Below, one piece after another: positions 1 to 64,000 of a stretch of DNA of 64,000 nucleotides. Source of the DNA: Euglena gracilis. Taxonomy: Eukaryota. A program made the position numbers and the translations under genes. How positions within the stretch are numbered: the first letter of the stretch is position 1; each line of letters begins with the position of its first letter. The DNA lies in assembly GCA_039621445.1 (NCBI GenBank), contig CP154954.1:35573703-35637702 (forward strand), read 5' to 3'. Under the pieces are notes generated by a model. The model was not told the DNA's origin, ran no database searches, and worked only from the letters and a program-made list of their open reading frames with translations.

Positions 1-1265
1 TGGCGTGGGGTTGTGGATTTCCGGGCATTAAACGAGGCCACAGTGACGGATGCTTACCCCCTCCCCAGGATTGAAGACATCCTGGTGAACCAGGGACGGA
101 GGTACCTGTTCTCCGTCCTTGATCTCAAGGATGCCTTCCATCAGGTGCCCCTGCACGAAGACTCACGCCCATACACCTGCTGCAGCACCCCCCGAGGGTC
201 CAAGCAGTGGTGTGTGGTCGTGATGGGCCTGAAAAATGGAGTGGCCATTTTTCAGCGGGTGATCGACTACTCGCTGAGGGAAGTGGCTGATGTCGCCAAC
301 CCATACGTTGACGACATCATCGTGGGGACAGAGTGGTGTGGCACGGAGGAAGCTACCATGGAGGCACACGACCAGGACATCAGGCGAGTGTTAGGGGCAC
401 TGCGGGAACACCGCCTGGTCGTGGACAAAAACAAGTGCCGCTTCTTCGTAAGAGAAGTGGAGTTCTGTGGCCACATCCTGGGGGGAGGAAAACGGAGGCC
501 AGCCCCGGGCAAACTCATGGCGCTGGAGAAGTGGGAGGAGCCCCGCACGATCACAGCCCTCAGGGGCTTTCTGGGCTTCACCAACTACTACTCCAGCTAC
601 GTGAAGGAGTATGCCCGGTATGCAGCCCCCCTGATGGAACTCCTCAAGGTGGGACGTGTGGAAGGGAAAAAAGGCAGCAAAAAACCTGTGAAATTCGGCC
701 AAGTGGAACGGGAGGCCTTCACCGCCCTGAAGCAGGAGCTCCTCCGGGGATTGGAGCTCCACACCATCAACCCGGACCAGCCATTCATTCTCCGGGTTGA
801 TGCGAGCGACAAGGCGGTGGGGGCAGCCCTTGAACAGTTTTTGGAGCCAACGGAGGGGATGCCCACAGCCGTGGAGGCCACCACACGGAAAACCGTGCCT
901 GTGGCCTTCTGCTCCAGGAAGCTCACGGCTGGGCAGGTGAAGAGCTGGTCTCCGCGAGAGAAGGAGAACGCCATCATCCTGGCCCTCCAAAAATGGGCCT
1001 CCTACATCGGCCTGCAGCCGGTGTTGGTCCTCACGGACCACAAGTCCCTGGAGGCCTGGGCCAAGGAAACCCTGGACACGCCCAGCGGACCTGCGGGAAG
1101 GCGGGGACGCTGGCATGAAATGTTCTCCCGGTTTGACCTTCACGTGGTCTACATCCGGTGAAAGGAAAACGTGGTGGCGGATGCCCTCAGCAGATGGGCA
1201 TATCCTGCCTCCAAGGCATTTGCCGACATCAGCCTCCACGGGAGCGAGGAGGATGATGAGGCATG
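1..1265 (+). pseudogene. pol: pol fragment: reverse transcriptase + RNase H (copy 1)
   Basis: DFRALN, YPLPRIED, LDLKDAFHQV, YVDD (304), FLGFTNYY, VDASDKAVGAAL, TDHKSL. A frameshift/stop at ~1155-1161 precedes ENVVADALSR. Confidence 0.95.
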
Positions 1266-1759
1266 ATGAAGAAGAAAGAAGGGGGGGGGAGGGAGCGAGA
1301 ATGCGGGACACCGCACGGGGGGGAGGAACTCACGTGGCGGTGGAAAACACGCAGAGAGGAGACACAGCAGCACAGCACAAACCTGGCCCCAGCCCCACAG
1401 AGGGGGAGGGGGCTGAGGATTCAGTGCCAGGGGGCCCTGGCCCTGACCCCACAGGGGGGGAGGGGCCTGTGGACGCCCCCTCGGGAGATTCGGGTCCCAT
1501 CCTCATGGGAGGGGAGGGACCTGGGGTACCTGGGTTGGACACGCGGGAGACACGAGGTTCCCCACGTGCCCATCTTTTCGTGGATGAATTCGGGAATGAA
1601 CAGCCGGCAGGAGGGGGGGGGCGTGAGGAAGACAAAGCGGGGCGAAGAGTTGTGAGGGAGGACCTGCAGGCGAACCCCCCCATCAACGATCCCAACGGGG
1701 GGGATCTCGGGGAACCGTGGGGGAACCAATTTCACTTTCTCCAGACACGGGGGTGCACA

Positions 1760-3209
1760 CCCAGGAGGAGGTGGAGGAGGATCCCTCCATCCCAGTGATG
1801 GACAGGGATTGGTCACGGGCATATGAAAATTGCCCTGTGTGGGGGCCTGTTTATGCAAGTGTGCAGGCCCCTGCAGGAGAGTGGCCTGAGGGAGTCCGTC
1901 TGTACGAGGACAAAATGTACACGGACGGGCTCCTCTGTGTGCCCACCAGCCTGATGGGGCTCGTGGTCCGGGCCCACCACGGGGACGCGGGCCACCCAGG
2001 AGCCTCCAGGCTCTGGCACCAGATGGGGCGGTGGTACAAGGGGGGCAGAGAAAATCACCCAAGGCATCCAGCGGCAATGTGAAATCTGCCAAGCCTGTGA
2101 CCCCTCTCGAGCACCTTTCAAGTGTGCTCTCGAAGCCACCCCTGTGCCACCGTTCCTCATGGACAGTGTGGCAGTGGACCTGTTCGCCATGCCTGAGGTG
2201 ACCCACGAGGGCCAGGTGTATGATTACCTGGCCCTGTGCGTGGACCGTGAGAGTGGGTGGACAGTGGCCACCCCCCACAAGTACAAGGGCCTGACAGCTG
2301 AGGTGGTGGCCAAGGCCATGTTCCGCCACTGGGACATGTTCGGGGTGCCCTCTGTGGTGACCTCGGACCGTGGCCCCCACTTTGCTTCGGCTTGGTGGCA
2401 AACAATGTGCGCCGCCATGGGGGTGAGGCGTGCCTACGGGCAGGCCTACCACCACCAGGCCAACGGTCGGGCAGAGGTGGCAGGCCAACGGGTGATGAAC
2501 ACCCTGTCCAAGCTCATCGCTGACCTGTCGGAGAAGGAGGCCTCATGGGTGGTGCTGTTACACAAGGCCCTCCGGCACCTGCACGATGTGCCAGGGGAGT
2601 CCGGCTTGTCGCCCTACGAGGTGGTCTTCGGGCGGCACCGGCCACTCCAAGGCCTGCCCCACCAGCCCCCACGAGAGGCCGAGGGGGCAGCCAACTTCAT
2701 GGCACGGATGCGGGCTATGGACGAGAAGGTGGACGCCGCCACGCCAGGGTATATGGACCCTGGGGCTGAGGGCTGGCCCCTAGGTGAACCCACCGGAGCC
2801 AGACACAGCCGGGCACGGACAAGTGGCGACCTCCCACTTTTCTATTCCAATGACAAGGACGTCCCCCCTGGAGCTGGGACCGGATGAGTGGGTGGGACGA
2901 GTTCTCCACCGACCCCCTCCCACTGTGGGCAGCCGGAATGACAAGGCGTCCCCCCTGGAGCTGGGACCGGATGAGTGGGTGGTGGACGAGATTGTGGGCA
3001 GCCGGAACCACCCGGAAACGGGAGTCCCGGAATTTCAGGTGAGGTGGAAAAATTGGGATCCGACGGATCTCCAATGGCTGCCATGGTCAGATTTCTTCCC
3101 TTCGTACAAAGAGGATGTGGTTGATTATTGTGCAGCCAAGGGGATTCCGTTGGAGGTGGTGGGACTTCTCCGCCCCGGGAAGAGGGGGGGGCGGGGACGG
3201 GGTCAATAA
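1760..3209 (+). pseudogene. pol: pol fragment: integrase (HHCC, DD35E) + C-terminal chromodomain (copy 1), frameshifted
   Basis: AHHGDAGHPG...CEICQAC zinc-binding motif; VAVDLF...TSDRGPHF...NGRAE catalytic core; chromodomain-like EWVVDEIVGSRNHPETGVPEFQVRWKNWDPTDLQWLPWSDF at ~2970-3098. Confidence 0.9.
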
Positions 3210-3303
3210 GGGTGGGGGGTAGGAGGTGGAGGCGAGGTGACGGCGGGTGCGGGGATTGTGGTGGTGACGGAGCACACGCACATCCTTCGATCTTGTGCGT
3301 AGG

Positions 3304-3828
3304 ATGCAGCGCTACGTGCCCCGTCGCCCCTACGTCCCTGGACCTCTGCCCGTCGTCCCTCCGCCGCCATCGGCCGCCGAGGCGGAGGCCGCCCTCCTCA
3401 CCCTCTTGCCCGCCCCCAAGCGCCCCCGCCTGGACACCCCCGCGGAACCTCCCCAGCCAGCCGACTCCCCCGGACCACCGTCCCCCACACGCCCGGAGGA
3501 CCTCCGCTCCCTGCTGGCCTACCTCGAGGGGCTGGCGGCGGAGGTGGAGCACCTCCGGAGCGTGGTGGGGCGGTTGGTGGGCGAGGGAGCACCGCAGCGG
3601 GTGGATGCGGGGGTGCAGGCGGAGGCGCCTGGCGAAGGGGACGACCAGGGGAGCGAGGAGGAGGCAAGCAAGTCGGGGTCGTTGGACCTCCTCGCCGCGG
3701 CTGCCACGGCCGGGGACCCCGAGGCCGAGGACGCCGAAGGGGACCAGGTCGGGGAGCCCGGCGGGGTGCTCCAACTGCTCCTCGCGGAGTTCGAGCCCTT
3801 GTGGCCCGGCTGCGATGAGGACCCCTAA
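3304..3828 (+). CDS. Extra ORF downstream of pol (ORF3), Pro-rich / coiled-coil-like / acidic, unknown function (copy 1)
   Basis: ATG at 3304, 174 codons. Open in both element copies although pol is disrupted in both. PKRPR basic motif and amphipathic LRSLLAYLEGLAAEVEHLRSVV. Confidence 0.55.
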   Translation: MQRYVPRRPYVPGPLPVVPPPPSAAEAEAALLTLLPAPKRPRLDTPAEPPQPADSPGPPSPTRPEDLRSLLAYLEGLAAEVEHLRSVVGRLVGEGAPQRVDAGVQAEAPGEGDDQGSEEEASKSGSLDLLAAAATAGDPEAEDAEGDQVGEPGGVLQLLLAEFEPLWPGCDEDP

Positions 3829-4494
3829 GACCCCCCCCGTCGACGCAGACGTAGCCTGGGCCGGCTTACCTGTGGAGGCTAGCCCACCGGGGGGGGGGAA
3901 ATGGGGTTGGTGCGGAAAACCTTGGAGGGACCGAGCTTATTTCCTTTGTTTCTTGTTGTTGTTGTGTTTCGCAGGTTCAATCTCAATTTCAATTTCAGCG
4001 AAGTCAACCCCACAGTGCCCCTTGGCTACGGGCGAGGGGGCCAGGAGGGGCGACGGGACGCCCGGGTGGGGCGAGGATGCCACAGGAGCACACCGGGGGG
4101 GGTCCCAATGGTTAAGGGGGCCCACAGCCCTCCCAAGGCTGGCCTCGCCCACCACCCGCGGCCCACATAGCGCCCTGAGGGGCAAGCGGCCCACGAGAGG
4201 AGGCGCCCCACGCACCGCACGTGCACCACACCGCACGGTGCGGCGCCCGAGGGGCCCACAGGGGGTCCACAGGCGCCTGCGGGCCCGAGGGCCCACAGGG
4301 CCACGGAGGCCCAACGGGTGCCTCGAGCCGCCGGGTGTGCATTATTGTTTTTCCCTTTTTTTGAGCCCTTCAAGTGTTCGGTCGATCTCCATTTCATTTT
4401 CGTGTTGCGTTGTCATTAGGCGGTGGGGGTGCCCCGTGGCCAAGTTTGCTCCGGGAGGGGGCACCTGCCCATTTTGTACAATTTTTGATGGTTG

Positions 4495-4705
4495 GCCACA
4501 CCCCTCTTCGGCCCACCGTGCCGAGGGAGGGGGGGGCGCCTGCAAATTCTTCCCGATTTTGACGGTTGACTACCCCCCACATCGGCCCACCGCACCGAAG
4601 GAGGGGGGGGGGGCGCCTGCCAGTTTTTGACCGACCTTTTTTGCGGTTGTCCACACCCCTCCTCGGCCCACCATGCCGGGGGAGGGGGGGGGCGCCTGTC
4701 GCTTT
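4495..4705 (+). repeat. Three degenerate ~70-80-bp tandem units (CCACACCCCTC..CGGCCCACC..CCG..G-run-CGCCTG) in the element 3' region; also at ~34123-34330
   Basis: The motif tcggcccacc...ggggggcgcctg occurs at ~4508, ~4582 and ~4663. Confidence 0.75.
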
Positions 4706-4798
4706 TCCACCAATTTAAGAAAAATACACCCCGTCGGCCAATTTTTGAAGCTAACCACGCCGGGGGGGGGGGGCAAGCGCCAACCCCCCTCCACAGCG

Positions 4799-6489
4799 TG
4801 TGAGTGGCCTTGCTGCACAGCAACTTTTGGCATGCCAGCCTGTTGCATTACAACATTTGGCATTACAGATTGGTGAATTAAGGATTTCCAGCAGAGAAGT
4901 TCCTAATTCATTTTTCTGGTAGGGCAAATCCCATGACTTGTTTGCGTGGCGCTGTGGACTGGACTTGAAGGAGTGTTCTGCTGTATTTGTGCATTTGGCT
5001 TATGCTGCGCGCCAAGGGGAAGAAGAATTGGGAAATTCCCCCTGGGATTGGGTGTCCCAAGTGCCTGGCAAATTCAAAGGGGAGATTATGCAAAGTCTGC
5101 TGGGTGTGCAAGTTCTGTGTTCTGAAGGTTGAAGAATGCCAGTGTTGCGGAAGCTGCCATCTGCATGCCAGCAATTGCCATTGTGGGCATGGTGCCCGGA
5201 TCTTTCACAAACAAGTCAGTCCAGCCTGTACAAACAAGTTCTCTGCCCAAGATGCTCAGAAAGTGCATGATCTGGGCAGTCATGCTGAAGATTGCAATGC
5301 CAGATTTGGTCATGGGAAGGTTTCGGACAGAAGTGTTGAAGACAATTTTGGACATGGAGATTCCAAATTCAGACATGCAATCGAGATGTGCGACAAGGGG
5401 GTGCAGACAGAAGGAAAAGCCAGAACAAGGGGAAGAAGAGAGAGGAGGAAGAAAGTGAAGGGGAAGTAATGGCAAGCTGGACAGGTCAGATTCGAGGTAT
5501 TTGGCTGATGTTTGTGGCATGCCGCGTGCTGTGTCTGTGGCCAATTCTGGGGCAGTAAACCCAATAAATTACACATGTCTGTGGGAGATGGCCGCTGATG
5601 GCATGTGGCCATGCCGCGGTGGGTGTTTGCTGGGTGGAAATCTCATTAAATGGCTCGACGGTGGGTTGTGGTGAGCCGCGGTTGACCAAATTAACTAGAA
5701 TTTAAATGCCCCAGTTTGCCCATTTCACCCCCTGCTTGGGACCCCACCCACCTCTGGGCCATTTTGGGTGGAAGGGTAGGTTTCCAGCCATGATGGTCCA
5801 AGGGGCATCTTTGGGATGTCTTCCCCTGAAAAAGAAGAGGTCATCAGGGGAGGAGGTTCCAAGGAGGTGTGGGTGCCCTTCCTCTGCAGCCTGCCTGTGT
5901 GTTTGCTGTAGGAGTGTCCACCTGGGGGAGATTTGCCCCAAGACAGGTGCAACACTTCGAACCGTATTTAAAATTCCTATTTTTCATTTTACGGGTTTGA
6001 CTGCAACCAAGGCCACTTTTTAATTTTTTGACTCGCTTTGTTGGGAGTTGGACCCAGCAAAGCTCGCCCGGAGAGGGGAGTGTGAGTGGCCTTGCTGCAC
6101 AGCAACTTTTGGCATGCCAGCCTGTGGCATTACAACATTTGGCATTACAGATTGGTGAATTAAGGATTTCCAGCAGAGAAGTTCATAATTCATTTTTCTG
6201 GTAGGGCAAATCCCATGACTTGTTTGTGTGGCGCTGTGGACTGGACTTGAAGGAGTGTTCTGCTGTATTTGTGCATTTGGCTTATGCTGCGCGCCAAGGG
6301 GAAGAAGAATTGGGAAATTCCCCCTGGGATTGGGTGTCCCAAGTGCCTGGCAAATTCAAAGGGGAGATTATGCAAAGTCTGCTGGGTGTGCAAGTTCTGT
6401 GTTCTGAAGGTTGAAGAATGCCAGTGTTGCGGAAGCTGCCATCTGCATGCCAGCAATTGCCATTGTGGGCATGCTGCCCGGATCTTTCA
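4799..6489 (+). mobile_element. Nested TRIM-like unit: two 409-bp TG...CA direct repeats (4799-5207, 6081-6489) around an 873-bp interior (copy 1)
   Basis: Repeats are near-identical, begin TGTGAGTGGCC and end GATCTTTCA. A purine tract GGAGAGGGGAG directly precedes the second repeat. No PBS or TSD seen. Confidence 0.6.
4987..5469 (+). CDS. Possible Cys-rich ORF in the nested unit (identical ORF at 34615-35097)
   Basis: CPKC...CKVCWVCKFC...CQCCGSC...CHC cluster and a basic C-terminus. The annotated start is GTG and coding status is unproven. Confidence 0.25.
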   Translation: MCIWLMLRAKGKKNWEIPPGIGCPKCLANSKGRLCKVCWVCKFCVLKVEECQCCGSCHLHASNCHCGHGARIFHKQVSPACTNKFSAQDAQKVHDLGSHAEDCNARFGHGKVSDRSVEDNFGHGDSKFRHAIEMCDKGVQTEGKARTRGRRERRKKVKGK

Positions 6490-6938
6490 CCCGGGGAGGG
6501 GGGGGGGGGGGGGGGCAGCGCCCCCGGCTCTCAAGAGGACGGGCCCCAGCCAAGGCGGCCCGGCTCACAACGCGGGGGAGGGGCAGCCCGGACCCCCTCC
6601 ACGGGGGGGTGGGCCGGCCCCCTCCTCCAAGGAACGGGCCCCACCCAAGGCGCCTCCCCGGCGCCCCCTCCAGCACGCACCCCTGCCAAGCCCCTGGGGG
6701 CCTTTGGCCCCGGGATACCGGGCAAGGCGGGGGGCCCCTGCTGGGTTGGTCAAATGTTCCCTTCCGAACATGCAGGAGTTTTCCACCTTTCGGGGGGGGG
6801 GGAGTCCGCCCCTACCCATGGGCCAAGAAGGCTCACGGGACCGGAAAATTTTCAGAGGCGGGAAAGCAAAAGGGAGGGGGGGGGCTGCACCTCGGACCTG
6901 CAAAGGAGTCGAATTTAAATTGCACGGCAATTTTTTTT

Positions 6939-6948
6939 AGGAGGGGAG
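6939..6948 (+). promoter_or_regulatory. Polypurine tract (copy 1)
   Basis: T-run followed by AGGAGGGGAG immediately before the TG of the LTR. Confidence 0.85.
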
Positions 6949-8020
6949 TGTGCGCGGTCCGAGGGTGCCCGCCCCAAGGAGAGGTCCCAAGGGGGCCCAA
7001 AGGGGCCACGAAGGGCCGCAAGGGGGCTCCAAGGCCCCCAAGGGCCTTTTGAGGTCCCACTGGACCCCAAAGGGGCCCCACAGCCCATTTTGAGCAATCC
7101 AAGGGAAGGTAAAGGAGGGGGCAGTTTGAGGGGGCCAACAGGCAACCCCCAAGGGGATGCGCAAGCCCTGCAGGGCTTTGCGCAAGCATGCGCACCCCCT
7201 TGGTGGGCGCTTAGGATGGCACAATTCATTAAGAATTGCGCAAAGTATACCAAGTAGCCCCCCAGCTGTAGCCCCCCTCCAATTTTTGCACAGGGCCCTG
7301 TTTCACTGTTCACATACATTGGGCATTGGTTTTTCAAACCATTTCAAGGAAGTGTTCAATCAATTTTCCCATCAAGCATTTTTGCACCACGCACCCCCCC
7401 ACTTTTTCCCCAAGCGCCCCGTTCAACGTTTTTCTCCCCCCGCCACCATCACCCCACAACCAGCAACCCCATTGGTAGCAGCAATTTTTTTGGGCTCTGT
7501 GTTAAATGTCCCCGATGGTTGCCAAATCTTCCAAGGGGGCATTCCATTCATGAAACCAACGGGCTGGAGGCCTCCTGGGTGGGGGTGCCATGGTAACCTG
7601 GCAAATGTCCCCCCGGCCCTGGCAACCCATTAAACCCCCGACAACCCCATGCAACCACCCCCCCCACCTCAACCGCAGAAACTCGGAGTAAGGCCCAATT
7701 TGGTCCATTTTACAGGGTAACCTGGGCTGACCTCTGTAAATGTGGCACAAATGTTCATTTTTGCAACCAATGTGTTTTTCTTAAACAACAATCAAACAAT
7801 CATGAAACAAGTCCAAGCATTGACCATTTTCAAAATTCAAACTCGAGTGGGCCCAATGTATTTTTAATTCTGCAGCTGCACCGACACTAACACCAACCCC
7901 TAACCTCATTTCTTCACCAACAACCTTCCCGACGGGCTGCATTTTTTACCATTAAACGTTCGAAACCAGGGGTCTGACTTGGGAGGCCTCCTGGAACACC
8001 CATTCGGTAGCAGGCCCATA
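6949..8020 (+). repeat. 3' LTR of copy 1; clean to ~7300, then an LTR/satellite mosaic
   Basis: 6949-7300 matches 36628-36990. Further LTR fragments at ~7785-7975 are interleaved with satellite fragments. Confidence 0.75.
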
Positions 8021-11000
8021 AGGCCCAATTTGGTCCATTTTTACATGGTAACCTGGGCTGACCTGGTAAATGTCCCCCGGAATGGTCGAATGCACCCATC
8101 TAAATGTGCTCATTTCTTGCAACCAACATTCCCGCTGCATGTTTTTCTTACCATTAAACCACGACAATCATGAAACCAACGGGTCCCCTGACTTTGGAGG
8201 CCTCCTGGAACACCCATTCGGTAACTCGGAGTAAGGCCCAATTTGGTCCATTTTTACATGGTAACCTGGGCTGACCTGGTAAATGTCCCCCGGAATGGTC
8301 GAATGCACCCATCTAAATCTGCTCATTTCTTGCAACCAACCTTCCGCCTGCATGTTTTTCTTACCATTAAACCACGACAATCATGAAACCAACGGGTCCC
8401 CTGACTTTGGAGGCCTCCTGGAACACCCATTCGGTTACTCGGAGTAAGGCCCAATTTGGTCCATTTTTACATGGTAACCTGGGCTGACCTGGTAAATGTC
8501 CCCCGGAATGGTCGAATGCACCCATCTAAATGTGCTCATTTCTTGCAACCAACCTTCCGGCTGCATGTTTTTCTTACCATTAAACCACGACAATCATGAA
8601 ACCAACGGGTCCCCTGACTTTGGAGGCCTCCTGGAACACCCATTCGGTTACTCGGAGTAAGGCCCAATTTGGTCCATTTTTACATGGTAACCTGGGCTGA
8701 CCTGGTAAATGTCCCCGGAATGGTCGAATGCACCCATCTAAATGTGCTCATTTCTTGCAACCAACATTCCCGCTGCATGTTTTTCTTACCATTAAACCAC
8801 GACAATCATGAAACCAACGGGTCCCCTGACTTTGGAGGCCTCCTGGAACACCCATTCGGTAGGTTCGGAGTAAGGCCCAATTTGGTCCATTTTTACATGG
8901 TAACCTGGGCTGACCTGGTAAATGTCCCCCGGAATGGTCGAATGCACCCATCTAAATCTGCTCATTTCTTGCAACCAACATTCCCGCTGCATGTTTTTCT
9001 TACCATTAAACCACGACAATCATGAAACCAACGGGTCCCCTGACTTTGGAGGCCTCCTGGAACACCCATTCGGTATCTCGGAGTAAGGCCCAATTTGGTC
9101 CATTTTTACATGGTAACCTGGGCTGACCTGGTAAATGTCCCCCGGAATGGTCGAATGCACCCATCTAAATGTGCTCATTTCTTGCAACCAACCTTCCCGC
9201 TGCATGTTTTTCTTACCATTAAACCACGACAATCATGAAACCAACGGGTCCCCTGACTTTGGAGGCCTCCTGGAACACCCATTCGGTTACTCGGAGTAAG
9301 GCCCAATTTGGTCCATTTTTACATGGTAACCTGGGCTGACCTGGTAAATGTCCCCCGGAATGGTCGAATGCACCCATCTAAATGTGCTCATTTCTTGCAA
9401 CCAACATTCCCGCTGCATGTTTTCTTACCATTAAACCACGACAATCATGAAACCAACGGGTCCCCTGACTTTGGAGGCCTCCTGGAACACCCATTCGGTA
9501 ACTCGGAGTAAGGCCCAATTTGGTCCATTTTTACATGGTAACCTGGGCTGACCTGGTAAATGTCCCCCGGAATGGTCGAATGCACCCATCTAAATCTGCT
9601 CATTTCTTGCAACCAACATTCCGGCTGCATGTTTTTCTTACCATTAAACCACGACAATCATGAAACCAACGGGTCCCCTGACTTTGGAGGCCTCCTGGAA
9701 CACCCATTCGGTAACTCGGAGTAAGGCCCAATTTGGTCCATTTTTACATGGTAACCTGGGCTGACCTGGTAAATGTCCCCCGGAATGGTCGAATGCACCC
9801 ATCTAAATCTGCTCATTTCTTGCAACCAACATTCCTGCTGCATGTTTTTCTTACCATTAAACCACGACAATCATGAAACCAACGGGTCCCCTGACTTTGG
9901 AGGCCTCCTGGAACACCCATTCGGTTACTCGGAGTAAGGCCCAATTTGGTCCATTTTTACATGGTAACCTGGGCTGACCTGGTAAATGTCCCCCGGAATG
10001 GTCGAATGCACCCATCTAAATCTGCTCATTTCTTGCAACCAACATTCCCGCTGCATGTTTTTCTTACCATTAAACCACGACAATCATGAAACCAACGGGT
10101 CCCCTGACTTTGGAGGCCTCCTGGAACACCCATTCGGTTACTCGGAGTAAGGCCCAATTTGGTCCATTTTTACATGGTAACCTGGGCTGACCTGGTAAAT
10201 GTCCCCCGGAATGGTCGAATGCACCCATCTAAATCTGCTCATTTCTTGCAACCAACATTCCGGCTGCATGCTTTTCTTACCATTAAACCACGACAATCAT
10301 GAAACCAACGGGTCCCCTGACTTTGGAGGCCTCCTGGAACACCCATTCGGTAACTCGGAGTAAGGCCCAATTTGGTCCATTTTTACATGGTAACCTGGGC
10401 TGACCTGGTAAATGTCCCCCGGAATGGTCGAATGCACCCATCTAAATCTGCTCATTTCTTGCAACCAACCTTCCGTCTGCATGTTTTTCTTACCATTAAA
10501 CCACGACAATCATGAAACCAACGGGTCCCCTGACTTTGGAGGCCTCCTGGAACACCCATTCGGTTACTCGGAGTAAGGCCCAATTTGGTCCATTTTTACA
10601 TGGTAACCTGGGCTGACCTGGTAAATGTCCCCCGGAATGGTCGAATGCACCCATCTAAATGTGCTCATTTCTTGCAACCAACCTTCCGTCTGCATTTTTT
10701 TCTTACCATTAAACCACGACAATCATGAAACCAACGGGTCCCCTGACTTTGGAGGCCTCCTGGAACACCCATTCGGTTACTCGGAGTAAGGCCCAATTTG
10801 GTCCATTTTTACATGGTAACCTGGGCTGACCTGGTAAATGTCCCCCGGAATGGTCATCTAAATGTGCTCATTTCTTGCAACCAACCTTCCGGCTGCATGT
10901 TTTTCTTACCATTAAACCACGACAATCATGAAACCAACGGGTCCCCTGACTTTGGAGGCCTCCTGGAACACCCATTCGGTTACTCGGAGTAAGGCCCAAT

Positions 11001-14000
11001 TTGGTCCATTTTTACATGGTAACCTGGGCTGACCTGGTAAATGTCCCCCGGAATGGTCGAATGCACCCATCTAAATGTGCTCATTTCTTGCAACCAACAT
11101 TCCCGCTGCATGTTTTTCTTACCATTAAACCACGACAATCATGAAACCAACGGGTCCCTGACTTTGGAGGCCTCCTGGAACACCCATTCGGTTACTCGGA
11201 GTAAGGCCCAATTTGGTCCATTTTTACATGGTAACCTGGGATGACCTGGTAAATGTCCCCCGGAATGGTCGAATGCACCCATCTGAATCTACTCGGAGTA
11301 AGGCCCAATTTGGTCAATTTTTACATGGTAACCTGGGATGACCTGGTAAATGTCCCCCGGAATGGTCGAATGCACCCATCTAAATCTGCTCATTTCTTGC
11401 AACCAACCTTCCCGCTGCATGTTTTTCTTACCATTAAACCACGACAATCATGAAACCAACGGGTCCCCTGACTTTGGAGGCCTCCTGGAACACCCATTCG
11501 GTTACTCGGAGTAAGGCCCAATTTGGTCCATTTTTACATGGTAACCTGGGCTGACCTGGTAAATGTCCCCCGGAATGGTCGAATGCACCCATCTAAATGT
11601 GCTCATTTCTTGCAACCAACATTCCCGCTGCATGTTTTCTTACCATTAAACCACGACAATCATGAAACCAACGGGTCCCCTGACTTTGGAGGCCTCCTGG
11701 AACACCCATTCGGTTACTCGGAGTAAGGCCCAATTTGGTCCATTTTTACATGGTAACCTGGGCTGACCTGGTAAATGTCCCCCGGAATGGTCGAATGCAC
11801 CCATCTAAATGTGCTCATTTCTTGCAACCAACATTCCCGCTGCATGTTTTTCTTACCATTAAACCACGACAATCATGAAACCAACGGGTCCCCTGACTTT
11901 GGAGGCCTCCTGGAACACCCATTCGGTTACTCGGAGTAAGGCCCAATTTGGTCCATTTTTACATGGTAACCTGGGCTGACCTGGTAAATGTCCCCCGGAA
12001 TGGTCGAATGCACCCATCTAAATCTGCTCATTTCTTGCAACCAACCTTCCGGCTGCATGTTTTTCTTACCATTAAACCACGACAATCATGAAACCAACGG
12101 GTCCCCTGACTGTGGAGGCCTCCTGGAACACCCATTCGGTTACTCGGAGTAAGGCCCAATTTGGTCCATTTTTACATGGTAACCTGGGCTGACCTGGTAA
12201 ATGTCCCCCGGAATGGTCGAATGCACCCATCTAAATGTGCTCATTTCTTGCAACCAACCTTCCCGCTGCATGTTTTCTTACCATTAAACCACGACAATCA
12301 TGAAACCAACGGGTCCCCTGACTTTGGAGGCCTCCTGGAACACCCATTCGGTTACTCGGAGTAAGGCCCAATTTGGTCCATTTTTACATGGTAACCTGGG
12401 CTGACCTGGTAAATGTCCCCCGGAATGGTCGAATGCACCCATCTAAATCTGCTCATTTCTTGCAACCAACATTCCGGCTGCATGTTTTTCTTACCATTAA
12501 ACCACGACAATCATGAAACCAACGGGTCCCCTGACTTTGGAGGCCTCCTGGAACACCCATTCGGTAACTCGGAGTAAGGCCCAATTTGGTCCATTTTTAC
12601 ATGGTAACCTGGGCTGACCTGGTAAATGTCCCCCGGAATGGTCGAATGCACCCATCTAAATCTGCTCATTTCTTGCAACCAACCTTCCCGCTGCATGTTT
12701 TCTTACCATTAAACCACGACAATCATGAAACCAACGGGTCCCCTGACTTTGGAGGCCTCCTGGAACACCCATTCGGTTACTCGGAGTAAGGCCCAATTTG
12801 GTCCATTTTTACATGGTAACCTGGGCTGACCTGGTAAATGTCCCCCGGAATGGTCGAATGCACCCATCTAAATCTGCTCACTTCTTGCAATCAACCTTCC
12901 GCTGCATGTTTTTCTTTCCATTAAACCACGACAATCATGAAACCAACGGGTCCCCTGACTTTGGAGGCCTCCTGGAACACCCATTCGGTTACTCGGAGTA
13001 AGGCCCAATTTGGTCCATTTTTACATGGTAACCTGGGCTGACCTGGTAAATGTCCCCCGGAATGGTCGAATGCACCCATCTAAATGTGCTCATTTCTTGC
13101 AACCAACATTCCGCTGCATGTTTTTCTTACCATTAAACCACGACAATCATGAAACCAACGGGTCCCCTGACTTTGGAGGCCTCCTGGAACACCCATTCGG
13201 TTACTCGGAGTAAGGCCCAATTTGGTCCATTTTTACATGGTAACCTGGGCTGACCTGGTAAATGTCCCCCGGAATGGTCGAATGCACCCATCTAAATCTG
13301 CTCATTTCTTGCAACCAACCTTCCGCTGCATGTTTTTTCTTACCATTAAACCACGACAATCATGAAACCAACGGGTCCCCTGACTTTGGAGGCCTCCTGG
13401 AACACCCATTCGGTTACTCGGAGTAAGGCCCAATTTGGTCCATTTTTACATGGTAACCTGGGCTGACCTGGTAAATGTCCCCCGGAATGGTCGAATGCAC
13501 CCATCTAAATCTGCTCATTTCTTGCAACCAACCTTCCGGCTGCATGTTTTTCTTATTATTAAACCACGACAATCATGAAACCAACGGGTCCCCTGACTTT
13601 GGAGGCCTCCTGGAACACCCATTCGGTTACTCGGAGTAAGGCCCAATTTGGTCCATTTTTACATGGTAACCTGGGCTGACCTGGTAAATGTCCCCCGGAA
13701 TGGTCGAATGCACCCATCTAAATCTGCTCATTTTTTGCAACCAACATTCCCGCTGCATTTTTTTCTTAACATTAAACCACGACAATCATGAAACCAACGG
13801 GTCCCCTGACTTTGGAGGCCTCCTGGAACACCCATTCGGTTACTCGGAGTAAGGCCCAATTTGGTCCATTTTTACATGGTAACCTGGGCTGACCTGGTAA
13901 ATGTCCCCCGGAATGGTCGAATGCACCCATCTAAATCTGCTCATTTCTTGCAACCAACCTTCCGGCTGCATGTTTTTCTTACCATTAAACCACGACAATC

Positions 14001-17000
14001 ATGAAACCAACGGGTCCCCTGACTTTGGAGGCCTCCTGGAACACCCATTCGGTTACTCGGAGTAAGGCCCAATTTGGTCCATTTTTACATGGTAACCTGG
14101 GCTGACCTGGTAAATGTCCCCCGGAATGGTCGAATGCACCCATCTAAATCTGCTCATTTCTTGCAACCAACCTTCCGGCTGCATGTTTTTCTTACCATTA
14201 AACCACGACAATCATGAAACCAACGGGTCCCCTGACTTTGGAGGCCTCCTGGAACACCCATTCGGTTACTCGGAGTAAGGCCCAATTTGGTCCATTTTTA
14301 CATGGTAACCTGGGCTGACCTGGTAAATGTCCCCCGGAATGGTCGAATGCACCCATCTAAATGTGCTCATTTCTTGCAACCAACATTCCGCTGCATGTTT
14401 TTCTTACCATTAAACCACGACAATCATGAAACCAACGGGTCCCCTGACTTTGGAGGCCTCCTGGAACACCCATTCGGTTACTCGGAGTAAGGCCCAATTT
14501 GGTCCATTTTTACATGGTAACCTGGGCTGACCTGGTAAATGTCCCCCGGAATGGTCGAATGCACCCATCTAAATCTGCTCATTTCTTGCAACCAACCTTC
14601 CGGCTGCATGTTTTTCTTACCATTAAACCACGACAATCATGAAACCAACGGGTCCCCTGACTTTGGAGGCCTCCTGGAACACCCATTCGGTAACTCGGAG
14701 TAAGGCCCAATTTGGTCCATTTTTACATGGTAACCTGGGCTGACCTGGTAAATGTCCCCCGGAATGGTCGAATGCACCCATCTAAATCTGCTCATTTCTT
14801 GCAACCAACCTTCCGGCTGCATGTTTTTCTTACCATTAAACCACGACAATCATGAAACCAACGGGTCCCCTGACTTTGGAGGCCTCCTGGAACACCCATT
14901 CGGTACCTCGGAGTAAGGCCCAATTTGGTCCATTTTTACATGGTAACCTGGGCTGACCTGGTAAATGTCCCCCGGAATGGTCGAATGCACCCATCTAAAT
15001 GTGCTCATTTCTTGCAACCAACATTCCCGCTGCATGTTTTTCTTACCATTAAACCACGACAATCATGAAACCAACGGGTCCCCTGACTTTGGAGGCCTCC
15101 TGGAACACCCATTCGGTTACTCGGAGTAAGGCCCAATTTGGTCCATTTTTACATGGTAACCTGGGCTGACCTGGTAAATGTCCCCCGGAATGGTCGAATG
15201 CACCCATCTAAATGTGCTCATTTCTTGCAACCAACATTCCCGCTGCATTTTTTTCTTACCATTAAACCACGACAATCATGAAACCAACGGGTCCCCTGAC
15301 TTTGGAGGCCTCCTGGAACACCCATTCGGTTACTCGGAGTAAGGCCCAATTTGGTCCATTTTTACATGGTAACCTGGGCTGACCTGGTAAATGTCCCCCG
15401 GAATGGTCGAATGCACCCATCTAAATCTGCTCATTTCTTGCAACCAACATTCCGGCTGCATGTTTTTCTTACCATTAAACCACGACAATCATGAAACCAA
15501 CGGGTCCCCTGACTTTGGAGGCCTCCTGGAACACCCATTCGGTAACTCGGAGTAAGGCCCAATTTGGTCCATTTTTACATGGTAACCTGGGCTGACCTGG
15601 TAAATGTCCCCCGGAATGGTCGAATGCACCCATCTAAATGTGCTCATTTCTTGCAACCAACATTCCGGCTGCATGTTTTTCTTACCATTAAACCACGACA
15701 ATCATGAAACCAACGGGTCCCCTGACTTTGGAGGCCTCCTGGAACACCCATTCGGTAACTCGGAGTAAGGCCCAATTTGGTCCATTTTTACATGGTAACC
15801 TGGGCTGACCTGGTAAATGTCCCCCGGAATGGTCGAATGCACCCATCTAAATCTGCTCATTTCTTGCAACCAACATTCCCGCTGCATGTTTTTCTTACCA
15901 TTAAACCACGACAATCATGAAACCAACGGGTCCCCTGACTTTGGAGGCCTCCTGGAACACCCATTCGGTTACTCGGAGTAAGGCCCAATTTGGTCCATTT
16001 TTACATGGTAACCTGGGCTGACCTGGTAAATGTCCCCCGGAATGGTCGAATGCACCCATCTAAATCTGCTCATTTCTTGCAACCAACATTCCGGCTGCAT
16101 GTTTTTCTTACCATTAAACCACGACAATCATGAAACCAACGGGTCCCCTGACTTTGGAGGCCTCCTGGAACACCCATTCGGTAACTCGGAGTAAGGCCCA
16201 ATTTGGTCCATTTTTACATGGTAACCTGGGCTGACCTGGTAAATGTCCCCCGGAATGGTCGAATGCACCCATCTAAATCTGCTCATTTCTTGCAACCAAC
16301 ATTCCGGCTGCATGCTTTTCTTACCATTAAACCACGACAATCATGAAACCAACGGGTCCCCTGACTTTGGAGGCCTCCTGGAACACCCATTCGGTTACTC
16401 GGAGTAAGGCCCAATTTGGTCCATTTTTACATGGTAACCTGGGCTGACCTGGTAAATGTCCCCCGGAATGGTCGAATGCACCCATCTAAATCTGCTCATT
16501 TCTTGCAACCAACCTTCCGGCTGCATGTTTTTCTTACCATTAAACCACGACAATCATGAAACCAACGGGTCCCCTGACTTTGGAGGCCTCCTGGAACACC
16601 CATTCGGTAACTCGGAGTAAGGCCCAATTTGGTCCATTTTTACATGGTAACCTGGGCTGACCTGGTAAATGTCCCCCGGAATGGTCGAATGCACCCATCT
16701 AAATCTGCTCATTTCTTGCAACCAACATTCCGGCTGCATGTTTTTCTTACCATTAAACCACGACAATCATGAAACCAACGGGTCCCCTGACTTTGGAGGC
16801 CTCCTGGAACACCCATTCGGTTACTCGGAGTAAGGCCCAATTTGGTCCATTTTTACATGGTAACCTGGGCTGACCTGGTAAATGTCCCCCGGAATGGTCG
16901 AATGCACCCATCTAAATCTGCTCATTTCTTGCAACCAGCATTCCCGCTGCATGTTTTTCTTACCATTAAACCACGACAATCATGAAACCAACGGGTCCCC

Positions 17001-20000
17001 TGACTTTGGAGGCCTCCTGGAACACCCATTCGGTTACTCGGAGTAAGGCCCAATTTGGTCCATTTTTACATGGTAACCTGGGCTGACCTGGTAAATGTCC
17101 CCCGGAATGGTCGAATGCACCCATCTAAATCTGCTCATTTCTTGCAACCAACATTCCCGCTGCATGTTTTTCTTACCATTAAACCACGACAATCATGAAA
17201 CCAACGGGTCCCCTGACTTTGGAGGCCTCCTGGAACACCCATTCGGTTACTCGGAGTAAGGCCCAATTTGGTCCATTTTTACATGGTAACCTGGGCTGAC
17301 CTGGTAAATGTCCCCCGGAATGGTCGAATGCACCCATCTAAATCTGCTCATTTCTTGCAACCAACCTTCCGGCTGCATGTTTTTCTTACCATTAAACCAC
17401 GACAATCATGAAACCAACGGGTCCCCTGACTTTGGAGGCCTCCTGGAACACCCATTCGGTTACTCGGAGTAAGGCCCAATTTGGTCCATTTTTACATGGT
17501 AACCTGGGCTGACCTGGTAAATGTCCCCCGGAATGGTCGAATGCACCCATCTAAATGTGCTCATTTCTTGCAACCAACCTTCCGTCTGCATTTTTTCCTT
17601 GCCATTAAACCACGACAATCATGAAACCAACGGGTCCCCTGACTTTGGAGGCCTCCTGGAACACCCATTCGGTAACTCGGAGTAAGGCCCAATTTGGTCC
17701 ATTTTTACATGGTAACCTGGGCTGACCTGGTATATGTCCCTGCATGTTTTTCTTACCATTAAACCACGACAATCATGAAACCAACGGGTCCCCTGACTTT
17801 GGAGGCCTCCTGGAACACCCATTCGGTTACTCGGAGTAAGGCCCAATTTGGTCCATTTTTACATGGTAACCTGGGCTGACCTGGTAAATGTCCCCCGGAA
17901 TGGTCGAATGCACCCATCTAAATGTGCTCATTTCTTGCAACCAACATTCCCGCTGCATGTTTTTCTTACCATTAAACCACGACAATCATGAAACCAACGG
18001 GTCCCCTGACTTTGGAGGCCTCCTGGAACACCCATTCGGTAACTCGGAGTAAGGCCCAATTTGGTCCATTTTTACATGGTAACCTGGGCTGACCTGGTAA
18101 ATGTCCCCCGGAATGGTCGAATGCACCCATCTAAATCTGCTCATTTCTTGCAACCAACATTCCCGCTGCATGTTTTTCTTACCATTAAACCACGACAATC
18201 ATGAAACCAACGGGTCCCCTGACTTTGGAGGCCTCCTGGAACACCCATTCGGTAACTCGGAGTAAGGCCCAATTTGGTCCATTTTTACATGGTAACCTGA
18301 GCTGACCTGGTAAATGTCCCCCGGAATGGTCGAATGCACCCATCTAAATCTGCTCATTTCTTGCAACCAACCTTCCGTATGCATGTTCTTCTTACCATTA
18401 AACCATGACAATCATGAAACCAACGGGTCCCCTGACTTTGGAGGCCTCCTGGAACACCCATTCGGTAACTCGGAGTAAGGCCCAATTTGGTCCATTTTTA
18501 CATGGTAACCTGGGCTGACCTGGTAAATGTCCCCCGGAATGGTCGAATGCACCCATCTAAATCTGATCATTTCTTGCAACCAACATTCCCGCTGCATGTT
18601 TTTCTTACCATTAAACCACGACAATCATGAAACCAACGGGTCCCCTGACTTTGGAGGCCTCCTGGAACACCCATTCGGTTACTCGGAGTAAGGCCCAATT
18701 TGGTCCATTTTTACATGGTAACCTGGGCTGACCTGGTAAATGTCCCCCGGAATGGTCGAATGCACCCATCTAAATGTGCTCATTTCTTGCAACCAACCTT
18801 CCGTCTGCATGTTTTTCTTACCATTAAACCACGACAATCATGAAACCAACGGGTCCCCTGACTTTGGAGGCCTCCTGGAACACCCATTCGGTTACTCGGA
18901 GTAAGGCCCAATTTGGTCCATTTTTACATGGTAACCTGGGCTGACCTGGTAAATGTCCCCCGGAATGGTCGAATGCACCCATCTAAATGTGCTCATTTCT
19001 TGAAACCAACATTCTCGCTGCATGTTTTTCTTACCAATCAACCATGACAATCATGAAACCAACGGGTCCCCTGACTTTGGAGGCCTCCTGGAACACCCAT
19101 TCGGTTACTCGGAGTAAGGCCCAATTTGGTCCATTTTTACATGGTAACCTGGGCTGACCTGGTAAATGTCCCCCGGAATGGTCGAATGCACCCATCTAAA
19201 TCTGCTCATTTCTTGCAACCAACCTTCCGGCTGCAAGTTTTTCTTACCATTAAACCACGACAATCATGAAACCAACGGGTCCCCTGACTTTGGAGGCCTC
19301 CTGGAACACCCATTCGGTTACTCGGAGTAAGGCCCAATTTGGTCCATTTTTACATGGTAACCTGGGCTGACCTGGTAAATGTCCCCCGGAATGGTCGAAT
19401 GCACCCATCTAAATGTGCTCATTTCTTGCAACCAACCTTCCGTCTGCATTTTTTCCTTGCCATTAAACCACGACAATCATGAAACTAACGGGTCCCCTGA
19501 CTTTGGAGGCCTCCTGGAACACCCATTCGGTAACCGGGAGTAAGGCCCAATTTGGTCCATTTTTACATGGTAACATGGGCTGACCTGGTATATGTCCCCC
19601 GGAATGGTCATCTAAATGTGCTCATTTCTTGCAACCAACCTTCCGGCTGCATGTTTTTCTTACCATTAAACCACGACAATCATGAAACCAACGGGTCCCC
19701 TGACTTTGGAGGCCTCCTGGAACACCCATTCGGTTACTCGGAGTAAGGCCCAATTTGGTCCATTTTTACATGGTAACCTGGGCTGACCTGGTAAATGTCC
19801 CCCGGAATGGTCGAATGCACCCATCTAAATGTGCTCATTTCTTGCAACCAACATTCCCGCTGCATGTTTTTCTTACCATTAAACCACGACAATCATGAAA
19901 CCAACGGGTCCCCTGACTTTGGAGGCCTCCTGGAACACCCATTCGGTTACTCGGAGTAAGGCCCAATTTGGTCCATTTTTACATGGTAACCTGGGATGAC

Positions 20001-21862
20001 CTGGTAAATGTCCCCCGGAATGGTCGAATGCACCCATCTAAATCTACTCGGAGTAAGGCCCAATTTGGTCCATTTTTACATGGTAACCTGGGCTGACCTG
20101 GTAAATGTCCCCCGGAATGGTCGAATGCACCCATCTAAATCTGCTCATTTCTTGCAACCAACCTTCCCGCTGCATGCTTTTCTTACCGTTAAACCGCGAC
20201 AATCATGAAACCAACGGGTCCCTTGACTTTGGAGGCCTCCTGGAACACACATTCGGTTACTCGGAGTAAGGCCCAATTTGGTCCATTTTTACATGGTAAC
20301 CTGGGCTGACCTGGTAAATGTCCCCCGGAATGGTCGAATGCACCCATCTAAATGTGCTCATTTCTTGAAACCAACATTCCCGCTGCATGTTTTTCTTACC
20401 GTTAAACCGCGACAATCATGAAACCAACGGGTCCCTTGACTTTGGAGGCCTCCTGGAACACCCATTCGGTTACTCGGAGTAAGGCCCAATTTGGTCCATT
20501 TTTACATGGTAACCTGGGCTGACCTGGTAAATGTCCCCCGGAATGGTCGAATGCACCCATCTAAATCTACTCGGAGTAAGGCCCAATTTGGTCCATTTTT
20601 ACATGGTAACCTGGGATGACCTGGTAAATGTCCCCCGGAATGGTCGAATGCACCCATCTAAATGTGCTCATTTCTTGAAACCAACATTCCCGCTGCATGT
20701 TTTTCTTACCGTTAAACCGCGACAATCATGAAACCAACGGGTCCCTTGACTTTGGAGGCCTCCTGGAACACCCATTCGGTTACTCGGAGTAAGGCCCAAT
20801 TTGGTCCATTTTTACATGGTAACCTGGGCTGACCTGGTAAATGTCCCCCGGAATGGTCGAATGCACCCATCTAAATGTGCTCATTTTTTGCAACCAACCT
20901 TCCCGCTGCATGTTTTTCTTACCATTAAACCACGACAATCATGAAACCAACGGGTCCCCTGACTTTGGAGGCCTCCTGGAACACCCATTCGGTTACTCGG
21001 AGTAAGGCCCAATTTGGTCCATTTTTACGTGGTAACCTGGGCTGACCTGGTAAATGTCCCCCGGAATGGTCGAATGCACCCATCTAAATGTGCTCATTTC
21101 TTGCAACCAACATTCCCGCTGCATGTTTTTCTTACCATTAAACCGCGACAATCATGAAACCAACGGGTCCCTTGACTTTGGAGGCCTCCTGGAACACCCA
21201 TTCGGTTACTCGGAGTAAGGCCCAATTTGGTCCACTTTTACATGGTAACCTGGGATGACCTGGTAAATGTCCCCCGGAATGGTCGAATGCACCCATCTAA
21301 ATCTGCTCATTTCTTGCAACCAACATCCCCGCTGCATTTTTTTCTTACCATTAAACCACGACAATCATGAAACCAACGGGTCCCCTGACTTTGGAGGCCT
21401 CCTGGAACACCCATTCGGTTACTCGGAGTAAGGCCAAGTTTGGTCCATTTTTACATGGTAACCTGGGCTGACCTGGTAAATGTCCCCCGGAATGGTCGAA
21501 TGCACCCGTCTAAATCTGCTCATTTCTTGCAACCAACCTTCCGGCTGCATGTTTTTCTTACCAATCAACCACGACAATCATGAAACCAACGGGTCCCCTG
21601 AATTTGGAGGCCTCCTGGAACACCCATTCGGTTACTCTGAGTAAGGCCCAATTTGGTCCATTTTTACATGGTAACCTGGGCTGACCTGGTAAATGTACCC
21701 CGGAATGGTCGAATGCACCTATCTAAATGTGCTAATTTCTTGCAACCAACCTTCCGGCTGCATGTTTTTCTTACCATTAAACCACGACAATCATGAAACC
21801 AACGGGTCCCCTGACTTTGGAGGCCTCCTGGAACACCCATTCGGTTATTCGGAGTAAGGCCC
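8020..21862 (+). repeat. 213-bp tandem satellite array (~65 units)
   Basis: The unit ATCATGAAACCAACGGGTCCCCTGACTTTGGAGGCC...ACCATTAAACCACGACA recurs every 212-213 bp (e.g. 8168, 8381, 8594 in register), with a few deletion variants. Confidence 0.98.
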
Positions 21863-21868
21863 GGTAAT

Positions 21869-22557
21869 TGTGCGCGGTCCGATGGTGCCCGCCCTAAGGC
21901 GGGGTCCCAAGGGGGCCCAAAGGGGCCACGAAGGGCCGCAAGGTGGCTCCAAGGCCCCCAAGGACCTTTTGAGGTCCCACTGGCCCCCAAAGGGGCCCCA
22001 CAGCCCATTTTGAGCAAGCCAAGGGAAGGTAAAGGAGGGGGCAGTTTGAGGGGGCCAACAGGCAACCCCCAAGGGGATGCGCAAGCCCTGCAGGGCTTTG
22101 CGCAAGCATGCGCACCCCCTTGGTGGGCGCTTGGGATGGTGCAATTCATTAAGAATTGCGCAAAATATACCAAGTAGCCCCCCCAGCTGTAGCCCCCCTC
22201 CAATTACACATTTTCTGCACAGGGCCCTGTTTACACTCTGTTCACATACTGTGTCTCTGTTCATTGTTTGGCATTCAATTGTGTTTTTGCATTTGGCAAT
22301 CAACAAACAATCAAACAAGTTCAAGCAAACAAGTCCAAGTCATTGACCAGATTATTCAATCAAGTTCAATTGAGTGGACCCCAAAAGTATGTATTTTTCC
22401 AATTCTGCAGCTTCACCTACACCAACACCAATCCCTACCCCACTTTTTCACCAAGGGGAAACCCTGTGGGCCCGACGGGCTCAAATTTTAACGATCCTAC
22501 GCGGGTTGCGCCACCAGGGGTCCCTTCACAGGGACCTCAGGAGGGGCAACACCTACA
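21869..22557 (+). repeat. 5' LTR (689 bp)
   Basis: TGTGCGCGGTCC...GGCAACACCTACA. Direct repeat of 36628-37316 with roughly 25 differences by eye. Contains the near-palindrome TGCGCAAGCCCTGCAGGGCTTTGCGCA (~22078). Confidence 0.95.
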
Positions 22558-22575
22558 TGGTCGCAGAGGGGGGTT
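22558..22575 (+). promoter_or_regulatory. Primer-binding site, initiator tRNA-Met-like
   Basis: TGGTCGCAGAGGGGGGTT abuts the LTR-terminal CA. It resembles the complement of the eukaryotic tRNA-iMet 3' end (TGGTAGCAGAG) with one mismatch. Confidence 0.75.
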
Positions 22576-22666
22576 TGAGCCCTCTGGGCTCACACTAGGT
22601 GGGGCTCACACCTGGGGATCTCCCAGATTACCAGGAGGATGAAGAGGACAACACCAGACACAAGCC

Positions 22667-25600
22667 ATGGCAGCCCCAGCCATTACGGCCGGGGCCGGCA
22701 GCTCCTGGCCATTGCTGGGCCAGCCCAGCCGGACCCCCAGCAGCAACAATATTGGGTCCGGCTTGGCAATGCCCGGCAGCCTGGGACTGCTCTCTGGCAT
22801 ACCAAGCCTGGTCATGCCGGAGTTTGTGCATGACATTACCAGGCAGGTCATGTGGCAATTCGCCATGCGGGGGAAGATCAAAGAAGAAGAACAAGAACCA
22901 GAAGAAGAAGGTGAAGAAGAATTTTCAAACCAGACCCAGCCGCTTTTACTGGAGGCGGGGCCCTGGCAGAACCCTGGGGATGCCGGGCCGGCACATGCGC
23001 CGGTGAGCCATGTCGGGTCTGGGCATTTCCCGGCCGGACCCGACCATTGCCGCTGGTGCATGCCGGGCCCGGGCATTATGGGCCCCAAGGACATGCCCCA
23101 GACGGAACCACCCAACGGCAGCTGCAGGAGCTGCCCCCAGCAGGGGAAATGGTGGAGGACGAGGACCAGACGGCCCAGGGGGGGTTGGTGCCAGAACAGA
23201 GCCCGAAGGGGAGGCACCCCCCGCACCCCCCCCAGAGGCTGTGGGAGGAGGCGGAGGCACAGGCCGCTGCCTCGGTGGTTCTGGGGCAGGAGATCCAGCG
23301 GATGGACGGTTGGGTTGGCGACCTGCAAAGTCGGCTTGCTGAAGCGGGGGCCACCACAGCTGCTTCAGTTAGCCGCCTGGAGCAGTTGGTGTCCTGCAGT
23401 TTCAGTGGGTCACCTAAAACTTCCAAGGAGTGGTGCAGCAAATGGAAAGAACCCAGGCTGGGCTAGCGTCCCAGCTGGCTGAAAATTTTCAAAATCTGCA
23501 GCAGAAGCAGATGGTAAATTTTTCTGGGTGGATGACAGCCCTGAGCGAGCTGGTGACCACCCGGCTGGGCGAAAGCCTCGGGACTGTGGCCCAACTAGCC
23601 CAGAGGGTCCAGGGGCTCGAGGCCATCGTCAGCCAGGGTCACCAGCCAGCTGAGGGGCAGGGGTTCAACGAGGCGATGGCTGGGCGGGTGAAAAACTTTG
23701 AGGAGCTGCTCATCACTTCCGTCCGGACGACGCAGGAGGTGATGAGGAGCCGGGAGCTGGCCAGCGGGCGGCAGCAGGCCCAGGCCGAGGCCCTGGACCA
23801 AAAATTAAACCAGCTGACGGATGAACTCGGGGGGCTGCGAGAAAGAAATGCAGGAATTGCACAGGCCCTGCAAAATTTTCGAGCAGAGCTGGACGGACAG
23901 GCCACAGCCATCGCCGAACAACAAGGGACCATAAGGGAAGACATAAGGGAGCTAAGGGCCAGGGCTGAGGGGCAGGGCCACAGCCTGCAGGAGCTGTGGG
24001 CCGAGGTCACCACCCACGGGCAGGTGATCCAGGCCCACAACGCCCTGCTCCTGGAGGTGGACTCAACAACAAAGGGGGGGCACCAAAAGAAAATGCCGAA
24101 ATACAAAATCGGATTTTCGTTTTGGAAAAGAAAATCGAAAAATTTGAAATTTTTTGCCCCCCCATCCAGGAGTACCGCAGCCACCCAGAGCAGTGGTGCC
24201 GGAGAGCGAGGACTCCCGAGGACCCGAAGCCAGAGTGCCCCCGGCAACCACAGACTCCCAGACCCAGTCCACGCCGGAGGCCCAGAGTGCCAATGGCTCG
24301 GGTGCCGCGGGGGGCAATATGCCTCCTGGCCCCCAGCACCAGCTCCCGGTCCATCCCAGCGTGCTGGGAGGCAAGGGGCCCGTGGCCCCCCAGGGCCTCT
24401 CTGCTGGCCCCAGCAGCGGGGCAGCGAGGGCAGTGGCCAACACACCCGGGGAAGTGGTATCCCCGGGCCCAGCTTCTGTAACTGCAGTTTTTCCCAGTGG
24501 GTTCTCGGGTTCTGGCCCCCAGAGGGGCAGGAGTGTTGTCCCTGGTTCTTCGGCAGAGGAGAATGCAGCACCCCCAGCCAGCGGGGGCCCTTCGGCACCA
24601 AGGGGCAGCCAGCCCCAGGGTCCCATGGCTGCGGGGGGCAGCCAGCCCAAGGGCCCCATGGCTGCGGGGGGCAGCCAGCCCCAGGGCCCCATGGCTGCGG
24701 GGGGCAGCCAGCCCCAGGGTCCCATGGCTGCGGGGGGCAGTCCGGTCCAGGTCCCCGCTGCTGGAGGGACCCCAGCTGCCCAAACACCTGGAACGTTCGG
24801 GTTCCAGGGGGTGGATTGGGAGGAAGCGGAACGCCAGATTAAGGCTCACGGAGTTTTTAATTTTTTGTCCAGGTTGGGAGCCCAGGAGCAGCAGCAACAG
24901 TCTCAGAAAACTTCACGAACAACGGGACAGTCCAGCACAGCGGAACCACAGACAGCAGGCACAGCGGAACTACAGGGACAGGGCAGGGATCAATCAGGGG
25001 TGAAATCAGCCGAGCACCAGTGGCCCCCCCAGCCCCGTGGGTTCCCCGCAGGAGGGGAGTTCACGGGGGCAATTGACCCTTTCGCCTGGGCCCCTGAGGC
25101 TGGGGCAGCATCGTGCAGCGCTGTCCCTCTGGCATTTGGGTCCCAGGACACGGGAGCCTGGGTCCGGGGGGTCCAGGCAGCTCCGGTCCACGTGGCGCCA
25201 GCAGCCCCCAGCCCAGCAGCCAGCATGTTTTTGGGGCCGCTGTCGACACTCCTCACCAAAGACCTTGTAAAACCAGAGCTGAAAGGGGATTTTCATGATT
25301 TTTCAGTAAAATTTCAGCTTTACATGCAGCAGGTTTCCATGGGACAGCCAGCGGGGGAGGAATTTAAAATGCTTGTTCTGACCGGCTGCCTGGACCACAG
25401 CAGCCGGCTGGAACTCCAGCAGCGACAGGAGATGGGGGAACGGGTCAGGTTCCAGGATTTCTGGAACTGGCTGGCCCAGAAATACGGCGGTGACATCCAG
25501 GCCTCGCTGCATGAGCAGCTCAGGGCCCTCAGGCCGGCAAACACGGGAAAGTTAACCCTCCCAGCGTGGCGTGAATATGAAAGCCAGTTTGAATTAATTT

Positions 25601-26571
25601 TCTGCCGGATGGAAAACCCCTCTGAGGAGGAAGCACAGGCTCTGGTTCTGCAGCAGCTCCAAGATTCCATGCGTAGGGCAATAATCAGGGAGCAGACCTG
25701 AAAAAAATCAGGATGCGCCCACAGTGCGGCTGTGGCACATCCCTGGGTTGACGGCGGAAAAGGCAACACAGCTCGCCCAGGAGGCTGTGGGTGAGGGGGA
25801 GCCGGTGACAGTCAGGGCACACCGGGACTCCTTCCTCATCAAGCTCTACAGCCGGCGGGCGCTGGAGAGGCTGATGATGAGGAACGGGGCCACGCTGCGG
25901 GGGGGCAATACAGTGAAAATCACCCCCCACGAAACAGAGCTGGGATTGGAAGAGGTTTTTCGACATGCTGAAAACGAGCTGCGGTGCCAGAAACGGTCTG
26001 ACAGCTATGGTCGTTCTTGGGGTGGACGGGGGGTCCCAGCCCGCCAGGAGGACCACTGGGCCGGGGGTCTCGACAATTTTTCAGTCTCTGAGGTAAAATC
26101 CCAGGAAGCCAGGCCAGCCCAGCCCCAGAAAACGGTTTCACAGCCAGCTGAGGGAGGAGCAAAGGCAGGACCCCCCAAAGGCCCTGAGGGGCCACAGGGC
26201 AGGCAATCACGGCACCGGGGCGGGTCACCGGGAAAGGTACGGGAGGGACGCAGGTCACCCAGCCCGGGGCAAAAGGGGAAGGGGTTCGGCAAGGGAGCTG
26301 GCAAGGGCGGCTGAGAGTCTCGCCCAGCCAGGTCCCCAACCCCTCACCCAGCCACCAACAGGGAACAAACCGCCCCCCGAGGAGCCCCCGGAGTGGCCCC
26401 TCGGTGGACCAGCCCTGCAGCCAGTGCGGGGCCACAGATCACTGGTCTCGGGAATGCCCTGGAAAAAAATGTTATGAGTGTGGGAAAACGGGACATCTGG
26501 CACGATATTGCTGGTGGAGAAAGGGAAAGGGGAAGGGGGCCTCCACACCCCCACGGCGGGGGAGTGCCTAA
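22667..26571 (+). pseudogene. gag: gag-like ORF (frameshifted): coiled-coil region, low-complexity repeats, capsid-like domain, RRM-like domain, two CCHC zinc knuckles
   Basis: ATG at 22667; heptad-rich 23430-24100; capsid-like FQDFWNWLAQKYG...WREYESQFELIF (~25280-25690); knuckles CSQCGATDHWSREC and CYECGKTGHLARYC at 26416-26511 (read manually, absent from the ORF track); TAA at 26569-26571. Confidence 0.85.
24604..24740 (+). repeat. 33-bp coding minisatellite x4 (GSQPQGPMAAG) within gag
   Basis: ggcagccagccccagggtcccatggctgcgggg repeated four times in frame. Confidence 0.9.
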
Positions 26572-27254
26572 AAAAGCGGGGGCCAGAAGGGAGGGGACGG
26601 GGACTCAGGGTGCCCCGAGCACGGCCCTCGGAAGGGGGGTAAGGAACAGGCTCACGGAGAGGGTTGGGTTTTGGTCAAGGGAAGGTCCAAAGGCCGATCC
26701 GAACCTGAACCTGCACGGTCCCCCCAACCCCCCCTGACTGAGACACGAAAAGGGCTGGGGGGGGCCAGCAGGCCCTCTCATTCGACTCTGCCGTCCCCTG
26801 GTTTGCGCTTTTCACCAGTGAGGGCAGTCCAGGGGGGCTCGGGTCAGAATCCAGGCACGGGACAAAGGGAGAAGGGACACAAGGCGGCTGGCCCTCCGCA
26901 GCAAGCCGCCCAGGGGTCTTCGGGTTCCAGCACACCCAGTCTACCGCAGATCACAACACCAGGAAGGGAGGGAAAAAAACACAAAACAAAAAAACAAAAA
27001 AAGAAAATGAAAAAGAAAAAAACAAAACGCTCTCACAGGCATCAATCAGGGAGGCAGCGAGGGAGGTCATAAACGTTCCCCAAACCATCAAGGGCACGGA
27101 TGAAACCGCCCCCAGCACGGAAAGGGATTCAGGGTTTTCGATTCGCCAGGTGAGGTGCGTCAGGACCGCACCTTCCACCTCAACGCCCACACCACGGCAA
27201 GCCCCAGCACCACTCCCAGCCCGTTCCTCAGGGTTTGGGAGGTCGCCCTCCCGG

Positions 27255-27670
27255 TGGATCTCCCAGGACTACCACGTCCGGGAGGAGTACGTCAGGGACG
27301 TTCTCCGCCGCCTGGGGGTCCAGCCGGAGGTCGACGCTTTTTCTGCCAAAGAAAACCGCAGGTTTGTCCGCTGGTGGGGGCCAGGGAGTAGGGAGGGAGA
27401 AGATGCCTTCGCGCAGTACTGGGGCAGGGAAGTTTTGTGGATTAATCAACCTTATAAAAATATCCAGGAGGTTCCCGAAAAAATCAAGAGGGATCAGGCC
27501 CATGCCATCCTGGTGATCCCCAGGTGGCCGGGGCGGTGTTGGTACAGGGAGGCGAGGGGCTTGGCAGTGCGCCAAGTCACGTTCCCTCAGGGGACACGAT
27601 TTTTCGGCAGAGGTGAGGAGTTGTGCCGAGGGACCGAGTGGCCCATCACAGCCTTTTTGCTGTGTGGGCA
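27255..27670 (+). pseudogene. Dam-like (phage/DIRS-type) DNA N6-adenine methyltransferase domain in pol
   Basis: VDAFSAKENRRF...EDAFAQYWG..LWINQPY..I..V..KI......ILVIPRWPGRCWY. This matches the DxFA..N / DAF...W / NPP(Y/F) / xxLVxPxW....W pattern of DIRS-type adenine MTases. The catalytic motif reads NQPY (27444-27455). Confidence 0.8.
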
Positions 27671-27827
27671 CCCAGACCGGTGCACGCTGGAGGAGGTGAC
27701 ACGAAGGGGGAGAGAGAAAAAAACCAGGTTCGGGACACATTTTTCAGGGCCACCCCCAGGGACCGGGGGGGCCACGGGGGAGGTCAAGCCGGCGCACCTG
27801 GGACAGGCGGGGAGAGCGGACCAGCCC

Positions 27828-28430
27828 AGGCGGATGCTGGACCTGTTCTGCGGGACAGGTTCAGTGGGGGACGTCTATCGCAGCCTGGGTTACCAGGTCA
27901 CGTCGGTGGACGTGGACCCCAGGTGGCGGCCAGACATTTGTGTTGATGTGCTGAAATGGAATTTTAAAAAACAGCCTGGAAATTTTGAGGTGGTGGTGTG
28001 CGGGGTCCCCTGCACCGAATTCAGCCTGGCCCTGACCACCAGGGAACGGGATTTTAAATTGGCTGATCGGCTGGTGCAGCGGGCCCTGGCCATCATCAGA
28101 TACCTCCGCCGACGGCGGTGGTGGCTGGAAAACCCCCGGTACGGGTACCTGCGGACCCGCAGGTACATGGCAGGGATCCTGCACGTGGACGTGGATTACT
28201 GCCAGTACGCTGACTGGGGCTACCAGAAGCCCACCAGGATATGGGGCAGCCCCCATGTCCTGGGTCTCCGGCCACGGGTGTGTGACGGCCGGACCTGCAC
28301 CAACCTGGAAAGCCCACTACCTAAGGGGTGACGAAAGGGACGGCACAAAATTCGGCTCAGCAGCAAACACCAAAACCTGCCCAGGCACCTGAAATATCGG
28401 ATCCCAGAGGCGCTCATCCGTGACCTGGCC
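27828..28430 (+). pseudogene. C5-cytosine DNA methyltransferase domain in pol (one in-frame TGA at 28329)
   Basis: Motif I MLDLFCGTGS, motif II SVDVD, catalytic motif IV GVPCTEFS (PC at 28008-28013), motif VI WLENP, motif VIII-like YCQYADWGYQKPTRIW, and C-terminal KYRIPEALI after the stop. Confidence 0.9.
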
Positions 28431-28549
28431 ACAGCACCGGCACCGGAGGCCCACGCTGCCGGGTCTCCGGAGCCAGAGCGGGACCCCCAGACAGAGCGAG
28501 GGGTGCCCTCGGTCTTGCTCCGTGAGGTGGGGCAGGGTGCCAGTGAACG

Positions 28550-28950
28550 GCAGCTGCTGATGCGGGTGCAGGCCAGGGGGCCAGACGGACAGACTCACTT
28601 CATCAACGCCCTCATTGACACAGGGGCAGAGGTGAACCTGGTCCGAAGAGGCATGCTACCCAGCACATACCTCCTGCCTGCCCCCAAGCCCCTGTCCCTG
28701 GTGACGGCTAGTGGAGCCAAGATGGAAGGGGGGGAACGTGAGGCAACCCTGGGCCTGGTCCTCCGGCGGGAGGGGGGCCTGGGTCAGGGGGAAGGGGCCT
28801 TGTGGACGGCCCCAGCCTCCTTCTATGAGGCAGACATCCACGTGGAGGCCATCATCGGCTTTCCGTGGCTGGAGGAAAACCAGCTCGGGGTGTTTCCACA
28901 TCTCCGAGCCCTGGAATTGAGGGGAGAGCAGGTGGTCCTCCTTCGGGGAC
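28550..28950 (+). pseudogene. pol: Retropepsin-type aspartic protease domain
   Basis: ALIDTGAEVNLV (DTG at 28617) and AIIGFPWL. Same frame as the MTases and RT. Confidence 0.92.
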
Positions 28951-29141
28951 ATGATGCGGAGGGTGATCAAGTTCAGCCAGCAGCCCACAAAAAGGCACAA
29001 AAGCGAGTGAGATACCTGAAAATGGTGGAAAAAGTCAGAGCACTGCGGCTTGCTTTGCCAGAGGCAGCCCTGTGGGAGGACACCGAGGAGCCTGAGTGAG
29101 AGGAAAACCCCCTGCACGAGGATGAGGCGACCCAGGAGACA

Positions 29142-30791
29142 GTGGCCAAGGAACTCCTGCGGGCAGCCCAGGAGGTCGAAGGGGAACAGGTGACCAGCCA
29201 GCGGCCTGAGGAGCTCCGGGCAGCCCTCCGGAGGGACTTCGAGGGGGAGGTTCTCCGAGACAGGTTTTGGGGGGAAGGAATCGTTCGGGGGCCCCTGGGG
29301 GAAGGGAAAATCGAATTAAAACCGGGATCTGTGGCAAAGAAACAGAGGCCCATCCACCTGACGGGGGAGAGGCACAGGGCCTTGTGTGACCTGGTGGATG
29401 AGTGGGTGCGGGACAAGAAGGTGGAGGAGGGGGTGCCAAGTGCCTGGAGCAGCCCCACATTCGTGGTGGCCAAGAAACAGGGGAGGTGGCGTGGGGTTGT
29501 GGATTTCCGGGCATTAAACGAGGCCACAGAGACGGATTCTTACCCCCTCCCCAGGATTGAAGACATCCTGGTGAACCAAGGACGGAGGTACCTGTTCTCC
29601 GTCCTTCATCTCAAGGATGCCTTCCATCAGGTGCCCCTGCACGAAGACTCACGCCCATACACCTGCTGCAGCACCCCCCGAGGGTCCAAGCAGTGGTCTG
29701 TGGTCGTGATGGGCCTGAAAAATGGAGTGGCCATTTTTCAGCGGGTGATCGACTACTCGCTGAGGGATGTGGCTGATGTCGCCAACCCATATGTTGACGA
29801 CATCATCGTGGGGACCGAGTGGTGTGGCACAGAGGAAGCTACCCTGGAGGCACACGACCAGGACATAAGGCGAGTGTTGGGGGCACTGCGGGAACACCGC
29901 CTGGTCGTGGACAAAAACAAGTGCCGCTTCTTCGTAAGAGAAGTGGAGTTCTGTGGCCACATCCTGGGGGGAGGAAAACGGAGGCCAGCCCCGGGCAAAC
30001 TCATGGCGCTGGAGAAGTGGGAGGAGCCCAGCACGATCACAGCCCTCAGGGGCTTTCTGGGCTTCACCAACTACTACTCCAGCTACGTGAAGGAGTATGC
30101 CCGGTATGCAGCCCCCCTGATGGAACTCCTCAAGGTGGGACGTGTGGAAGGGAAAAAAGGCAGCAAAAAACCTGTGAAATTCGACCAAGTGGAACGGGAG
30201 GCCTTCACCACCCTGAAGCAGGAGATCCTCCGGGGATTGGAGCTCCACACCATCAACCCGGACCAGCCATTCATTCTCCGGGTTGATGCGAGCGACAAGG
30301 CGGTGGGGGCAGCCCTGGAACAGTTTTTGTAGCCAACAGAGGGGATGCCCACAGCCGTGGAAGCCACTACACGGAACATTGTGCCTGTGGCCTTCTGCTC
30401 CAGGAAACCCACGGCTGGACAGGTGAAAAGCTGCTCTCCGCGAGAGAAGGAGACCTACGCCATCATCCTGGACCTCCAGAAATGGGCCTCCTACATCGGC
30501 CTGCAGCCGGTGTTGGTCCTCACGGACCACAAGTCCCTGGAGGCCTGGGCCAAGGTAACCCTGGACACGCCCAGCGGACCTGCGGGAAGGCGGGGACGCT
30601 GGCATGAAATGTTCTCCCGGTTTGACCTTCACGTGGTCTACATCCCGGGAAAGGAAAACGTGGTGGCAGATGCCCTGAGCAGGTGGGCATATCCTGCCTC
30701 CAAGGCATTTGCCGACATCAGCCTCCACGGGAGCGAGGAGGATGATGAGGCAATGAGGGCCATGATCGAAGAAGAACTGAGGGAAGAGTGA
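29142..30791 (+). pseudogene. pol: Reverse transcriptase + RNase H (copy 2), in-frame TAG at 30330
   Basis: WSSPTFVVAKKQGRWRGVVDFRALN, YVDD (29790), VDASD, TDHKSL, GKENVVADALSR. Copy 1 has GAG where this copy has TAG. Confidence 0.96.
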
Positions 30792-31249
30792 GAATGCGGG
30801 ACACCGCACGGGGGGGAGGAACTCCACGTGGCAGTAACAACACGCAGTTGGAGAGACACAGCAGCACAGCACAGACCTGGCCCCAGCCCCACAGAGGGGG
30901 AGGGGGCTGAGGATTCAGTGCCAGGGGGCCCTGGCCCTGACCCCACAGGGGGGGAGGGGCCTGTGGACGCCCCCTCGGGAGATTCGGGTCCCATCCTCAT
31001 GGGAGGGGAGGGGCCTGGGGTACCTGGGTTGGACACGCGGGAGACACGAGGTTCCCCACGTGCCCATCTTTTCGTGGATGAATTCGGGAATGGACAGCCG
31101 GCAAGAAGGGGGGGGACCTGAGGATCACCAACCGGGGCGAAGAGTTCTGAGTGAGGACCTGCAGCTGACCCCCCCATCGATGATCCTCACCGGGAGGATC
31201 TCGGGGAACCTGTGGGGGAACCAATTTCACTTTCTCCAGACACGGGGGT

Positions 31250-32837
31250 GCACACCCAAGGAGGAGGTGGAGGAGGATCCCTCCATCCCAGTGATGGACA
31301 GGGATTGGTCACGAGCATGTGAAAATTGCCCTGTGTGGGGGTCTGTTTATGCAATTGTGCAGGCCCCTGCAGGAGAGTGGCCTGAGGGGGTCCGTCTGTA
31401 CGGGGACAAAATGTACACGGACGGGCTCCTCCGTGTGCCCACCAGCCTGATGGGGCTCGTGGTCCGGGCCCACCATGGGGACGCGGGCCACCCAGGTGCC
31501 TCAAGGCTATGGCACCGGATGGGGCGGTGGTACAGGTTCGCAGATCCAAGGGGGGCTGAGAAAATCACCCAAGGCATCCAGCGGCAATGTGAAATCTGCC
31601 AAGCCTGTGACCCCTCTCGAGCACCTTTCAAGTGTGCTCTCGAAGCCACCCCTGTGCCACCCTTCCTCATGGACAGCGTGGCGGTGGACCTGTTCGCCAG
31701 GCCTGAGGTGACCCACGAGGGCCAGGTGTATGATTATCTGGCCCTGTGCGTGGACCGTGAGAGTAGGTGGACGGTGGCCACCCCACACAAGTACAAGGGC
31801 CTGGCAGCTGAGGTGGTAGCCAAGGCCATGTTCCGCCACTGGGACATGATCGGGGTGCCCTCTGTGGTGACCTCGGACCGTGGCCCCCACTTTGCCTCGG
31901 CTTGGTGGCAAACAATGTGCGCCGCCATGGGGGTGAGGCGCGCCTACGGGCAGGCCTATCACCACCAGGCCAACGGTCGGGCAGAGGTGGCAGGCCAACG
32001 GGTGATGAACACCCTGTCCAAGCTCATCGCTGACCTGTCGGAGAAGGAGGCCTCATGGGTGGAGCTGTTACCCAAGGCCCTCCGGCACCTGCACGATGTG
32101 CCAGGGGAGTCCGGCTTGTCGCCCTACGAGGTGGTCTTCGGGCGGCACCGGCCACTCCAAGGCCTGCCCCACCAGCCCCCACGAGAGGCCGAGGGGGCAG
32201 CCAACTTCATGGCACGGATGCGGGCTATGGACGAGAAGGTGGCCTCCACCCTGAACGCCCTGCACGCCAACAGGTGGGCTTCCATCAACGCCAGGAGTAG
32301 GGACCCCCCTCCCCTGGAGGTCGGTGCCAAGGTGTGGTACCGTCCCGAGACACAGCCGCCTGGAAGGTGGGAACGGATGAGTGGGTGTGACGAGATTGTT
32401 GGGCAGCCGGAACCAACGGAAAACGGGAGTCCCGGAATTTCAGTAGGTGGAAATAAGTGGGATCACGACGGAACTCCTAATGGCTGCCATGGTCAGATTT
32501 CTGTCCCTTAGTAAACACCCCCCCCCAAATAACACACCCCGGTGTGTTATTTGGGCACCCAGAACGGGGCCCCAGGGGGGTGGGTGTTAGGGGGGGGGGT
32601 TGTATTGTACATGGAAAACCAAAGGGAAAACAGGGGGGGGTGTTATTGGGGCGCTTGAAAGCGGACCCCGAGGGGGGGTGTGTTATTTGGGGGGGGTGTG
32701 TTATTTGGGGGGTGTGTTATTTGGGGGGGGTTTACAAAGAGGATGTGGTTGATTATTGTGCAGCCAAGGGGATTCCGTTGGAGGTGGTGGGACTTCTCCG
32801 CCCCGGGAAGAGGGGGGGGCGGGGACGGGGTCAATAA
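31250..32837 (+). pseudogene. pol: Integrase (HHCC, DD35E) plus degraded, insertion-interrupted chromodomain (copy 2)
   Basis: HHGDAGH...CEIC, VDLF...SDRG...NGRAE. 32375-32513 aligns with indels to the copy-1 chromodomain and resumes at 32733 (YKEDVVDYC). Confidence 0.92.
32514..32732. mobile_element. MITE-like insertion (~219 bp) with terminal inverted repeats and TA target duplication
   Basis: Absent from copy 1 (…GTACAAAGAGG at ~3104). Left end AAC(A)C-run-AAATAACACACCC is the reverse complement of right end GGGTGTGTTATTTG-run-TT. TA flanks both sides. Confidence 0.8.
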
Positions 32838-32931
32838 GGGTGGGGGGTAGGAGGTGGAGGCGAGGGGACGGCGGGTGCGGGGATTGTGGTGGTGACGGAG
32901 GACACGCACATCCTTCGCTCTTGTGCGTAGG

Positions 32932-33456
32932 ATGCAGCGCTACGTGCCCCGTCGCCCCTACGTCCCTGGACCTCTTCCCGTCGTCCCTCCGCCGCCATCG
33001 GCCGCCGAGGCGGAGGCCGCCCTCCTCACCCTCTTGCCCGCCCCCAAGCGCCCCCGCCTGGACACCCCCGTGGAACCTCCCCAGCCAGCCGACTCCCCCC
33101 GACCACCGTCCCCCACACGCCCGGAGGACCTCCGCTCCCTGCTGGCCTACCTCGAGAGGCTGGCGGCGGAGGTGGAGCACCTCCGGAGCGTGGTGGGGCG
33201 GTTGGTGGGCGAGGGAGCACCGCAGCGGGTGGATGCGGGGGTGCAGGCGGAGGCGCCTGGCGAAGGGGACGACCAGGGGAGCGAGGAGGAGGCAAGCGAG
33301 TCGTGGTCGTTGGACCTCCTCGCCGCGGCTGCCACGGCCGGGGACCCCGAGGCCGAGGACGCCGAAGGGGACCAGGTCGGGGAGCCCGGCGGGGTGCTCC
33401 AACTGCTCCTAGCGGAGTCCGAGCCCTTGTGGCCCGGCTGCGATGAGGACCCCTAA
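32932..33456 (+). CDS. Extra ORF downstream of pol (ORF3), copy 2
   Basis: Same length and open frame as 3304-3828, with about six amino-acid differences. Confidence 0.55.
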   Translation: MQRYVPRRPYVPGPLPVVPPPPSAAEAEAALLTLLPAPKRPRLDTPVEPPQPADSPRPPSPTRPEDLRSLLAYLERLAAEVEHLRSVVGRLVGEGAPQRVDAGVQAEAPGEGDDQGSEEEASESWSLDLLAAAATAGDPEAEDAEGDQVGEPGGVLQLLLAESEPLWPGCDEDP

Positions 33457-34426
33457 GCCCCCCCCGTCGACGCAGACGTAGCCTGGGCCGGCTTACCTGT
33501 AGAGGCTAGCCCACCGGGGGGGGGGGAAATGGGGTTGGTGCGGAAAACCTTGGAGGGACCGAGCTTATTTCCTTTGTTTGTTGTTGTTGTTGTGTTTCGC
33601 AGGTTCAATCTCAATTTAAATTTCAGCGAAGTCAACCCCACAGTGCCCCTTGGCTACGGGCGAGGGGGCCAGGAGGGGCGACGGGACGCCCGGGTGGGGC
33701 GAGGAGGTCACAGGAGCACACCGGGGGGGGTCCCAATGGTTGAGGGGGCCCACAGCCCCCCCAAGGCTGGCCTCGCCCACCACCCGCGGCCCACATAGCG
33801 CCCCGAGGGGCAAGCGCCCCGCGAGATGAGGCGCCCCACGCACCGCACGTGCACCACACCGCACGGTGCGGCGCCCGAGGGGCCCACAGGGGGTCCACAG
33901 GCGACTGCGGGCCCGAGGGCCCACAGGGCCACGGAGGCCCAACGGGTGCCTCGAGCCCCCGGGTGTGCATTATTGTTTTTCCTTTTTTTTGAGCCCTTCA
34001 AGTGTTCGGTCGATCTCCATTTCATTTTCGTGTTGCGTTGTCATTAGGCGGTGGGGGTGCCCCGTGGCCAAGTTGGCTCCGGGGGGGGCACCTGCCCATT
34101 TTGTTCAATTTTTGATGGTTGGCCACACCCCTCTTCGGCCCACCGTGCCGAGGGAGGGGGGGGCGCCTGCAAATTCTTCCCGATTTTGACGGTTGACTAC
34201 CCCCCACATCGGCCCACCGCGCCGAAGGAGGGGGGGGGGGCGCCTGCCAGTTTTTGACCGACCTTTTTTGCGGTTGTCCACACCCCTCCTCGGCCCACCA
34301 TGCCGGGGGAGGGGGGGGGGCGCCTGTCGCTTTTCCACCAATTTAAGAAAAATACACCCCGTCGGCCAATTTTTGAAGCTAACCACGCCGGGGGGGGGGG
34401 GCAAGCGCCAACCCCCCTCCACAGCG

Positions 34427-36117
34427 TGTGAGTGGCCTTGCTGCACAGCAACTTTTGGCATGCCAGCCTGTTGCATTACAACATTTGGCATTACAGATTG
34501 GTGAATTAAGGATTTCCAGCAGAGAAGTTCCTAATTCATTTTTCTGGTAGGGCAAATCCCATGACTTGTTTGCGTGGCGCTGTGGACTGGACTTGAAGGA
34601 GTGTTCTGCTGTATTTGTGCATTTGGCTTATGCTGCGCGCCAAGGGGAAGAAGAATTGGGAAATTCCCCCTGGGATTGGGTGTCCCAAGTGCCTGGCAAA
34701 TTCAAAGGGGAGATTATGCAAAGTCTGCTGGGTGTGCAAGTTCTGTGTTCTGAAGGTTGAAGAATGCCAGTGTTGCGGAAGCTGCCATCTGCATGCCAGC
34801 AATTGCCATTGTGGGCATGGTGCCCGGATCTTTCACAAACAAGTCAGTCCAGCCTGTACAAACAAGTTCTCTGCCCAAGATGCTCAGAAAGTGCATGATC
34901 TGGGCAGTCATGCTGAAGATTGCAATGCCAGATTTGGTCATGGGAAGGTTTCGGACAGAAGTGTTGAAGACAATTTTGGACATGGAGATTCCAAATTCAG
35001 ACATGCAATCGAGATGTGCGACAAGGGGGTGCAGACAGAAGGAAAAGCCAGAACAAGGGGAAGAAGAGAGAGGAGGAAGAAAGTGAAGGGGAAGTAATGG
35101 CAAGCTGGACAGGTCAGATTCGAGGTATTTGGCTGATGTTTGTGGCATGCCGCGTGCTGTGTCTGTGGCCAATTCTGGGGCAGTAAACCCAATAAATTAC
35201 ACATGTCTGTGGGAGATGGCCGCTGATGGCATGTGGCCATGCCGCGGTGGGTGTTTGCTGGGTGGAAATCTCATTAAATGGCTCGACGGTGGGTTGTGGT
35301 GAGCCGCGGTTGACCAAATTAACTAGAATTTAAATGCCCCAGTTTGCCCATTTCACCCCCTGCTTGGGACCCCACCCACCTCTGGGCCATTTTGGGTGGA
35401 AGGGTAGGTTTCCAGCCATGATGGTCCAAGGGGCATCTTTGGGATGTCTTCCCCTGAAAAAGAAGAGGTCATCATGGGAGGAGGTTCCAAGGGGGTGTGG
35501 GTGCCCTTCCTCTGCAGCCTGCCTGTGTGTTTGCTGTAGGAGTGTCCACCTGGGGGAGATTTGCCCCAAGACAGGTGCAACACTTCGAACCGTATTTAAA
35601 ATTCCTATTTTTCATTTTACGGGTTTGACTGCAACCAAGGCCACTTTTTAATTTTTTGACTCGCTTTGTTGGGAGTTGGACCCAGCAAAGCTCGCCCGGA
35701 GAGGGGAGTGTGAGTGGCCTTGCTGCACAGCAACTTTTGGCATGCCAGCCTGTGGCATTACAACATTTGGCATTACAGATTGGTGAATTAAGGATTTCCA
35801 GCAGAGAAGTTCATAATTCATGGTTCTGGTAGGGCAAATCCCATGACTTGTTTGTGTGGCGCTGTGGACTGGACTTGAAGGAGTGTTCTGCTGTATTTGC
35901 GCATTTGGCTTATGCTGCGCGCCAAGGGGAAGAAGAATTGGGAAATTCCCCCTGGGATTGGGTGTCCCAAGTGCCTGGCAAATTCAAAGGGGAGATTATG
36001 CAAAGTCTGCTGGGTGTGCAAGTTCTGTGTTCTGAAGGTTGAAGAATGCCAGTGTTGCGGAAGCTGCCATCTGCATGCCAGCAATTGCCATTGTGGGCAT
36101 GCTGCCCGGATCTTTCA
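34427..36117 (+). mobile_element. Nested TRIM-like unit (409-bp direct repeats 34427-34835 and 35709-36117), copy 2
   Basis: Same structure as 4799-6489, including the purine tract before the second repeat. Confidence 0.6.
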
Positions 36118-36617
36118 ACCGGAGAGAGCGGGGGGGGGGGGGCAGCGCCCCCGGCTCTCAAGAGGACGGGCCCCAGCCAAGGCGGCCCGGCTCACAACGC
36201 GGGGGAGGGGCAGCCCCGACCCCCTCCACGGGGGGGGGGCAGCCCCCTCCTCCAAGGAACGGGCCCCACCCAAGGCGCCTCCCCGGCGCCCCCTCCAGCA
36301 CGCACCCCTGCCAAGCCCCCGGGGGCCTTTGGCCCCGGGATACCGGGCAAGGCGGGGGGCCCCTGCTGGGTTGGTCAAATGTTCCCTTCCGAACATGCAG
36401 GAGTTTTCCACCCCTGGCCAAGCGGGGCCTGGGGGGGGAATCACAATTACACATTGGCATCGAGTGTTTCGGGGGGGGGGCAGTCCGCCCCTACCCATGG
36501 GCCAAGAAGGCTCACGGGACCGGAAAATTTTCAGAGGCGGGAAAGCAAAAGGGAGGGGGGGGGCTGCACCTCGGACCTGCAAAGGAGTCGAATTTAAATT
36601 GCACGGCAATTTTTTTT

Positions 36618-36627
36618 AGGAGGGGAG
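36618..36627 (+). promoter_or_regulatory. Polypurine tract (copy 2)
   Basis: AGGAGGGGAG directly 5' of the LTR TG. Confidence 0.88.
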
Positions 36628-37316
36628 TGTGCGCGGTCCGAGGGTGCCCGCCCCAAGGAGAGGTCCCAAGGGGGCCCAAAGGGGCCCCGAAGGGCCGCAA
36701 GGGGGCTCCAAGGCCCCCAAGGGCCTTTTGAGGTCCCACTGGTCCCCAAAGGGGCCCCACAGCCCATTTTGAGCAAGCCAAGGGAAGGTAAAGGAGGGGG
36801 CAGTTTGAGGGGGCCAACAGGCAACCCCCAAGGGGATGCGCAAGCCCTGCAGGGCTTTGCGCAAGCATGCGCACCCCCTTGGTGGGCGCTTAGGATGGCA
36901 CAATTCATTAAGAATTGCGCAAAGTATACCAAGTAGCCCCCCAGCTGTAGCCCCCCTCCAATTGCACATTTTCTGCACAGGGCCCTGTTTACACTCTGTT
37001 CACATACTGTGCCTCTGTTCATTGTTTGGCATTCAATTGTGTTTTTGCATTTGGCAGTCAACAAACAATCAAACAAGTTCAAGCAAACAAGTCCAAGGCA
37101 TTGACCAGATTATTCAATCAAGTTCAATTGAGTGGACCCCAAAAGTATGTATTTTTCCAATTCTGCAGCTTCACCTACACTAACACCAACCCCTAACCCA
37201 CTTTTTCACCAAGCGGAAAGCCCTGTGGGCCCGACGGGCTCAAATTTTAACGATCCAACGCGGGTTGCGCCACCAGGGGTCTCTTCACAGGGACCTCAGG
37301 AGGGGCAACCCCAACA
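36628..37316 (+). repeat. 3' LTR (689 bp)
   Basis: TGTGCGCGGTCC...GGCAACCCCAACA; direct repeat of 21869-22557. Confidence 0.95.
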
Positions 37317-37334
37317 TGGTAGCAGAGCCCAACA

Positions 37335-40300
37335 CAATTTGGTCCTTTTTTCATGGTAACCCGGGCTGACCTGGTAAATGTCCCCCGGAATGGTCGAATG
37401 CACCCATCTAAATCTGCTCATTTCTTGCAAACAACATTCCCGCTGCATGTTTTTCTTACCATTAAACCACGACAATCATGAAACCAACGGGTCCCCTGAC
37501 TTTGGAGGCCTCCTGGAACACGCATTCGGTAACTCGGAGTAAGACCCAATTTTGTCCATTTTTACATGGTAACCTGGGCTGACCTGGTAAATGTCCCCCG
37601 GAATGGTCGAATGCACCCGTCTAAATCTGCTCATTTCTTGCAACCAACCTTCCGGCTGCATGTTTTTCTTCCCATTAAACCACGACAATCATGAAACCAA
37701 CGGGTCCCCTGTCTTTGGAGGCCTCCTGGAACACGCATTCGGTAACTCGGAGTAAGGCCCAATTTGGTCCATTTTTACATGGTAACCTGGGCTGACCTGG
37801 TAAATGTCCCCCGGAATGGTCGAATGCACCCATCTAAATGTGCTCATTTCTGGCAACCAACATTCCCGCTGCATGTTTTTCTTACCATTAAACCACGACA
37901 ATCATGAAAGCAACGGGTCCCCTGACTTTGGAGGCCTCCTGGAACACCCATTCGGTAACTCGGAGTAAGGCCCAATTTGGTCCATTTTTACATGGTAACC
38001 TGGGCTGAACTGGTAAATGTACCCCGGAATTGTCGAATGCACCCATCTAAATGTGCTCATTTCTTGCAACCAACGTTACGGCTGCATGTTTTTCTTACCA
38101 TTAAACCACGACAATCATGAAACCAACGGGTCCCGTGACTTTGGAGGCCTCCTGGAACACCCATTCGGTTACTCGGAGTAAGGCCCAATTTGGTCCATTT
38201 TTACATGGTAACCTGGGCTGACCTGGTAAATGTCCCCCGGAATGGTCGAATGCACCCATCTAAATCTTCTCATTTCTTGCAACCAACCTTCCCGCTGCAT
38301 GTTTTTCTTACCATTAAACCACGACAATCATGAAACCAACGGGTCCCCTGACTTTGGAGGGCTCCTGGAACACCCATTCGGTAACTCGGAGTAAGGCCCA
38401 ATTTGGTCCATTTTTACATGGTAACCTGGGCTGACCTGGTAAATGTCCCCCGGAATGGTCGAATGCACCCATCTAAATGAGCTCATTTCTTGCAACCAAC
38501 CTTCCCGCTGCATATTTTTCTTGACATTGAACCACGACAATCATGAAACCAACGAGTGCCCTGACCTTGGAGGCCTCCTGGAACACCCATTCGGTTACTC
38601 GGAGTAAGGCCCAATTGGGTCCATTTTTACATGGTAACCTGGGCTGACCTGGTAAATGTCCCCCGGAATGGTCGAATGCACCCATCTAAATGTGCTCATT
38701 TCTTGCAACCAACCTTCCGGCTGCATGTTTTTCTTACCATTAAACCACGACAATCATGAAACCAACGGGTCCCCTGACTTTGGAGGCCTCCTGGAACACC
38801 CATTCGGTTACTCGGAGTAAGGCCCAATTTGGTCCATTTTTACATGGTAACCTGGGCTGACCTGGTAAATCTTCCCCGGAATGGTCGAATGCACCCATCT
38901 AAATCTGCTCATTTCTTGAAACCAACATTCCGGCTGCATGTTTTTCTTACCATTAAACCACGACAATCATGAAACCAACGGGTCCCCTGACTTTGGAGGC
39001 CTCCTGGAACACCCATTCGGTAACTCGGAGTAAGGCCCAATTTGGTCCATTTTTACATGGTAACCTGGGCTGACCTGGTAAATGTCCCCCGGAATGGTCG
39101 AATGCACCCATCTAAATCTGCTCATTTCTTGCAACCAACATTCCGGCTGCATGTTTTTCTTACCATTAAACCACAACAATCATGAAACCAACGGGTCCCC
39201 TGACTTTGGAGGCCTCCTGGAACACCCATTCGGTAACTCGGAGTAAGGCCCAATTTGGTCCATTTTTACATGGTAACCTGGGCTGACCTGGTAAATGTCC
39301 CCCGGAATGGTCGAATGCACCCATCTAAATCTGCTCATTTCTTGCAACCAACATTCCGGCTGCATGTTTTTCTTACCATTAAACCACGACAATCATGAAA
39401 CCAACGGGTCCCCTGACTTTGGAGGCCTCCTGGAACACCCATTCGGTAACTCGGAGTAAGGCCCAATTTGGTCCATTTTTACATGGTAACCTGGGCTGAC
39501 CTGGTAAATGTCCCCCGGAATGGTCGAATGCACCCATCTAAATGTGCTCATTTCTTGCAACCAACATTTCCGCTGCATGTTTTTCTTACCATTAAACCAC
39601 GACAATCATGAAACCAACGGGTCCCCTGACTTTGGAGGCCTCCTGGAACACCCATTCGGTAACTCGGAGTAAGGCCCAATTTGGTCCATTTTTACATGGT
39701 AACCTGGGCTGACCTGGTAAATGTCCCCCGGAATGGTCGAATGCACCCATCTAAATCTGCTCATTTCTTGCAACCAACATTCCGGCTGCATGTTTTCTTA
39801 CCATTAAACCACGACAATCATGAAACCAACGGGTCCCCTGACTTTGGAGGCCTCCTGGAACACCCATTCGGTAACTCGGAGTAAGGCCCAATTTGGTCCA
39901 TTTTTACATGGTAACCTGGGCTGACCTGGAAAATGTCCCCCGGAATGGTCGAATGCACCCATCTAAATCTGCTCATTTCTTGCAACCAACATTCCCGCTG
40001 CATGTTTTTCTTACCATTAAACCACGACAATCATGAAACCAACGGGTCCCCTGACTTTGGAGGCCTCCTGGAACACCCATTCGGTTACTCGGAGTAAGGC
40101 CCAATTTGGTCCATTTTTACATGGTAACCTGGGCTGACCTGGTAAATGTCCCCCGGAATGGTCGAATGCACCCATCTAAATCTGCTCATTTCTTGCAACC
40201 AACATTCCGGCTGCATGTTTTTCTTACCATCAATCCACGACAATCATGAAACCAACGGGCCCCCTGACTTTGGAGGCCTCCTGGAACACCCATTCGGTTA

Positions 40301-42883
40301 CTCGGAGTAAGGCCCAATTTGGTCCATTTTTACATGGTAACCTGGGCTGACCTGGTAAATGTCCCCCGGAATGGTCGAATGCACCCATCTAAATCTGCTC
40401 ATTTCTTGCAACCAACATTCCGGCTGCATGCTTTTCTTACCATTAAACCACGACAATCATGAAAGCAACGTGTCCCCTGACTTTGGAGGCCTCCTGGAAC
40501 ACCCATTCGGTTACTCGGAGTAAGGCCCAATTTGGTCCATTTTTACATGGTAACCTGGGCTGACCTGGTAAATGTCCCCCGGAATGGTCGAATGCACCCA
40601 TCTAAATCTGCTCATTTCTTGCAACCAACCTTCCGGCTGCATGTTTTTCTTACCATTAAACCACGACAATCATGAAACCAACGGGTCCCCTGACTTTGGA
40701 GGCCTCCTGGAACACCCATTCGGTAACTCGGAGTAAGGCCCAATTTGGTCCATTTTTACATGGTAACCTGGGCTGACCTGGTAAATGTCCCCCGGAATGG
40801 TCGAATGCACCCATCTAAATCTGCTCAATTCTTGCAACCAGCATTCTCGATGCATGTTTTTCTTACCATTAAACCACGACAATCATGAAACCAACGGGTC
40901 CCCTGACTTTGGAGGGCTCCTGGAACGCCCATTCGGTTACTCGGAGTAAGGCCCAATTTGGTCCATTTTTACATGGTAACCTGGGCTGACCTGGTAAATG
41001 TCCCCCGGAATGGTCGAATGCACCCATCTAAATCTGCTCATTTCTTGCAACCAACATTCCCGCTGCATGTTTTCTTACCATTAAACCACGACAATCATGA
41101 AACCAACGGGTCCCCTGACTTTGGAGGCCTCCTGGAACACCCATTCGGTAACTCGGAGTAAGGCCCAATTTGGTCCATTTTTACATGGTAACCTGGGCTG
41201 ACCTGGTAAATGTCCCCCGGAATGGTCGAATGCACCCATCTAAATCTGCTCATTTCTTGCAACCAACATTCCCGCTGCATGTTTTCTTACCATTAAACCA
41301 CGACAATCATGAAACCAACGGGTCCCCTGACTTTGGAGGCCTCCTGGAACACCCATTCGGTTACTCGGAGTAAGGCCCAATTTGGTCCATTTTTACATGG
41401 TAACCTGGGCTGACCTGGTAAATGTCCCCCGGAATGGTCGAATGCACCCATCTAAATCTGCTCATTTCTTGCAACCAACATTCCCGCTGCATGTTTTTCT
41501 TACCATTAAACCACGACAATCATGAAACCAACGGGTCCCCTGACTTTGGAGGCCTCCTGGAACACCCATTCGGTTACTCGGAGTAAGGCCCAATTTGGTC
41601 CATTTTTACATGGTAACCTGGGCTGACCTGGTAAATGTCCCCCGGAATGGTCGAATGCACCCATCTAAATCTGCTCATTTCTTGCAACCAACATTCCCGC
41701 TGCATGTTTTCTTACCATTAAACCACGACAATCATGAAACCAACGGGTCCCCTGACTTTGGAGGCCTCCTGGAACACCCATTCGGTTACTCGGAGTAAGG
41801 CCCAATTTGGTCCATTTTTACATGGTAACCTGGGCTGACCTGGTAAATGTCCCCCGGAATGGTCGAATGCACCCATCTAAATCTGCTCATTTCTTGCAAC
41901 CAACCTTCCGCTGCATGTTTTTCTTACCATTAAACCACGACAATCATGAAACCAACGGGTCCCCTGACTTTGGAGGCCTCCTGGAACACCCATTCGGTTA
42001 CTCGGAGTAAGGCCCAATTTGGTCCATTTTTACATGGTAACCTGGGCTGACCTGGTAAATGTCCCCCGGAATGGTCGAATGCACCCATCTAAATTTGGTT
42101 ATTTTTTGGAACCAACCTTCCGGGCTGCATGTTTTCTTACCATTAAACCACGACAATCATGAAACCAACGGGTCCCCTGACTTTGGAGGCCTCCTGGAAC
42201 ACCCATTCGGTTACTCGGAGTAAGGCCCAATTTGGTCCATTTTTACATGGTAACCTGGGCTGACCTGGTAAATGTCCCCCGGAATGGTCGAATGCACCCA
42301 TCTAAATCTGCTCATTTCTTGCAACCAACATTCCCGCTGCATGTTTTCTTACCATTAAACCACGACAATCATGAAACCAACGGGTCCCCTGACTTTGGAG
42401 GCCTCCTGGAACACCCATTCGGTTACTCGGAGTAAGGCCCAATTTGGTCCATTTTTACATGGTAACCTGGGCTGACCTGGTAAATGTCCCCCGGAATGGT
42501 CGAATGCACCCATCTAAATCTGCTCATTTCTTGCAACCAACCTTCCCGCTGCATGTTTTTCTTACCATTAAACCACGACAATCATGAAACCAACGGGTCC
42601 CCTGACTTTGGAGGCCTCCTGGAACACCCATTCGGTTACTCGGAGTAAGGCCCAATTTGGTCCATTTTTACATGGTAACCTGGGCTGACCTGGTAAATGT
42701 CCCCCGGAATGGTCGAATGCACCCATCTAAATCTGCTCATTTCTTGCAACCAACATTCCGCTGCATGCTTTTCTTACCATTAAACCACGACAATCATGAA
42801 ACCAACGGGTCCCCTGACTTTGGAGGCCTCCTGGAACACCCATTCGGTTACTCGGAGTAATGCCCAATTTGGTCCATTTTTAC
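37335..42883 (+). repeat. 213-bp tandem satellite array (~26 units), same family and orientation as 8020-21862
   Basis: Same unit sequence and period; ends abruptly at ...GGTCCATTTTTAC (42883). Confidence 0.98.
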
Positions 42884-43204
42884 GCGCCTTCGGCGCCGGG
42901 TCACTTTCGTGGTTTTTTTGCCGACCTGCGTGCGCGCGCGTGTGTGTGTGTCGGTTTGTGAGGCATTCTGCCACACTTGAAAAAAAAATGCAGACAACTG
43001 TGGTAAAATGAAAAATGACGCTGTGAACACCTCGGGTTTTATATTTTTTCCCCGATGATGCCAGAAATATCAAGCAAAAAAAAACGCCAAACCATTCTCT
43101 TTTTGCACTTTTTGCAAATAAATGGGACAAAATGCAAACCGATCTGCAAAATTTGGGAAGGTTGATATTATAACTTCGGAGGGACAGGGATGCAAAGGGA
43201 TGCC

Positions 43205-43253
43205 AGCCAGGCGTAAAGCGATGGTCTCCATCTGGTCATCTGCGTGGTGGGCT
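43205..43253 (-). CDS. tilS: tilS-like exon D (3' boundary approximate)
   Basis: (T)AHHADDQMETIALRLA matches the TilS/TtcA-family motif AHHxDDQxET. Confidence 0.85.
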
Positions 43254-44068
43254 CACCCCACACCCCTGTCGGCCGTGTCCCCCCACCACCCGCAAAACGG
43301 CAGAAGCACAGATATATCGTGTAGGGGGGGGGGGGGCGGTGGGCAGACCATGCAGGACCTACACCGCTATCCAGACATCTAGATTTGAACCGAAAACTGC
43401 GTGCGAGTCCTTCAGGGATGGGAAATCTCTTCCCATTTCTGCGGAAATGAGAGGGACACACAGTTGGTGTCACCTGTTTTGGCCGGGAGTCACCAATTGG
43501 GGAAACCAAATAAACGAAAAGCTTTCCCTCCCCCTGCCATACAGCCCCCCCCTCAAAATCAGACCCCCCTTTCGGGATTTTTGGCATTGGTTCCCTCCAG
43601 ACAGACCCCCAACACTTGTGAAAATGCCAAAAAATGGATAATAATGATATGTTCCTTCTGTGGTTCCATTTTCTGGAGTATCCAGAAATCAACCTCATAA
43701 ATCCCACATTGTGTGTGTGGGGGGGGGGACACTCACAAGGGTGGGACGGAGCTTGAAGAAATACGTTCAACTTGCATCTTCGAGAAAAATTTGAATCTTC
43801 AAATCAAATCAGGAATCACTTCCAAATTAGCACCAGTTTGGTGAAAATCAAATAAAATTCTTTCCTTTTATTTCTATTTAAAATTAAACAAAATTGGCTT
43901 TCGGTGAAGCGGTGGAAGATTTTGGAGACATATCATTTATGCAAATTCTCTCGACACATTTCTGCAACCCCAACCCCCGTCCCACAGGAAACAACCCACA
44001 CACCTGCCGATTACGGTGCTTTGATGGCACTTGGGTACCGAGTCCCGGGACAGAGCAGGGGTGTGGCC

Positions 44069-44156
44069 GTGACGACGCATGCCCCGGGCCCCAGCCGCTC
44101 CAGCAACTGCTGGCACTCCACGCGGCGCCAGGCCCGGGCCTTCGCCTGCATCCCAT
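44069..44156 (-). CDS. tilS: tilS-like exon C
   Basis: (H)GMQAKARAWRRVECQQLLERLGPGACVV(T); corresponds to the TilS AR..R helix preceding TAH. Confidence 0.75.
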
Positions 44157-44204
44157 GCCGGCGTGGCCCGGCGAGGGGGGGGCCGGGGAGGATGGCCATC
44201 GGCC

Positions 44205-44281
44205 ACACGTCCCTCGCATGACAGCTGTGACTTGCCGAGGAGGTCACACGTCCCTTGCGTGACAGCTGTGACTTGCCGAGG
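44205..44281 (+). repeat. Two tandem ~40-bp copies (CACACGTCCCTYGCRTGACAGCTGTGACTTGCCGAGG), intronic
   Basis: Direct repeat visible at ~44204 and ~44245. Confidence 0.85.
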
Positions 44282-44949
44282 GGACCCCCCTGAAGCATTT
44301 TGCCAGGACAAATATCATCAGCGCCGATGCTGCTGGAAACCTTGGGGTGGCCCAGTGGCAGATGGGAGACCCTGTCCCCTCGCCACAAACAGCTTGAGGG
44401 GGAATTTCGCCCTTCAGCCCCAACAAAGTGTACACAGTATTTGGACCCCCCCAGCTGCTGCGATGGGGGGGGTCACCAAAAAATTGGGGTGACTGCTTGG
44501 ATAGATGGTGTATTGGGCCTCATGCTGGAGTGAGCGGATTAAGGCCCACGACGGGCAAGGGTGGGTGGGAACGAAATGATGAAGAAGAAAGAACGTTTTG
44601 GGGGGGGGACAATTTGAGGCTGTGGAGTTCGAAAATGAAATGAATGCGAAATATGTGTGATGGGCTTCGTTTGAACAACCGCAGTGGGCTTTGCTGCGGT
44701 TGTTGTTGTGGGTGCCTGAACCATAGCAGGCATACATCTGCATTGGGGGTGGTTGGTTTCGGGTCCTGGTCCTGGCCAAGCAAGGCGAATTCCCCTCGGA
44801 AACTCGGAAACTGCCATTTCCGGGCTTTAGGTGTCGAGGGGGGCTATAACGCTAACCACCCCAGAACCTGACCTCACCCTGGAGGGTAGAAAACGCCATG
44901 CCCCCCCCTGGGTGCGCAACAGGGCGTTCCTCGAGGACATCCCAGGGGG

Positions 44950-45190
44950 GGGGGTCCAGCTCAGAGGCAGGAAAAATTCGGCTGGCTGGAAAAAGGCTGC
45001 TGGCTGACCTCCCCCTCCATTATCCCTGGCTGGGGCTGGACCCGACCCCGGGGTCGAACCACGTACCAAAGAATCGAAATCGCAGAAATGCCCCCAAAAA
45101 AACTGCCAATTATGCAATAAATAAATTCCTGACCCCAAATTTGCCGTGGCCAGCCCTCTTCCGACCCATTTCAGCACATTTTTCATCCAT
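44950..45190 (+). repeat. Dispersed repeat; diverged inverted copy at ~54135-54335
   Basis: TGACCCCAAATTTGCCGTGGCCAGCCCT..CGACCCATTT is the reverse complement of AAATGGGTCGAATAGGGCTGGCCAGGGCAAATTTGGGGTCA. GGTCCAGCTCAGA pairs with TCTGAGCTGGACC. Confidence 0.75.
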
Positions 45191-46681
45191 TTGCGCCGAT
45201 TTTCAGCCTGCTTTTCTACCCCCAAAAACGAAAAATTCGTTACCGTCATCCGTAAAATAAATATAGAAGCACAGCGGTCCAGCGGATACAACTAGCATCA
45301 AATCAGAGATTGGGGGCCCGAATGTTTTCGGACTGGGTACCTGTGGCCGACAAGCCACTCACTGGCTGCACCCCTCCAAAAGCAATGGCTGGCGAAATAT
45401 ACCAATTTGGGTTGATCAAGGATCCGCCAGAATTTCTGCCAGCTGGAAAAGGAAATAAGTAGTTCCCGGGGGTGCCTGTGTTTTTTCATGGAGAAAACTG
45501 ACTGCGTCTGGAGAGGGTTGGTGGCCAAAAAAAAAAACGGCTAAAAATGATTTTGGCAATTCTTGTGAGACCAAATATCCTAAAAAAACAACATTTTTGT
45601 GGAAATTTGCCAAAAATTATGTTCTACAGGGGGGGTTGGGTCATTTTGTGGGTCGGATTTTGGCCAACAATTCCTTGACCTACTACCCCCCCCCCCTGCT
45701 TACCAACCCCCTGGGATTCAATGAATGGGTCAGACACCCCAGGGTTGGGAGTTGTTTCTGGGTCCGGTACCTGGCCGACCAAGGCAAATTTCCCTTGACC
45801 TTTAGAGGGGCACCAAACTACTTCGAAGATTGCAAGAGAAACCATGCCTGCCCGTATCCAAAGCAGGGAGGTGTGTTAAAAACACCTTTTGTATTGAACA
45901 GGGGGGCAGGCAGGGCAATGTAGATATCAAATAAATAAATATCTATACATACATTTATTGTTATATAACTATATATATAATATATATTATATTATATACA
46001 TTATAAAAATAGATATAGAATTTTGGCAGGGAGCACCCTGATAGCCCCATATACACACACGCATGCATACACATTTACATAAATATACATATATGTATAT
46101 TTATATATACACTGATACACGTGCACACACCTCTTGTCTATTTATGCCCATGTGTATAGACAAGAGAGGGTATTTCACCCCCAAGGAGCGGGTTCATAGC
46201 AGTTATATCAAGGCATTTTGTGCGGCGTTTGAGTTCGCTACATCACAACATGCTATGCTGATTTTTTAAAAAAAAGGTTTGTATAATAGGAGATTGATCT
46301 CTCTGCAAACAGCAACATTTAACATTCAAAAAATTTAACAATAAAGAACAATAGGTCTTGCAAATGCAATTGCAAAATTGCACTTTCAACATACGATTGA
46401 AATGAAATGTCTTAAAGCTAACCCTTGCAGACCGATAGAGAGGAGGTGCATCTTTTTGTTTGGAATTCTGACATTTGCTTTCAACGAACAGGCTGAGGTC
46501 TGCCGAACTCTTCTTTCCCTTCTCACACCCCCCTTGTTACCTATCCCCTTCCCAGACCCTAATTTTTAGGTTCATCTTTCGGTAGTGGCATGGCAGTCAT
46601 GGGCTAGAGTCAGCCTCCACCTGAAGTTCACCGAATGAAAGACACCGCTTGGACCAACACCCACAGAGCTGGGCCACGGCA

Positions 46682-46744
46682 GGCGGACGTCGATGCCGAG
46701 GCTCTCGTGCGCCCAGGCGTGAACTTCACACGGGATTTGGTAGT
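46682..46744 (-). CDS. tilS: tilS-like exon B
   Basis: (H)YQIPCEVHAWAHESLGIDVR. Phase-compatible with exons A and C when the introns are cut at their paired ends. Confidence 0.65.
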
Positions 46745-46801
46745 GGGAGCATGGATGGGGACGGGGGGGGAAGGGAATTTCGGCGGGGGAAAATTTGGAA
46801 A

Positions 46802-46820
46802 ATGATGATGATGATGTTAT

Positions 46821-46865
<45 letters not shown>

Positions 46866-47040
46866 GTGATGAGGGTGGTGGTGGTGGGGTGGGGTGGGTG
46901 GTGGTGGTGATGATGATGATGATGGTGGTGGGTGGTGGTGGTGGTGGTGGGTGGTGGTGGTGGTGGTGGTGGTGGTGGGTGGGTGGTGGTGGTGGGGGTG
47001 GTGGGTGTGGTGGTGGTGGTGGGGGGGATGATGATGATGG
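46802..47040 (+). repeat. (GAT)n/(GGT)n compound trinucleotide microsatellite, intronic
   Basis: Directly visible. Confidence 0.95.
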
Positions 47041-47387
47041 ATCCGGAAAAAAAAAAAGAATCGTCTTTCAACACAAAAGGAGTGAGCGTGCTAAAAGACA
47101 TGATTGTTTAACTTATTGATAATTATAAAAATGAGCGGAAAAAAAAAACTTTCGGTTTTGGTTCTGGGGTTGAAAATGATGGGGGGGGGGGGCTGGTGGC
47201 GCTCTCTTGGTTGGTGGTTTGATGTGGTGGGGGGGGTTGGGGGGGGTTGGTTGATGATGGGGAGGCAGGGGGAGTCCAACACCGCCGCGATTTGCTGAAC
47301 AGGTGCAGGGTCAGCGCAGGCCGCAGGGCCACTGGCTTCGGATCCTTTAAACTGAAGGCGCTCTGGCGGCCACCCCAAACCATGGGC

Positions 47388-47570
47388 GGGCAGCCCAGCG
47401 CTGGACAGCTCCGCCTCCGCCGCGCTCTCCGCGCGCAGGCGGTGGTTGAAGTTGACGACGTGCAGCGGGCAGCGGCCGGCCGGGGCTGCCGGTCCCTACC
47501 CCGGGCCAGCAGGGACAGCGCGAGGCTGTCCACGCCGCCGCTGACGCAGCAGAAGGGGCGTGCCGGCCGC
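47388..47570 (-). CDS. tilS: tilS-like exon A (PP-loop); two apparent frameshifts; 5' boundary approximate
   Basis: Minus strand reads CVSGGVDSLALSLLA / PLHVVNFNHRLRAESAAEAEL / VQRWAA. These are the SGGxDS PP-loop and the NH.LR.ES..EA..V motif of TilS. Confidence 0.8.
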
Positions 47571-50500
47571 AGGCACAGGGGAGGGGAGGCAGGCCACACC
47601 TTGTCCACGGCATGGGGTGGGGGCATCCATCGCTGACAGACCCCCCCCCGGACCCGGGGGACTGATTGGTTTGGGGGGGGGGGGGCTGAATGGGGTTTGG
47701 TTCCAGATTCCCCACGAGGGTGGGGTCGGTCATGAATGGCAGAGAGTGGCAACCCGACGCCAAAGGCGTCGGAAAATATTTGGGTTTGAGTTCGGCCGTA
47801 ATCAATTGATTTTGAGCTCTTTTTGGCCCGAGGGGCCAAAATGTCTGGCCATGGATTCACTTAACATCTGAGTGAGCCCACACCCCCATGGGTGGGTTTG
47901 GTGGGGTTTCGAGAGTGGATGGGTGCTTTACCCCCCCGGGGGGAGGGTGCACATGCACATGAGTCAGATTTTGGCCTGGCCCATCAGGATTTGACAAATG
48001 AAACATGCAACTGCCTAGCATTGAAATTGAAAAATGCCATGCACCCGGCTGGACAAAAAGGAAAATATGTGACCCCTTCCAACCTGGGGATCTGACCCCA
48101 ATGTGTAAAGCTACCCCTATGACCCTGCCAGAGAAAAGAATGTCCAAGCACAAGGACATGGCTGCCCCCAATTTTGCAAAAATCGAAAAATTATGAGGTT
48201 TGGGCTGAAATTTTGAAGGTGCACCTCAGGAAAAAGATTATGCTGTCTCCAAAAAAAGAGGTGAAAAGCTCTGTTGCCTCCTGAACCATCAGCACATTAC
48301 CAAATGGCTGGAGAGAATTAGAACACATCTGTGTCCATGCAAAGATATTCGGCTCAAGGGCCGAAAATGGGGACCCCTGTGATTTGATTTTTTTGCGCTG
48401 CGAAAACCATTTCTTCACGGCTTATAACTTCGAATCTGGTAAATGGCCTAACCCCCCCCCCAAAAAATAAACACCTGGGTCTTGTTTTGGGTTCGCTGCT
48501 GGAAACCTTATTTTGGATTTTTTCCTTGATCGACCAGAGCCCCCAAAAAAAAACAATCACTTTTCAGGTTCAATAACACTAAAAAAAATTCCTTTGGCGC
48601 TTCGTGCCATGTGTAAATTGGTATGAGATAATTACCATGTTTTTTTGCAGTTCATTTACTCTAGAATTTAGAAGTTTCATCATTTTCTGCTTGAAATTGG
48701 GGTTTCGGTAAAATTTTAGAAAAATTTCACCCTCCCTGGCGCTTCGCCACCAGGGGGTGGGGGTGGGGCTGATTCTGTTCGATCGGCCCGGGGGGGGGGG
48801 GAGGGGTTGTTCTTTTGTGGGGAGCCTTCTTTTGGGGGGGGGGGTCACGGTCCCAGGGGGGAGGGCACGTTTAAATATATTCAAATTTCACACAAAAGGA
48901 TATATCGGGGATATGACACGAAAAAATCACAAACAGACACCCAGAAATTCATTTTGACATTGTTTTGTATGTTTGGGTGGCCTCTTTGTCGAATTTTCAT
49001 CCTGAGGGAAAATTTGCTTCCATTTTCTGTGAAAGCTGAGTTTTATCGTCATTAACTTTTCCACAATGGAGATTTTCACACTCTTTTCCCCATTATTTTT
49101 CCCCATTAGTTTTGTTTCCTGCCACTTTTATCAGGACAGTAAAGCTTGTGATTCCATCGCGAACCCCTCCAAACTGCAGCCATCACACATACACCATGCC
49201 TGGTTGGGATGCACCTGGCACGGTCCCAGCACAGCAGCTCTGCACCACTTCCAGGCAAAAGACATTTCAGTGGACAACAGCTTTGGAGGAATCAGTTTAA
49301 ATATATGGTGTTGATATATGGCCCCTTGACTGTGAGAAAACAGCATCCAATGGGAAACCTTGGTGTTGGATTGAACACAAGGAAAATCAGCTTCCCATCC
49401 AAGGCAGGCAACATCTGGGTGGAGACTATCGTGTACTCCATATTCCTTAAAATTCACCGGAACATTGCAACGGATAGGCGGCACAAAATAATTCTGCCAA
49501 CCCCGTTGATGCCAAGACCACCAATATGTTCCTGCATGTCCGACACCAAAGAATCTGTGATCTTTTCAATGACATTTTCTTGAAATTCATGAACTTCAAT
49601 TATTTGACAGGGGGATTCAAGAGATCGAACCAATGCAATTTTTGATACCTTTTCTTCACTTGTTTCGACACAAAAATTTCCCCAAATTATTCTCTCGTGC
49701 GCAATCCCGGGCTATTCCCCTTGGGCATAAACTTCTAGTGCAAAAATGCCTGGGGGGATGGCACAATGAATACCATTTTGTCCCCATGCAGAAAATTACG
49801 TGGTGAGGACGGAAAACATGTGCTGGCAGTGCGGCAGTCATCCCACACCCTGTCCTCCAAGCCATCAGTGTCGAAGGGCGGGGTCTCGGTATCATTGCTT
49901 GACCCAAGGCAGCACTTGGGGCATTGATGTGCCTGCGTGCACGCCCACAGCAGTGTTCAATTCGCGCGCATGTGGGTGTGGTTGTGCATGTGTTCACACA
50001 CGTCCAAAGCTCTCATCCCCCAAAATTGACTGGCCCTGAAAGAGTGGAAACGAACACCCTTCTGTGCAAATAAAAAGATTCTGATCTGCATGTGACGTTC
50101 AGAAGGTGCACCGGGTAATACTTGAAGTGCGGGTATGAAACTTGTGAAGGGAGGTGCGGCCTGTACGCGAACAACTGAAGGAGTCGGTGACGGTCTGCCG
50201 TGCGGCGCAATGGCCTGATGGGAGAGGCAGGTCGCCAACGTGATCTTTGTGCCACCAAAGCACCGACAGCAGTTTTCCGAATGCACGTCACTGCAACACA
50301 CCATACGTCACACCGAATTCCGCAACAAATCGCCACGCGGACTTCAGCCGGCAGCGGTGCGCCCCGCAGACGAGCCCTGTGGTTGCAGGCACGGGCGTGC
50401 CCAGCCCACGGAGTTGAAACAGCAGCCGATGGGTTCCGGAGCGGGAAAACTGGGTAAAAAAAAGGAATGCTGAGACACGTTGACATAATTGCACCCACCG

Positions 50501-53500
50501 GCTCCGGCATCAGTTGGCTTTCCCAGTCAACACCTTCATCGGGGTCGGGAGAGGCAAAGGGTCAAAAAAGTATGGCCTGTTTTCTTTGAGTGGGAAAGGT
50601 GGGAGGGAGATGATCAAAGACCTTCCTTTGGACACAAGGAAAACTTACGGCTGGGGCCCCGTCAGAATCCATATGGCCCAGGACTGACAACGGGGCCAAT
50701 GGTAGATCCACCTGATCCACAGCAGGGTGAGGAGGACCACCGCACACAGCGGGAAGGCCAGAGCAGCGTGTCCCGCAACGTCAGCAGCGGACCCCTGAAG
50801 AACGATGGCCGCTGTTGGGAGAGTTGGGGCGGCGGAACCCACCCCCGGATGCCAGCGATTTGGAGCTGCGGGCAATTGTGGACTACGAGGACCATACAAT
50901 TTTTTACCGACCGCCGGGGGGGGGGGGGAAGGGGGCTCACCTCACTCTTCAAAAAACCAGTCAGTGACTACCCCCAGGGGGTCGGCCACTCTGCAATCCA
51001 AAGGAAATTTGACCAAAAACATGAAAAAAAAGTCCAAAAAAATTTCCGTGCGCCTTCCGCGCCAGGTAACTTTGGTGGTTTTTTGCCGACCCCCCCCCCC
51101 CGGGGGAGGGGGTCCGGGCCAAAAACCAGTCAATCACTCTGAAAAAACCAGTCACGCACCCCCCTGGGGGGGGGGTCGGCCAGTGACTTAATGAATGACT
51201 GACGAGGACATTTAACAAGTTAGAGAAGCTGTGTTGCTGTGTCATTGTGCAAAGCAGCCTGGGAAAAGCCACACCCCCACCAATCAAAGGTGAAGAGTGA
51301 AGACCGAGGGAGAAGTTGGGGACATACCTGAATATTAAAAATCAAACGAGAAAAGCATCCAAAAAATGGGGTGCAAGATAACAAGGAAAAGAGGCAAACC
51401 TTACTGGTGACAAGTGTACACAAGGAGGGGGGCAAATTCCCCCTGGTGACAAGTGCCGGTGGGGGGGGGGGTATTTGTCATTACCTCAGCATCGGTAGTT
51501 GAGGGCCACAGTCTCTGGCGGTGGATGCCTGCGCTGCACATGCCTGCGGCAAGAAAAAGGCGGGATACTTTGTTGCAGTGTGAGACCTGGTGGCAGGCAC
51601 GAGACCCGGAAAAAAACAGTCCAGAGTATGGTCTTTTGTGCATTTCTGCAGTTTGAAGCCGCGTGCATTAAAACCTTTGAAACCGTGCCAAAACTGCAGG
51701 TTCAGGGGAGACGTCAACGTTTGCGGGCCTGTAGATTTGTAATCTCCACCTTCCTCTGCAAAATGGAGGCCAGCCGAAGACCAAAAACGGAAAGAGTGTA
51801 CCATCGGCATCGGCGAGTTGACAGCAATAAAAAGAAACCGGTTATGAAAAAAAAAGCAGGTGCGTCAGCAATGAAGATGGACGGTCACATCCAATGCTTC
51901 ACTCTCGTTGTAACGGAGGCGGTGATAATTCAGTCAGTTCTGAGATTCAACCCACTGGACTTCTTATTTCCTTGTCGCCAACGCAAAGAGGAGGGAACAC
52001 ACCATGCCTGGATATTTGTATGTCCGGATGTGTGGATGTAGCGTCATTTCGTGGGCCAAATCTCACCTGCAGCGGGAGGGGGAAATTGTGGGATTCCCCC
52101 ACAGTCCTTTTTGATGCCGAACCCACAGTCCAAAATGACTTCCCCCCCAAATAGCAATTTTGGTCTTGCTCGGACCCTTTTCACAAGCAGAAACAGCACA
52201 AAAAATGCACAGATAATAATTTTTTTTCGATTTTATTTGTTTTGGAGTGTGGTAGGCCAAAGAAAACAAACACAAAAAATTTTCAAAATAACATGGTTCC
52301 AGTGCATTGGTCTCAAAACAAAAACATAAAACAGCATTTGAGAAATGAAACAACAGCTGAATGAAATGAAACGCCCTATCATCTCTCAAAATTAAGAAGG
52401 GTTAAAAAAAGAAGAGAATAGCAAATGTATCCAATTACTCCTGGAAAAAAAAAGTTTACGCAGACCTTGTATTTTTGCTTACGATGGATGATTCTCATAA
52501 AGAATACCTCCGGCAAGCTTCCTTCCGCTTCTCGCACAATCCGAAACGGTGATAAACCTGCCATCTCCTGCCATCCGCTGCAGGAGAACAACAATATACG
52601 GATGTGTACACTTAGACATATATCCATACGTGGACAAGTACATCATGCAGAGATATACATCCATGCATGAACATGTACATATACATGTGCACATGCATGA
52701 ACGCCAGCCTGTAATCCCTGGCCTCGGGGGAGGTCCGGTGTGAAACGTGGGGGCCTACTTCTCTGGGCAACTCCAATTTTGTCATTTGCCCCGTTCTCAT
52801 GCTTCTTTGTCTCTTCTACCTGGGTAGGCCAGGTTAGGTAAGGAGTTAGGGGCATCATATGTCTCTGCAGACTGTGCATGATTTTGATCTTCTGAGACGG
52901 TTTCCAACGCACAGCCATACATAAAGCACAGTATGTGCGTGCGCATATGTATGGAGATACATTTGTGTAAGCACACAAACATATACGCAGACGTATACAC
53001 AAACATATACACACACATACATGTGGCAGGTGTACCTTTGGATACCCCCGGCGGGTATCGAAATGGACACTTGGCTGGCCACAGTATACCTGGGGTCAGT
53101 GAGGGTGTGCTGAGAAGAGAAACTGGCCGTACCAGGCGGATAACTGTCAACTGCCACCATTGGCTGAATGGCGTTTTCTGTGACATCAGGAACCAATCAA
53201 CTGTGGTGCTGCACCAGGAACAGGAAGGCCTGGTGGGGGGGGGGGGTCGGCCCCCCACCTACCACAAAACTTTTGAAACAAAATTTTCACACACACATTC
53301 TACACATCAAAGGTTTTTTAAACAGAATTTTCCCCGGCGTGGAAGGCGCCGGGGAAAAATTTTTGGGGTCAAAAATTGGGTGCTCCTGGAAACAGCTGGA
53401 AATACAGGAGGTGGTGGGGGGGTCGACCCCCCCCCCACCCACCATACAGGAGGTGGGGGGGTGGTCGACCCCACCACCACCCGGGCTGTTTGACCGATTC

Positions 53501-54866
53501 CTGGTCTGCCCTGGCCAGGAAGCAAGCACAGGAGCAGGCGGAAACCCGCATAAAAAAAAAGCCCAAAACACACAACGGGCTGTTGTGCAGTAGGTGCAAC
53601 CTTTCTGGACTTTGGAGGCGGACACATCCTCCCAGGCCTTGCACATAAGTATGGCCGTGGAAGGCGTGAGTCAGTTGCCAGCCTGTCCTAAAGAGTCTGC
53701 GGGTGTTAGATGGTTAGTGCCGAGAAAACAGCCGAACAGCCTGGGTTGGTGTCAAAAGAGCGATGAAAGCAGTGCCCAGATCCCTGTTCCTGCAGCAGTT
53801 GGTGCAGGTGGTGCAGTCAGTCTTTAAAAAACCTGTTAAATGTACCATCAGACGCCTTTCCAAGCGGTTTCCCGTTCTCCCTGTCCCTGGATTCACAGGT
53901 GGGTTCCCTCCTAAACGCGGCGTACCTGAAGAAATTTGACACCCCCTCCCCCTGGGGGTGTTCAGCTAGCCAGCAGGCTGTTTTTCCAGCCAGCAGATTT
54001 TTTGTCCAGCCCGGACCTTCTCCCCCCATCCCTCAACGAGATTTATTTATTTCCAGCCGCCCCTGGGGAGGCTGGACAGTACAGATTCCTCGCTTTTTGG
54101 GGTCCAAAAAAAGGGCTATGGGCTAAAAAGGGCTAAAAATGGCGAAAATGGGTCGAATAGGGCTGGCCAGGGCAAATTTGGGGTCAAAACATCGATGTTC
54201 TTTTCATAATTGTCAGTTTTTCGGGCATTTTTGCAATTTCGATATGTTGGTTCTCAGTTAGACCCCGGATGCCCTTTGCCTTTCCCCTATGCCTTTTTCC
54301 AGCCACCCAAATTTTCCAGCATCTGAGCTGGACCGTTTGACGACCCCCTGAGCTGGGGTGTCGTCAAAAAACACCTTGCTCCCAAAACCAATCACTCAAG
54401 CGTTTCAGGCAGGCTCCTGCCTAATCAACATCTTTACATGGCACGCAGGTTGCCTGCAATCGCATTAAAACTCATTTCGGGCGAATGTCCGCGTAGACAT
54501 CTCACTCAGCAAACCATCCTCATTCATCAGTAACACCTCCTGTTCACAGGACCCCCTGCTATTTTGTGTGGATATCCACGTATACTTTAAATATTTCTTC
54601 ATTCCAACAATGCTGTGAATGGCAGAAACCATGGAGACAGAGCTCCATGCCATACCCATTCAAAAACAGGAGTTTTTCACCCATTTCAAACACTCCTGAC
54701 AAACCCCAAGGAATACAGTTCACAGACAATCTGGACCGGCTCAGGTGAATCAACCGTCACACTTTCTCCAAAAGGTGTTTGTGAGATCTGAAAATCAGAA
54801 ATTTAGGGGGTCCAGAGATGGCCCCTTTTCGGGAGTCCAGAAAGGGCAAAAAAAAAAACGTCGTCG

Positions 54867-54889
54867 TATATGAATATGTATATGTATAC

Positions 54890-54926
<37 letters not shown>

Positions 54927-54928
54927 GG

Positions 54929-54981
<53 letters not shown>

Positions 54982-55018
54982 TTATGTATATGTATATTTA
55001 TATGTTTCTGTATATGTG

Positions 55019-55077
<59 letters not shown>

Positions 55078-55114
55078 TTATGTATATGTATATTTATATG
55101 TTTATGTATATGTG

Positions 55115-55209
<95 letters not shown>

Positions 55210-55250
55210 CTATGTATATGTATATGTCTATGTATATGTATATGTATATG
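54867..55250 (+). repeat. (TATATG)n hexamer microsatellite
   Basis: Directly visible. Confidence 0.97.
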
Positions 55251-58200
55251 TCTCTGTATATGTGTCTCTGTCTATGTGTAAATGTCTCTATATGTCTATG
55301 TATATGTCTCTGTCCTCTGTCTCTGTATATGTCTCTGTCTCTGTCTAGTATCTGTATGTCTCTGTATCTGTCTCTGTCTCTGTCTCTGTCTCTGTCTCTG
55401 TCTCTGTCTCTGTCTCTGTCTCTGTCTCTGTCTCTGTCTCTGTTCTGTCTGTCCTGTCCTGTCTCTGTCTGTATATGTCTAATATGTATATATCTGTATC
55501 TGTCTCTGTCTCTGTCTGTCTCTGTCTCTGTCTCTGTCTCTGTCTCTGTATCTGTCTCTGTCTCTGTCTCTGTCTCTGTCTCTGTCTCTGTCTCTGTCTC
55601 TGTCTCTGTCTCTGTCTCTGTCTCTGTCTCTGTCTCTGTCTCTGTCTCTGTCTCTGTCTATGTCTATGTCTCTGTCTCTGTCTCTGTCTCTGTCTCTGTC
55701 TCTGTCTCTGTCTCTGTCTCTGTCTCTGTCTCTGTCTCTGTCTCTGTCTCTGTCTCTGTCTCTGTCTCTGTCTCTGTCTCTGTCTCTGTCTCTGTCTCTG
55801 TCTCTGTCTCTGTCTCTGTCTCTTGTCTCTGTCTCTGTCTCTGTCTCTGTCTCTGTCTCTGTCTCTGTCTCTGTCTCTGTCTCTGTCTCTGTCTCTGTCT
55901 CTGTCTCTGTCTCTGTCTCTGTCTCTGTCTCTGTCTCTGTCTCTGTCTCTGTCTCCTGTCTGTCTCTGTCTCTGTCTCTGTCTCTGTCTCTGTCTCTGTC
56001 TCTCTGTCTCTGTCTCTGTCTCTCTGTCTCTGTCTCTGTCTCTGTCTCTGTCTCTGTCTCTGTCTCTGTCTCTGTCTCTGTCTCTGTCTCTGTCTCTGTG
56101 TCTCTGTCTCTGTCTCTGTCTCTGTCTCTGTCTGTCTCTGTCTCTGTCTCTGTCTCTGTCTCTGTCTCTGTCTCTGTCTCTGTCTCTGTCTCTGTCTGTC
56201 TCTGTCTCTGTCTCTGTCTCTGTCTGTCTCTGTCTCTGTCTCTGTCTCTGTCTCTGTCTCTGTCTCTGTCTCTGTCTCTGTCTCTGTCTCTGTCTCTGTC
56301 TCTGTCTCTGTCTCTGTCTCTGTCTCTGTCTCTGTCTCTGTCTCTGTCTCTGTCTCTGTCTCTGTCTCTGTCTCTGTCTCTGTCTCTGTCTCTGTCTCTG
56401 TCTCTGTCTCTGTCTCTGTCTCTGTCTCTGTCTCTGTCTCTGTCTGTCTCTGTCTCTGTCTCTGTCTCTGTCTCTGTCTCTGTCTCTGTCTCTGTCTCTG
56501 TCTCTGTCTCTGTCTCTGTCTCTGTCTCTGTCTCTGTCTCTGTCTCTGTCTCTGTCTCTGTCTCTGTCTCTGTCTCTCTGTCTCTCTGTCTCTGTCTCTG
56601 TCTCTGTCTCTGTCTCTCTGTCTCTGTCTCTGTCTCTGTCTCTGTCTCTGTCTCTGTCTCTGTCTCTGTCTCTGTCTCTGTCTCTGTCCTGTCTCTGTCT
56701 CTGTCTCTGTCTCTGTCTCTGTCTCTGTCTCTGTCTCTGTCTCTGTCTCTGTCTCTGTCTCTGTCTCTGTCTGTCTCTGTCTCTGTCTCTGTCTCTGTCT
56801 CTCTGTCTCTGTCTCTCTCTGTCTGTTGTCTCTGTCTCTGTCTCTGTCTCTGTCTCTGTCTCTGTCTCTGTCTCTGTCTGTCTCTGTCTCTGTCTCTGTC
56901 TCTGTCTCTGTCTCTGTCTCTGTCTCTGTCTGTCTCTGTCTCTGTCTCTGTCTCTGTCTCTGTCTCTGTCTCTGTCTCTGTCTCTGTCTCTGTCTCTGTC
57001 TCTGTCTCTGTCTCTGTCTCTGTCTCTGTCTCTGTCTCTGTCTCTGTCTCTGTCTCTGTCTCTGTCTCTGTCTCTGTCTCTGTCTCTGTCTCTGTCTCTG
57101 TCTCTGTCTCTGTCTCTGTCTCTGTCTCTGTCTCTGTCTCTGTCTCTGTCTCTGTCTCTGTCTCTGTCTCTGTCTCTGTCTCTGTCTCTGTCTCTGTCTC
57201 TGTCTCTGTCTCTGTCTCTGTCTCTGTCTCTGTCTCTGTCTCTGTCTCTGTCTCTGTCTCTGTCTCTGTCTCTGTCTCTGTCTCTGTCTCTGTCTCTGTC
57301 TCTGTCTCTGTCTCTGTCTCTCTGTCTCTGTCTTTGTCTATGTCTATGTCTCTGTCTCTGTCTGTGTCTCTTTCTCTGTCTCGGTCTCTGTTTCTGTCTC
57401 TGTCTCTGTTTCTGTCTCTGTCGTGGTATCTGTCTCTGTCTCTGTCTCTGTCTCTGTCTCTGTCTCTGTCTCTGTCTGTCCTGTCTGTCTCTGTCTCTGT
57501 CTCTGTCTCTGTCTCTGTCTCTGTCTCTGTCTCTGTCTCTGTCTCTGTCTCTGTCTCTGTCTCTCTCTGTCTCTGTCTCTGTCTCTGTCTCTGTCTCTGT
57601 CTCTGTCTCTGTCTCTGTCTCTGTCTCTGTCTCTGTCTCTGTCTCTGTCTCTGTCTCTGTCTCTGTCTCTGTCTCTGTATGTCTCTGTCTGTATATGTCT
57701 CTGTCTCTGTCTCTGTCTCTGTCTCTGTCTCTGTCTCTGTCTCTGTCTCTGTCTATGTCTCTGTCTGTCTCTCTGTCTCTGTCTCTGTCTCTGTCTCTGT
57801 CTCTGTCTCTGTCTCTGTCTCTGTCTCTGTCTCTGTCTCTTTCTCTGTCTCTGTCTCTGTCTCTGTCTCTGTCTCTGTGTCTGTCTCTGTCTCTGTCTCT
57901 GTCTCTGTCTCTGTCTCTGTCTCTGTCTCTCTGTCTCTGTCTCTGTCTCTGTCTCTGTCTCTGTCTCTGTCTCTGTCTCTGTCTCTGTCTCTGTCTCTGT
58001 CTCTGTCTCTGTCTCTGTCTCTGTCTCTGTCTCTGTCTCTGTCTCTGTCTCTGTCTCTCTCTGTCTCTGTCTCTGTCTCTGTCTCTGTCTCTGTCTCTGT
58101 CTCTGTCTCTGTCTCTGTCTCTGTCTCTGTCTCTGTCTCTGTCTCTGTCTCTGTCTCTGTCTCTGTCTCTGTCTCTCTCTCTTCTCTTGTCTGTCTCTGT

Positions 58201-61200
58201 CTCTGTCTCTGTCTCTGTCTCTGTCTCTGTCTCTGTCTCTGTCTCTGTCTCTGTCTCTGTCTCTGTCTCTGTCTCTGTCTCTGTCTCTGTCTCTGTCTCT
58301 GTCTCTGTCTCTGTCTCTGTCTCTGTCTCTGTCTCTGTCTCTGTCTCTGTCTCTGTCTCTGTCTCTGTCTCTGTCTCTGTCTCTGTCTCTGTCTCTGTCT
58401 CTGTCTCTGTCTCTGTCTCTGTCTCTGTCTCTGTCTCTGTCGCTGTCTCTTTCTCTGTCTCTGGCTCTGTCTCTGTCTCTGTCTCTTTCTCTGTCTCTGT
58501 CTCTGTCTCTGTCTCTGTCTGTCTCTGTCTCTGTCTCTGTCTGTCTCTGTCTCTGTCTCTCTGTCTCTGTCTCTGTCTCTGTCTCTGTCTCTGTCTCTGT
58601 CTCTGTCTCTGTCTCTGTCTCTGTCTCTGTCTCTGTCTCTGTCTCTGTCTCTGTCTCTGTCTCTGTCTCTGTCTCTGTCTCTGTCTCTGTCTCTGTCTCT
58701 GTCTCTGTCTCTGTCTCTGTCTCTGTCTCTGTCTCTCTCTGTCTCTGTCTCTGTCTCTGTCTCTGTCTCTGTCTCTCTGTCTCTGTCTCTGTCTCTGTCT
58801 CTGTTCTCTGTCTCTGTCCTCTGTCTGTCTCTGTCTCTGTCCCTGTCTCTGTCTCTGTCTCTCTGTCTCTGTCTGTCTCTGTCTCTGTCCTGTCTCTCTG
58901 TCTCTGTCTCTGTCTCTGTCTCTGTCTCTGTCTCTGTCTCTGCCTCTGTCTCTGTCTCTGTCTCTGTCTGTCTCTGTCTCTGTCTCTGTCTCTGTCTCTG
59001 TCTCTGTCTCTGTCTCTGTCTCTGTCTCTGTCTCTGTTCTCTGTCTCTGTCTCTCTCTGTCTCTGTCTCTGTCTCTGTCTCTGTCTCTGTCTCTGTCTCT
59101 GTCTCTGTCTCTGTCTCTGTCTCTGTCTCTGTCTCTGTCTCTGTCTCTGTCTCTGTCTGTCTCTGTGTCTCTGTCTCTGTCTCTGTCTCTGTCTCTCTGT
59201 CTCTGTCTCTGTCTCTGTGTCTGTCTCTGTCTCTGTCTCTGTCTGTCTCTGTCTCTGTCTCTGTCTCTGTCTCTGTCTCTGTCTCTGTCTCTGTCTCTGT
59301 CTCTGTCTCTGTCTCTGTCTCTGTCTCTGTCTCTGTCTCTGTCTCTGTCTCTGTCTCTGTCTCTGTCTCTGTCTCTGTCTCTGTCTCTGTCTCTGTCTCT
59401 GTCTGTCTCTGTCTCTGTCTCTGTCTCTGTCTCTGTCTCTGTCTCTGTCTCTCTGTCTCTGTCTCTGTCTCTGTCTCTGTCTCTGTCTCTGTCTCTGTCT
59501 CTGTCTCTGTCTCTGTCTCTGTCTCTGTCTCTGTCTCTGTCTCTGTCTCTGTCTCTGTCTCTGTCTCTGTCTCTGTCTCTGTCTCTGTCTCTGTCTCTGT
59601 CTCTGTCTCTGTCTCTGTCTCTGTCTCCTGTCTCTGTCTCTGTCTCTGTCTCTGTCTCTGTCTCTGTCTCTGTCTCTGTCTCTGTCTCTGTCTCTGTCTC
59701 TGTCTCTGTCTCTGTCTCTGTCTCTGTCTCTGTCTCTGTCTCTGTCTCTGTCTCTGTCTCTGTCTCTGTCTCTGTCTCTGTCTCTGTCTCTGTCTCTGTC
59801 TCTGTCTCTGTCTCTGTCTCTGTCTCTGTCTCTGTCTCTGTCTCTGTCTCTGTCTCTGTCTCTGTCTCTGTCTCTGTCTCTGTCTCTGTCTCTGTCTCTG
59901 TCTCTGTCTCTGTCTCTGTCTCTGTCTCTGTCTCTGTCTCTGTCTCTGTCTCTGTCTCTGTCTCTGTCTCTGTCTCTGTCTCTGTCTCTGTCTCTGTCTC
60001 CTGTCGCTGTCTCTGTCTCTGTTCTGTCTCTCTTGTCTCTGTCTCTGTCTCTCTTCGGTCTCTTCTCTCTGTCTCTGTCTCTGTCTCTGTCTCTGTCTCT
60101 GTCTCTGTCTCTGTCTCTGTCTCTGCCTCTGTCTCTGTCTCTGTCTCTGCCTCTGTCTCTGTCTCTGTCTCTGTCTCTGCCTCTGTCTCTGTCTCTGTCT
60201 CTGTCTCTGTCTCTGTCTCTGTCTCTGTCTCCTGTCTCTGTCTCTGTCTCTGTCTCTGTCTCTGTCTCTGTCTCTGTCTCTGTCTCTGTCTGTCTGTCTC
60301 TGTCTGTCTCTGTCTCTGTGTCTCTGTCTCTGTCTCTGTCTCTGTCTCTGTCTCTGTCTCTGTCTCTGTCTCTGTCTCTGTCTCTGTCTCTGTCTCTGTC
60401 TCTGTCTCTGTCTCTGTCTCTGTCTCTGTCTCTGTCTCTGTCTCTGTCTCTGTCTCTGTCTCTGTCTCTGTCTCTGTCTCTGTCTCTGTCTCTGTCTCTG
60501 TCTCTGTCTCTGTCTCTGTCTCTGTCTCTGTCTCTGTCTCTGTCTCTGTCTCTGTCTCTGTCTCTGTCTCTGTCTCTGTCTCTGTCTCTGTCTCTGTCTC
60601 TGTCTCTGTCTCTGGCTCTGTCTCTGTCAATGTCTATGTCTATGTCTATGTCTATGTCTCTGTCTATGTCTCTGTCTATGTGTATGTATCTGTCTCTGTC
60701 TCTGGCTCTGTCTCTTTCTCTGTGTATGGCTATGTCTCTGTCTCTGTCTGTGTCTCTGTCTCTGTCTCTGTCTCTGTCTCTGTCTCTGTGTCTGTCTCTG
60801 TCTCTGTCTCTGTCTCTGTCTCTGTCTCTGTCTCTGTGTCTGTCTCTGTCTCTGTCTCTGTCTCTGTCTCTGTCTCTGTCTCTGTCTCTGTCTCTCTGTC
60901 TCTGTCTCTGTCTCTCTGTCTCTGTCTCTGTCTCTGTCTCTGTCTCTGCTCTGTCTCTGTCTCTCTCTCTGTCTCTCGCTCTGTCTCTGTCTCTGTCTCT
61001 GTCTCTGTCTCTGTCTCTGTCTCTGTCTCTGTCTCTGTCTCTGTCTCTGTCTCTGTCTCTGTCTCTGTCTCTGTCTCTGTCTCTGTCTCTGTCTGTGTCA
61101 GTGTCTGTGTCTGTGTCTGTGTCTGTGTCTCTCTGTCTCTGTCTCGTCTCTGTCTCTGTCTCTGTCTCTGTCTCTGTTCTGTCTCTGTCTCTGTCTCTGT

Positions 61201-64000: not shown

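What the first reader, a model, noticed from the sequence alone, without database searches (positions are those of the whole stretch)
27150..32837. Gypsy retrotransposon whose Pol carries tandem adenine- and cytosine-DNA methyltransferases plus a chromodomain
Seen: a Dam-like domain (DAF..N / DAF..W / NQPY / LVIPRW) is directly followed by a C5-MTase (FCGTG, PC, ENP, KPTRIW, YRIP). ORF pieces 27150, 28503, 29142, 30345 and 30828 all share one frame and are separated only by single stop codons, so the ancestral polyprotein was probably N6-MTase-C5-MTase-PR-RT-RH(-IN-CHD). Established: Dam-like domains are typical of DIRS tyrosine-recombinase elements, and C5-MTases have been reported in dinoflagellate and charophyte retrotransposons. 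Inference: a DDE-integrase Gypsy with both MTase classes upstream of the protease, in a probable euglenid, is an architecture I do not recognise. It could methylate its own cDNA or target site and, with the chromodomain, read and write heterochromatin marks.
Basis: partly seen in the sequence, partly recalled or inferred. Interest (0 to 1): 0.93.

Follow-up and report, generated by a model that had tools for sequence, protein, structure and literature searches.

The report
Known double-methyltransferase retrotransposon, decayed copy
This is a broken copy of a jumping gene that carries two methylating enzymes and a chromatin-reading module, a real and unusual design that a 2026 preprint already described in Euglena as 'EpiLTRs'.

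Summary
A 15.4-kb Ty3/Gypsy LTR element (21869-37316) carries a Dam-like domain and a C5 DNA methyltransferase ahead of PR-RT-RH-IN. The C5 part folds like DNMT3B and M.HhaI (Z 14.2, 13.3). The Dam-like part hits PF05869 weakly and folds most like PCIF1/CAPAM (Z 10.9). This copy is dead: four in-frame stops, NQPY where 39 of 44 relatives have NPP[FYW], and a frameshifted chromodomain (readable only in a second copy at 1-7317). Five of five long relatives scanned carry Dam, C5, RT, RH, IN and chromodomain in one ORF, so it is not a one-off insertion. The class is already in print: bioRxiv 10.64898/2026.05.21.726589 names DAM+DNMT+chromodomain LTR elements 'EpiLTRs' in Euglena gracilis and Cymbomonas. 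The host was not shown; weak signs point to a euglenid. Points I did not find in the preprint's main text: several domain orders among relatives, a PCIF1-like fold (RNA substrate possible), compact viral relatives of the C5 module, and both copies lying in a 213-bp satellite array.

The parts
21869..22557 (+). 5' LTR (TG...CA)
   Evidence: 96.4% identical to the 3' LTR over 699 aligned columns (that alignment runs 11 nt past CA)
22558..22575 (+). primer-binding-site-like stretch starting TGG, directly after the LTR
   Evidence: sequence; likeness to the 3' end of initiator tRNA is recalled, not tested
23418..26571 (+). frameshifted gag region with two CCHC zinc knuckles near its end
   Evidence: zf-CCHC E 2.4e-9, 2 stretches; family contigs lack 1 base at 25701
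27255..27701 (+). Dam-like (PF05869 / PCIF1-like) N6-adenine MTase domain; motif IV reads NQPY
   Evidence: Pfam Dam E 0.0025; model pLDDT 92.3; best fold match CAPAM Z 10.9, rmsd 2.9 over 136, then E. coli Dam Z 8.0 and T4 Dam Z 7.9
27822..28439 (+). compact C5 DNA methyltransferase (motifs I, IV PC, VI ENP, KPTR, terminal YRIP), broken by a stop at 28329
   Evidence: fold matches DNMT3B Z 14.2, M.HhaI Z 13.3; Foldseek E 1e-7; profile hits DNMT1 E 1.3e-5
28551..28919 (+). aspartic protease (LIDTGA at 28611)
   Evidence: RVP E 0.02; tblastn of the proteases of P0110 and P0113
29100..30791 (+). reverse transcriptase and RNase H, with stops at 30330 and 30789
   Evidence: RVT_1 E 2.7e-28, RT_RNaseH E 2.7e-11; best PDB sequence hits 4ol8 E 1.6e-43 and Ty3-G Gag-Pol 7q5b E 1.8e-42
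31435..32350 (+). DDE integrase (H2C2 zinc finger and core), in a shifted frame
32370..32837 (+). frameshifted chromodomain remnant; its C-terminal tail (32733-32837) is displaced by about 230 bp
   Evidence: three-frame translation; alignment to copy A; family joint skipping 32502-32733
32935..33456 (+). extra 173-aa ORF after pol, of no known family
   Evidence: no Pfam hit; no Atlas hit above 0.78
34426..36118 (.). nested 1.7-kb insertion with 411-bp terminal direct repeats, shared with copy A
   Evidence: repeats 98-99% alike; family contigs skip it (joint 34422 to 36118/36119)
36618..36627 (+). polypurine tract
   Evidence: sequence directly before the 3' LTR
36628..37316 (+). 3' LTR, followed by 12 PBS-like bases and then satellite; no clean target-site duplication
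1..7317 (+). copy A: 5'-truncated second copy (RT to partial LTR) with a readable chromodomain at about 2960-3130; also broken by stops and indels
   Evidence: 96.7% and 98.9% identity in two blocks; PF00385 E 2.9e-5
7905..21862 (.). 213-bp satellite array (resumes at 37335-42883) in which the element sits

Best explanation
A dead copy of a high-copy Ty3/Gypsy chromodomain LTR retrotransposon of the 'EpiLTR' kind, most likely in a euglenid. Shown: the anatomy (LTR-PBS-gag-Dam-C5-PR-RT-RH-IN-chromodomain-PPT-LTR), both MTase folds, and intact single-ORF relatives that keep the catalytic motifs. Inferred from Ty3/Gypsy biology: an intact element makes one Pol polyprotein, and the protease frees the MTase modules inside the particle. 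My most likely mechanism: the C5 enzyme methylates cytosines of the new cDNA, so that it arrives marked like a heavily CpG-methylated host genome; the chromodomain steers the integrase to heterochromatin such as this satellite array; and the Dam-like domain puts N6-methyladenine on the element's RNA or RNA:DNA intermediate rather than on naked duplex DNA. About 0.9 for the class assignment, about 0.4 for the mechanism.
For: Domains and folds. Intact relatives: 5 of 5 scanned (P0110, P0111, P0113, P0114, P0116, picked because the database listed both MTases) have Dam, DNA_methylase, RT, RH, rve and Chromo in one ORF. Motifs among the 150 best representatives at 50% identity: NPP[FYW] in 39 of 44 that span the site, PC in at least 105 of 115, ENP in 93 of 114. 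Family size: 45,468 and 50,703 contigs of two coded DNA runs lay on the element, covering 30 of 30 bins, and contigs of X4 and X16 bridge the Dam and C5 parts. CpG observed/expected is 0.37-0.66 in the LTR, gag and pol segments. Both window copies adjoin the 213-bp array. Class described in 10.64898/2026.05.21.726589, which also reports near-default CG methylation and more 6mA-marked DAM-LTR insertions in E. gracilis.
Against: No activity was measured. This copy cannot work (stops, frameshifts, NQPY). The preprint saw no 6mA from eukaryotic DAMs in E. coli and no raised LTR expression in E. gracilis. Iyer et al. judged DIRS1 MTase domains likely inactive (PMC4738411, passages). Many relatives lack the Dam-like domain within the same ORF (7 C5-PR-RT proteins among 125), so it may be dispensable. 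CpG depletion is no stronger in the element than outside it (0.57). Two copies in one array may be one duplication, since they share a nested insertion, so targeting is not shown. The host is not shown.
Confidence: 0.8

Rival explanations
1. The Dam-like domain is a PCIF1-type RNA enzyme or RNA-binding module (cap-adjacent adenosine of the element's transcript), and only the C5 domain acts on DNA. The element is then not a dual DNA methylator.
For: Best fold match is CAPAM/PCIF1 by VIA (Z 10.9, next 8.4) and by Foldseek (E 1.4e-4, the only match under 1e-3). Iyer et al. place DIRS1 MTases in the PCIF1 clade. No 6mA on E. coli DNA in the preprint's assay.
Against: Sequence identity to CAPAM is only 10-17%, and a shared fold shows no substrate. 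The preprint reports more 6mA-marked DNA on DAM-LTR insertions and a prokaryotic origin for the clade.
Confidence: 0.3
2. An independent assembly of the same toolkit in a host outside the two lineages described, which would make it a third EpiLTR origin.
For: The host could not be named (no genome; organisms coded). The order differs from Cymbomonas, where the DNMT is at the 3' end of pol. Relatives show several domain orders.
Against: The text describes a structurally distinct Euglena version with all three domains. A neighbouring TilS-like gene has an inferred non-GT-AG intron whose ends pair at -47.4 kcal/mol against a 1% null of -33.4, as in euglenids. The DNA runs hold 1.2-2.3 Gb of contigs.
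Confidence: 0.12
3. The MTase segment is a passive or one-off capture, or an assembly chimera, without function for the element.
For: The window's own domains are below Pfam cut-offs and broken. The preprint itself raises nested insertions or assembly artefacts for some Euglena elements. The window has noisy junctions (7318-7905).
Against: The same in-frame fusion recurs in divergent relatives with kept catalytic motifs, and independent contigs bridge the two domains.
Confidence: 0.03

Closest known systems
Euglena gracilis EpiLTR / DAM-LTR (bioRxiv 10.64898/2026.05.21.726589; whole main text read, figures and supplements not seen)
   Same: Ty3/Gypsy LTR element with DAM, DNMT and chromodomain; NPP catalytic triplet in the family.
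   Different: The text does not give the Euglena domain order, so identity of order with DAM-C5-PR-RT-RH-IN-CHD is not checked. This copy is decayed.
Cymbomonas tetramitiformis EpiLTR (same preprint)
   Same: Same three epigenetic modules in a chromovirus-like element.
   Different: There the DNMT is appended to the 3' end of pol; here it is upstream of the protease.
KnitGypsy-Dnmt3, SymbioDIRS-Dnmt3, SymbioLINE-Dnmt (PMC5890265; passages read)
   Same: Retrotransposon-borne C5 DNMT.
   Different: No Dam-like domain or chromodomain in the passages seen ('chromodomain' 0 occurrences); different DNMT lineage according to the 2026 preprint.
DIRS Dam-like MTases / PCIF1 clade (PMC4738411; passages read)
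   Same: PF05869-type domain with a PCIF1-like fold.
   Different: Here the element has a DDE integrase and direct LTRs; no tyrosine recombinase was found by the Pfam scans of its ORFs.
Compact stand-alone C5 MTases of viral contigs, including giant-virus bins (L003-L034)
   Same: Same roughly 200-aa layout, up to 38% identity.
   Different: Stand-alone ORFs of 200-264 aa with no RT, IN or Dam-like match in the fetched flanks.

Membership tests
Ty3/Gypsy LTR retrotransposon | pol order PR-RT-RH-IN with DDE integrase | tested here: met
Ty3/Gypsy LTR retrotransposon | direct LTRs TG...CA with PBS and PPT | tested here: met
Ty3/Gypsy LTR retrotransposon | RT closest to Ty3 among solved RTs | tested here: met
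   E 1e-43 to 1e-42 against 1e-18 for HIV-2 RT
Ty3/Gypsy LTR retrotransposon | target-site duplication | tested here: inconclusive
   no clean duplication at the satellite junctions
EpiLTR | DAM (PF05869) domain in an LTR element | tested here: met
   weak in the window (E 0.0025), above cut-off in relatives, MTase fold
EpiLTR | C5 DNMT domain | tested here: met
EpiLTR | chromodomain | tested here: met
   readable in copy A and in relatives; frameshifted remnant in this copy
Euglena EpiLTR lineage | host is Euglena or another euglenid | tested here: inconclusive
   no genome held; organisms coded; one inferred intron pairs strongly but does not fit the published N3CDG / CH'GN5-6|R signature as I placed it
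Euglena EpiLTR lineage | DNMT in the EpiLTR clade sister to DNMT4; DAM and RT in the Euglena clades | not tested
   no named Euglena, Cymbomonas or DNMT4 sequence was among my rows
EpiLTR | 6mA or 5mC activity, or methylated insertions | not testable with these tools
   needs an assay or modified-base calls
DIRS retrotransposon | tyrosine recombinase instead of integrase; split or inverted repeats | tested here: not met
   DDE integrase and plain direct LTRs

The most novel reading that the evidence does not exclude
EpiLTRs are not two isolated curiosities but one broad chromovirus-like lineage that took a compact C5 methyltransferase from DNA viruses and has reshuffled it with a PCIF1-like module in many orders (DAM-C5-PR, PR-DAM-C5, C5-DAM-PR, DAM-PR-C5, C5 only). 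Its 'Dam' marks the element's RNA rather than DNA, and the element homes to a satellite array.
Probability: 0.15. Interest if true: 0.65.

Novelty: already known. Interest (0 to 1): 0.25.

Why it matters
The class matters because a mobile element that carries writers for both main methyl marks and a histone-mark reader could set its own chromatin state on arrival. That point was already made by the May 2026 preprint. What this window adds is a worked example with exact anatomy, and a testable lead for the preprint's unexplained negative assay: the adenine enzyme looks structurally like the RNA cap methyltransferase PCIF1, so capped RNA or RNA:DNA hybrid should be tried as substrate.

Tried and rejected
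Single-sequence searches of the MTase region were weak: Pfam E 0.01-0.07, PDB E 0.17 or worse, Atlas top score 0.82, a lead only. The metagenome contig scan gave 2 loci from 22 pattern matches, both distant stand-alone C5 genes, so no relative's DNA with LTRs was obtained. No intact relative with the window's own order running through to the chromodomain was found; P0103 and P0104 show no RT motif after the protease. Host naming failed: cluster look-ups of 5 relatives gave no accession, and two paper searches for Euglena genome repeats gave nothing useful. Three inferred TilS introns were examined: one pairs beyond the 1% null (-47.4), one is at it (-33.9) and one does not (-21.0); boundaries are guessed from protein motifs, and only 2 of 5 exon pieces hit TIGR02432, weakly (E 0.004, 0.27). 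A likeness between the LTR end and the satellite unit was tested and not supported (best E 0.88). Runs X15 and X16 are only guessed to be RNA, so transcription is not shown. Lower summed depth over 33262-35866 is not used as evidence. The 173-aa ORF gave nothing. Trees are unrooted or midpoint-drawn; the retro-versus-viral split has SH-aLRT 93 and is not starred, so no donor is claimed.
Full report
Observation. One frame from 26742 carries the Dam-like motifs, the C5 motifs, the protease, RT and RNase H, with single stops at 28329, 29097, 30330 and 30789. The integrase is in the next frame.

The element. Self-comparison gives LTRs at 21869-22557 and 36628-37316, 96.4% alike, with TG...CA ends, a TGG-starting primer site after the first and a purine tract before the second. 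The gag region has two CCHC knuckles. The RT is closest to Ty3-type RTs among solved structures. The element lies in a 213-bp satellite array with no clean target-site duplication, and the 3' LTR is followed by 12 PBS-like bases, so the junction may be rearranged. A second, 5'-truncated copy at 1-7317 is 96.7% and 98.9% alike in two blocks; it is open at two of the three stops that fall in the overlap, has breaks of its own, and keeps a readable chromodomain. Both copies share a nested 1.7-kb insertion, so they may stem from one duplication.

The two methyltransferases. Alone they score below Pfam cut-offs. Read through with X at the stop and folded with 36 relatives (pLDDT 82.9), residues 195-406 match DNMT3B (Z 14.2, rmsd 5.9, 204 aligned), DNMT3A (14.1) and M.HhaI (13.3, rmsd 4.5, 194 aligned); the first 20 rows are C5-type enzymes. 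The Dam-like part folded alone (pLDDT 92.3) matches the cap-specific adenosine methyltransferase CAPAM/PCIF1 best (Z 10.9, rmsd 2.9, 136 aligned), ahead of E. coli Dam (8.0) and T4 Dam (7.9); Foldseek agrees. Iyer et al. (PMC4738411, passages) placed DIRS1 MTases in the PCIF1 clade and thought them likely inactive. Here the relatives keep the motif: NPP[FYW] in 39 of 44 representatives spanning the site, while the window has NQPY; PC is kept in at least 105 of 115 and ENP in 93 of 114 (150 proteins examined, 48 with a Dam-like match, 122 with a C5 match, 20 with both).

Is it a family? Yes. The homolog searches gave 101 and 24 relatives, and the representative library 165 proteins at E up to 1e-30. 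Five long relatives, chosen because both MTases were listed, each hold Dam, DNA_methylase, RT, RNase H, integrase and chromodomain in one ORF. By motif scan of 125 relatives the orders include DAM-C5-PR (3, as in the window), PR-DAM-C5 (9), C5-DAM-PR (4), C5-PR-RT without Dam (7) and C5-PR-DAM (1); 58 showed only the C5 motif and 16 none, many being fragments. P0157 adds DAM-PR-C5. In the RT tree of 19 rows the PR-DAM-C5 and C5-DAM-PR types fall in separate well-supported groups, and the window lies between them. Two coded DNA runs laid 45,468 and 50,703 contigs on the element, covering all 30 bins, and contigs bridge the Dam and C5 parts; this shows many variant copies, not a copy number. The C5 module has compact stand-alone relatives in 32 viral loci; element-borne copies form one side of a branch with SH-aLRT 93 (88 rows, no root), which suggests but does not show a viral source.

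What is known. bioRxiv 10.64898/2026.05.21.726589 (whole main text read; figures and supplements not seen) reports DAM domains in LTR retrotransposons and names elements with DAM, DNMT and chromodomain 'EpiLTRs', in Cymbomonas (DNMT at the 3' end of pol) and in Euglena gracilis (a 'structurally distinct' layout, given only in a figure). It was the only paper holding 'EpiLTR' or 'DAM-LTR'. The supplements may already show the domain orders, the satellite context or viral DNMT relatives noted here. DNMT-bearing retrotransposons were described in PMC5890265 (passages), and PMC5741210 noted high-coverage Cymbomonas scaffolds with chromodomain, RNase H and cytosine MTase homology (passages). PMC12501133 (passages) gave the Euglena intron signature.

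Host. Not shown. For a euglenid: the match to the Euglena class; DNA runs of 1.2-2.3 Gb; CpG depletion; and one inferred non-GT-AG intron with strongly pairing ends in a TilS-like gene. Against certainty: that intron does not fit the published signature as I placed it, and only one of three inferred introns pairs clearly beyond the 1% null. I put a euglenid host at roughly 0.85, as a judgement.

Mechanism. Shown: anatomy, folds, conserved catalytic motifs in relatives. From general knowledge of Ty3/Gypsy (recalled): polyprotein processing by the protease and chromodomain-guided integration; the chromodomain in copy A keeps aromatic residues at the positions I recall as the methyl-lysine cage (alignment). 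Inferred: the C5 enzyme pre-methylates cDNA, and the Dam-like domain acts on RNA or hybrid. The preprint's negative E. coli assay and the absence of raised expression in Euglena count against a simple DNA-activating role.

Verdict. Real, well supported, decayed, and of a class already described. Interest 0.25; the PCIF1-like substrate question and the domain shuffling are worth passing to specialists.

Noticed in passing
window 7905-21862 and 37335-42883: 213-bp satellite array, 92 copies listed by the repeat finder, many 97-100% alike; possibly pericentromeric, not tested.
   Followed up: partly
window 4798-6490 and 34426-36118: Non-coding-looking 1.7-kb insertion with 411-bp terminal direct repeats (98-99% alike), like a miniature LTR element; family contigs that skip it exist.
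   Followed up: partly
window 43200-47580 (- strand): Fragments of a TilS-like gene in at least four pieces; two hit TIGR02432 weakly. One inferred intron lacks GT-AG and has complementary ends. An apparent frameshift in the first piece may be decay or assembly error.
   Followed up: partly
window 32935-33456: 173-aa ORF after pol, proline-rich then acidic, present in both copies; no family found.
   Followed up: partly
window 7318-7905: Junction after copy A's truncated LTR looks like a mosaic: 7787-7904 is 78-79% like the LTR's later part and 7681-7743 is satellite-like; possibly an assembly consensus artefact.
   Followed up: no
window 55293-64000: About 8.7 kb of a TGTCTC hexamer repeat (1457 copies), preceded by a GTATAT tract.
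   Followed up: no
P0109, P0157, P0010: Further domain orders in relatives: C5-PR then Dam far downstream (P0109), Dam-PR-C5 (P0157), PR-C5 followed by a Dam-like stretch (P0010).
   Followed up: partly
L004, L006, L010: Giant-virus bins encode stand-alone C5 MTases of about 205-215 aa related to the element's module.
   Followed up: partly
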